A DNA stretch of 64,000 bases from positions 33,792,001 through 33,856,000 of the forward strand of contig OZ076409.1 in assembly GCA_964187785.1 (NCBI GenBank). Direction: 5' to 3'. Shown piece by piece: positions 1-64,000 of the stretch. Below the pieces are notes generated by a model. The model did not search any database. It saw nothing but the letters and a program-made list of their open reading frames with translations, and was not told where the DNA came from. The position numbers and the translations under genes were made by a program. The DNA comes from Amphiscolops sp. MND2022. Lineage: Eukaryota. Every line of letters begins with the position of its first letter. Within the stretch, counting starts at the first letter, position 1.

Positions 1-7
1 AACACGT

Positions 8-421
8 TTGGACTTACTCAAAGACCCGATGTATATTGAAGGTTATGCGTGTTGGCTGAATAACTTAGGAAATGGATTAGAAAAGTATAATATTCGTGTC
101 CATGGCACTACCAAAATGACACCTTTCGAAATGTCAACTAATCAAAAACTAATACCTACTTTGAAACCTAGCAGTAATAATAACAAACAACCAAACATCC
201 AGGTGGGAGATGTCGTAAAAGTTTTCGATAAACGTACACTATACAGTAGGGGTTACACATTTAATTGGAATGGAGAACTATTTAAAAAACACAGCATCAT
301 TATTACAAGTCCAGTGACCGTTGCTCTAGAAGATGAAAATGAAGAAATTATTCAAGGAAAATATTATGGTCAAGAACTTTTAGAAGTGTATTTGATTTTA
401 AATCTTATTCTAAAACACTAG
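8..421 (+). pseudogene. C-terminal part of Polinton-type retroviral-like integrase
   Basis: LEKYNIRVHGTTKMTPFE, IQVGDVVKV..K..YSRGYTFNWNGELFK and LEDENEEIIQGKYYGQEL match the typical Polinton integrase C-terminus. Confidence 0.8.
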
Positions 422-469
422 AAAATATGAATTTTTTTCCATTAATTAGAGTAATTTGTTTTATCATAA

Positions 470-980
470 ATGGATTCTATGTTTTCTTTGAAAAATTAAT
501 ATGCTGTTGATAAACATTTTCAAAAAATTCATTCTATAAAATATAATCCAAATAGCTTATCGCCAATCAATAATAAAAATTCAAATATGCCGGTAACTTT
601 GCCAAGAGAAGACGCTTATGTTTGTTTACAAAACTCCTATATATCAATAGATTTTGAAGTAGTAAAAGATGCTGATAATACGAGATACGCCGATTTCGAT
701 GAAATAGCCCTATTTAATTTTGGATCTGTTGCCCTTTTTTAGCGAGGCTAAGCTGACAACTAGTTTAGGGAAACACTTGGAAAAATTGACAACCTGCATA
801 TTTTAATTATAATGCATAAAACGTTAACTTCTCGCAAACAGACAAGTGAACAGATGAGTGGGTTTGAAGAATTGATTGCTGTCAGTAGACAAGAACAAAC
901 AAACAATAAGACAGAGTAAGGAACCTTTTTTTGCTAAAATTAAACTGAGTGACGTGTTTGGAATTGCTGATCAAGAAAAA
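470..980 (+). pseudogene. Probable Polinton/adintovirus major capsid protein, 5' half (stops, frameshifts)
   Basis: Manual translation MDSMFSLKN*YAVDK..LPREDAYVCLQNSYISIDFEV..SEAKLTTSLGKHLE..KIKLSDVFGIADQEK; continues in frame at 7710 (ITYGLSYTLTLKR). Confidence 0.6.
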
Positions 981-1184
981 ACATAGGCGCGACGGCATGT
1001 CGCGCTTGGGCACGAGCAGAAACGTTCAATGGTCTGCAGAAGGTGCTAGAAAATGTGTATATCCCAGATTCCAAAACCTAGTGAACTTATCTAGTCTCAG
1101 ATCAAGAAAATTTAGATGAAAGAACTAAAAAGAAAGATGAGAAATTGAAGGTTGAGAAAATGAAAATTGTAATTTTAGCGAAAA

Positions 1185-2760
1185 AACGTAGGCGTCATAC
1201 TTGATGACGGAAACTTTGATAGTACAAGAACTAGCCTACATCTTTGCATATCTCTGTGAGGGAGAATGGTTTTCGTATCTACTTTCACTTCTGGGAAAAA
1301 TCAGTTACAATTTGGGAAAAAGTGGAAATTTTTCGAATTTTTCTTCATCCATTTATTTGCCCAATAATACCAGAGTGAAAAAAAGTCGACGTCAATTTAA
1401 CCTTTAAACATAGTCTACTGAACCCTCGTACAAATTACGAAACCATGGACTCCGTATTCGTTCTCGGTCCTGATATACAGAATACAGATATACAAGCTCA
1501 AGTAAAAAAGAACTGAGAAATTTTTTTCAAAAACAAGTATTTTTAGCAGAAAAACGAAAGCGTCATACTTGATGACGAAAACTTGGTTAGTACAAAAAAA
1601 GCCCACATCCTTGCTATTTGTCTTGAGGAAGAATGGTTTCTGTATCTTTCGTCAGTGTTGAGAAACATGAGCTACAGTTGAGAAAAAACTTTTCGAAAAT
1701 TTTTTCATCCCTTTTTTATGCCCAAAAAGCGCAGTCGGGAAAATTTTTGACGTCATTTTTTAGCGAAAATGTAGCCTACGAAACGCTTGTATATTATACG
1801 AAACCTTGGACCCTGTATCTGGTCTCGGTTTTGAGAAATAAGGGAAGAAAGATGAAACACTCTAAAAATTTGCGTTTTTTCAAAATTTCTTTTCAAAAAA
1901 AAACCAGGAATCCGAATTCTTTTTGAAAAATTTTTTCAACGAAAAGGTAGCCAAGGATTCTACCCAACTTTTGACTAGGACAAAGGTTTTTCGTATCTCT
2001 TTTCAGTTCTGAGGAAAATTAGTTACAAATTATGAAAAAATGGGAAATTTTTCGAATTTTTTTTTCATCCCTTTATTTGCCCAAAAAAACCGGAGCAAAA
2101 AAAATCGACGTCATTATTGGTTTTAAACGCAGCCGACTGAGCCCTAGTACAAATTACGAAACCATGGACTACGTATTTGTTCTCGGTCTTGAGATATAGG
2201 GGCTCAAGTATAAAATAAATAGGAAAATTTTTCAAAAAAAAACAAGTATTTTTAGCAGAAAAACGAACGCGTCATACGTGATGACGGAAACTATGTTGGT
2301 ACAAAACCTAGCTTACATCCTTGCTGTTTATCTTGAGGGAGAATGGTTTCTGTATCTTTCGTCAGTTTTGAGAAATATGAGCAACAAATGAGAAAAAAAT
2401 TTTCGACATTTTTTTCCATCAATTTTTTTGCCCAAAAAACGAAGTCTGAAAAAAAATTGACGCCAATTTTGAGCGAAAATGTAGCCTATGAAACGCTTGT
2501 AAATTACAAAAAAACATGGACCCTGTATTTGATCCTGGTTCTGAGAAATACGGCTTCAAACATAAAAAATAGTCAAAAATAGCGTTTTTTCAAAACTTCT
2601 TTTTGAAAAAAACCATGAAGCCGAATTTTTTTCGAATTTTTTTTTCGACGAAAATGTAGCCCAGGAACCTGCGCAACTTTTAGCGGAAACATGGTGTCCG
2701 TATCTGTTATGGGTTTTGAGAAATTTGCCGCACAAGTTTGAAAAGTTGGCACATGTCACG
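1185..2760. repeat. Internal ~355-bp degenerate tandem units of family A, with an extra ~710-bp duplication in A1
   Basis: gcgtcatacttgatgacg(g/a)aaact-like motif recurs at ~1192, 1560 and 2268, and at ~4867 and 5227 in A2. Confidence 0.7.
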
Positions 2761-2775
2761 AAATCTGCAAAAAAA

Positions 2776-4650
2776 ACATAGGCGCAAAGGAATTTGCGCA
2801 CGGCTTCGAGCGACAGGTCCCGCAGCCATAATTGACTATCATCATGTGCATTTGAACCATATTACCAAGTTATTAGCTATGACGAATAGCTAAGGTTATA
2901 TACGGCACGAGAATGCTCAAAATACAATGAAATTGAAAAGAATTGCGGGTATTAATCTTTTGAAGCCTAACTTTTTTGGCCTTTACCACTATATAAAAGG
3001 AAGGGCTGCCCTAGTTATCAATTGGACGGTTGATATGTGCCATCACTAGCAAGTATACTTTCAGTTCCAAAAAATAGCTGAATTGTGCATCAAACAACCT
3101 TCCAGCATCAGTGGGCACCGTTGGAAACGTATTCCAGAGGATGAATAACCTGTTAAAATTTGCGAATGGGGCAAAATCACGAAAAGATCCGAAATCATTT
3201 TTGTTTTCAATACAACGTAGTTGAATATCATTGCACAGCGAGGTGTGAATATAACTTAGTGTTGTCTTGATTTAATCGTTGCATATGACATCAAATCTCT
3301 CAGGAATATTGCGGTAATGCATAATACCTTCTGTGCAGATATTCACTGGATAGAATACGTTAAGAACGGAAATTTCGCGGTTTTACGCTTCAAACAACCA
3401 CATCATCAATAACTAACGGTGAGTATGTACTTCAGTGGTCCAATATTATCTCACTCTCGAAAACCCATACATCGAGAGGTCTGAAAAAAACTTTGGTTTC
3501 CGACATCAAAAATGGACAAAAAAACTATTCACCGAAAATTTTACAGGCATGAGACAAAGCAAATCAATGAGCAATTATGGAGTATATGATTCAAAGTACA
3601 TTACCGATAGGTCTTCGAGAATTTGTACATTTTCTACTAGCAGTATAAATAAATAAAAACCTTCCAAGGATGAAGTCAGCATTTTTAACAACAGCCGTGC
3701 AAATAAGACAGTAGGAGGGTTACTAGGGGTAATCAGACCGCAATCTATGCATTTTTACAAGACCGATCCGGTAACTTCGTCTATTTCACTCCTTCCTAAG
3801 ATTAGTTTGGAAAATCTATATTTAAAAATTGAAGGATCAAATATTCATTTATTTCAAGATTCGTAGTAAAGCACAATTTGTATAATATACAATGAACTGC
3901 CCGAAAATCCAACAACATTTAAATCTTCACCAACAAATTCAGTTCCAACAATTTGTTGAGTTTTTGGATGGTCTCGAAGTATTAGGCTCCGAGAAAATAG
4001 GCCAAAAATTTTACAAAATTGAATAAAGAGAGCAATTTATCAAAAATTCAAAAAATTTAAAAACTTTTTTGTCTCTATCTGTCCGACGTAAACGTTGTGA
4101 CTTTCCAATTTCTAACTTTGGGCAGCTAAGCAGACCTGTTATCGAGTAGAAACACCACTGCTTGGATTAGAACTGATTGCTACTTGAAAATAGGTTGAGA
4201 ATTTTTACGCAAAAAAACCGAAAATTTTTCCTATTTTTAATGGTCATTTTCGCAAAGCCCAATAATTCTAGGATAAAAAAACTTTCACCAAATTAAAGAA
4301 AACATCGTTTTACGTCGGTTAGTACCTACATCGGGCCAATTCGCTGTGGTTTGGGAAAAGAAAAATAGCAAAATCGACAAAAACCCTAAAAATTTTCGAA
4401 AATTTCGCGCTTTCGAAGCTAATAAAATCGCGCCGGTGGAAAATTTTCGGAAAGTTTTTACACGGTTAGAAAGAGCATCAAGTTGCGTTTCTTTTTGGAA
4501 AGTTTGGATGGTCGCGAAAAAATAGGCTCTGAGAAAATAGCCTTCAATTAATACAAATGCAGAGGGTATGTCACGCGAAAAAAAACCAAAACGCTAGTAA
4601 ACGCGGAACAATAGAGACTTCGTCGCTTCGCTTCGCTCGCTCGAAGCCTC
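2776..4650 (-). mobile_element. Non-autonomous Helentron-type element, family B, copy B1
   Basis: Sub-TIR ggcttcgagcg (2802-2812) / cgctcgaagcc (4638-4648). 3' hairpin gcgcaaa-ggaa-tttgcgc (2782-2799) plus CTATGT. Flanked by A runs. Confidence 0.75.
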
Positions 4651-4655
4651 AAAAA

Positions 4656-7600
4656 ACATAGGCGCGACGGCATGTCGCGCTTGGGCACGAGCAGAAACGT
4701 TCAATGGTCTGCAGATGTTGTTACAAATTCTTTGTGTTCCAGGGCCCACAACTTTGTGAACTTATCCAGTCTCAGATGAAGATATTTTGATGAAAGAACT
4801 AAAAAGATGAAGGAAATTTTTTTTTGAGAAAAATGAAAAAAATGTATTTTTGGCACAAACCCGAAGGCGTCATACTTCATGACGGAAACTTTGATAGTAC
4901 AAACAGTAGCCTACATACTTGCCTCACTTTGTGAGGGACAATGAATTTCGTATCTATTTTCAGTTCTGAGACATATCAGCTACAAATTGGAAAAAAATGG
5001 AAAAAATGCAGAAAAAAATTTTCAAAAATCCATTTGCTAAAAAATCCAGAGCGAAAAAAATTCGACTTCGCTTTTGTCCTAAAACGTAGCCTACATAGGC
5101 CTCGTAAAATTAACGAGACCATGAACGCCATATTTGGTCTCGGTCATGAGATATACGAGCTCAAGTAAAAAAGAACCAAGAATTTTTTTTCAAAAAAATT
5201 GAAGTTTTTTTGGCAGAAAAACGAAGGCGTCATACATATTGACGGTAACTTTGTTGGTCCACAAAAGAGCCTATATCTATGTTGTTCTTCTCGAAAGAAA
5301 ACGGGTTCTGTATCTTTTATCAGTTTTGAGAAATATGAGCTACGAATGAGAAAAAAATTTTCGAAAAATTTTTTGCATTCTTTTTTGCCCAAAAACACCA
5401 AGTATGTAAAAACATTTTGACGTCATTTTTAGGCCAAAATGTAGCCAATGAAACGCTTGTACAATTTTCGAAACCATGGACCCTGTATTTGGTCTCAGTT
5501 CTGAGCTATAGGGTATCAAAGATAAAAAATAGTAAAAAAAAACGTTTTCTCAAAAATTCTTTTGAAAAAAACCCATGAAGTCGAATTTTTTTCAAAAACT
5601 TTTTTCGGCGAAAATGTAGCCTAGGATCCTGCGCAAACTTTTAGCGAAAACATGGTGTCCGTATCTGTTGTGGGTTTTGAGAAATTTGCTTCATAAGTTT
5701 GAAAAATTGGCACATGTCACGAAATCTGCGAAAAAAAAACATAGGCGCAAATGAATTTGCGCACAGCTTCGAGCGACAGGTCCCGCAGCCATAATTGACT
5801 ATCATCATGTGCATTTGAACCATATTACCAAGTTATTAGCTATGACGAATAGCTAAGGTTATATACGGCACGAGAATGCTCAAAATATAATGAAATTGAA
5901 AAGAATTGCGGGTATTAATCCTATGAAGCTTAACTTTTCCGGCCTTTACCACTATATAAAAGGAAGGGCTGCCCTAGTTATCAATAGGACGGTTGATATG
6001 TGCCATCACTAGCAAGTATACTTTCAGTTCTAAAAATTAGCTGAAATGTGCATCAAACAACCTTCCAGCATCAGTGGGCACCGTTGGAAACGTATTCCAG
6101 AGGATGAATAACCTGTTAAAATTTGCGAATGGGGCAAAATCACGAAAAGATCCGAAATCATTTTTGTTTTCAATACAACGTAGTTGAATATCATTGCACA
6201 GCGAGGTGTGAATATAACTTAGTGTTGTCTTGATTTAATCGTTGCATATTACATCAAATCTCTCAGGAATATTGCGGTAATGCATAATACCTTCTGTGCA
6301 GATATTCACTGGATAGAGTACGTTAAGAACGGAAATTTCGCGGTTTTACGCTTCAAACAACCACATCATCAATAACTAACGGTGAGTATGTACTCCAGTG
6401 GTCCAATATGATCTCACTCTCGAAAACCCATACATCGAGAGGTCTGAAAAAAACTTTGGTTTCCGACATCAAAAATGGACAAAAAAACTATTCACCGAAA
6501 ATTTTACAGGCATGAGACAAAGCAAATCAATGAGCAATTATGGAGTATATGATTCAATGTACATTACCGATAGGTCTTCGAGCATTTTTACATTTTCTAC
6601 TAGCAGTATAAATAAATATTTTGAAGGATGAATACCTTCCAAGGATGAAGTCAGCATTTTTAACAACAGCCGTGCAAATAAGACAGTAGGAGGGTTACAA
6701 GGGGTAATCAGACCGCAATCTATGCATTTTTACAAGACCGATCCGGTAACTTCGTCTATTTCACTCCTTCCTAAGATTAGTTTGGAAAATGTATCTCTAA
6801 AAATTGAAGGATCAAATATTCATTTATTTCAAGATTCGTAGTAAAGCACAATTTGTATAATATACAATGAACTGCCCGAAAATCCAACAACATTTAAATC
6901 TTCACCAACAAATTCAGTTCCAACAATTTGTTGAGTTTTTGGATGGTCTCGAAGTATTAGGCTCTGAGAAAATAGGCCAAAAATTTTACAAAATTGAATA
7001 AAGAGAGCAATTTATCAAAAATTCAAAAAATTTGAAAACTTTTTTGTCTCTATCTGTCCGACGTAAACGTTGTGACTTTCCAATTTCTAACTTTGGGCAG
7101 CTAAGCAGACCTGTTATCGAGTAGAAACACCACTGCTTGGATTATAACTGATTGCTACTTGAAAATAGGTTGAGAAATTTTTTACGCAAAAAAACCGAAA
7201 ATTTTTCCTATTTTTAATGGTCATTTTCGCAAAGCCCAATAATTCTAGGATAAAAAACTTTCACCAAATTAAAGAAAACATCGTTTTACGTCGGTTAGTA
7301 CCTACATCGGGCCAATTCGCTGTGGTTTGCGAAAAAAAAATAGCAAAATCGACAAAAACCCTAAAAATTTTCGAAAATTTCGCGCTTTCGAAGCTAAAAA
7401 AATCGCGCCGGTGGAAAATTTTCGGAAAGTTTTTACACGGTTAGAAAGAGCATCAAGTTGCGTTTCTTTTTGGAAAGTTTGATTGGTCGCGGAAAAGTAG
7501 GCTCTGAGAAAATAGCCTTCAATTATTACAAAGGCAGAGGGTATGTCACGCGAAAAAAAAACCAAAACGCTAGTAAACGCGGAACAATAGAGACTTCGTC

Positions 7601-7667
7601 GCTTCGCTTCGCTCGCTCGAAGCCTCAAAAACGTCACCATATGGGCATCTCGCAAAGCTCGTGCCCC
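4656..7667 (-). mobile_element. Helentron-type family A, inner copy A2 (contains B2)
   Basis: First ~60 bp identical to the A1 3' end, then diverged. Its own 41-bp 5' end is at 7627-7667, identical to 7668-7708. Confidence 0.7.
5739..7626 (-). mobile_element. Helentron-type family B, copy B2
   Basis: Near-identical to 2776-4650 along its whole length, with the same termini. Confidence 0.75.
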
Positions 7668-7708
7668 AAAAACGTCACCATATGGGCATCTCGCAAAGCT
7701 CGTGCCCC

Positions 7709-8437
7709 AATTACTTATGGTTTAAGTTATACTCTTACATTAAAACGTAACAATAACAACGATGTTATCTTCCGTTGTGCTGGTGTAGATGCTGCAGAAA
7801 AAGTTATAAAAAATATTGGTTGTCTTTTCCACACTTTACACGTAGATTAGAAAACCAACAAATTGCGATGGATCAGTTACTGAACAAAGATACAACAGAA
7901 TTCTTTTTTATAGGAAGAATTGTTTTTAAAAAAGATGTAAACACTAATAATACTTCGACCTTTGACTTCGGTAATAGTGGTGAGTGTACTCCTACGTTTG
8001 TAATAGTTGGATTTCAAGCTAGAGCCAAAATCGATTCGCGAACACACGACAATGCTATATTCGATTAACTTCCTAATTCTAATGCTGTTTTAGAAATAGG
8101 ATCGGAAAACTACCCTGTTGATGGAATTGACTGCGACTACGATAGAGACAAATACCGTGAAGCATATCAAGAAATGGAAAATTTCTCTCAATTGCATACT
8201 GAATCTAACATAATGCCACCACTTATTGATATGATACTGACAAATTCAGGCCAAATGACAGTTTTTATGTAATTGACTTATCCAAAAAAATATCATATTG
8301 CGATTCAGCCTATTAGATTAGAATTTAAATTTAGTGCTAACATAAATGTAGCAGATTATACAGCTTATGCTCTGGTCCTAACACCCAAGCTGATTAGTAT
8401 CAGGAGTGATGGACAAAGACATTTTGATTTGATATAA
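7709..8437 (+). pseudogene. Probable Polinton/adintovirus major capsid protein, 3' half
   Basis: ITYGLSYTLTLKRNNNND..PTFVIVGFQAR..DNAIFD*LP..IGSENYP..QPIRLEFKF..YTAYALVLTPKLISIRSDGQRHFDLI*, with frameshifts and stops. Confidence 0.6.
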
Positions 8438-8659
8438 ACAATATATTATATCTAAAATGAAATAATAATAATATATTATTTATATCTAAAATTATGAAAG
8501 AAGTGCTCGATCACGTATCAGTTTTTTGAGCTGTTGATGGGTTAGATTTTCTTTTAGATACCACGTATATAATTGAATTTCTTCATCTGTTTTATTTCAA
8601 ATTGTTTCTTTACGATACAAAAGTACAAACTTCAAACAATATAGACATGGACAATCGCT

Positions 8660-9233
8660 TTGTTGTGTGTGTTTATCCATTGGTAAACATTTTATTGGTT
8701 ATATATACATACGCTTATCGTCAAAGAAGATTCAAAGGTAATTTGTTTTGGTATTGTAACTGTTAATTGATGTAAGTTTGATTGAATTGAAGAATTTGTT
8801 GCATTTGTTGTTTCGGACATAAGCAATGAATTCTTTTAATCTTTACAATTGGGGGCTTTTTGTATTCCTTTTTTTCTTTCCTTTATTTTTCATTATGAGA
8901 GAAGGTTATTGATTTTGATCGTGAAGCTATCTAGTACTAATACCGGACTTGTTTCAATTTTGATTTTTCCTACACCTTTTTTGTTAATAGGATCATATGA
9001 TTGATGATTTGTATCTAATTCACTAAAATTAATGTAAATGCACTTTTTAATACCATTACGTTTCTAAACATTTCTAATAAAGTTCATACATTAACCGTTC
9101 ACTTATTTCTAACACAGAGAGCCCCAAAGAAATTGGTTTATCAAAGACTGTTTTCTCTTTATCAAAATTGTACACACTAAAATGTTCATACCAGTTGACG
9201 ATACCTTTGAAACCTTACTTGGATTGTTATTTT
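8660..9233 (-). pseudogene. Protein-primed DNA polymerase B, degenerate C-terminal fragment
   Basis: Minus-strand translation gives FDKPISLGLSVLEISERLMYELY, FSELDTNH..NKKGVGKIKIET, KKKGIQKA and FDDKRMY. Cut at ~9234 by a Helentron-type repeat. Confidence 0.8.
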
Positions 9234-9970
9234 AGTCGGCGCATCTCAGTAGAAAATGTGCCCGACTCCTACAGTGGGTAGTTTTTTTAGACACGAAAGG
9301 TCCACTTTTTTGTTCATTTGTTCAGTTTGACCAAAACTTACCGCAAACCTTAGAACCCCATCCAAAACTATAAAACCAACGTCTAGAACCTTGAAAACAA
9401 CTAAGGATCCCCACTTTGGCTATCTGGGTGTTTTTAACTTGGATTTGTTTTGGCACTATAGAACGTTTTTTCGAAAATTTTTTGATTGTACCAAAGGGTC
9501 CCCCCTTCTTTTTTTTGATTTTTTGCAACAAAATAGATGTTTGAAAATCCCAAAGGGTCCCCCTTTCAGATACTTCGGCACTATCCTGCCGAATTTGAGA
9601 CTGTTCAAAATTGTCATTTTTCATCTGACATTAAGTTTTCTCAATACATATCCACCAATATTTTTTTCAATACTATCCGAAGTAATACTATTTGAACGTA
9701 ATATCCGGAGTAAGGCGCTATATCCGAATTTTTGACGTTATTTCCGAAGTATACTCCGTTTCACTGAGGAGGAGGCGGAGGTTCGAAAACAAGTGCATTT
9801 GTCCCAGCCGCTATATCCGAACTTCTGATGCGTTTTCCCAGCACGGAAGGCTTCCTTTGGGTGAAACTTCCTTGTGAGTTTTTCATTTAAAAAAGTCATG
9901 AGCATATTTTGAAAATTTTGCACTTTTTGAGCCTTAGATATAGCGCCGACTTTGGCCGTTCTCGGCTTGT
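9234..9970 (+). mobile_element. Helentron-associated (DINE-1/HINE-like) element, family C
   Basis: Tn-agtcggcgc 5' end; 3' gcgccgact sub-TIR, hairpin ggccg-ttct-cggct and TGTT; internal aaagggtccccc motifs. Confidence 0.7.
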
Positions 9971-10030
9971 TATTATTTGTTGTATGTGAGAATGATCAAT
10001 GAATTGTAGATTTGTTCCATTTCTTACATT

Positions 10031-10264
10031 TTCCATAGTTTTACCTAAAGTCTAAAATCACTATTTTTGTGGAAAAACGTCTACAATCACTGTATTTTGG
10101 TAGAATAAGATCTAAAACACCGTATTTTACTGGAATAATGTTCAGAATAACCGTATTCCGGTAAAATAACGTCTAAAATTCACTTTTTTTGGGAATAACG
10201 TCCAAGTCACTAATTTTGTGGAAGAACGTCTAAAATCAATGTAATTTGGTAGAATAAGATCTAC
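10031..10264. repeat. ~30-bp degenerate minisatellite (~8 units)
   Basis: Units like tctaaaatcactgtattttggtagaataaga; the same motif occurs reversed at ~60465-60625. Confidence 0.75.
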
Positions 10265-10362
10265 CATCAATTACTATAGTGATTTATTTTCGTTGAGCTG
10301 TAAGAACGAATTATTATTTTTTAATTTGAGCTTTTTCAAAACATTTGAAATAAAAGTCTCAC

Positions 10363-10838
10363 CTGATCAATACTTGCTCGTCACCTGCCTGATAATCAAT
10401 TTGAAAATGCTCCAAGGTTGAAATCAGGATGCACCTTCTTCCATTATACACTGTTGTAGGTATTGGCAGGCTTGATAGATCTAGTTTGTTTTCACAGCTG
10501 CTTACATTAGAATTGAACGCCCGTTCCGAAAATAAACTCTTTGAAAAAATAAGCGAAATAGTGCATAGTGAGTTTCCTGTGTTCGACTGTGAATAGGTGA
10601 ATTCAAATGAGGAAGTGGTTTCGTATGAATAATGAAACGCAAGATTCACAGCAGCTTTTAAGGGTTGAATAACTTGGGCAGAAATAGAGTTGAAATAAGC
10701 GCATTAAGATACGAACAAAAAACGGGTTCCGGAAGAAACATTGTTTCATTCCAAGAATAGATCTGGAACAATTTCGCATTTGCGATGATCTACCTCCTGT
10801 ATCATACATATGATTCTTTGCTTTCTTGGCATTGCGAA
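10363..10838 (-). pseudogene. Possible decayed exon of an unknown gene
   Basis: Acceptor tttttcataacacag at 10839, donor cag|gtgag at 10362; one frame of 158 codons with only 2 stops; no recognisable domain. Confidence 0.3.
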
Positions 10839-11901
10839 CTGTGTTATGAAAAACAGATAAAAAATAATTGCCTTACACTTAAACTTGTGTTTTCTTACAG
10901 GGTGAAAGGCCCTTAAATCGTTTTCAGTATAACCCGTTGTATGAAAAAGTTGTTGTATTGAAAAAGTGTATTGAACCCGTTGTTGTATGAAAAAGTGTTC
11001 CTAATATCTTGAATTTCAATTATTCTTCACTTCCACAGTTGGTCTCAGATCAAAATTTTTTTGAGTTAAAAAATTGTAACCGACATCATTATGGGATGAA
11101 ATGAATTCCTGACCGTTGGCTCGTTCTGACGAAGACCGAAACGAGGGGAGCGGATTCTACTCAAAGAAGCATTTTTGTTAAAATGTCATTTGAGAAACTT
11201 TTGATTGAAATTAATCCTGGGGGGTTCGTGAAAAATTTCAGTATATAACCAAAGTAACCGAGAACCATGTATGAATTTACTACAAAAAAAACAAGCATCA
11301 TCCTTAAATAAGCTTGAGGTTACAAGGACTTAAGTGGACGGTAAAGTCTGTGAAAAAAGTGTCGATCTATTTGAAGCCAAGCATCACAGAAATTCACGTG
11401 ATTCAAAACTGACATTTGCGTTGAAAACTCGGATTCGCATAAATCCGTGACATTTACAAGGCTTTTTTGTTGTTTTTCTTTTCGGTGAAATGTCACATAA
11501 TGATAACTTTATTTTCGCCAGTTTTTACTCAGATATTTACCCGAACAGAACCTTAGATTTTGAGAAATATTCAGTATGAAAAAGCTGTGTCGAAATGTAT
11601 TTGTAGATTGCTAGAAATCCGCGCAATTCCTTGTTTTTTATCTAAGTTACCGTGAACTTCAGCGTGACGTGAAGTCTCACTTATTCTCCGCGAAAGTGAC
11701 TAATATTAATCCGCAAGTGTATCTGCCATTCCAGTTTAAATCTAATTGCTTTAATAATTTTCATTAGGGCTTTTTGATGGTAGACGGAAGATTACGAACA
11801 GAAATATTGACGTCTGAATTGCGGTCATTTTTTAAATTTAACAACGTCGGATTTAACTCTGGCTATTTTGAACAAAGAATAGGATCGGAGAAGCTATATA
11901 C

Positions 11902-12628
11902 TGTAACGATAAGCGCCTGCGCTTGAACCGCAACGTAGAGTGGAGGAACTAGAACAGCGAATATAATCTGGGACTTAGATCTCCGCGGCCCTAGCTCATT
12001 TTCCCAAGGTGGGGGAACCGTCTTGCAAGAAACTCTCTGGCCTGGTCCCAGTCTGTAACTGCTAAAAGTAACAGGCATCTTGCATAGCTCAAGACCACTG
12101 CTCAACTAGCTTTAAAAAGGGGGGCTGAAAACAAGAGGAGGTTGAGCCATAGTATTGGAGAATCTGATAAAATCGACATATCCAAATAGGTAAATATAGA
12201 TGTTCAAGGGCAGCTCTCGAGCATATCAATCTACATCAAAGAGAAATACAACAAAATTAACAGTTTGAGTCATTTTGGTAGAAATTGACCTCGGCTCCCA
12301 GCGCTAACGCTCGTCACCACACAGGACACTGCAAGGATACTCAGGCAAACATCTGGAACACGGGTTTCCGGTACTATAGTAGTGTCGATCTCTTGGGATG
12401 AGCACAATACCGTGTTTTTTGGACGAAAAGTACGTCTTTTTTGTCGTTTTCTTCCGTTCGCTCTTCGCGGGCGGCGATTTCTGCTTTTTTGGGGTGCTTT
12501 TCTGGCAGGTACTTCATCTTGAGCATGTTTGAGTGCCACGTCAGATTTGAACGAATTTTTGGCAAAATTTCTGAACATGTCGAGTTGCAACATCGGTGGA
12601 TATTGCTGTACCAGAGCTTGCCGTTACA
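11902..12628 (-). mobile_element. Solo-LTR-like element, inverted relative to 63210-63952 (true sense strand unknown)
   Basis: TGTAACG...CGTTACA ends and full-length similarity to the second copy. TSD not clean. Confidence 0.75.
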
Positions 12629-13674
12629 TACAATGAATGAATCGGTAGAGGAACGTGATTGCAAAATACTAAAATATGATAAAAGAGGACTTTTTTGAAT
12701 CATATAATTTTTGGTATATCAAAATGGTTCCAATGGGATTCTTCTGTCTCCTTTAGTTCGTTAAAAACATTCAAAATACTTTTCGGAAGCATTTGCATCA
12801 CCGCAAAATAAATACACTATGAAAAAGCGAACAATTAAAAATAATTTTTTAAAAAAGCTCCCGAAAAGTTTTGAAGAGCATGAGAGTTACATTTTTATAA
12901 GCCATAAGCTAGAGAAGATAAAAAAAAGAAACCTCAAAAGCGTGCCAATTTAATCAATGCAGGTTTTAATAGTCAGATAAATTTTGGGTAAGGTTTTAAA
13001 CAATCTAGTTTATAAACATCAAAGTCGCAAAGCCCCATGTTTTTGTTATTTATGACGCATGTTTCAGACTGCTATAATCTTTTGTAATGAAATCTGAAAA
13101 TAAAAATGCATCTTACCGCTGTTCCGTTCTCTTATTCAACTTGTTATGTTGTCAACGTTTTTAAAAATGATTGAAGTTTGCCTCAATCGACAACAATGAG
13201 GCAGAAAATGCGGAAGCCGGTGCTTTTCTCATTATATCGATTAACGCAAGTACTTCCTCGAATGCTACCTCCTCGCAGATGCGACAATTCAACAAAACTG
13301 AAACTCCTGCAGGTGTTCAATTATGGTAACATGAAAGATGCAAGCAGCATGATGCTCATAAAATTAAATGAAACATTTAAAATTCATTAAATACCAATGA
13401 GGCAAAGAACAATTTCTTATACTCTCAGACGCTCTTATGTTTTCAATACTTGCCAGATATTAGTACAAAGATATGTGACCAATTGGCTGCGACTTTTGGA
13501 ACCCTGCGTTTTTCTCAGAGTTTTTTCTTCATTTTATTTTGAATATACCAGAGGGTGTGAACATCGCTAGAAATGAAAAACAAAACCAATAGCTTCAGCA
13601 ATCGTTTCAGTTTCCTAATCTAAAAACTGCGCACCAAAAGGTGTCCCTTTTAAAAACAAGTCGAGAGAAGGAAA

Positions 13675-13925
13675 GTATAGTGGTTAGAGCATTCAGATAT
13701 CAGGCTCGAGTCTCCTCAGCCTATCATTGTTGACCTTTAGCCAACCCTTTATCTAGCTTAGTTGGAATAGTCATGACAGACAAGCGTTTGGCGGAAAGAC
13801 ATTGAGACCTTTGAAACTACATTAGGCCGACCATTGCTTGCGCACTTGACTGCAAGTATCGTACCACACTTTGCTATGGGGAGACAGTTTCTGTGACAGG
13901 GCTCAAAAAGAAACAAGAAGAAACA
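13675..13925 (+). mobile_element. Possible degenerate tRNA-derived SINE
   Basis: gtatagtggttagagc (A-box-like), ggctcgagtctcc (B-box-like) and an A-rich tail. Confidence 0.35.
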
Positions 13926-14169
13926 TAAAAACTTTGATTAAAAAACTGACATATTGATTGATTCACAAACTTGATTGATGTAATTTGTACAGTTGTTGTT
14001 ATTGTTAGTATGTATTTTCTAAACAAATACCAGCAACATTATAGACCTCTTTATAATGGGTCGCATCACATTGCCATATGGTCTCATCAGTAATAGAGTA
14101 TTGTTTCGCTTTCCTTTTCAAACGACCCACATAATGCGCAGTGAACACATAATGAATGACACAATCAGC

Positions 14170-15727
14170 GATTGCAGAATTACCCATTTATTGGGCGGAC
14201 GCTTCCAAATCACCACAACTCGAGTAGAAGAAATGAATTGACCTTTTCGAGGTCGCGTTAATGGCGAAAAGCAACATATCAATCAAAGAATTGCCGAAAA
14301 CTACTGGAACAAAAGAAAAAAGCCTGATGGGTGACATGGAAGTTACAACCGCTACGAAAAAAGCAATCAGCGTATTGTACCTCGCACTTGGAATGGCAGC
14401 CCGAAAAACGATTGCAAACAAATTCCCCGCCACAAACATTGCCAGCATAACTTTAACTGATTTGCTGAAGAATTGTAAAGAAGGTTTTGAAAAGCCGAAA
14501 AACGAAACGCTTGGTAGATTCAAGCTTTTGAGTCGTAAAGAACAAGAAAGACAACCGCTACGTGAGTCTTGGAACGATTTGAACGGATTAGCCGCCAAAT
14601 GTAACTTTGGAGGAATTACGGAATGTCTCGTGAAAGATGAATATGTGAATATGGTAAACAAAGACGTCCAACAAAAAATATGTACGGAACCAAAGCAACA
14701 GTCCAAGAAAACATTGAGTTTGCGATTGAATATGAGGAGGGTACCATGAGACATTAGACTTTTGATAAACTGGAAAAGCTAAACGTAAAGACGGAGGCAA
14801 ACGAAATAAATGAAATCATCCAAAGTGGAGCAAAATGTTGGGGCCCCATTAGTAACGAATGCTTAAGATGCGAGACATATTTACACCCACAACATCTAAA
14901 AGAGTGTAAGGCGATGGGGATAACTTGCATGAAATTTGGAAAGAAGGGCCAATTCGCAAAATGCTGCCAGACCAAAGGAGCGGGGAATTTTGCAAAGAGT
15001 CAAAAAACCATGAGACAACCCGCAAATACAGAGAATTGACGAATGGGATGAGAGCAGGAACGATCCGATAACAGAAGATAATAGAATAATATTAACGATT
15101 GAAGGAAACGAGAATGGGCAGTTCACGATGTCAGGCAACGTAAACGGAAACACATTCAAATCAAAGGTTTATTCTGGCTCACCCGACACGATCTTTGAAA
15201 TAGAAGAAATCCAAAGGATAATGAAAAAACCCTCTTCATCCCCGAATTGCCAAAAGACGAAGAATACGTCGACTTCAACAGATGAAAATTAAATTTACTG
15301 GGATATGTGTTTTGTCAACTGGAAGTGGGAAAGAGCAAGCTGCAAAAAGTCAGAATACTGATTGCAGAAAAAGGCGCCAAACCATTGATCGGAAGGGGTT
15401 GGCTGAATGTGTTCAACTATCAATTTGTCTCGCCTAATCAAAAAGCAGGTAGCAACGCTACCTATAAAGTAACTACAAAAAACTCACTACAAATGAAAGT
15501 CAATAAACTAATTGAAGCTGGTAAACAAACTGAAGTAACTAATCACAATAACAAGAATGAACAAATAAAATTAAAGAACCAGTTTGAAGAATTATTTGAG
15601 CGTCAAAGAAAACTAATTGGACATAATGTAAAAGTTGAATTCAAACGAAACGAGATGGTAACACAACAGAAAGGTAAAAAGAGTACCTATACAACTATAA
15701 GAAGCTGTAGAAGAAGAAATCAATAGA
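14170..15727 (+). mobile_element. Degenerate Gypsy gag-protease fragment related to 19590-24667
   Basis: LYLALGMAARKTIANKFP, SRKEQ..ESWNDLNGLAAKCNF, zinc-knuckle remnants and ILIAEKGAKPLIGRGWL, with frameshifts. Ends at a family C element. Confidence 0.85.
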
Positions 15728-15728
15728 A

Positions 15729-16217
15729 ACAAGACGGGAACGTCTCAAATCGGCGCTATATCTAAGGCTCAAAAAGCGCGAAACATTTTTTTTTGGAAAA
15801 AAACTTGAAATTTTCGAAAAAAATAATTTCTTTCGGAAAATGTCGCACAGTGCCGAAAAATGTAAAAGGGGGGTTTTATGATAACCCTTTTTGATTTATA
15901 AACACGCATTCTGTAGCAAAATAACAAAAAACTCAAAGGGGGGACCCTTTGGGGACATTAAAAAAATGTCGAAAAAAAGTCTCACAGTGCCGAAAAAAAA
16001 TCGAAAGGGGGGGGGGACTTTAGTCCCGTCCGGGCTTGTAGGTAACGTTTAAAAAGTAAATGAATGCGCTCCCCGTTTGCCTTTAGCGGTCCAGTAGTTT
16101 AGTACTGTATTTAGTAGTTGAACGTTGATTTTAACATTCGTCGCTTCGAGTCTGTCTTAAATAAAAAAAACGAGTGACTGTAATAGTCGGGCTCTTTTCT
16201 TAAGAAAAGCGCCGACT
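15729..16217 (-). mobile_element. Helentron-associated element, family C
   Basis: Reverse complement of family C termini (acaagacgggaacgtct ... gcgccgactaaaa). Confidence 0.7.
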
Positions 16218-17317
16218 AAAAAAAGGCAAAGACTTAGCAAAGCGTAACTACTAGTCGTCCAAACGTGGGATTGGAAATGGAACATCTCCTCAACCTTGAA
16301 CTCTTTTACACAAATGGTCTTCAATTTTTTGATGTTTTTGATGGGAATATGAATCCACTGAGTTCTGAAGTGGAAACTTTGATTCAAAATCAAATCTTAC
16401 AGAGAGCAAAGAGTGTCAACTTTTTCATATCTTGGATGTTTATCACTGTTTTAAAATAAATCAGGATGAAATGATTCCTCTTTTTCAAAATCCTTCCAAA
16501 AAATTTAGTCCAGTCGTTCCTGCGCAGACTAATTTTACAACAGTCGTTGACGCGGTCATGCTTCCTCGAGGCTTTTTAAAAAAGCGCAAGATTCTTACAG
16601 TGGCAAACTTTTTTCAGTCACCATAGAACGTCCACTTTTATAAATTTTGTGAATTACACACAACAGCGCCAATTGTTATAACTATAGTAACTACTTAGCT
16701 AACTTGTTTTGCTCGACGGTTTACGTGGATTTCCAGGTCTGGTGACGAGGATTGAGGACACGGAGTACGTGGGTTCGAGCAACGCACTAAACCAATTTTG
16801 ATGATTTGGGTTTTTTGGCACATTTTTTTTCTGATTTTCATTACTGAAGCCTCCAATTTGTTGCAGACACAAAGCGTTTTGCGAGCATAGAAGATCACAT
16901 ACCAATTTCGGCATTATGAGACCTCTTGAAAAATCATTGAGAACTCTTTTTGTCGTCCTTTAGGCTCTTGATTATGCATTTTGGGTTTTTTTTTAAAAAA
17001 ATGTCAGCTTTCACTTTTTAGGAAAATGCTGAAGAATATATTGTCTCGTCTAGTGGTGAGATTTATCATACACACGTGAAAGATCACAAAAGGTAAGAAA
17101 AATCACTTGTTTGAAGTTGTAGAAAAACAGGCTTTTATGGTCTTTTTGGGGTCCTTCTGAGAATTTTAAATACTCTCTGAACCAGTACTGAGTAGTTGTT
17201 TTGTTGGTCGCTCACTTCGCAGGATATTTCAACTACGCAAATCCTTGAAGCTTCTACAAAAATTGACTTGCAATTGTCGAAAATGTAAAATTTCGGGGTT
17301 GTTTTTTTGAGATTTTT

Positions 17318-17500
17318 AGTCGACGCCTTTTCTCTTAAGGAAGAAAGCCCGGCTATTACAGTGAGTAGTTTCTTTTCAGTTGACAATCTCACTCTGAGTG
17401 GTCCACTTTTTAGAATTTGTTCATTTGTTGAACTTCGACCAATTTTCTGAACCCGCGGAGCGGGTTCGATTCTCGCACTAAACCATAAATTTTTTTATGC
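17318..17500 (+). mobile_element. Family C 5' fragment
   Basis: tttttagtcgacgc...gcccggctattacagtg 5' hairpin; contains a B-box-like gggttcgattctc. Confidence 0.5.
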
Positions 17501-18382
17501 TTCCAAAAGTACAAGTGAGACCAAAGGTGAAACTGTCCAGAATTTTGAAAAATTCAGTTTGAATAATTATCCATAATTCTTGGGGATTTTGAATGTTTTG
17601 ATACTTGTATTTTCAAATAGTCTCACAAATTGTCGATGATATTAAGGTCCATGGACATAGCTGGCCACTCTGGGAGTAGAGCAATTCCCTATTCTTCAAA
17701 AAAGGATCTCCTTAGATGTAAGGTTCGGACACATTACTGAGAGGCGTCCAAGAATACTTTTTCGATTTTTCGGTAGTTATCGGTGCTCTGCTTGGCACTC
17801 TTTTGCGTTCAATCGTGCCGTCTTTTCAGTACACAACAATAATACGATGCACAGGAAATTTTGAGACTAAATGGTCTTTCGAAATTTTCGATTAAGAAAA
17901 GTTTTGAAGGAATTTTTGAATGCCCTGTTTTCTCGTTTCATCACTGGTTTTCCTCGGACCCATAACTTCAATGCTTTCAGAATAAGTGAATTCAAAGACT
18001 GAGTGTTTGAAATGCAATGAACATGGCTAATGAAATAATTGTCAACGTTTTTTGGCGGGTGTTTGATTAGCGCGCAAATCGAGCGTTCACTTTTTACATG
18101 TACAAACTACATGTTTGTTCGGTTGCTTCAAACAAGAGTGTAACTGTCAAAACGGCTGCTGAACCAAAGTCCGAAATGATTCGAAATTTGAAAAAAAACA
18201 GAAGCTTCATTCCGTTTTGGTGAAAAAACGGTACGTTTCTTTTCTAAAAAGACAGTATGTGTTAACTTTGCAATTTCTGTAGTTTTTAGCTCCCAAACAC
18301 TTTCATTAAACTGAATAGTGAATATCACAGAAGTGTCGAAATTTGGTATTTTTGTGTTTTCGGATGACTCCTTTGCCTTTTT

Positions 18383-18714
18383 AGTCTGCGCTTATATTAA
18401 TGAAAGAGCCCAACTGTTATAGTCACTTGTTTTCTTTTCTTTTTTTTAAGACAGACTCGAAGCGACGAACGTTAACGTTCAACTAAAGGAAACTAAATGC
18501 CAGGGAAACGCAAGTTATTCCAAAGGGTCTTCCTTTGGTTTTTTACTTTTTAAACGTAACCTAAAAAACCGGACGCGACTAAAGGGTCGCCCTTTCGATT
18601 TTTTTTTCGGCACTGTGCGACTTTTCTCCGAAATTGTTTTTGTCGTCGAAGGGTCCCCCTTCGATTTTATTTGAGCCTTAGATATAGCGCCGACTTGAGA
18701 CGTTCCCGTCTTGT
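18383..18714 (+). mobile_element. Helentron-associated element, family C (short)
   Basis: ttagtctgcgc 5' end; gcgccgacttgagacgttcccgtcttgtt 3' end. Confidence 0.7.
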
Positions 18715-19776
18715 TATATCTTTTCAGTGCCTTTTTCAAATCCAAAAATCGAAAGTGCTTGTCGTAAAAGACTATTTGCTTTTTTAAAAGTTGTCGGTGT
18801 TTGCATATCTCGATACAGTCGAAGTTACTTAAAAAATGGCCCAAAGTCGTAAAAAAAGTCTTCCTAATTTTTTGGGACAATTTTGAGACTTTTTGATATT
18901 GGGTCGTGGGGGACGGCGTTGGATATGTAAGTCTTTCGAAACGTCTGAAATCTATTAGAACGAGTTTTTTAATGCAAAAAAGTGCTTAATTGTAGGAATT
19001 CGGATTTTACCGTTAAATTCCAGCAATTGTGATCATTTTCAACCACATTTTTCAACTAAGATTTCCGTATTGCTCTCCAAAACTCATGGTGGCAAGCTGG
19101 TTCTTTCTCGGGGAACTGTTTAAATTTTTCACGAAAAAGTTTGGAAACTGTACCAACAACGTCTAGTAGTCTCCAATTGTGCAATATTTTTTGGAAACTG
19201 TTTCGCACGAAGCTCTGTTTATGTCAATTAAAATTTTTGGATTTGACATTGAAATATGGCTACTTTCTGGAGGAAAAGGGATCTAAATGCCCGAAGTAAC
19301 TTAGCTACGACATGCTTTTAAAGCTCAATCATGAGAACTTCTAAACTTTTCTTGCTCGAGAAACATTGAAAGAGTTTTTATCCCAATAAAGTATGTTCAG
19401 TTCGAAAACTTGTTAACGATCTCCATGAAAGGTCATGCTACCCAAACATGTAAAGTTTATCAAAAAAGAGCCTGAACCGTTGGAAATGGATATTTGTCAG
19501 TTTTTGATTGAGCATTTCAAGTATTTTGGAATTTATTGTCAACTTTTTCATTTTGCGGAACTGATAAGGAGTCAGTCAACTACTGTAACTGTGGTAGATC
19601 TGTAAATTAACATGAGATAAAATAGTAACATCATTATGCAATATTTACAGAAGTACCTGCCAACGCAGGAGCATGCGAAAAAGATTAATAGTTCATTCAC
19701 GCCACAACTTGTGATACTGTCAATTCACTAGATTTGCCATCATACATTGTTTTGCCAAGTTGAAGATATCGTTAAC

Positions 19777-20997
19777 ATGGCGCTGCGAGTCAATGATACT
19801 GACGACGCACCTTCCTCTCCTTTTCCGAGTGTGTCATATTTCTGGCAGGAAGCCAAAAAGAAACCTACAACAGAATGGGCCAATTGGGCACAATTGTTCA
19901 AAATGGCGGTTATAGCCAGACATTCAATTTCAATCTCGGAGGTATTAATGAACCCAACCAAGCAAGATTCATCAATTCCTGCGTTACTTGGAAACCTTAC
20001 GGTTCCTACTGCTGCAAAGAAAGTGGTTAGTTTATTTTATCTGTCAATTGGAAAAACTGGCAGAAAAATGCTAACTGACAAATTTCCCCATACAAACCTT
20101 TTCGTAATCGACCTCGCCGTAATACTGGAAAGATGTGCAGAATCCTCCGAAGTAAAAAGAAATCGTACCTTGGATAGACACGCGTTCTTCTCAAGAAAAC
20201 AGCAATCAGCAGAATCACTTCATCAGTTCTGCAATAATTTGAATGGCCTTGCTGCAAAATGCGACTTTAGGGAGCAAACGCAGAGCTTGGTGTACGACAT
20301 GTCTGTGCTGATTATGTCTAAGAAGCAGGCCCAAGAAAGGCTTTGTACTGAGCCAAAAGAAGACCCAACGGCGGCGCTCCAATTTGCCATTGCATTTGAA
20401 AAAGGAATTAGAAGACAGAAAATGATAGGTCAACCGTGTACGTCCACAAAAGTTAAAGAAGAACCGGTATTCATGGTTGCTGGGCACAAGGACAAAAAGG
20501 AGTGCTGGAGATGTGGAGCAGGAGAATTCACGGCGGCGCACCTGAAAGTCTGTAAAGCACCTGAAACAAATTGCAACTACTGTGGTATCAAAGGACACTT
20601 CGAGAAATGCTGCAATTCCAAACAGAAGGACAGGTTGAAAAATATTTCCATGCCAAAGAATTTTGACAGAAAATTCCAAAATGCAAAAAGAGTCCAGAGA
20701 GTGGACTATTTCGAAGAAGATCAAGATTCAGATAGTGACGAAATGGTGCTAAATGTTGAATCGGAAGGCACCTACAACTCTGAGCCCTACTATATGGAAG
20801 GGTGGATAAATGGCTTTCGGTTTAAAACAATGATAGACACTGGCTCACCTGTTACTATCTTTGCGATTGATGAAATTAAAAGAATTATGCACAGAGCAGA
20901 TCTTCAAGTAAGGCCAATGGTTGAAGAAGAGAAGTATGTAGACTTCAACGGAAAACCATTAAACCTCCTGGGCTACGTGTCAGCTACAAGTCGGTGA
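19777..20997 (+). pseudogene. gag: Gypsy gag plus aspartic protease
   Basis: Two zinc knuckles (CWRC..H..C, CNYC..GH..C) and protease IDTGS; frameshift at the 3' end. Confidence 0.9.
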
Positions 20998-21004
20998 GAA
21001 ATTC

Positions 21005-24000
21005 ATGAAGAAAGCAAGAATTCTAGTGGCAAAGGAAAAAATGAAGTCTATAGTGGGCAGAGAGTGGTTGTCGACTTTGAAGTTCTACAGGATACAAAAT
21101 TCAGTGGGTGAGTCGGTCATTAATGTAATTGAAAAGGAGGGAGAAAAACTAAGTCAGGAAACAAAGGCTTTGGTAAATGAATTTCCGAATCTATTTTCAA
21201 GAAATGGAAAAATTAAAGACCACAAAATAAAAATATAAATGAAAGAAAATGCTTCTATCTCTCAACAAAAAGGGAGAAGAATAACAATCCAAATGCAAAA
21301 AGCAGTGGATTCGGAAATTAAACGATTGTTGAAAGAAGGCCATATTGAAAGGGTAGACGAAATTAAGGACGACGTTATCGATCAGCCAACGGTCATAACG
21401 GTAAAGAAAGACCAATCAGTAAAAATAGCATTAGACGACAGAGCATTGAATAAAGCCATTGACAAAAATAAATACCAAATGCCCGATCTGGGAAATTTAA
21501 TAGAGATGATTGCGGAAAGACTAGATATTTCAAATAGGGATGTTTGGTACTCGTCAGTAGATTTAACGTACGCATATGGTCAACTTCCACTACATGCACA
21601 AACGGCAGAACATTGCAATTTTCAAGTTATTGGCGATGAATCAACGGGCCTATATCCATTTGTAACAAGTTTTATTGGTCTGACGGCTATGCCGACAGAA
21701 TTTCAAAAGGTTATGAATAACCTCTTAGTTAGATTTAGAGAAGTGTTTGTTTTTATTGATGATATATTAATTGTAACAAAGGAAACAAAGAACGACTATC
21801 AATTTTAAAGGAATTAAAGTCGTATCTGGGTGACGTTAACCAACTAAACAAATTTATTCCGGATTTGGCAACGGAATGCTTTCCGTTCAGAAATAACTTA
21901 AAGAAAGATGTGGAATGCAAGTGGTCGTCAGACCATGAGAGAGCACTTGAACGAAATAATAATTTAGTGAAAAAAAAGTAGAATTGACTCATTTTAAAAG
22001 AAACTGTACATTGCGAATCACCTGTGATGCAAGTAAACAACGATTAGGAGCGGTATTACAGCAAAATGAAGAAAATAGTTGGAGACCAATTGCGTACGCA
22101 TCCAAATTTTTAACCGATTTTGAACCGAAATACTCAATCGATGAATTAGAACTTCTAGCGTTAGTTTGGTCTGTCGAACATTTCAAGAATTATGTGTACG
22201 GAAGCGAATTTGAAATAGTATCCGACCACAAAGCGTTAAAAAGTGTATTGAAAGCCAACAAATTTAACAAAACATTTCCTAGCCGAATAACGAGATGGGT
22301 AGATAGATTACTCCCATTTGATTTTACTGTTGTACATACAACCGGTAGAACGCTAGGAATGGCGGATTACTTATCACGTCACCCATCCCCCTACAGTGGC
22401 GCGGTAATCAAATCTGAACAAATGTTCAATGATTGGTTTACAATCAACGTTGTAAATGAATTTGCAAATGACTTGGAGGAAGCCATTATGGCAAAAGGCA
22501 AGAAAACGACAACTTTCTGTAGTGAACCAAATAGCCAATCAGAAGCGAGAACGAAAGTATTTACAGTATCAAAGCGAAACGGCAGTGCGTTTCTAACTGC
22601 CAAAACAAACGAGAGTGGTAAAACAAACAATTACACTCAAAACAAACTAATGGCTGCTAATTCTAGAATCAGCAAAGTTTACGTCCAGGCCAATTTTGAA
22701 AAGGACAAACAATTACAAAATTTATACGATTAATTCAAAATCGGGATTCTTCCCAATTTGCTCGTCTTCCGTCCCCCTGGAGGGAAAAAATTAATTCGCT
22801 GAGCTTAGATTCCAACAAACTTCTTTACTTAGACGAAAGGCTAGTGATCCCGAAAGACATGAGGGAGAATATGCTTACTGCAATCCATTTTGACCATGCG
22901 GGCAGAAATGCCACGTTAAGAGAGGCAGCAGTCGTGTGGTGGCCTAAAATCTACCGAGAAATAGTGTCAAAAGCCAATATTTGCCTAGAATGCATGAAAG
23001 CAGGTAAGAACCTATAGTGTCTTAAAAGCCAAAAAGAGTTCGGAACGACACCTAAGGCGGAAAAGCCAAACGAGGAAATTGAATTAAACATCGCAGGTCC
23101 CTTTCAAAACGCGCCAAAAGAAAAGGAATACATGTTAGTTTCAGTAGACAATAACTCAGGATGGCCTGAGGCGCTACTTTTAACAAACCCTACTACAGAG
23201 CGAGTTTTAGAATTTTTAGCGGAATATATAGCACAACACGGAATCCCACAACGTATACGAACCGACCCGGGCACAGCGTTTAAAAGCGAAAAAATTATTC
23301 AATTTTGTAGAGACAACTTCATAAAGCATATAGTTTGCCCAATGAAGGACCATTGGGGAAATGGCAAGGTTGAAAGGATGATTGGAACTTTTAATGAAAG
23401 ACTTCGAGTAGATAACAGGGTGGTGCTAGAAAGAAAAAACAAAAAACTTGTCAAGAACCCGTTTCGCGCTAAAAACAGAGATTGGAAAAAGGGGAAGTCG
23501 GCATTTGAGCGCCATAAGAAACAAAAATCGAATACCCCAAAAACTGCAACGGTAAACGATTTCATTTCAGAAAGAGACCCAAAGCTCCAAATCAACGAAG
23601 AAGACTTTAGCCCTGATGTGGACTCAACAGTGTTGATCCGAGAAAGAACTCGTGGGTCAAAACTAGACGGAACATTCACAAAACGAAAAGCCAAAATAGT
23701 AGCCGAATCAAAGCACACCATTACTATTTTGCCAAACAAAGGGAAGATGGTCACGCTATACAAAAGGGATGTGGCGCTTAAAAGACTAAAAGCAGAAAAA
23801 GAGCCCGTCCGGGAAAGAAACTCGAGCGAAGAAGAATTGCCACATTGCAGCAAAAAGCCAGTCGAACCCAAACCAGTCAGAAAGAAAATAACTGCTCGTG
23901 TAGCCTCAACGTCCACGGAAGAAGAAATAAACAAAAGTGGGGGAGAAGCCATCCACGAGAAAGAAGAAAAGATCCAAGAGCCAATATCAGACCAAACTCT

Positions 24001-24310
24001 GGAAACAGAAGAAACAACAGGAAACCCAGAACAAACTATCGAAGGTACAGAAGCCGAAGAAGGCGATGTGACTGAAACAACACCATCTGAATATGAAACG
24101 ATTGGATATGGTCAATCGGAAGAAGAAGGAGAGGTGAATGAAAAGTGGCCAATCCGAGGAGAAGCAAGTTTCGAAACCTCAAAGAAGAAAACGCGATCGG
24201 GTCGGCTGATCAAAAGACCAGAATGGCTGGGACAAAACGTAATGATCAGTGCCGTAGACAAAGAAAAGCCTGAAGAAGAAGCTAAAACCGAAAAGACAAC
24301 CACCCTGTGA
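21005..24310 (+). pseudogene. pol: Gypsy pol (RT, RNase H, integrase), broken by stops, frameshifts and an RT deletion
   Basis: VDLTYAYGQL, FIDDIL, CDASK, ELELLALVW, SDHKAL, H..H..C..C, RTDPG and GKVERMI. About 60 codons after the YxDD-type motif are missing relative to the element at 48-52 kb. Confidence 0.9.
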
Positions 24311-25092
24311 AAAACTCAATAAAACTATTGTTCCATTACTTAACATTAGCTAATTGGTGAGCTAATTAGTATTTTAGTTTGTGTTGTTAATTTCACTAAA
24401 CCTTGATGTAAATTGAGTGACAGTGACATTGCATAAACCCACACAAGTTGATCCCTAGTTATTTAATAAAAAAGGGAAATGTGGTAGATCTGTAAATTAA
24501 GATGAGATAAAATAGTAACATCATTATGCAATATTTACAGAAGTACCTGCCAACGTAGGAGCGTGAGAAAATGATTAATAGTTCATTCATGCCACAACGT
24601 GTGACACTGTCAATTCACTAGATTTGCCATCATACATTGTTTTGCCAAGTTGAAGATATCGTTAACAGTAACGTTGTATGCTGTGATTATTCATACACGC
24701 TTAAATTTTCGAAAACCGTGCGGATGTTGATTCACACGATTGAAACTGAAAAAAAACTGGGATTCGTGGGCATTTTGGTGCCTTTTTTGAACAAAATTGT
24801 TAGATTTCTCTTCTGAAAATGTACGAGAGAGTTGTTCTTTCCTCGTTCGTTTCGCTTGATGGTGTATTTTTTTGAAAAGCCTAAGACTTGTCGTGAATAG
24901 CTGCTTAATGGGGAAAGAGGTTCTGGAATTTTTTGCGTTCTGGGGTCTTTAGAAAAACATTTGTCCAGAGAGCAAGCTAGATAGATAGTTATTTCATTTC
25001 TGAACCCTGTATGTAATAATACCCATCAAAGCTTGCAGAAGTAAGAAAATTAGTGTATTGAAGTGTCGAATAAAGCCAGAAAAAGCATTTTT

Positions 25093-25698
25093 AGTCGGCG
25101 CTTCATGAAGTGAACGCGACTATCATAGTGACTCTTTTTAAAAAATTTTTTCAATCCACACAAACTGACCAAAGTAGTTCTTAAAAGTTCTACAAAATTT
25201 TATGGTCCCAAATTGAATTATTTGGCCTAGCGAACTGAACCACAAAGGTTTTTCTTCTTTTTCCGCGTAACATACAATGCCGAGAGAGACTAAAGGGTCC
25301 CCTCTTTGAGTTTTTTTCGGCATTGTGAGACTTTTTTATCCAATTTTTTTTCTGCCAAAGGGTACCCCTTCAATATTTTTGATGTTTTGCGACAGCATAG
25401 ATCTTGAGAAAACGCAAAGGGTCCCCCCTTTCAGATTTATTTGGCATGAGAGAAAAACGTGATAATTTTTCCGAAACTTTTTTAACCCAAAGGGTCCCCC
25501 CTTCAATTTTTTTGATAATTGACAACAATGGATGTTAAAAAATTGCTTTTCCCCGGCGTGCCAATTCGGCCCAACGTTCGTACTGTAAAAGAATACTTGA
25601 CACTTTCAGGTACTGCAAAGGAATACTTGACACTTTGACGTCCTTTTGCTATTTTTGAGCGTTAGATATGGCGCCGACTTATGCTGATCCTGGTTTGT
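25093..25698 (+). mobile_element. Helentron-associated element, family C
   Basis: ttttagtcggcgc ... ggcgccgactt termini and aaagggtccccc motifs. Confidence 0.7.
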
Positions 25699-25715
25699 TG
25701 TGATTATGCAGGCTC

Positions 25716-27062
25716 TTTAATTTCAGGAAAGCTTTTGATGCAGTTGATCACAGCGTTCTGTTGAATAAATTGAATCGAATCGGTATCAAAGGACTTTCTC
25801 ATAAACTCCTAACGAGTTACTTAACGAATAGGTGTCAGTATGTGAAAATTGAGGATAAATGCTCATCCATGAAATTAATAAAGCGTGGAGTCCCACAGGG
25901 ATCTATACTTGGCCCTCTCTTATTTCTTGTTTATTATAATGATTTGGGCGCCGATGAAAAATGGCAGAGTAAAATAATAAAGTATGCGGATGATACAGTT
26001 ATGATCGAAAAGCTAAATACAAAGTCTGATGATAAAACTTTGTTCCAAAATTGGACAGAAATGAATCGCTTGGATTGTAATTACACGAAAACAAAGTTTG
26101 TCGTTTTTGAGAAGAAATCTGTGAAGTTTCCGAACATTTTTATTGGGGATCATGAAGTTTCCTCTTGTGAGAGTTATAAATACTTGGGTATACATTTCGA
26201 TAAAAAATTGAACTTCCAAGAGCACATTAATCATGTTATTGCCACATTGGCGCAACAAAGCGGAATCTTGTACAAATTAAAGGCAACGTTGAACGAAAAA
26301 CAGTTAGTACAATATATTCGATCGTTTATATCACCTCTGGTTCAGTATGGCGTGCTTCTGTATGGCTTGGGCCCAAAAACTAAATTGCTAAAAATTTTCG
26401 TATTACAAAAAACTAATGAGGATAGCTTTAAGGCTTCCAACCAGAACTAGCTGAAAAATTCAACGAATTAAAAATTAGAACAGTGTTTGAGTATCATGTT
26501 TATGAAATCTTCAAATTTTCCCTTAACCAGATACGAAATGGTTTCAAAAGTCTTTGCATTGGAACGCAAAATATACAAACAAGAAATGGTAGTCTAAATA
26601 TATGGAATCGCGCAGGAGAAAATGATAGGCTAGATTCTCGGGCAATCATACTCATCAATTCATTGCGCAAGTGGGGTGTTTTATTTACAGACGAACTGAT
26701 ATGCCGAATGGACGAAAACTGTTTTCAAAATTACTACCACCAAATTGCAGATCTCTACATTTTTGGAAATGGTGACTTGATTGATACTATATGCAATTAG
26801 AATTTTTTCAGCTGGATAGATTGAAACGGTTAATTAAATGTCAAATCTCTACCACACACACACAAAAAAAGAGAAAAAAACTGAAAAAACACAAAAAAAT
26901 TCATTTCAAAAGGTTTCCTCTTGAAAAGCCTAAGCGCTTATAGGAAGCCTTTTCAGGGGCTAAATTATTTTATAATTGCACTTTTATGTTTATAATTTTT
27001 TATGACACTTATATATACAGCGCACCCTGATAAATTCAATTATTATTATTATTATTATTAAT
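25716..27062 (+). mobile_element. 5'-truncated non-LTR retrotransposon (CR1/L2-like RT) with (TTA)n tail
   Basis: KAFDAVDH, GVPQGSILGPLLFLVYYNDL, YADDT and YKYLG; frameshift at ~26410; 3' stem-loop (aggtttcct..aggaagcct) and (tta)n end. Confidence 0.9.
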
Positions 27063-28867
27063 TATAAACATCTGACTTCTCAAGAAAACTCTGTCCTGAA
27101 TCAATCAAAGTTTCGTTGTTGAAGTTTGCAGATTTTCGTACACATGAAAACAATCGAAAATTGCAGCAGGAAAAAGTTGTTTTCATCAATGTTTTTTTCC
27201 TAGAAAAACAATAACATTTTTTTCTGAAAAGTATGTATGATACTTTGTGTCAATATATACTTCTCTCGATATTCGAACGCCTGAAAACAATCGAAACCTT
27301 CACAAAAAAGTGACTTGTTGTACTGAAAACGTTTGTCTTTTTTGATGTCTTCACCCATAAATTCCGAATTGCTGGTCGTGAAGGAATACCAGGTGAATAT
27401 TTGCTTCGGCTTTGAAATTAGTGAAAACTGTACGAAAATTACCTAAAGTAGTCAAAAACAAATGCCCTTTCTACATTTCAGTGTAATAGTGATGCCTATT
27501 TCAAACAATGAAAACTAAAGTACCATTCATAACTGCATACGCAATAGCTAGCTAGTTCTTCGTTAAACTTTCGGAAAGGTGTGATCTTTCCAAACGTTCG
27601 AAAACTATACATAATTTTTCGCGTGTTTTGTTGTTTGTTTGAGACATTTTTTGAACAAACTTTCGCAGGAATCTCTCCCGGGAACTGTTTTTTAACATTC
27701 AAACCTTTTGGATATTCACCACTGATGAAAAAATCAAAATATGTAATAAAAACGCCAAAAGTTTAAAAACGGAAAACTGTTGCTTCAAGAAGGGAAACAT
27801 CTTGAATAGTTGTAATGTTTTCGTCTCGAAACTTTTTGGATACTTAACGTACGAAAATCATCAAAATTTGAACAAATCTTGCAAAACAAGCGAGGACTGG
27901 AATATTTCTGCGGTGAAAATTGTCAAAAATTGCAAAAAAATATAAAAATTGAAAATCATAATTTATGTTTTTTGGGCTAACTTTGAGCCACTTTTTAGGA
28001 AAACTTTTCGGAGTTCCCTTTGAAAAAGCTTTCATGATAGTTTTTATTCCGGAAATATTTCAAAATTCTAACCCGCAAAATTATTGGATATTGTACAAAA
28101 AACGCAGAAAAGCCAAAAAGCTGGAAACTTTCCAATAGTTTCAACTTTTTTGGTGCTTTTGGGGTCGTTTTGAACCATTTTGAAGCATTATAATTTGAGT
28201 TTCTCAAAAAAGCAATATGTATAGCTGCTTTGTTTAGTTTTGGAATCTTTTGGATTTTCTCATCTAACAAAATTATTCAAAAACTGTACAAAAACGGCTT
28301 TAAAAATTTCAAACATCTCCACAAATACAAATCTAGGTTTATGTCAGTAGAATCTATTTTGAACATGGAAAATTTGGGGGAAAACGCTGCTCAAATGGAA
28401 ATATGGGCGGAAAGTAATGAACTAAAGGCAGTCCCTGTTTTTGCTTGTCTTCTATTCGTTTATCTCCTTGTATTCATTGACTGTACCTCACGAGTTCTAT
28501 CAAATTCGTGGATTTTTTGGTAAAGATCTTGCGAAGTTCTTTGCCAAGATCTGCAACAAAAAGTGAGAATCTTATCAAGCTCTAATTTTTACACCTGCAT
28601 TGCTAGTGTTTTTGTCAACAATAAGCTCCGAAGGTTACATAATGGATTCGTGAGCACTTGATGCTTTTTGAATCTAGGTTTAACACAATCTTTTTGAGTT
28701 TCTTCAGGGAAAAAAACTTTTCTATTACGATGTTTCAAATTGCATTACATTGTTGGTTCAGGAATCGAAAGGACTGCAGCTAGTCTAGATTTAGAATACT
28801 TCAGTTTGCATCAATGAAAGCGTAAAAACTTGGTGAATTTCTTCGAAAAGAAGAAAAAGTTTCTTCT

Positions 28868-30971
28868 GTTTAGTATCAATTCACCCCACCTTCATTTCAC
28901 CCCATATCATTTCACCCCATTTCATTTCACCCGATACCATTTCACCCCACATTCATTACACCCTACATTTAATTATCAAATGCACCTCAGATTAATGACT
29001 ATTGCAACACCATTTCAATTTAATAGAAAAGCGTCTAGAATCTAATTACCAATTAGTAAGCAAACGATACTTGCTATGTGAACCACAAATCGGAACCGAA
29101 ACGTTTCACTTGTCGGAATTGTAATACTTCTGAACAAGGCGCTGAAAAAAATATTTTTTCTGTCAATCAAAATCTTCAACTATGTATTCTGCGAATCTTC
29201 GTCAAAAAATATCCCATTCCGTTTTCCTACGGCAAATTAATTCCTACAGAAACTGACAATCAAATCAAAGCTAACTCAAAGACAGTAGGCATCAAAATTT
29301 CATTGTTAATTGGTTATTTAAGGTGAGACGCTGGTTGCGTTGCAATACAAATAGACGGAATTAAAACAAATCGGTTCCCGCGACCAGCAAATTTTTGGGA
29401 AAATATTCCAAATATCTTAATTTTTGCAATTATATATTTCAAATAACCTTGAAATATTGCATGAAAGGTCTTGCAATCTTGTTTGTCATTGTTTGTTAAG
29501 GTTTGCAAATTTTGGAAATTAAATAATGCTCATTTGCCGGCAAAACGCAATAATTTCACCATTATTTAGTATCATTCGCCTCGATTTGTCACCGTTTATG
29601 GCCGTAAAGATATTATTCAACTCTTCCCCTTTTTCAAACCATTTCTAGAATAAGCTAAAATTTTACAGGGTGGCCAGAGAGGCATTTCATCCTACTCAGC
29701 CCATTCATCCTATTCAGCCCATTCATCCTTTTCAGCCATTTCTTGCTATTCAGCCCATTCATCCTTTTGAGCCCATTCATCCAGTTCATCCTGTTTAACA
29801 ACCTTTGAAGCCGAACCCATTCAGTCAGCCCACTGGCGCGGGAAACCTTTGAGGCCGAACCCATTCAGTCAACCCATGTGCGCGGGCAACCGTTGGCGCA
29901 GTTGCAACTGACAATAATGCGTTAACTTCCCATCACTTCTTTCTGGGAACAGCTGGCTCGCCTCTACCGTCCCATTATAACTGTGATTTCGACCACGGCA
30001 AGCGATATGCACGCGCATAAGCCTACTCTGACGCTATTTGGAACAGATGGCTGAAAGAGTACGTACCGACATTGAATCGTCGCTCAATGTGGTCTACACA
30101 ATCCGACAGCTAACTGAAAACCGGAGACCTCGTTTGGATCATACAACCAACTAGCCCGAGAGGCTACTACCCTCTCGCGCGTGTCGTCAAACTCAACTTT
30201 GGCAGCGATGCCGTCGCCCGCTCCGCCGAAGTTAAGACCACATCCGGAAACCTCGTCCGTCCAGTCGTGAAACTAGCCCCAGTCCTTCCTTCAACCGATT
30301 TACCTGATTTATCGTAACCCGTAACTTTTGTACTTAACTTATTAACCACATGTATCATTAAAACATATAAAACATATGTATCGTGTATTTTATATCAAAT
30401 CGATCATGAACAAATGGTTGATCATCTTCTTGGGCCCGGAGGATGTTGCATTGCAATACAATTAAACGGAATTAAAACAAATAATAAGACAATTTAGCGC
30501 AGTGGTAGCAGAGGAGCTTTCCCACCGTAAGATCGTCGGTTCGGTTCCCAGGACTGGCAAATATTTGAAAATATTCCAAATATCTTTATTTTTGCAATTA
30601 TATATTTTAAATAACTTTGAAATATTGCATGAAAGGTCTTGCTATCTTGTTTATCATTGTTTGTTAATGTTTGCAAATATTGGAAATTAAATAATGCTCA
30701 TTTGCCTGCGAAATGCAATAATTTCACCATTATTTAGTATCATTCGCCTCGATTTGTCACCATTTATGGCCGTAAACATATTATTCCTCTCTTCCCCTTT
30801 TTCAAACGAATTCTAGAAAAAGCTAGAATTTTACAACGCTTTTGTATAATTACAATATGGTGTGAATTGAAAGTGGGGTGAAATGATATGGGGTGAAATG
30901 ATATGGGGTGAAATGATATAGGGTGATATGATATGGGGTGAAATGATTTTGGGGTGAAATGAACGCACACC
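28868..30971. mobile_element. Mutator-like foldback element with inverted 15-bp arrays (catttcaccccatat)
   Basis: Arrays at ~28878-28965 and, inverted, at ~30859-30962; perfect 9-bp TSD GTTTCTTCT (28859-28867, 30972-30980). Confidence 0.8.
29333..30835 (+). mobile_element. Internally deleted BEL/Pao LTR retrotransposon
   Basis: LTRs 29333-29667 and 30444-30835, ACGCT TSD, gggcccggagga PPT. Internal WNRWLKEYVPTL..GDLVWI..PRGYYPLARVV..RPVVKLAP (BEL integrase C-terminus, DUF5641-like). 18-bp minisatellite at ~29697-29790. Confidence 0.9.
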
Positions 30972-32972
30972 GTTTCTTCTTTGTTTTTCATAAGAATTCA
31001 AGGAAGGTCCAATATTGATGTCTTTTTGACACACTTCAGAGAAGCATTGATATTTGGTATCGCAAGCTTTTTGAAGTTTTCTGCACATTTCTTCAATGTG
31101 AAAGTACTCCTCTCTTTTTCGGTCTCACTTTTGATTGGATCAAAATGATTCTTAATTCCAATGATTTAGGTGCTAACGGCTGTGCTCAGAAATTGTATGG
31201 CACCGTTGTTCACGGATTATTTTGGGTTTGAGTTTCCGACTTTTTTCTTAGGATTCGGTTTTGTTGAGAACCTGCCTCGTGTGATGTTTGAATTGTCATT
31301 TGAGAAGGATTTGTGGCAAATAATCAAGACTGAAACCTTCAACACTTGAATTATTTCACGATTGTTTCATTTTGTGATTTGAATTTTATGCAATTTATTG
31401 CTCGCAAACTATTATGTCAAAGAGAGTCTGAGCTTTTTAAGAAATGATAATTTTACACATCTTACGACACTTCTAAAACAAGCTTATATCTATTTTACAA
31501 ATCTAACAACACTTCTAAAACAAGCTTATATCTAGTCGAATATATTCCTTCTTCACTATTACATTTGTCAAAGCTATATCTATGAATTTGATTTCAAAAA
31601 GTATTATTCGACTTTCGTTTAATGGGGTGAACAAATTTACACAGCTTTCCCTCCAACATTTGTGCGATTTTTCATCACTACATCTACGCGCTTAACCAGT
31701 CAAAACCTTTCGACAGTTTAGTTTTCATTTAGGCCACAAGTTTGCCTTTTTTATTATTAACAAAATTATTAGTATTAGATTACACGAGGAGCAAAAAATA
31801 CCGTTATTCTGAGAAAAATTCTTTTACTTCCTGTTTAAAACTTGAACAAGCATTATAGACAGATAGAACTGATTCATTTTAAGGTGCACAGTTTGGAGAT
31901 ATGTTTTTTTATTTCGAAACTCAACGCTTCGAATTGTCTATATCGCGTCTTTTTTGACAATTGTCTTCTTGTCATGGAAAAAGGAAGAGATTAATTTCTT
32001 ATTTTGTCAACTTACCTTTTCATGAAATTTTGTTTCTTCAAAATGACTTTCAAAACAATCTCGATGCCCACAGTACGTGCCGTAGCTCCGCCAAAACTTG
32101 AAAAGTGCCAAGTTGATGCTTCGAAGTAGAAGAATCGAAGCAATACAACTTTTCAGCGTAAACGTCACAAAAGAAAACACAAAAATCCTCAGAAATACTT
32201 TTTCAGCTTTGCAAACTGAGGATTATCAAAAATTGCCTCATCGGAAATTTCGACGTCTGAAATTTTGTCGCCAGAAAATTCGAAATTGAACAAATCCCTC
32301 TGCAGATCTGAAACTGGTTCTTCCGCACATGCAGTTATGATTTTATTTATGAAAGCGTGAAATATGTCTGACTGAAGAAAATCCAATTTTGTTTCAGAGA
32401 AAAGTGTCTCACTAGCCCGAAAAGGTAAAAAAAACTTCACGGATGTGTGATCAGTGTTCTGTTCAGTGTGGGGTAGAAAATTTTCAGAGCACTGCGAAAA
32501 AGCAAAATTCAAAACTTTGAATCAAAAAAGTTGCGAAGAAGTTTGAAAAATCACTTTTTCATCTCGCAGTGACGAACAAGGGTGTTCAATAAAACATTGC
32601 AGTTAAATTGCACCCTGTATGCCAGTTATTATTATTGCTGACCTAGAAAAATAAATTCTTGCAATAATTTGAATTATTGACCATCATGATATGACAATAT
32701 CATAAAGAGTTTAAGCATTGTTCTACATACATACATCCCAGTAACTTCTGTTCGTTTAAACAAATGACTCTCTAAGTTTACAGGTGTGATGCTTTTTCTG
32801 TAATCTGTGTAAAGACTTCTTACAAAGCTGAATATTCCTATTGACAGACGAAATTTATCCTGGATAACGCAATTGGCGCACGCTTGTATAACATCACAAT
32901 TATTGCAATTAATCGGTTTTTCCAATGTCAATTATTATATATTTTTAATACTAAAAATGAATTATTGGTTAT

Positions 32973-33490
32973 ACAAGACGAGAACATCTAAAGTCGGCGC
33001 TATATCTAAGGCCCAAGAAGCGCAAAACATTTTTTGGAGAAAAACTTGGAATTTTTGAAACTTTTTTCTTTCGAAAAATGTCGCATAGTGCCGAAAAATG
33101 TAAAAGGGGGATCCTTCCCTTTCGGATTCATTATCTTACATTCTGTATCAAATATCTTCTGTTAACATATATTCTGTTAACATACATTCATCGAAATATC
33201 AAAAAACTCGAAGGGGGGACCTTTTGGGGACATTTAAAAATTTTCAAAAAACGTCGCACAGTGCCGAAAAAAATCCAAAGGGGGACACTTTAGGCACGTC
33301 CGGTTTTGTAAATTTTCTTGAAAAAATAAAAAATGGAAGGGTGGACCCTTTGGACTAAGTTTGCCTTAGCCGGACTTGGCCTTGGGTGATTTCAGGAATG
33401 TTTCTAAAAAGTGTGCGGATTGTAGTCTGAAGAAAAAAAAGGTCACTGCTATAGACGGGCATTTTTCCTTAAAATGAAAACGCGCTGACT
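32973..33490 (-). mobile_element. Helentron-associated element, family C
   Basis: acaagacgagaacatctaaagtcggcgc ... gcgctgactaaaaa termini. Confidence 0.7.
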
Positions 33491-33615
33491 AAAAATACAT
33501 TAGTCTTGTTTGATACAAGTTCGAGACCGGCTTGATTCGATCCCCAAGGTCATCATGGCAATAATTCGAATATATCGTGAAGAATTAGGATATAAGGCAT
33601 ATTGTTGAAAACGTC

Positions 33616-34284
33616 GGTTCTCCTGACTAAGTGTGGTCCCTACAAAATTTATGCAGCCGGCCTGAAAACTCCTGACTAAGTGTTGTCCCTTGTAAATTTA
33701 GAAGAACCAACGTAAAGCAAACATTACATGTAGTTCGAATCATCAGAATTCACTTTACTAACTTTCCCTAGTTGAAACTGCAGGAACTTTTTAAATGCTG
33801 CAGGCCTGCATGCAGGGTAATTTTTTATAAAACCTAGAAAATTCAGCGAACTTCAGATGGTAAATCTTGTAGAATTACACTGCAATCAAATTTGAAAATA
33901 AATTCCACTTCAGTACCGACAATATCACTTTGTATCAACACTTGTTTTCTCAACTTCTCATCTAATGTGATCACCTTTTATACTCGACTAAATTTAGTGC
34001 TGTTACAGCCAATATGTATGGAACTTGATCTAAAGAGGTTAGCATACTTGTTGTATGGCTCGGTCGCTTCGCTCCTTTCACCAAGTAGCAACATTGAGGC
34101 ATGTCCATATGGCACGTCGCTCCGCTTCGATTCTCTCCTGCATTTAGGGCACTAGGGGTATGTGAACATAGTTGACTACGTTATAATAATTATTCCGATA
34201 AAATATGCAGGGACCACACTTATATTATAGGGACCACACTTAGTAAGGAGAAATCGCTTGGGACCACACTTAGTCAGGAGTACC
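33616..34284. mobile_element. MITE with 25-bp TIR and 8-bp TSD (Merlin- or Mutator-like); contains a nested ccctag.. repeat also found at 61194
   Basis: TIR ggt(t/a)ctcctgactaagtgtggtccc, TSD AAAACGTC on both sides, internal subterminal TIR copies. Confidence 0.85.
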
Positions 34285-34401
34285 AAAACGTCATATCAGA
34301 AAACGGCATCCGCAGACTTGAATTTAGAAAGATGAAAAGTTAGGTCCACCCGGGTTCAGCTAACGTTTTCAAGTTTCCAATTCCAATTTGCGCATCCTAA
34401 C

Positions 34402-34846
34402 CAGGGGTACCGCAAAATTAATTGCTATAAGATTCCCTAGCTTCCATAAATAATTTTCATTGAGGACAGCTGTCCATAAATTATTTCCATAATCTCACAA
34501 AAATAAATAATGGCAATTATTTTTTTGAATTAGAAGAAATACTACACAAGGCAGAACATGGAGACAAAAAGTACATGTACAATTATATCAGGGTAGAAAT
34601 TTACTCAGCGCCCCAAAGTTTTGTTGACGATCAGAAAACGTTCGGCTTCAAGGTGCATGGGCGACAACTTTTGACACCTAACCGCTAACAGCCAGACTGG
34701 ATCATGTGAAAATAATGGCTGCCATAATTCTCAGAAATCCATAAATTATGGCCTTTGTCCAAAAATAAATTATATTTACGGAAGACCCAAAAAAGAAATT
34801 ATTTATGGCCATTATTTCCATAATAATTATTTTTGCAGTACCCCTG
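34402..34846. mobile_element. hAT-type MITE
   Basis: TIR caggggtac(c/t)gcaaaa and perfect 8-bp TSD ATCCTAAC. Confidence 0.9.
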
Positions 34847-35362
34847 ATCCTAACCCGTTTTGGAAAAAAATCAAGCTGTCAGATGCCTTTTAAGTGCTAA
34901 TGTCGCAATACTGTAAATTTTCACATCAAGCCTTACTTCGGTAAGCATTATACTTTATATTAAAATATCATTTTATAGTGGAAGCTTGTAAATCAAACTT
35001 TCTCTATCCAGTCGTGATCCTGGTGATTTGCAACTCTATAAAAGCATCTGTCACAACTAAAACGCACAAAACGAATAGCACTGAGTGACATTTTTAAGAG
35101 ACACTTTCTATGGTAACACGGATTTCGAGTTTCCCTACAGTCAACCAAGTACCAAAGGAGTCGTAGCTCATATTACACTGAATACATTAAATTAATCCAA
35201 GCCGTGTTTTTTAGATGTCAGCGTTAAAACTGTTACAAAACTCTGCTCATCAGTTTCTGTCCATAAAATAAGTCATAAATAGTTCCAACTTTCAAAATTT
35301 CTTTTTTTTTCAGATGTCAATTGACAGTCAATCAGTGAACTGACATTTCTAAATACCTTTAA

Positions 35363-35583
35363 ATGATGGAACAACTCAAAGTAACCGCTTTATTTTCGGT
35401 TTTATTTTCCATTAATTTATTTGTGATTATAAATTCCGCCTATTACGACAGTAGCGTCGCCTTATTGGGTTTGTTTGAAAAAGATGTGGAGCTTACGAGT
35501 CAACTTATAGAAATGTATAAGAAGCAGCCTTTGCTCCAGTCTTTTTTCACCGATCATACCAACCTGCAAGATATACTAACGGG
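35363..35583 (+). CDS. P4HA: Prolyl 4-hydroxylase alpha-like, coding exon 1 (signal peptide)
   Basis: Hydrophobic N-terminus MMEQLKVTALFSVLFSINLFVIINSA; donor gg|gtgagt (phase 2); upstream acceptor at 35313. Confidence 0.85.
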
Positions 35584-35748
35584 GTGAGTCTCTTTTGAAG
35601 TTTTTGTCTGAAGACGATTTACCGATGGATGAAATGCTGGCAACTTAGTGATTATTCATAGGAACAAATTAAGACAACAAAAACAGATTTTACCTTATGT
35701 GGTCGAAGTTCATTTGTTATTATGTGTGTAGTGTTGAAATTTTTCCAG

Positions 35749-36087
35749 GCCTCTGCTTCCGGCCCAAAAACAAACAACAGCCACTGTGAACAACCCTTTG
35801 AACCAGTACTTGCTGCTATGGCGCTTCCACCGAACATGGCCTGGCGCTTCCGCTGAAATGACAAAAATAATGAAGAGTCGAGAGTTCTACAAGAAGGTGC
35901 AGAAACAAGTGATGTTGCAGAGAGTTCAAGAGACCATGAAGAGCTTGCAGAGCACAATTGCGCAAATTGTGATCCATGATGCAGAACTGACTAGAGGAGC
36001 CAAGGCTCTGCTCAGACTGCAGGAAGTTTATCGGCTGAAACCATCAGATCTGCTACAAGGCTTCGTTGCCAATTTCACCGCTGCTCG
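35749..36087 (+). CDS. P4HA: P4H alpha-like exon 2 (P4Ha_N domain)
   Basis: Acceptor ttccag; NPLNQYLLLWRF and GAKALLRLQEVYRL; donor cg|gtacgt (phase 2). Confidence 0.9.
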
Positions 36088-37747
36088 GTACGTGTGTTTT
36101 AACAATCATCAACAGAAACATGAGACTAGTCCAAATAATTCAAAACCTCGTTGATACCGCAACAAAAATGAAATGTGCTAAAGGCGTTTTTTGATCTGAA
36201 GTACAAAGGCAGTTATTTTCGCATTAAAAACTATTTCGTAAAAAGATTTTTCGTTATTTTGCGTTTAGCAGACCGAAAGGTAATTCAAGTTAATTAATGT
36301 CAATAGCGTCAAATGTATTGATTAATCTCAGATGTTTTGATCAAACTCAGATACCAACAGAGTTTACTGTAAACTTCATACAATGTTTATATAAATCAAA
36401 TTCAAAGCTTTGTGTAATTTTTCGATTTGTTAAATCTATCGATAGATTCACCTTTGGTCAAACTTTAACAAATCGAAAAATTACACAAAGCTTTGAATTT
36501 GATTTAAATGATTTAATGATCATCTGGAAGGATTGTCGAACATTTGAAAGAAAAAAGAACCAATGGTAGATTATTCTATAGAGACATGTATCAGACAGGA
36601 AAACGTTTATTGCTGTCATGTTTCTTTTGTCTGCAACTTCTCATTGCTGAACTGGGATTTTGGGCGACTTACAAAAAGGAGGTTAAAATTTCTTAATGCT
36701 TCCCTACGAACGAGAAAATGCAAAGCATTATCGATTTGAAAAAAAAATGTATTGGTTAATTTTGATGGCAAAAAGTTTTTTAAGTATTTACGTTCAAAAA
36801 AATTCTGTGAAGACAAGAATTCGAGAATTTTCACTCGATTTGAAGCATTGGACTTTGTGGCCAAAAATGGTGTCAATCGGTCCAAACAATCGATGAACAT
36901 TATCTTAGTTTCCTTATCAGCAAGACACTGTTTAAAGAGTTTGTTTAGAAAGCATGCTTTGATGCAATATTCTGAAAAGCGTAAGTAAAGAATGCATTTT
37001 GTATTTTACACATTGCTTTTTTGTGGTCGAATTACTCTGGAAAAGTACAAATTCGAACCAAATAACTCTGATTTGGATCAATTTGTGTAGATGTATATAA
37101 CCTGCTCATATTTGTCCGCTACTGTTTTTGATAAGTAACCGAAAAAAAACCCAACTGTCAACATTAAGAATGTACTCGAAAAGCATAGTGACTATTTTTT
37201 AGTCTACAAAACGTATCTGAACGGTTAGAACGGTCTACTTAGAGACTCTTGGGCTAAGAAATATAGGTACCCAAAATGCCCCCTGTTTCTTTACTTTACA
37301 GAACTACGTGAATAACGAAGCTCTATGGAACCACACGAACCTATCTGATGTTTTTGACTGCAATCTTTTTTGAACGTTTTCATGAACCAAAGATCCCAAG
37401 TTTTCGTTTATGGATATTTTCAGTCACGGAGACTCTTTTAGTGCCAAAGGACTCCCTACCAAAAACTTTCGGCATTGCGAGGCCTTTTCGTTATTTTTGT
37501 AGACTTTGCTCTTCTCTTTTGGAGCCTTCCGCGGGGCGCCTGCATCAGACGTTCCCGGTTTGTTTTGTTGTAATCATCTGTCTTTTCTCAAATTGTCTGT
37601 TTGATAAGGTTGTGAAACACGGCGCTTCTGATCAATACCTAGTTGTGTTGAACATAGATATTCTGTCCCATTTTTTGACGGTACGTGACTTTTTTGATCA
37701 AACGATCAAACTTGCAAACGCAGCGAAGCCATTTTCTGTTCCACAAA

Positions 37748-39021
37748 GATTACCAGAAATTTCGTCAGCAGACATTTCATTGTCGGACATTTGGTCGTGA
37801 GAAACGTCGTCGTAGTAAAAATTTGTCGTCAAAAATTTCGTCGTCTTACAGCTCGCGGAAATTGAATTTTTTCACGTGTTCTATCAAATTCAACTCTTCG
37901 ATTTCATTTTTTTGGTATTTGACACAAGATTTTTTGCTCAAAATTAATCGCGATCAGTTTCGGACATATTTCGGGGCAAACCGTTTTCACCAGCCACAAT
38001 AGTGTGTCATAGCACACAGTGTTTTTGTCGGGTAACATGCAAATAGTAATGGCGGAGGAGCTATATCTCCAACTAAATAATGAATTGTGTACAGTTGGTA
38101 TGTTAGAAGTGCCACATTGTCAGATATTCCCTCGCAAAGTCAAGGGTTTACATTTTTTGGGTTTTCCGAATGTAACTTGAATGGCGAAGAAAATTATTCT
38201 TTCATCGCCATTCTCTGGACTAATATCTGCCGCTACCATGAACAGCTCTTGTTCTCCAAGTTTGACTCTTTGTAGCCCATTTTCGAATGAGGAGGCTTTT
38301 CAACTCATTAGGTAAAGGCGGAAGGTCCTTTCGTCTTTGATTATATAAAAACTTTTTGGTGTGTTCATCTACCGGGAATTTCGCCAGAACGATTTCCATA
38401 GAAAATTTCGCATTCAGGGTTCCACGGGGTGATTATGGCAGATAGCTGCTTGCTCCCTTAAATCAGTGTATGCTTTCTATCACATCCTTTCCAGACTTTG
38501 CCAAATGATTTGGCGCCCCCGACTTTTTCAGCAGTGTTGATCCAATTGATTGCAAGTGACATTTGCATTTAGTTTTCTTGGAATGTTTGCAACGCCAAAA
38601 TGACCTGTGTCCGATTCTCTTTCAAGTTTGTAATATGTCCTTGACGATTGACAATTGTCGGCCTCGGTTACTCGTCAAAAATTTAATGAGTCCATGATGC
38701 AGGAGTTTGGCAAATTGCTCGTTGGTTGTTTCCTGTCAAATGACCGTGTCTCTACGTCTTTTGCTTTTTATTACAAAAAATGAGCCTCAATGATTAGATT
38801 ATTTTCTTTGAATAAGTAATGGATATTCGACCAAATTCAGAAATTTTCATCATAAACACTTTGAAGTAGGTTACCTTGTAGAGATTAAATGGGCGCTCCT
38901 GATTAGGACTAATTACGACGAAATTGCAGACGACGAAATTTCTGTGTGCGGTAACACCACGAAGTTTCTCGCGACAAAATTTCGAAAGACGAAATTTCTG
39001 ACGACGAATATTCCGCCTCCC
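37748..39021 (-). mobile_element. Mutator-like (MULE) foldback element with degenerate FLYWCH-MULE transposase remnant
   Basis: Inverted acgacgaaattt arrays at both ends, TSD TCCACAAA. Minus strand ~38010-38695 gives SNRGRQL..FWRCKHSKKTKCKCHL..NH and YQLYTIH. Confidence 0.8.
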
Positions 39022-39940
39022 TCCACAAAAAATTGGTGTTTGTTTGTCTCCAATCTTCATCATTCTTGGATCAGGAACAATTCGCTTAATATCAGTTTGG
39101 CACATTTTCAACATAACTTCGCAAAAACTGTAAAAAGTGTTGTGTAATTTCAACGCAAAAAAAAACGAAAACGTGACGTGGAAATTTTTTTTGGAGTAAT
39201 TCCAACTACCTGTCTTCGCGGCAGTTTTCATCAGTGTATATTAAGAAGGGCCCACAAGGCACGGTCGCAGTTGAGATTGTTGCTGGTTGGCAATCTAATG
39301 AACAATGGTTTATAAATTTTCGAACAGGCAATTGGTTGGATCAGAAGATAAACCTGTAGGAATAATACTGTTCTCGGTCAATTCAGATAACAATGCTGAT
39401 AAGTTGTGAAGATTCCATGTAAAACCAAAAATCAGATATCAATTCATAACTTATCAAATAATTATGTTTCGTGATGAATTAGGAGAGCAAGACCCCCGAG
39501 AACGCCGAATACTTTCCATGCTAAGAGTGCATACTTGAGAGCCACTTCATTGAATAGCTGACAGATCATGTTTAAAGTCTACTCATGTAGAGAGTGAGTT
39601 TTCTCGAGGGTACGGATTTGTAGCTCTGATCGACGCAAAACCTTTGCTACACTAGCTAAAAGCTTACCATATGTTTAGTTTCGGTACATAGCATATCATC
39701 TCTGCCATTCAAAATCATCACCTAGGTTATGGTTAGATTGAAAGGTTACCCAAAGAGTTTGTTAGACATGACAAAACCATTAGAAGTGACAAAATCGCAA
39801 ATCCCATAGCAATAAATCAATCCAATTGAAGGCGTACTTTGGGCAATTTTAGGTTAGGTCAACACCGTTAAAATTTCCCCAAAGTACGCTTTCTGTTGGT
39901 TTAAACCAACATTTTCCATAATTTCCATAATCGCTCATAA

Positions 39941-40275
39941 CCCGCGTCGGCGCACCATGTACTTCCATGCATGGACCATGCATGATCCATGTATATTCCA
40001 TGCATGGACCATGTACATGGCCATGTTCTTTTTTCGCATGGAATCGCATGGACCATGCATGATGCATGCATGGCCCATGCATGGAATAGACGAAATTTAA
40101 GAAATCAAACTTTCACCCGGCTGAAAGTACTGAAGACATATATGACCATTGAAATACCGCGTTAAGAGGGTGGTACGCTTACCTCTCATGGAATTGCATG
40201 GATCACACGGAATTGGATGAATTTGGCATGAAATCGCGTGGACCAAGCATGATCAATGCATGAAATTTCACACCA
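39941..40275. repeat. CATG-rich subrepeat element (probable MITE fragment)
   Basis: Repeated ccatgcatggac-type units. Confidence 0.5.
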
Positions 40276-40581
40276 ATAATATCATTTAAAATTTGGAAGC
40301 AACTCCTGGGATTTATTCATTATTATAGTTATTCATTATTATGAACTTTTAAAAGCGCCGTCGCAAGAAACTGCAGGCGAATAGTTTAGAGAAGAATTAA
40401 ATCTGCAGGACATGAAGTGTTTTACGTTGCAAGCGTCTTCAAACTTTTTCATGGCTGAGTCAAAAAGCTCTAGTATTTTGTAAAATATGAAACTAAATCA
40501 AAAGTATGTTCAAAACATGCGTGAGCACAAATGATTTTCTTCAAAACAACAAGGGGAAAACACTGATTTCAAATGTTTCAG

Positions 40582-40838
40582 TGAACTCACTGGCGAAGAA
40601 GCCTTGTGGATTCTGAATGCAGCTGATTCAGTCAAAGATGGATGCAGCTTCCTTTCGTGGGGTTCAGAGATGCTGGGAAGGAAAATGCAAGTGCCTCCGA
40701 CTTACTTGAGTCGTATCCAATCAGGCGAGGGAAAAGACCGCTGCCACAACTACTACTGTGTTCGCCACGAATGCAAGAAACACGATTCAATATCGAGAAA
40801 TTATTTCGAATTGTGTAGCAAAGGAAAAGATTATAACG
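40582..40838 (+). CDS. P4HA: P4H alpha-like exon 3
   Basis: Acceptor gtttcag (phase 2); ELTGEEALWIL (cf. LTAEDCF) and YFELCSKG (cf. YExLCRG); donor g|gtatc (phase 1, less certain). Confidence 0.75.
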
Positions 40839-41560
40839 GTATCAACAATTGTTTACAATTTCGACTATTAGTCACTTTTTTGAACAAGAAACGTTCGACT
40901 ACAATAGTCACTTTTTCGATTTTCTTCATAAAGTTGCGTTAACGTAATGCCGCTAAAATCAGTTCACTTGTTCCTGATCGGGAGCAGATGCTTGGGAGTT
41001 TGAACCACACCAAGTTGCTAACTTTTTTCGAAGCCCTCCAAAACTGACGCAATTGTTTTGAGTTAGACGCATCTTGAAGAAGGCAGAACAGAAAACCTCT
41101 GAATGCTCATTTTTTTGTCAAACGAATAGCCTAAGACTCAATAAGAACCCGAAAAGGCCTAAGAGTCTCGGGTATTTTTTGCCTGCGTGCCGTTTTTCTT
41201 ATCAAAATGTTCCAATTTCTCCAAGAATTCTTATTACGTTTTGATGTCTTTAGTTTAGGAAAATGTGTTTGGTACCCATGGCTTTTTTGATAAGGCTTTT
41301 AAAGAATCGACAACATAATTTTTACTATAGAGTACAAAAGAGCCCAAAATATCCCACCTCAAAGTGACTGCAAATGTTATTAGAAAATCTGACCGCTCAT
41401 TGTTATTCTTTCTGCTTTCTTGTATTCTGCATCATTTTTGATTTGAAGCATTTATGATTAGTCTGCTAGATGAACAAAATCAATCAAGGAACATCCAAAG
41501 TTGGTGCCACATTGAAACCAGAAAAACCAGAAGATTTAAAAATGTTCAACGTTTTTGTAA

Positions 41561-41900
41561 ACAAGCCGGGAACGGCCAAAGCCGGCGCTATATCTAAGGC
41601 TCAAAATTGTAAAAGGGGGGACTTTTTGGGCTTTGTGAAACTCCAGTTCGTTGCAAAATATGGAAAAAAATAAAAGGGACCCTTGGGAGATTTTAAAAAA
41701 CTTCCGAAAAAAAATTTTAAAATGAGATTTTTGAACAGTGTCACAGTGCCAAAAAATGTAAAAGGGGGGACCTTTTGGGATTTTTTGACATCCATTGTGC
41801 TGTAAAATATCGAAACAAACGAAGGGGAGACCCTTTGGTGGAATCCAAAAACTTCAAAAAAATAAATTGGAAAATCCTCAGTGCTGAAAAACATTCGGAA
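41561..41900 (-). mobile_element. Family C element, 3' part
   Basis: acaagccgggaacggccaaagccggcgctatatctaaggctc and aaagggggaccc motifs. Confidence 0.65.
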
Positions 41901-42091
41901 GGTACTAATAATCGACGAGGCAGTTCGACCAGATTTCCACCTTTTAATCTCGACGAGTTGTTTCCAACGAGTTGTTTTCGGCGAGTTGTTTCAACCAGTT
42001 GTTTCCGCATACCAAGTTAGGCAAACATGCACGTTAGCAGTCAAAGGGTTGACTCTTTGGCCAGTTTTGATGCACTTTACATATTTAGTTA

Positions 42092-43072
42092 CCCGGGTCG
42101 ACCCTCCATGGATGTCTTAGTAATATCTTGGCAAGATCTTGGAAAAATCTTAGCTAAGATCGTGACAAGATATTGCTAAGAATTGCAAGATGCCATGGTA
42201 AGTTCTTATCAAGAGAGCCATGTTTCCAAGAAAACTTTTATTGTAAAATCCTATTTGGAAAGAAAAAATCTGAAAGGAAGTCAACAAAAACCAACATTTC
42301 TGCAGATTTTGATTGTTAGACTTTAAAAATTCTGTAAGCAATGTATAAAATTTGATTGAAGAAATATTTATTTAGGAAGACGCTGGTTAAAATGTTCTTT
42401 CAATTGCAAAACTGTCGCCAACAACGGCATCAGAAAAGCCTCGAGCTGAATCATTATCCAAATTAGTGCAATGACCGCTGTTTCTAGCAGTAGTAAGGCT
42501 CTAAGAAAGCTGAAAATAAGAATTTTACAAAAATTTCCGGATTTTTTGGTCTTTCCTTTGTAACTTTCCGATAATGAGTCTGGACGTTTGAGAGCATATT
42601 TCTCCGTCTCAGAAATCGACTGGAGTGATAAATTACAAGTTTTGGAAAGCCCTTGAAATGACCTTTCATTTGGTACATTCGCATTTCTCAGTCTTAAACA
42701 GGTGAGCATTTATTAGGATTCTCGTCAAAATTTCGGAAGCCAGACTACGTTATCGTAATTTTTCACTCATTTTTGCAAGCAAAATTTTTTCAGCATGTTC
42801 AAGCATTTTGATTATGAAAACGAGTAGAAATAGTCGTTGTTGTGTGAAATGAGCCTTTCGATTGAGTCTCGGCTGCTTGTACCGAAGGTATAGTGTTTTT
42901 TATGACCTTAAAATTATGTCCATCGTGATAGGATACGATCGTGGAATAAGTATTATCTTAGTAAGATCTTAATAAGAATCTTGCCATGGGATCCATGGTT
43001 GCCAAGATTTAGTAAGAATTTGGCAAGATCTTGCAAAGACAGCCAAGATGCTAGTAAGTGGGTCAACCCGGG
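42092..43072. mobile_element. CCC..GGG MITE with 2-bp TSD (CMC/EnSpm-like)
   Basis: TIR cccgggt(c/t)gaccc, TA on both flanks, caagatctt subterminal repeats. Same family as 60012-60940. Confidence 0.85.
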
Positions 43073-43112
43073 TAATACTTAATAATTTAACAAGAAGCAC
43101 AGTAGCACTGTG

Positions 43113-43315
43113 GGTGTCAGGACACTTGCTACTAAGCAATTTGCTACTAGGGGATAAATGCTACTAGGTAATTTGCTACTAATTGTAACTTTTAGTGCAA
43201 CACTTTCATAATAACGTAGTCAAATGTCCCCTAGTAGCAATTGTACTGTAGTAGCAATTAGCCTAGTAGCAAATTGCCTATTAGCAAATGTCCTAGTAGC
43301 AAGTGTACTGTAATC
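43113..43315. mobile_element. Mutator-like foldback MITE (gctactag arrays)
   Basis: Inverted ~15-bp arrays and TSD (a/g)GCACTGTG. Confidence 0.8.
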
Positions 43316-44079
43316 GGCACTGTGATATTTTTCGAACACTATTACAAATGTCTAAGGGTAACTTTTTACGGTGAAAAGAGACTGTTTTAAACTGGAAATA
43401 ACTGGAAAGAGGAACGCAATTTTGTGATTTTTTTCGAAAATTTTTGGTGCCGAAAAAAAAGGCAGTGCCGAACTTACCAAAAGGCGTGACCACTGAGGCT
43501 CAGAGAACGCGTTTTACAAACTGAAACATCAGAACAACTGAACCACGCTTTGAATGAGAACAAAATACTTGGTAACAGGAAACACGGAACACGTACAATC
43601 TTTCAAGATGTCAAACTTCAAAGTATTTGATCACTCAAGACAGTTCAATCATTTGCTTCTCAGTCAGTCAATTTTTCAAAAGGGCAACTTCTGCTCCAAT
43701 TGAGTCAATTTTATCAATAACAGCCGCTTGGCAGATACTTTCGACTCCGAAGATGTTTGGACACCATGAGAAGCTCAGCAACGTCTACTTCAGAATATTA
43801 CTGCGTGAATCCAAAAAAAAAGAGAGCACAAGAATTTTCAAACTCTAAAAGAATCGAATCTTCGTCAACAAACGTTTAAAAATATTTTCATTACTGCAAT
43901 TAAGCTTGCCAATCAATTAAATTGAACTTTTCTTCGACGCGAAAAATTAGAAATTTTGTTCTTCCCAATTCTATGTTAACCTTGTAGTTGACCCACAAAA
44001 GTGTTTCACGTTCACTACACCGCAAAACAACGCGTCGATGCTCTTTTACGATTGGCTTGTTTTCCAATACAAAAACTTC

Positions 44080-44437
44080 GTCGAAGCAAAAATTATCAGA
44101 ATTTCTACGTGAGAAAGGTAAGTAAAAATCAAGGGGTAATGAATTCATGCTTATAGTTCGGTAATCCAATCACATGACGAAAAACTCTGATAATCTTTTT
44201 TATCATTTCTGAGTCTTTTCGAACGTTTCCAATAACTTTTAACTGGTAACTTTTATTGGTCGAAGCAAAAATTATCAGAATTTCTAAGTGAGAAAGGTAA
44301 GTAAAAATCAAGGGGTAATGAATTCATGCTTATAGTTCGGTAATCCAATCAAATTACTAAAAACTCTGATAAACTTTTTTATCATTTCTGAGTCTTTTCG
44401 AACGTTTCCAATAACTTTTAACTGGTAACTTTTATTG
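44080..44437. repeat. Direct tandem duplication, 2 x 179 bp
   Basis: tcgaagcaaaaattatcag starts at 44081 and 44260; the copies are near-identical. Confidence 0.9.
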
Positions 44438-46579
44438 CCAAGGCTGCAACCCCACCACATTTATGATTTGTGTGGTTTTTTGACAATAATTTGGGGGTTG
44501 CAACATCAAGTGATGCAACAAAGGTACTCAAATCATTTGAAGAATTTTTGCGAAACAAAAAGGCAAATCTTGGTATTCATGTTTTACGTTGTATCTGACG
44601 AATAACATCTTTTCATCAGTTCCTCCCAGCAAACTACTTCTCAGCTCCGTATGGAATTATCTTGTGTGTAGAAATTTTATCTTTTGACATCTACAAAAGC
44701 CCATTGCTTTTGCGCGAAGCACGTACGATCGACCGAATTAGGTTAATTACGCTTTTAAACCGTCGGAATAGTGAAAATAGCAGAAAAGGCTGACAATAGC
44801 GTGTTTCAATGAGGCTTATTTGGCAAACTAGGTGTTTACATAGAAAAAACTTCATAGGCAAATTTACCAAGTTAGTGAGTGATGTCAGCACACAAATGAA
44901 ATTGTTCGAATCGGCTAAGTCGGAGTAGATTTCTTAGAGCGAATTTTGTCCCACTTTTGAGCGAAAAACTTCTAAGTTACCATACAGGGAATCCTCACCT
45001 TGCTCAATCGAAAAACCCCCGAGTCAGGTTTTTCTCAAAGACTGTAAATCGTAAAGACCTGAAAATTGGTACACGTATACCTGAGCTGTTATGCTACGCG
45101 CCTATAAAAACGGAACTAAGCCGAGACCCCCAGCCCGGGACTATTAGCACCGGAAGTGACCCAGGTCGACCCAATGAACTCGTCGGCGAAGCACGAAACA
45201 AGTTAGATAAAGTATAGAATTGATAACCCGTAGAATATTAAGCCGTTTGCGAATGTTTTCGGAACACTATGAAGCTCGTAGGAGGAGCACGGACCCTAAG
45301 TAAACAAACCCCAAACGTTATGTAAATAGCCAACAGATGACTCGAGGATCATGAAACTTACCCAAAATGTTCACCTACCAACCCTGGATAAAATACACGA
45401 AAGATAAATTTACCGATCCACCACGCGCGGAGTAATGTTTGTTTAAGGCACGCGGGACCGTACGCACGGGTCCGACCAATAAAAGACATTTGACCTTGGC
45501 TTGTAACATCTGAAACGAACCGGAATGATCAATGTAGTCACTTACTAACATGAATGGAAACATATTTGTAACCCATCCAGGGGTAACCGCCTTAAGTAAA
45601 CAAGCGATGCACATATCATGTAACTCGGGAACCATTGTCCCTAGGACGATATAATTTGGCATGTACCAACTTTGGATGAGGACAAATAACTTCAAGATCA
45701 TGGACGGAACTCAAGGTCTTTTTAGATGCAATCCCCGAACATATAGAGAAACTTACGATAAAACTTATGAATCAGCATCTTTGCGAGTTAATTTATGCAT
45801 TTCAGTTAGGCGAGAGGCTCCGCGGTGAATGGCGTTCATAAGGACGGAAAAGTACCCCTTACCCGTAGAGAGCATGTAAACCATGTAGTTGAAGGTCACT
45901 GAACGATTGGCTCGATATTGGAAAGATCTCGGGTGACTGGAATTATTATTGAAATCTGAACTTTGTAAAACCATTGTTGAACTATTTGTAGTTGGCGGCG
46001 AAGTTTGTCTGGCCGAAATATAACTAGGGCGTTGCCATGCCATAAAAGGAATACAGATACATGAAGTCGAAAACATGCAAATAAAATAGCAATGTCGGTA
46101 CAACAAAAATGTTGGCGATGAACAAATACAATTGGGGCGGATTTGGAAAAGATCTGATTAAACAGAACCGAGTTAGAAATCTGGGATCAAGTTGAGTCTC
46201 GCGGAGACAAGATTCTTGTTCGGATTAAGACTCGCGCTTCTCGACAACCGAGTTAGAGAACTAGGAGAAAGTTGAGTCCCGCGGAGACAAGAGACACTTC
46301 TAGAAGATTACGTTGTCGTTATGTAGAAATCGTACAAAGCCTGGACTTGTGATAAACCTGTAGTTGGCTGAATCAGAGATTGTTCTTTCGATTGATGCAT
46401 ATTAGTTAGTTTGACCGACTTGAGTTACCCAGTGTTATTTTTGCGATAAACAAGTATTTTTATTATTCCATTACTCGAAGGTTTTGGAAGACGCGAGCCG
46501 ATAGAGCAAATCTGGAGAGAGAAACTAACAGTAACTTCATGAGAATTTACTAACTCACTAGAACAACCTTTTTGTCTGT

Positions 46580-47100
46580 TAAGCTTCCAATTGGAGGAAA
46601 AATTCTCTCCAAGCCCCGAATTGGATTTTCTTACATTGTGCTTGCTGCTAAATCTCTTTCTTCTGGTATTTTTCGAACAAAATTGTCCCGGAATATTTCA
46701 AGAGCTGGCTTAATTTCAGTCCCATTGGGACCCAATGCTAAATCGCGATATCGACTTTCAAAATCATCGCAAATGTTTGCTGAGATTTGCTTAGGCCATT
46801 AAACAGCAGAGTTGGTTGCATTTTCGCTGAAGTCGATATTCCGATAAAAATTTGCCAGTAAAATGCTGACATTTTTGTGAAGCCAAGAAACATACCAATA
46901 AATAATATCCGATACTTGCTCATAACCCAAATCGAAGTTTCTTGCGGCTGGTTTCTCAATCGCGTTGAGAAAGTCCTGCCAGTTGTACGAATCAGATTGA
47001 ATCCGATTGAGAATATCAAGGAAAGGTTGAAGCACGGCTGACGCATGTTGCAAAATCTGTATGTCAACCTCGACCATATCACTATGTCCGCTAATGCCAC
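46580..47100 (-). pseudogene. Possible hAT transposase C-terminal remnant
   Basis: VLQPFLDILNRIQSD and a later ..GLERIF motif resemble hAT catalytic and dimerisation regions; in-frame stops. Confidence 0.4.
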
Positions 47101-48010
47101 TCAGCTTCCTAAGTTAGTCATTCATTGTTTTTTGATTCATTTCAGAAGGTTTAGAAATAGTTCAGACAATGTTGTGTATTCAGTAGTTCTCACTCTGAAT
47201 GTAATGCATGTAATGCTGAATGCAGAGTTTATAGAATGATTTCTCAATCAAAACATATCAGAGGCTTCAGTTAAATCAGGGGGGTCAATTGAACATAAAA
47301 TGGTTCAAAAATTTTGAGCGAAAGTATAGCAAAAGTGAGAAAAACCCCAATTTTGACCTAAAGTTGGCTAAAAATGGCCTATCGTAACTTCTACAATTTT
47401 CATCGCATAATCTTCAAACAAATATTTGTAAACTAGACAAAAATCTAAAAAACTTTCACTTTCATCATTTTACTGCTGTTTTAAAAATTTCAAAAATTAC
47501 TGCTGTTTTAGAGATATTTGATTTTGGGATTTGCTTTTGTTGCTTTTAATAATAATACTACTACTGTAATTACGCTTAAACTGTGAAATAATACGTTTAT
47601 TACAAGTTTAAATAAAATAAAAGACGGTATTACTTTCTAAAATACATCATTTTAAAATTTTTATCCAATCAGCCCGGTCCCTTAGTCTGGTAGTTGCGAA
47701 ATTCGACGCGCGATTGACACGTGCCGTTTGCAGTGCGGTTAATAGATCAGTTGTAGCGTAAATAATCTCAGTTTTCATGTTGTTTTGTGGACATTGGCTA
47801 TCATTTTGAAATTATTTAGCGGCAAAGGATCAATAACCAGATTTTTTTGCTGGTAACCTTCAGGAAAACATCAGGTTTTTTTACCGTTGGTAATGAAAAA
47901 TGTACATGATTGGTCGGACTGACAGTCATCATAATTTTTTCAAAAAAAACTTCTCAGTACAATACGAGATGTTATACTTTGTTTGCCGAAAATTTTCAAT
48001 CAAAAGTGTG

Positions 48011-51000
48011 TGTTGTAACTTCTAACTACGAGGTATTTAGTTTATCACAAGACTGTATATTCTATCGAATCTTTTCCTACTGAGTAAAGTTCGTATCATA
48101 GAATAAAAAAATAGTAGCAGGTACTTGAGACCAATTAGGTATAAAATCTGAAGTCTCATCACAGTTTGACCTCTAATTATCATTCTTCATTCATCCCTCT
48201 GCAGTTGGGTCAGAGTTGGTCAATGGGAGGTTGCTAGTTTCTTTGGAGGCGGTGGTCCGCCTGAGCTTTGTTTCGCGGGGGTATTCCGTGCTGGGTCCAT
48301 TGTTGTCCGGTCTTTGTAGTTTTCTTCCGGACAAGGTCGTTCGTGTGGCTCTATCAGTTGCTCGAGTGTTTAGTCTTTCGATTGTAATTTCCAGTAATCA
48401 GATGGTACTGGACTATCATAATTTAACAGTGGATTATTTTGCACTGCTAATATTAGTGTGTGATTTCTACAATCATTCTGGCGGCACTGCCATTTTCTTT
48501 GAAGTGCACAACTTTTGTCAATTCTTGAAAACACATTTTGGTAGGTGAGAAAACCAACTTTTGTCAATTTTTGAAAAAATCAAAACTTCCCCGATTGGCG
48601 TCGTAATGATTTAACCTAACGATTGGGTTTGTTTTTGTTAGTCGTTTTGATCTACGTAATTTATGTTCTTTTGTTTCTTGCTCTATTTCAGTGCTTGAAC
48701 TAAGAATACTAAGTAGTTCCAAATCTGAGGTTTCATTAATTTTCCCTATTTCTTTCTCTTCATCCCTTCTCGTGGGGTTTTCAAATTTATTTTGAAACAC
48801 CTTACCGTGGCTGTCTCTGATATGTATTTCTGTAATTGCCTCTCTGGCGTCTTCAATAGCACGGGGTCTATGTCCTCCTCAGTCATGTTTGCCGCCACTT
48901 TAGTTAGCGGTCGGGTGTTGTTTTTTGTCTGGCTTGCTTGTAGCGGCCCCCTGGTGAGTTCTTTCCCTGGCGGTTGTGGTCCGGTTTTGGGCGTCCCCGT
49001 CCTATTGTACCGGTTTTCTTTGGGTTTTTTGCTGTTTGCCATAGTCCGGTGTGCTGCCAGTTGTTGTATCCATTTAGTACAGTGACACATCATCTGACTC
49101 GCTGCCTGTGTCGTGGATGGTATGGGTTTAATGTGATGTGATGAAGCGTCCATCTGGGCCACGTAAACCTGTTCCTCTGTTGTTTAGTTCCTCTAGAAGT
49201 TCAGGAATGGGTTTATTTATATGTTTTATATGTAAAACTCGGTTACCTGCCGTCGTAACGGTATGGTCAGTGCCCGATATCGCAGTTTCATTTTTATCGG
49301 AATATGCACTTTCGAACTTATGTTTTGTTACTTTTTTCCGTAAAAGTAAAAGGGATAGTTACTAACTCCTTTAGCTCATTCCTTCTGGATCATCGGTAGC
49401 TGGTCTAAGACACCGCCAGCTCCGTTGATCGAAGACACTTGCAGAGTGTCTGGTTTTGCTAGAATACACGTTTTTGTTAAATTTTCAATGTGTCGATATT
49501 TATTAAGTTACTAATTTCCGTGTTCGGTTCACGGCCGTAGTGTAGTTCAAATGCGGTTTTCTTTAGGCGTATATGGGGCGTTTTCCGCATTACGTCCAGT
49601 GCGATATCTAATGCTTTGCCGAATGTTTCGCCGGCTTTTATATTAGTTAGTAGTGTCTCTTTTAGTGTTCTGACGCCTCGTAGGTGTATGTATGTACGGA
49701 GTCCAGTATACTAGCTTTATTTGATGATTTTTTTTTCAGAATTTTCTAAACAATCGGCCTGTGAACGCGGTATCTTTGACCGTTCTAATTGTTTTTGGAA
49801 TGTCGTTCCGAATTATTTAATGTCCCAAAAATCTGACCGCTGTCAGGACGTCCGTTGTTTTACAGAGACTGGCCGCCGGCCATTTACTGTACCGGTCCAT
49901 TGAAAAGAAAATGTAAACTTTTTGGTTCTTTATTTTATTGGACCGATGAAATCCAATTGCATTTCTTCATTTGGTTCACTTAATGGGTGTAGCTGATTTT
50001 TTTCCGTACTCGGTATATTAGGTTCGATGTTCTTACCGGACAATTTGCAGGGGACGCAGCTCTCACATTTCTGATGTATGGCTTCAGTAATCCGTGGCCA
50101 CCAGAAGTGTCTCGCCGCCATCGACATCTTGTTTATGGCCGGGTGTCCCTTGTGCAAGAGGCTGATGACCGTTGTTCTCAGATTCTTTGGCACGATTGTC
50201 CGGTCTTCGTAAAAGACTAGTCCATATCTGGTGGATGATTTCTTTCTGTATAGCGAATATTCGTCCGATATGTTCTCATGTTGTTGTCGTTCTAGGCAGA
50301 CGAGTGATTTGAGAAGGCTTGGATCATCTGTTGTTTCCGTCATTAGGAGTTGTAAATCTGTAGAGAAGGGTTTTTCTGTTTCTCTTACAGCATTTCCCAG
50401 GCCCCATTAGCTTGGCTTTTCTGCGTCTATTTTCGGCGCATGGCCAATTTTTATGTAATGGACGCTTTTGCCGCCCACATATTTCGCCAAAATGACCGCT
50501 GGGACTTCCACTATTGACGGGTCTTGATCCGTTTCCGAATCGATCTCCTTCCTCCTTTGGGGCAGGTGTCTGTCTTGACGACGGTCCAGGTTTCCTGTGG
50601 TTGAAAGCCCCGTGACTGAGCTTGCTGTCTGCTTTCTACATTTCTGATGGCTGTCCGTAATTGTTCCTCTTTTATTCGCCTCTCATTTCTGAGGAATCTG
50701 GGCTCGTGGTATTTTTCCACCGAACGGTGTCCGTATTATCGGGTATAGGCCCGGGTTTACTATATCTTGCCAGCGGGCTATAATGTTTCTAGTTCCCGCA
50801 GAAGAATCAGCTAGTCCTAGATTGTTCATGGTGTTTGCGTCCATGATGGTTTTGATTTTTGTCGTTTGTGGATTGACGTAACTTATTGTCGGTCGGTTTA
50901 GGCAAGCAATGGCGGTTTGTCCACGCTTGTTGGATTGTTTTGGTTTGTTATGTAATTTCTCGCTTTGTGATTGGTCTACGTGGTTGCTAAGGCAACCGTA

Positions 51001-52552
51001 TATGGTCAAGAAATTGTATTGCGGAATGATGCTGTTGATAACGTATTCATTTTCGTATGCGTCATCCTTGAGTGCTAAGTGTTTACCGGCTATATAGCTT
51101 ACGTTAATTGAAAAGTGAGCTAATCGGTCGAGCCATCGAGTTAATCTTGCGGTAAATGTTTTTTTTCGACCGGTTTCTTTTGATCAATGGTTCAAGCGCT
51201 TGGTGATCTGTAAGTGATTTTATCGGTTTTCCGTAAATATATAGGTAGAAATGCTCAAGTCTCCAGTGGCTCTCTTTTCGGGAAGTTTTGGCGCCACTGG
51301 TACCCCCACTAGCATTGTTACCATCGCTGCTGCTGTTTTTGTTGTGCCTTTTGAGAATGGACCAGTTTAGAAAATTGTCGTTGGCCGAACTATCCGTAGA
51401 TTCATTGTTGAATGCCCCTCCGCTTGAGTTCTGATCGCCACGCTGTGGCTGTACAGAAGTGACCGAAAAAAGTTGAGAATAGGGCAATTCATTTTAAAAT
51501 CCTTTTGTACTATGTCCCAAAAGAAAATTAGTTTTTGTCTCCCTTCCAAAAATAGAAATTATATATTTACCGTCCATTGCGTGGCTCCGAATCCTTTTGT
51601 GCTTGCGTCCGTCGTGATTATGTTTGGATAATCAGAGTTGTAGTGCGCCAGACAAGGTATTTCCGTGATTGTTTGTTTCAGATTTTCGAAAGCCTTTGTT
51701 TGTTCTTCGGTCCATTTCCATTCGGTATCTTTTTTGAGTAATTTTCTTAAAATAACCGTTTGTTCCGAAAGGTTTTCTATGTATTTTGACAAATACTGGA
51801 TTGCACCGAAAAATGATTTGAGTTCTTTTTCGTTTTCTGGTTTTTTCAGTTCTTTAATTGCAAGCATTTTATCTTGTAACGGTCTGATACCGTTTTCGTC
51901 AATTGTGTGACCGAGTCATTCTTTTTCGGTTTTGAAAAATTCGGATTTGGTTTTGCTCAGTCTATAACCGGCGTTTTCTAGTTTTGAGAGGACGTCGATC
52001 AACTTGTCCATGTGTTTCTGTTTTGAGACTTTTGTTACTACTATGATGTTGTCCAACCAGGCTGGATGTTCATTTTCCAGTGTTTGATCAATTTTTTCAT
52101 GAAAAGTTGTCGGTATGTCCGCTAGACCGTAAAAACCCTTTAAGAAACGGTAATAACCGGTGAAATTACCTCCGGTGACCGCGAAGATGCATAGGTCCCT
52201 TGCTTTTTTCGATAGTTGTAATTGATCGTACGCGTAATCTAAATCGAACATTGAGATCCAAATTTCGTCTGCTGGTCCGTACGCTTTTTTTCTGGATCTT
52301 CTTGATATTAAGTCCTTCATATTTGGCGTTTGAGCTTATCTCTGTACCGTTCTTTCATTCACTTTTCTTGAATCCAGCGCAATTTTAACTGATTAATCTT
52401 TTTTGATTGTGATCACTGCGGGGTTCACGAAACAGTTTTCGTCGATGTTTTTTGCTTTTTCGATGTGTCCCTGCATTTTGAGTTCTTCGATTTCTTTTTC
52501 TGCCGCTGATTGTAAGTGAATCCGGATAGGTCTACCCTTTTGTTGTATTAAT
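48011..52552 (-). mobile_element. 5'-truncated degenerate Gypsy element (RT-RH-IN plus 3' LTR) in P4H intron 3
   Basis: FDLDYAYDQL, WLDNII, TDASTKG, TDHQAL, HKGHP..C..C and LDFIGP; PPT gagggatgaatgaagaa then a TG..CA LTR at 48182-48011. Confidence 0.9.
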
Positions 52553-55136
52553 TATTTCTCTAAGAATCTCTCCAATTTTACTAATGTTCCTCAATATGTG
52601 TCATTTTGGTGTTGTTTTGTTCAGAGACTTTGAGAAATAAAAACTTCAATTTCATTACTGATTTGCGAGGGTTCTGTTAATCCGCTGCCTAAGTTCCTGT
52701 CAAAAATTTCATCACCATTTTCAAAAACAATACCTGATGGCGCATTACTTTGGGTGAAACTTCTTTCTGAGGTGTTTTTTCTCTCTGTCTATCTACTGCG
52801 ATTCAACTCTCCCTGGATTTCTATTTCTTTTGCTTCCCATGATGAAAACAATTCAGGAGCGAAAATATATGAATGTCAAAAAATTGAGTGAAGTGAAAAT
52901 GGAGAAAATTTGTTACAGCAAGAGAAATTGAAAAATAAAGAACTAGAAAATTGTTTGGCACACTTGAGTGACTGTATTGTGTGAGTATCTTTTGTTGAAT
53001 GATTGTGGGGGAAGACGGATTTTAAGGTTCTATTCCAAATTGATTTTATTGGATTTGGTTTTAGTAACAAGACCGTCAATTATACTTAAATCATGATAAC
53101 ATCATGTGTTAGGGTCAGAAGTTAAAAACAGACCATTTTATCACTTCTCTCTCTAGAAAATCGAAATATAACTCCGTTGTAGCGGCGGAAATAACGCGGA
53201 ATAATATGCAAATTGTGCTTTGTACTAATATAATTCCCCATATTTGAGAACTACATAATCCAGTATAAGGCACTAGCACTGTCACGGAGATAATCAATAT
53301 GCTCTTTTCAGTTCTGAACATCACGCTGTTTTGTGAAATTTTTGCACATGCCGTTTCAACCCTAACACTCTTCCAATAATAACATTTTTGCTGTTTTTTA
53401 CAAACCGCCTAATGCAGCATAAATTATAAGCACAAGTGCGCTCAAACTCATCACGCTGTTTTGTGGTTAGATAATCATGCTGTTTGAAAGTGGTTTCTGG
53501 ATAATAACGTTATAAATGCCTCATATCTATAAGACATTGTAAATATCTGCTACATATAACCTCACTAAGTGACTTAGAGTAGTATAAACAGTGGTTTGGT
53601 TTGAATCAGGTGACGATAACGTTACCTTCTGAGTGGTTTATGTGAATAATGCACATTTTTTCTTTTCAACTCATCAACATTTAAAGAATCATCATCAAAA
53701 TGAAATCAACGAAAGTGTGAACGATTACTGAAATCAAATGTCTTTAGTTTCAGAGAAAACTTCAATTATTCATGTCATCTATTCAGGGACGGTAGTTAGC
53801 TGAACCTTCGGGTTTGAGTCGGTTAGGAACGGATGATCTCTTCATCTCTGATGCACACCGGGCATCTCGCAAGAGTAGCCTGTCGACACTAAGTGTCGAG
53901 AAATCAGCAAACGTAACACTTTCTTCAGTCTCAGACTTTCATTGTTAGTCAACAAGCAACTGAATGTTTTTCGACCTTTGCCGCCAATCATTTGAAATGG
54001 ATCTGTTATTAGGTAACCAATATCGCTGAAAATAAATGATGCTTCGAAGATTCTAAGTAGGTTCGAATAACGTAGGCTACCAAAAGTTTACGCGTAGCAA
54101 TATCGTTTTGATCAAAGCGGTAAACACGAAGCGACATGTTTAATGTTCCTCTCAAAATTTTCCAACAGAAAGTCAGATTAAAACAGTCTGTTTATGGTCA
54201 TCGATTTTTCTGAATTTCGCTTTTGCCATCGGCGATGCATTTCATTGAGCTCAATTTTACTCAATGGAAAACCTACAACGTTGCATTGCTCCCAAACATC
54301 AAAATGGCCCCTAATTTTACGTTTAGTTTTGAATTCATCAGAAATGCTTGAAAATGTTAGTTTGGAATTTTCCTCACTTTATCGGCCCGTTCTGATAGCC
54401 CTGTCACAACCAACTAACATACTAACATGCCCTCGTTTTGCTTATCGATGTTTGATAAATCAAACGCAATTTGCTGACGATACTTTGCAATGTTTAGGAA
54501 TTTGATGATCTGAGATGTCAATCTAATGTCTTAAATTTCCGAGTGTTTGGAGGTAAACATTAATTTTTTGAAAATGTTATCGCACTGTTTGATCACAGGT
54601 GAAACAGAGGACGCTAGCGGTATCCGTATTGCTCTTTTTGGGACCATTTGCTCAACAAAACATTGGAAACTTTTTGAGTTCCAGATCAAATCAAGGAATG
54701 TAAAACTGCAAAAAATAGCATAGAACTCAAACTCGAGTGGTGAGGACTTGGATTAAAAGGTTCTTTCGGACCAAACATAGGACAATGGAGTTCTACAAAT
54801 ACGAAATCTATGAAAAACTAGTTGTACGTAAACTTTTAGTACCCTATTGTATTTTTTGAGTCGTAAGTATATATTCTCATTGCAAAATGTTGAGAGGCTA
54901 AAATTTTTCCTTGTTGTTTTCAATTCGCTCCTCACAAAAATTTCCCAATTCCATTCCGTTCATTTTGGGACACCAATTACCAGTAGTTTTTCCCAGCCTT
55001 TTCAAATAAAAATATCTATAATGAAGGATTGACAAGCTGAACTGCAATGTTCGTAGTTATTTTCAAAAGTTTTTTTTTCAAAAATAATGAATTTGTGAAC
55101 TTACTAGTTTTTATGCTTTACGTATTTTGTAAGTAG

Positions 55137-55380
55137 GTAACACCTTCAAGTCTTCTCTGAAATGCTTCCTGTATGCCCCCCACCGAGCACTAATCCTACA
55201 GCCCTTGAAGACGGAGCATGTGTCTCATGACCCAGTCATCTTTAAATTTCACAGTTTGTTCACACCCTGGGAATGTGACCAGTTCTGGGCTACAGGTGTG
55301 GACAAACAACAAGGCAGTGTTCTTGCAGAAGAAGACGGAGGTTCAACAGCTAGTGAGAATCGAGTGGGAACCAATGCTTG
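55137..55380 (+). CDS. P4HA: P4H alpha-like exon 4
   Basis: Phase-1 acceptor; LKCFLY..LILQPLKTEHVSHDPVIFKFH..EC..RVGTNAW; donor tg|gtgagt (phase 2). Confidence 0.9.
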
Positions 55381-55735
55381 GTGAGTGTGATCTAAAACTT
55401 AATCGTTCAAAAGGTTATTCTTCTCAAAAAGCTCAAAACGCTATCAAATTCCTCACTAATTCTGTTTTTTAATCATGATTATTGTTTTTTTAAATTCCTC
55501 TATCAGATATCATGGATCTTCGTCATCAATCAAGTACCATGTGTATCATCATGTTGGGGGGAGAAGACACACACCCGTGGTCTGCAACGAAATTAGGGAG
55601 CCCCATACCAGCCACTATCCCAGTAGACCAGTAGCAAAACGAAACAACCAACAAACTACTCATACCGGCCACTATTGCAGTCGACCGGTAGAATTTTCTT
55701 TTAAAGCTGCAATGATATAGAGGTTTAAAAAAATA

Positions 55736-56821
55736 GCTATATGTAATAAATTTCTTCGAACGCATCTCTGTCGCTCACAGTTCTTAGAACACATGCTGCA
55801 TTGCCGATCTGAAGACCCATTGAAATCCGTTGCTTCAAAAAGCTGCCAGCTCGTTGATCGTCGTGCGAACGACAGAGCATTCTACAGGGCGCGTGAAGAA
55901 AATTTCATTGCTCTCGTCTAAAGAACCCTGTACTTCCAAGGCCACCGGTTGAAAAAGGTATCCATTGTCTATTAATTCGCGATACTTCTCAAGTTTACGC
56001 GCTTCAGCCTCGGTGGCGGTGGTTCCCGGGTTCCATAAAGAGCCTTGATTCAGACGGCTGAGTGCAAGAGCATCCACAACCGTGACATCCCACACCAGCT
56101 GTTTACCCATTTCCCAAGGAATCATGGTAACTCCATCTGGGCGTTTGCCATCAGTTCGGTACAGTACACGCGGTTCGAGCACCGAAGGCAAGTCGAGAGA
56201 TCCCAACGTCTGCTTTATGAGAGAATTGAGAGTAGCATGACGTGAGAAGCGATCAGCACTCTTGGTGCAAGAAAGACCGTGTAAACCGTCCCGTTCAACT
56301 CCTTTACCACAGTGGCACGTATGCGCAACACAGATGTTGGCCCCGAAACGCAAACCAATTGAAATCCGAAGCTGCTGATTATCCAGTTTCAGGCCTAGGT
56401 TCTTGCAAGGAACGACGTTCAGCCATTGAGACCCGTACTTGCCTTGATGAGCGTTAAAAACTTTCGAACGTTTGTCATCCATTCTAGAAATCACATCTTG
56501 GGCGGTTTTGACGTAGACAGGTTGTGTCCAATTTTTCTGAGTTCCATCGAGAGGACTTTCGTGTTCATTCGTCAAACTCAACCATTTCTCAAGCGCTTTT
56601 GTAAACAAAACATCTTCGAATGTTTCCGAGAAAATCGTAGTGAGAAAGTCACTCGCACCAAAAGCTAAAGCCAGAAAGGCGGGAGGTACTAATAATGATG
56701 CGGATGAAACCCCAAGACCACCCATCTCAGCGGGCAGAGCCAGCTGAGTCCTCGAAAAATCGTCGAAGTTCACGTTACACACTTTGGAAAGCCCGTCGCG
56801 TACGGTGTTGTCATTAATCAT
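55736..56821 (-). mobile_element. 3' fragment of a CRE-like non-LTR retrotransposon with restriction-like endonuclease
   Basis: LPAEMGGLG, CHC..HGLSC zinc knuckle, RHATLN and RPDGVTMIPW..LVWDVTVVD (PD-D/ExK); frameshifted end QRISMGLQIGNA. Confidence 0.9.
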
Positions 56822-57689
56822 GATTAATGTAGTTGCAACTACATGTGCAAACCTAATATCTGGAAGGTTGATAACGTATATGCTACAATGTAGCCAATTC
56901 AGCGCTTGAGCTTTTCAATAGTCGTACCTTCAAAAGTTTGAACCGTTGAAGGTTTTTTTAAAATTTTTGAAAATTTTCATTTGATGGAATACCGTGAAAA
57001 AAAACTTGTTAACCGCTTAATCAATTGCAATGTTCTTGCGGTAGAAAAATGATATAGACTGCGAAAGAGATGCAATGAACATATTACAGCAGTTTCATTT
57101 TGGTTCGAAATTGAGATAGATACTGTGGTTTTTAAATTTCAGTATGTGGCCAGAAGTGGTGAACCTCCTAACTGAAGTACGTAACCATGATAGTTTTTTT
57201 TCCGATGGGAATTTTCATCATTGAACAACATCCACACATCCATGGGGCTCGAAACCGACTTTGCGCAGCTTTTATTTTAAACGATTCAAGTCTTTGCTCA
57301 TTGATGAGCGTCAACGTTTGTCAACAAGATGTCAAAGGTTGAGAATGGCGCTTGTCAATCATGCAGAATAGTTTCTGCTTGAAGGACATGAGACCTTTTT
57401 GGCAGACGCTTTGAACTTGTACAGAAATGCGTCGTTTCTTGATGTCGCGCGGGTGAACCTCATCTGTGACTAGACAGTGCAGCGAATGCTTCGTACTCCT
57501 CAATTAGAAGCTTCAATCAAATTCACGCTTAGTTTTTGACTACTCATTCTGTCATGTTTTCCTGTAGCCAAACCCCAAAACGAAATCTTTCAAAGGATTT
57601 CGACTAATTATTTGAATTGAAAACTGTTGAAGTGGAAACAGAATATACGCATTGACGATATGTAGAAAGTTCGAAATGAATGGGGAAAT

Positions 57690-58545
<856 letters not shown>

Positions 58546-58966
58546 GAAACGAGATAGAATAAAGTAAATGTTGCATAGCTACAGTTCAGAAACAGTATCA
58601 AGATACAAATAGATGAGGTGAACAGCAAAAGGACAGACAGTTCTGACATAGAGATGATTATAAAATTTTGGGATTCGAGGAGAAGGGATAAAGAAACAGA
58701 GAAACGAAGCAAGTTATGAAAAGAGTGAGAGATGATAGAAATCAACATTAAGCTGTTTGAAAAACCAATGATCGATACTTCTGCCCTAAACAGTCGGGTT
58801 TACCAGTCCGCTCGGAAATAGACAAGCATAAAAAAGACACAACACGACGAATAGCAACACCTTTTTTCAGGCTTCAGTTGCTTCCCCATAAATTGTTTCA
58901 CTTTTGATTGCACTGTAATTTGGTTTGTGAATTTTGTTGCTTCTCAGTTAGTTTCTAATCTTTCAG

Positions 58967-59057
58967 GATAGGCGACGAGTATGCCTTAGTGGTGAAATTG
59001 ACTGAAAGAGTACATCAAGCAACTGGTTTGAAGGCAGCAAACGTAGAACCATGGCAG
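58967..59057 (+). CDS. P4HA: P4H alpha-like exon 5
   Basis: Acceptor ctttcag; (W)IGDEYALVVKLTERVHQATGLKAANVEPWQ; donor cag|gtaaga (phase 0). Confidence 0.92.
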
Positions 59058-59961
59058 GTAAGAGGGAGATTTTTAGACGTTAAAGACCAAATTTTCCTAA
59101 TATTGAGGTAGTATGTTAGTCTTTTTAAGTTTCTGCTTTAGGAGGAAATAGAATATCGCCCCGTCACACGTTTTCTTTTTTCAAAATTGTTATATATCCA
59201 TATTTTTTTCTTTGTTACCAAGATAGTCTTGCCAAGACGGCGGTGGAAATCCTCTTTTTCAGATTATGTTTTTGGAACTTTATATGTACATAGCATGAAA
59301 TAGTTTTTAGAAATGTAGAGGTTTTTTTCAGTTCAGGTTATAAAACATCTTGCGCTACTTTTTCTTTTTCAGAAAATTGAGTTTCCAAAATGTCCGATTT
59401 CTTACTGGAGGCGTTTGGTTACTATTAAAAATTATTTTTGCTTTTTGATCAGTTAAAGAGTATCAAGTTTAAACACCATCGATGGCCAACGATTTTCCCA
59501 CTTGAGCACTACCGTTGACCATTACAGTGACCATGGCACAATTTGTTTATAATCATTTTCTATCAGCCAAGATCCAAAGCATCGAGAAGACATATCTCAA
59601 TTGAAACCACACAATTTTTGATTTCCGAAACAGTTTCTATTTCATTTAAGTTCATATATTTAAAATTGACGAAAAGCGCGAAAAATCTTCAAGCAATTGT
59701 AAAATTTCAACTTTTGATCTATCAATCGACTTTCAAGAAACGCGCCCTCAATGCAACTTCGGGTCATTAAGATATTCCTACCTTTGCCTTATATTGGATT
59801 ATCAAGCAAAAGTATGTTTGGGTTACAGAAACTTTACTATTCAATTCCATAGGTTGTCCTGGAGTGTCCACGGGCTTAAATAAATAGTATTATGTTTCAA
59901 AATACATAAATTGATCGTTTAACATTCGTCTTACTTCTTAATTGTAAATGATTTTCACAAG

Positions 59962-60011
59962 GTGGCGTCTTACGGTATTGGGGGTCATTACTGGTTTCAT
60001 CACGATGACTT
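59962..60011 (+). CDS. P4HA: P4H alpha-like exon 6, 5' part (HxD iron ligands), interrupted by a MITE
   Basis: Acceptor ttttcacaag; VASYGIGGHYWFHHDD. Confidence 0.9.
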
Positions 60012-60940
60012 CCCGGGTTGACCCTCCATGGATATCTCGCCAAGATCTAGGCAAGATCATGCCAAGATCTTGGAAATTTTTGGCTAAAATTTTACAATGG
60101 TACTTATGTTGCCATAGTAAGATCGTATCAAGACAGTCATCTTATTAGCAAGCCCAAGGTAACAAGAAAAATCTTGCCAAGAACTAAGTGCGAAAAAAGC
60201 AGAATTTGAAAAAAAAATTGAAAATTATGAATGATAAATTGAAATATAATCTTATATTACCTCAAACCTTTAAAAGTTACTGGAATAAAATAACCTTTAG
60301 AACAACAACAAAAAAAGACCTTAAAGCACTGAAACAATCTCTAAAGAGCTCTAGAGTAAGGACATTGTATCTACACATTGATAACTGCATCGCTGGCCAC
60401 CGATGTCTCCACCGGTAATAAATTAGTGTCACGCCCAAGTTCGCTTCCACTCAGTCTAATTTTGGGACTTATTTCATAAAAATACAGTAATTTCAGTCAT
60501 CATCCTATAAAAATACAATGTTTTTAGATCTTATTCTATCTTTTTCGATCAAAAGAATGTGACTTTAGACATTCTATCATAAAAACAATTTTGGGCCTTA
60601 TTTTACCGAAATACAGTGATTTTAGTTTAAGCTGACCAACTGAAACAGTCGACACTGGCAGGGCTACCGCCGAGTAGGTGCACGAATAAGCCCCCATTTA
60701 AAATGAAACAATCAAAGTTCCACAAAAATAATTTCGTTAAAATGTTTGAAATTGACATCAGAAACATAGGAAACCGTTTTTCTCAAGTTTCGCCTTGAAA
60801 AAAGTTGAAAAGTGGTCACCGGTGGAAACGAAATTGGCAGCCCGAAAGTGCCTCCACTTGTGGCCACCAATGGTTTGCGGTGGCGTGCCAGTGCGGGTAA
60901 GAATTTGACAAAATGCTAATAAGGGGGTCAACCCGCCGGG
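60012..60940. mobile_element. CCC..GGG MITE inserted in P4H exon 6
   Basis: Ends cccgggttgaccctccatgg ... gggtcaacccgccggg, TT on both flanks, same family as 42092-43072. In-frame TGA at 60019-60021. Confidence 0.9.
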
Positions 60941-60942
60941 TT

Positions 60943-61075
60943 CGAAAACGAACTGCAGAAATTCAATTTGCCCGTGGCAACCGATTAGCTACTCTGATGA
61001 TATATTTGTCAAACGTGGAAGCTGGAGGTGGCACTGCTTTTCCCGATGCAGACGTAGTGTCTTTCCCAGGAAAAG
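60943..61075 (+). CDS. P4HA: P4H alpha-like exon 6, 3' part
   Basis: GNRLATLMIYLSNVEAGGGTAFP; donor g|gtagg (phase 1). Confidence 0.9.
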
Positions 61076-62480
61076 GTAGGTCACCTATTTTCAAAACATC
61101 AAGCTGAGTGAATATGAATGCATTTAATCATGAATCTTTTCTTCGAAGATTTGCAAAAAGATGTTCCGATAGATCATACAGATAAAATTAATACCCTAGT
61201 TGAAACGGCAGGAACTTTTTACATGCTGCAGGCCTGCATGCAGTGTAATTTTTTATAAAAACTAGAAAATTCAGTGAACTTCGGGTGGTAAATCATGTAC
61301 AATTACACTGCATTCTCCACTACTGCAATTAAATTTGAAAACAAATTCCCCATCATCACCGACACGATCTATTTACACTTTGTTTTCTCAACTGCTCATC
61401 TGATGTGATCACCGCTTCTCAAACAGCACACTAAACAAGACGCTAATATGCAGTTTATTAGACGACTGAAGTTATTTTGCAATAAATTGGCGGTAAAACT
61501 GATAGCAATTTATTTGCTTTTAAAATTATAGCTGCTGCTTAATCATTACGATACATGAGCCGCATCGAACTAGCAAGATCTTGCTAGTTCGATTAATAGC
61601 CAATAGCAACGCGTTGTAGTTTCAAATACACATTACGTTTCAATACTCATTACACTAATTGATTTATCGTTTCACTGAGTGACTAAAATGATGAAACTTG
61701 AAAAACTTCTAGGTTTAAAATTGCCGCCAAAACTTCGATGAATCTTCCAAGCAGCTTGATAAAAGTTAAATACAACAGGGAAATATTTTTGCATGAAAGT
61801 TTCCGTAAGAGTTTTAAAAAGTCATAATAAAAGTTGCTCGCAACATTCAAGTACATGCAAAAAGTTCAAGCAGTATAAACAAGGGTATGTAAAATACATG
61901 ACCTTTTGTGAAAGCTGCCTATAATTGAACCCGTTTTCGAACAATTGATTTAATCGAAGTCACCTCAAAACCTAACCAGTTTTTATTGTCTCATTTTATC
62001 TATAGACTTTCAAAACGCTAAAAAAATACACAACAGCCTTTGTTCTGCTTTTTTGTTCCAACCATGGTGTTACAGAGATTCAGCGGAATAGATAAAGAAT
62101 TTCAAGGGAATAGTGTTGTTGGAAAGACTCATATTTAACAAAAAGTATGTCAGAGAAAGTTCAGCCCTAAGAATGTTAGCGTGTACTAAAAAAACTGCTA
62201 AACATTAGCAGTACAATGAAAGCGGACATAGAACAACAAAAGACCAAAGGCTCACTTGCGCACTTCGAACTATCGATTTGAAGAAAGGTGAGGTGTGGTC
62301 ATTGGCATAAAAAAGCTAATGGAAATGAGATGATGACGTAAAAGGTTGAAACAACTGCCGGCACACAATTTGTAAAGACTCCTTGTTTCTACAGTTCGAG
62401 TAAAGTTGTTGTGAAGTGCAATAATATCCATATCGAAGTATACATTTGAAATACAGTGCAACTAAGACGTCTCTTTGTAG

Positions 62481-62680
62481 GAGATGCCGTGTTTTGGTTC
62501 AGTTTGGATACCTGGGGTGAGAGAATACAAAAAGGGCTACATGGCGGATGCCCTATTTTGATTGGTTCAAAGAAGATTGGCAATAAGTGGCTGTGGACCA
62601 ATGAACAATTGCTATCTCACCAATGTTTTCAAAATGAGCGTCTTCACAGAATGCCTGATACTTTATGTAAATACATGTGA
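62481..62680 (+). CDS. P4HA: P4H alpha-like last exon (distal His and 2-oxoglutarate-binding Lys)
   Basis: Acceptor ctttgtag; GDAVFW..LHGGCPILIGSKKIGNKW, ending in TGA. Confidence 0.92.
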
Positions 62681-63209
62681 TGTTGGTAATGGTTCATCTT
62701 TTGCCTATACCATATATACCATATCATACTACAAGTATATTTGTTAATTGTATCATGAAAAAGAACATTTTTACAATGACTTTCAGAGAATCAAATAATA
62801 AGTAGTTTTCCAACACTTGGGTGTACTTTAGCTCCTGATTATACCAATTACATCTATTGTTATTGTCTCCCGGGTTTCTCTGATAATCGTTGAACTTGTT
62901 TTTGCTAGAAATTGAGGCAAAAAGGCAAATTAGAGGCTACAAGTTGAATCAGATTCAATCAGAAAGTAGCCGTTTGAGTTTTTTGTATCCCTACACCACA
63001 AATTTTCGTTTTGAAAAACCTAGAGAAAATTTTAAAAGCTGATTGCTTACTGATACGGTCCCCAATTCGGAAGCATTCGAGTACTTTCCTTATTGTGATC
63101 CATTCAAGATGTTACAAGCCAGAAGCAAACGTCTTTTCTAGCATGTGGTTCCATTCCCGTGTACAATACAATCAGCAGAGCTCCATGGGCGTCGAAGCGA
63201 TGAATATAA

Positions 63210-63952
63210 TGTAACGGCAAGCTCTAGTACAGCAATATCAACCAACTTTGCAACTTCGACATGTTCAGAAAATTTTGTCAAAAATTCGTTCAAATCTGAC
63301 GTGGCACTCAAACATGCTCAAGACGAAGTACCTGCCAGAAAAAGCACCCCAGAAAAGCAGAAATCGCCGCTCGCGACGAACAAGCACCGGAGACGACTAA
63401 AAAGACGTCCCCGACGTATACAGAACACGGTATTGTGTCAATCTCTAGGAGATATCCAATACTACAGTAAAGGAAACCAGAGTTCCAGATGTTCGCCTGA
63501 GTATCCCTGCGGTATCCTGTGTGGCAACTAGCGCTAGCGCTGGGAACCTGAGGTCAATTTTCATCAAATGACTCTGAACTCTTGATTTCTTGTTGTATTT
63601 TTGATGTGGTAAATTAATATGCTCGAGAGCTGTTGTTTAACATCTGTTTATCCAATTTGGCGATTTTATCAGATTCTCCAATATTATGGTTCAACCTTCA
63701 TCGATTCTCAGCCCAATTTTTAAAGGCTAGTTGAGCAGTGGTCTTGAGTCTTGCAAGACGCCTGTTACTTTTAGCAGTTACAGACTAGGACCAGGCCAGA
63801 GAGCGTCCTACAAGACGGTTCCCCCACCTTGGGACTGGCTCCTTCGGAGGGAAAATGAGCTAGGGCCGCGGAGATCTAAGTCCCAGATTATATTCGCTGT
63901 TCTAGTTCCTCCACTCTACGTTGCGGTTCAAGCGCCAGCGCTTATCGTTACA
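63210..63952 (+). mobile_element. Solo-LTR-like element, second copy
   Basis: TGTAACG..CGTTACA ends; flanks TATAA/TAGAA (4 of 5 bases match); similar to 11902-12628. Confidence 0.75.
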
Positions 63953-64000
63953 TAGAAACTCATTTTTTGGCGACCACAGAGGGATCGTCTTGGGAAGCTT

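What the first reader, a model, noticed from the sequence alone, without database searches (positions are those of the whole stretch)
981..7708. Russian-doll nest of rolling-circle elements at one T-run next to a family-A 5' hairpin
Seen (minus-strand order): A-5' end (41 bp), an identical A-5' end (41 bp), B2, A2 body, B1, A1 body. B1 and B2 are near-identical, while A1 and A2 share identical termini but have clearly diverged bodies, so this is not a simple block duplication. Inference: A2 and B1 inserted in the TTTTT ~37 nt inside A1, and B2 inserted in the homologous TTTTT of A2. That is three insertions at one site, and it also explains the 41-bp doublet. This suggests targeting of the element's own 5' hairpin rather than random TT choice.
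Basis: partly seen in the sequence, partly recalled or inferred. Interest (0 to 1): 0.72.

Follow-up and report, generated by a model that had tools for sequence, protein, structure and literature searches.

The report
Rolling-circle transposons nested at one site
Four small non-coding jumping elements of a known rolling-circle type are stacked inside one another at the same short run of T just behind the start of one family, a real and unusually clean example of a self-insertion habit already reported for this class, though one site cannot show what attracts them.

Summary
The nest is real. On the minus strand: a, a, B2, A2 body, B1, A1 body, every joint a T-run. Both families have Helitron2/Helentron (HINE) ends and no coding capacity found. 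B1/B2 differ by 1.9%. The A bodies differ by about 20% and by four 180-nt monomers, yet keep identical termini (36 and 59 nt), so A1 and A2 are young copies of two subfamilies, not a local duplicate. Both outer flanks match consecutive residues of one decayed capsid-like gene, so the 6.7 kb entered a single site. Every history I could build needs two or three insertions at end-adjacent T tracts, while 39 other T/A runs of 7 or more inside the bodies stayed empty. What guides the choice is open: the 5' hairpin is weak, the founder used a hairpin-free site, and a plain liking for long T tracts is not excluded. New lead, found after the fact: the 36-nt 5' piece resembles A's own right end (9 of 10 bases, same distance to the T-run). 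No other copies could be obtained (no genome held, no runs listed). Self-insertion and doubled 5' ends are published for Helitron2 and maize Helitrons. New member of a known kind.

The parts
7673..7708 (-). a1: first 36 nt of family A (5' subTIR 7707-7698, weak 5' hairpin with a 5-bp GC-rich stem); outermost 5' end, preceded by two T's (7710-7709)
7668..7672 (-). T5 joint a1|a2
7632..7667 (-). a2: second, identical 36-nt 5' end of family A (subTIR 7666-7657)
7627..7631 (-). T5 joint a2|B2
5740..7626 (-). B2: complete 1887-nt family-B element; 5' subTIR 7623-7613 inside a 5' hairpin, own unused T9 at 7561-7553, 3' subTIR 5776-5766, 3' hairpin 5762-5745
5731..5739 (-). T9 joint B2|A2 body
4657..5730 (-). 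A2 body, 1074 nt, five ~175-180-nt diverged monomers; 3' subTIR 4692-4683, 3' hairpin 4680-4662
4651..4656 (-). T6 joint A2|B1 (a right end joined to a left end)
2777..4650 (-). B1: complete 1874-nt family-B element, 98.1% like B2; subTIRs 4647-4637 and 2813-2803, 3' hairpin 2799-2782, own unused T8 at 4585-4578
2769..2776 (-). T8 joint B1|A1 body
982..2768 (-). A1 body, 1787 nt, nine monomers (a four-monomer block of about 710 nt present twice, 72-83% alike, plus a fifth type); 3' subTIR 1017-1008, 3' hairpin 1005-987
976..981 (-). T6 joint A1|host
506..980 (+). host site, left part: decayed double-jelly-roll capsid-like gene (homologue residues 1-157 of P0002, in two frames)
7710..8434 (+). 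host site, right part of the same decayed gene (homologue residues 158-398 of P0002, in two frames, with stops)

Best explanation
A and B are two non-autonomous Helitron2/Helentron (HINE-type) families moved by a RepHel rolling-circle transposase encoded elsewhere. A founder A1 (alone or already carrying B1) entered a T-run in a decayed capsid-like gene. Further copies, an A of a second subfamily and B twice, were joined at the T tract that starts 37 nt inside A, leaving the doubled 41-nt 5' end. Shown: the map, the ends, the single host site, two distinct A subfamilies, B at the homologous tract in both. Inferred: the choice of that tract is guided by the element's own terminal signals and not by T content alone. 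The most economical form is that the transposase cuts at a T-run lying behind a sequence that looks like an element end and joins the incoming 5' end there, as it does when it closes a circle: all three inner 5' ends follow either a true right end (A2|B1) or the 36-nt a piece (a|a, a|B2), which resembles the right end in length, in a 10-nt motif and in spacing to the T-run. The order of events and whether they happened here or in donor copies elsewhere cannot be read from one locus.
For: Ends match the Helitron2/HINE description (against passages). Flanks hit consecutive homologue residues, e.g. 157 and 158 of P0002 at window 980 and 7710. A bodies 77-87% alike per homologous monomer and 9 vs 5 monomers but 36 + 59 terminal nt identical; chance 6e-9 if they had drifted 18% apart in place, 0.16 at B's 1.9%. 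3 of 3 nested joints use end-adjacent tracts; 39 other T/A runs of 7 or more in the four bodies are empty; 1e-5 (three hits) or 6e-4 (two hits) under equal use of runs of 5 or more. Both a joints have exactly T5. Only 18 of 759 T-runs of 5 or more in the window have a GC-rich stem just upstream, 6 of them the nest's joints (four of the six are the elements' own 3' hairpins, so not independent). a vs last 36 nt of A: 9 of 10 in register, shuffle P 6e-4, or 3.6e-3 with the hairpin arms fixed; 1 unrelated T-run of 759 scores as high. Circles with head-to-tail joints and a loop-dependent terminator are shown for the Helitron1 Helraiser (PMC4778049, passages).
Against: One locus, picked because it is striking, so the probabilities are post hoc. 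No other A or B copy was found to test enrichment. The 5' hairpin of A is weak (z -0.47). The founder's host site has no hairpin and no likeness to the right end (5 of 10). B's own post-hairpin T8-9 is unused in 2 of 2. The mimic was noticed after the fact, is not significant over the whole 36 nt (13 of 36, P 0.13), partly rests on bases forced by the 5' hairpin, and does not resemble B's right end (5 of 10) although B is two of the three incoming elements. T5 also fits the published TTTT^T rule (PMC3627910) with no need for end recognition. Helraiser showed no local hopping and a random distribution in cells (PMC4778049), though it is a Helitron1.
Confidence: 0.5

Rival explanations
1. Long-T sink: the elements simply follow the Helitron2 rule of inserting after TTTT and favour long T tracts. 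A's 5' tract was one of the longest available and each insertion leaves T's on both sides and brings a new tract, so the site renews itself without any recognition of the hairpin.
For: HINEs prefer T-rich targets with variable T numbers (PMC4067079 section 6); Chlamydomonas Helitron2 elements insert between TTTT and T/C (PMC3627910), which gives T5 at both a joints. Junction T's sum to 14 and 19. With weighting by T8 windows and a tract of 12-15 the three-hit chance is 0.06-0.12. Insertion preference that preserves its target makes tandem dimers in Drosophila TEs (PMC5932611).
Against: The founder used a short run (8 T's in all at its two joints). No A/T run in the 64 kb exceeds 9, so a 12-15 tract is doubtful; at a tract of 9 the three-hit chance is 0.008 or less under all weightings tried. 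Runs of 8-9 inside the bodies, including B's own, are empty.
Confidence: 0.25
2. Composite and chimeric units: fewer targeted events, then copying. One B insertion behind a made an a-B-A composite; B passed to the other A subfamily by template switch or conversion, or a-B and B-A read-through units were mobilised, or a B-A2 circle recombined into a resident B. The doubled 5' end then travels as a unit, as in Fusarium.
For: FoHeli copies with the first 31-85 nt doubled transpose as units, explained by self-insertion and termination at the first 3' end (PMC5148889, passages); maize multi-terminus Helitrons from nests (PMC3288121); read-through is shown for Helraiser. A1/A2 identity is highest next to B: first monomer 87% against 72-80% for the rest.
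Against: The first 130 nt of the A bodies differ at about 7%, more than B's 1.9% (Fisher P 0.0016), and differ already at the base next to the T-run, so no co-copied tract is visible. B1/B2 differences are evenly spread, longest identical stretch 204 nt, P 0.53. These routes still need at least two insertions at end-adjacent tracts.
Confidence: 0.2
3. Local tandem duplication or assembly artefact (two haplotypes or repeat copies stitched together).
For: B1 and B2 are only 1.9% apart, a level that alleles could show. No reads could be laid on the locus. The absence of A/T runs over 9 nt (about 12 expected) hints that homopolymer lengths may be unreliable.
Against: A duplicate or a second haplotype would not carry A bodies 20% apart and 710 nt different in length with identical termini. 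The map is a a B A B A, not a B A a B A. Every joint falls exactly at an element end. The host gene continues across the nest with no loss or repeat.
Confidence: 0.05

Closest known systems
HINE / DINE-1, non-autonomous Helentrons (Thomas et al. 2014, PMC4067079; passages and section 6 read)
   Same: subTIRs, short inverted repeat overlapping the 5' subTIR, 3' stem-loop, T's on both sides in variable number, no target duplication, no coding capacity found, internal tandem repeats
   Different: A's perfect subTIR is 10 nt (12-15 in the mite HINEs, 13 in DINE-1); the passages read do not report nesting at a fixed tract; no autonomous partner identified here
Helitron2 / HLE2 (Bao & Jurka 2013, PMC3627910; HELIANO 2024, PMC11417382; passages read)
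   Same: 8-15-nt asymmetric TIRs, 5' TIR 0-2 nt from the end and part of a 5' hairpin, 3' TIR just upstream of the 3' hairpin, T^T insertion; HelenXT233 of Xenopus has two left ends in direct repeat
   Different: the outer joint has only two T's on the left, not TTTT; HelenXT233's two left ends differ and mark subfamilies, here they are identical and both bodies are still present; RepHel phylogeny untestable
Self-inserted and multi-5'-end FoHeli elements of Fusarium, and the triple Helitron of Metarhizium acridum (Chellapan et al. 2016, PMC5148889; passages read, supplements not seen)
   Same: [quoted passage not shown]
   Different: here two families and two A subfamilies share one tract, all ends are accounted for (2 a + 2 A right ends, 2 + 2 B ends) and the host site is fixed by a gene; Fusarium cases have several 5' ends with one 3' end
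Maize Helitrons with multiple termini from nests (Dong et al. 2011, PMC3288121; passages read)
   Same: Helitrons insert near or into one another and give multi-terminus elements
   Different: Helitron1 ends (TC...CTAG, A^T target), mainly multiple 3' ends
Cg_HINE of oyster and Heli2Xen of Xenopus (PMC7492417, PMC12001565; passages read)
   Same: central arrays of 140-180-nt (166-nt) monomers inside Helentron ends, as in the A bodies
   Different: no sequence comparison made; A's monomers are highly diverged (53-87%) and form a four-monomer higher-order unit

Membership tests
Helitron2/HLE2 non-autonomous (HINE) | asymmetric terminal inverted repeats of 8-15 nt, 5' copy 0-2 nt from the end | tested here: met
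   A 10 nt perfect, 1 nt from the first non-T base; B 11-12 nt perfect, 2-3 nt in. A falls short of the 11-nt threshold used by Thomas 2014 and HELIANO
Helitron2/HLE2 non-autonomous (HINE) | 3' TIR immediately upstream of a 3' stem-loop near the end | tested here: met
   7-bp perfect stems 2-3 nt after the 3' TIR and 5 nt before the T-run in 4 of 4 right ends; z -1.3 to -2.9
Helitron2/HLE2 non-autonomous (HINE) | 5' hairpin involving the 5' TIR | tested here: inconclusive
   present in the predicted folds of A and B at the expected place, but no more stable than shuffles (z -0.47 and 0.02)
Helitron2/HLE2 non-autonomous (HINE) | insertion between T and T, no target-site duplication, variable T's | tested here: met
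   7 of 7 joints are T-runs of 2-9; host gene residues consecutive across the nest; no true empty allele seen
Helitron2/HLE2 non-autonomous (HINE) | no transposase coding capacity | tested here: met
   no Pfam family at E 0.01 in the six ORFs of 80 aa or more overlapping the nest (five inside or starting inside plus 7458-7850) nor in six shorter frames of B1 (best E 0.021, below cut-off); decayed fragments could be missed
Helitron2/HLE2 non-autonomous (HINE) | autonomous RepHel partner with the same ends, falling in the HLE2 clade | not testable with these tools
   no genome held; none of 75 of 75 window ORFs of 80 aa or more hit a Helitron Rep or helicase family
Helitron2/HLE2 non-autonomous (HINE) | dispersed multi-copy family with sharp boundaries | not testable with these tools
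   only the two copies of each family in the nest were found; outside searches empty or chance
Helitron1 | 5'-TC, CTRR-3', A^T target, no TIRs | tested here: not met
   ends are T/G-rich 5' with TIRs and CTATG-T run at 3'
Target-specific (self-targeting) transposon | genome-wide enrichment of insertions at one sequence over matched background | not testable with these tools
   one locus only; within-locus estimate ranges from 6e-7 to 0.12 by the weighting assumed

The most novel reading that the evidence does not exclude
The first 36 nt of family A are a built-in mimic of a right end that works as a landing pad: the Helentron transposase cuts the T-run behind it as if closing a circle and joins incoming 5' ends there, across families. 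Helentrons would then have a sequence-guided, self-renewing integration route that builds nests and doubled 5' ends, testable with oligos and genome tables.
Probability: 0.17. Interest if true: 0.62.

Novelty: new member of a known kind. Interest (0 to 1): 0.3.

Why it matters
No Helitron2/Helentron transposase mechanism was found tested in the papers I read; target choice is known only as 'TT or poly-T'. If end-like sequences attract insertions, that would explain multi-5'-end elements, head-to-tail piles and the seeding of satellite arrays, and would give a safe-harbour strategy for these elements. This locus is a tidy case (balanced ends, fixed host site, two families), but it adds one example to a pattern already described in fungi and maize and noted several times in this scan; it does not settle the cause.

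Tried and rejected
Own genome: none held. Sequencing runs: none was listed for 700-9000, so no reads were laid; this is no evidence of absence. Exact A 5' end in viral contigs 0; exact B 5' end in metagenome contigs 0; shared right-end pattern in viral contigs 0, metagenomes 11 loci and genomes 6 loci: all 17 of 17 rejected as chance, none has the hairpin, TIR or body, only L008 and L013 give a 41-nt blastn match confined to the pattern. Capsid homologue against viral contigs: none confirmed. Rfam over 900-7800: 0. Scan notes by place and by sequence: nothing. Rejected: old local duplication (termini would have decayed); head-to-tail concatemer of a-B-A (wrong order of a pieces); co-conversion tract from B into A; gene conversion between B1 and B2; coding remnant in B (six frames, no family). 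Literature searches listed no paper that measures enrichment of Helentron insertions at a relative's 5' T tract; I read passages of 10 papers only, subscription papers (for example the maize distribution and centromeric Helitron studies, recalled) are not in the library, and no supplements were opened; the Fusarium table of multiple termini may bear on novelty.
Full report
Observation. On the minus strand: host, T2, a (7708-7673), T5, a (7667-7632), T5, B2 (7626-5740), T9, A2 body (5730-4657), T6, B1 (4650-2777), T8, A1 body (2768-982), T6, host. The two a pieces are identical over 36 nt (period 41). The A and B subterminal repeats each occur four times exactly in 64 kb, all in the nest, above all 100 shuffles. 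A blind scan of the window for hairpin + T-run + paired repeat gave four right ends, all here. Profile and blastn searches found no further A or B copy in the window.

What the elements are. Each family has a short inverted repeat at the very 5' end (A 10 nt, B 11-12 nt), its partner just before a perfect 7-bp stem-loop, then CTATG and a T-run. This is the Helitron2 description of Bao & Jurka (PMC3627910, passages) and the HINE/DINE-1 description of Thomas et al. (PMC4067079, passages and section 6). The 5' hairpins are in the expected place but weak (z -0.47 and 0.02). The A bodies are arrays of 173-188-nt monomers, five in A2 and nine in A1, where a four-monomer block is present twice, like the central repeats of oyster HINEs and Xenopus Heli2Xen (PMC7492417, PMC12001565, passages). 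No Pfam family was found in the nest's ORFs and no Rfam family. None of 75 of 75 window ORFs of 80 aa or more hit a Helitron domain, so the transposase must be elsewhere; that the elements move by rolling circle is inferred from their ends.

The host site. The flanks belong to one decayed gene of the double-jelly-roll capsid kind (29 homologues, 28 with PF21738). tblastn places homologue residues up to 157 against window 980 and from 158 against 7710 (P0002 and most full-length homologues; P0021 and a few others overlap by one residue or start later). So the 6.7 kb sits in one site with no visible loss or repeat of host sequence. The gene has further frameshifts and stops. That it comes from a Polinton/Maverick-like element is my recollection, not a call result.

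Not a duplication. B1 and B2 differ at 35 of 1874 columns, evenly spread. Homologous A monomers are 87, 80, 77, 72 and 80% alike, about as far apart as the two halves of A1's own duplicated block. Yet 36 nt at the 5' end and 59 nt at the 3' end are identical. Had A1 and A2 drifted apart in place, the chance of that is 6e-9; at B's level of divergence it is 0.16. A1 and A2 are therefore recent copies of two long-separated subfamilies whose ends were kept by selection for mobility, and all four insertions can be of similar, recent age. An assembly join of two haplotypes fits poorly for the same reason, but no reads could be checked.

How many targeted events. Composites a-B-A could have formed elsewhere and one entered the other; a-B and B-A units could arise by early termination and read-through, as proposed for Fusarium (PMC5148889); a B-A2 circle could have recombined into a resident B. 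Each needs B at the same tract in two subfamilies, or one such event plus a switch within about 23 nt, and then one more insertion at an end-adjacent tract. A long co-copied stretch is not seen: the first 130 nt of the bodies differ at about 7%, more than B (P 0.0016), and already at the base beside the T-run. So two, more likely three, insertions used end-adjacent tracts, while 39 other T/A runs of 7 or more in the four bodies stayed empty. With equal use of runs of 5 or more the chance is 1e-5 for three hits and 6e-4 for two; per TT step it is lower; with a steep liking for long tracts and a tract of 12-15 it rises to 0.06-0.12. These figures are conditional on landing inside an A element and are post hoc for a locus chosen for being odd.

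What guides the choice. For end recognition: both a joints have exactly T5; only 18 of 759 T-runs of 5 or more have a GC-rich stem just upstream, two of them the a tracts; and a alignment anchored on the T-runs shows that a and the last 36 nt of A are equally long and share 9 of 10 bases 12 nt before the T-run (shuffle P 6e-4, 3.6e-3 with hairpin arms fixed; one unrelated T-run of 759 scores as high). In A's right end that motif covers the hairpin loop, and loop sequence matters for termination in Helraiser (PMC4778049). All three inner 5' ends thus follow a true or mimic right end, the same joint that circles have. Against: the match was noticed after the fact, is not significant over all 36 nt (P 0.13) and does not extend to B's right end (5 of 10); the founder's site has neither hairpin nor motif; B's own T8-9 behind its hairpin is unused in both copies; T5 is also what the published TTTT^T rule gives; junction T's sum to 14 and 19, so the tract may simply have been long, although no A/T run in the window exceeds 9. 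An older HINE-like family in the same window has three 5' ends at unrelated flanks, so nesting at the 5' end is not universal here.

Comparison with what is known. Doubled 5' ends of 31-85 nt, self-insertion as their cause, and a case read as two insertions into one 5' end are published for fungal Helitron2 (PMC5148889); two left ends in direct repeat for a Xenopus HLE2 (PMC11417382); nests giving multi-terminus elements and a tendency to insert near each other for maize Helitrons (PMC3288121); repeated insertion at a preserved target as a general source of tandem elements in Drosophila (PMC5932611). PMC4224331 (passages) gave only composite transposition. Seven literature searches listed no measurement of enrichment at a relative's 5' tract; the library lacks most subscription papers and I opened no supplements. 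Unchecked notes of this scan describe at least five similar piles in other genomes; they are leads, not support, but they lower the surprise.

Verdict. Real, well resolved, and of a known kind. Nest and element class: about 0.9. More than random TT choice: about 0.7. Guidance by the element's own end signals as the cause: 0.5, against long-T preference 0.25, composite copying with few targeted events 0.2, artefact 0.05. Interest 0.3; the right-end-mimic landing pad (probability 0.17) would deserve about 0.6.

Noticed in passing
window 1-64000: No A or T run is longer than 9 nt (19 runs of 9; about 12 of 10 or more expected from the decay of shorter runs), although one G10 exists. Either a sequencing/assembly ceiling or a real limit; it makes junction T counts uncertain.
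   Followed up: partly
window ~9430-9975 (-), 15727-16250 (+), 18360-18700 (-), 25230-25560, 32970-33380 (+), 41590-41890: A third, older dispersed family (70-80% alike) with a HINE-like 5' hairpin and internal repeats of a purine/pyrimidine palindrome; three 5' ends examined sit at unrelated flanks, not nested.
   Followed up: partly
window 8-421 (+): 137-aa frame just upstream of the capsid-like gene; looks to me like the end of a Polinton-type integrase (recalled); no Pfam hit.
   Followed up: no
window 19747-24310 (+), 25761-26450 (+), 49930-52320 (-): Retrotransposon remains: reverse transcriptase, RNase H and integrase domains; 19587-19777 and 24477-24667 are 95% alike and may be the LTRs.
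   Followed up: no
window 35786-36154 (+): Exon-sized match to prolyl 4-hydroxylase alpha N-terminal region (PF08336, E 1.6e-12), pointing to an animal-like host gene in the window.
   Followed up: no
window 57690-58547: 858-nt (GA)n microsatellite, 435 copies.
   Followed up: no
window ~3080-3870 (+), inside B1 (and 6040-6840 in B2): A less T-rich core of B with a chain of 48-81-codon frames on the strand opposite to the element; possibly a captured decayed coding piece; no Pfam family.
   Followed up: partly
window 7561-7545 and 5739-5715 (-): A and B both carry a T-run followed closely by the same 8-nt motif near their 5' ends, and B's early body weakly matches the A monomer profile (E about 0.1-0.4): the families may share an ancestor.
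   Followed up: partly
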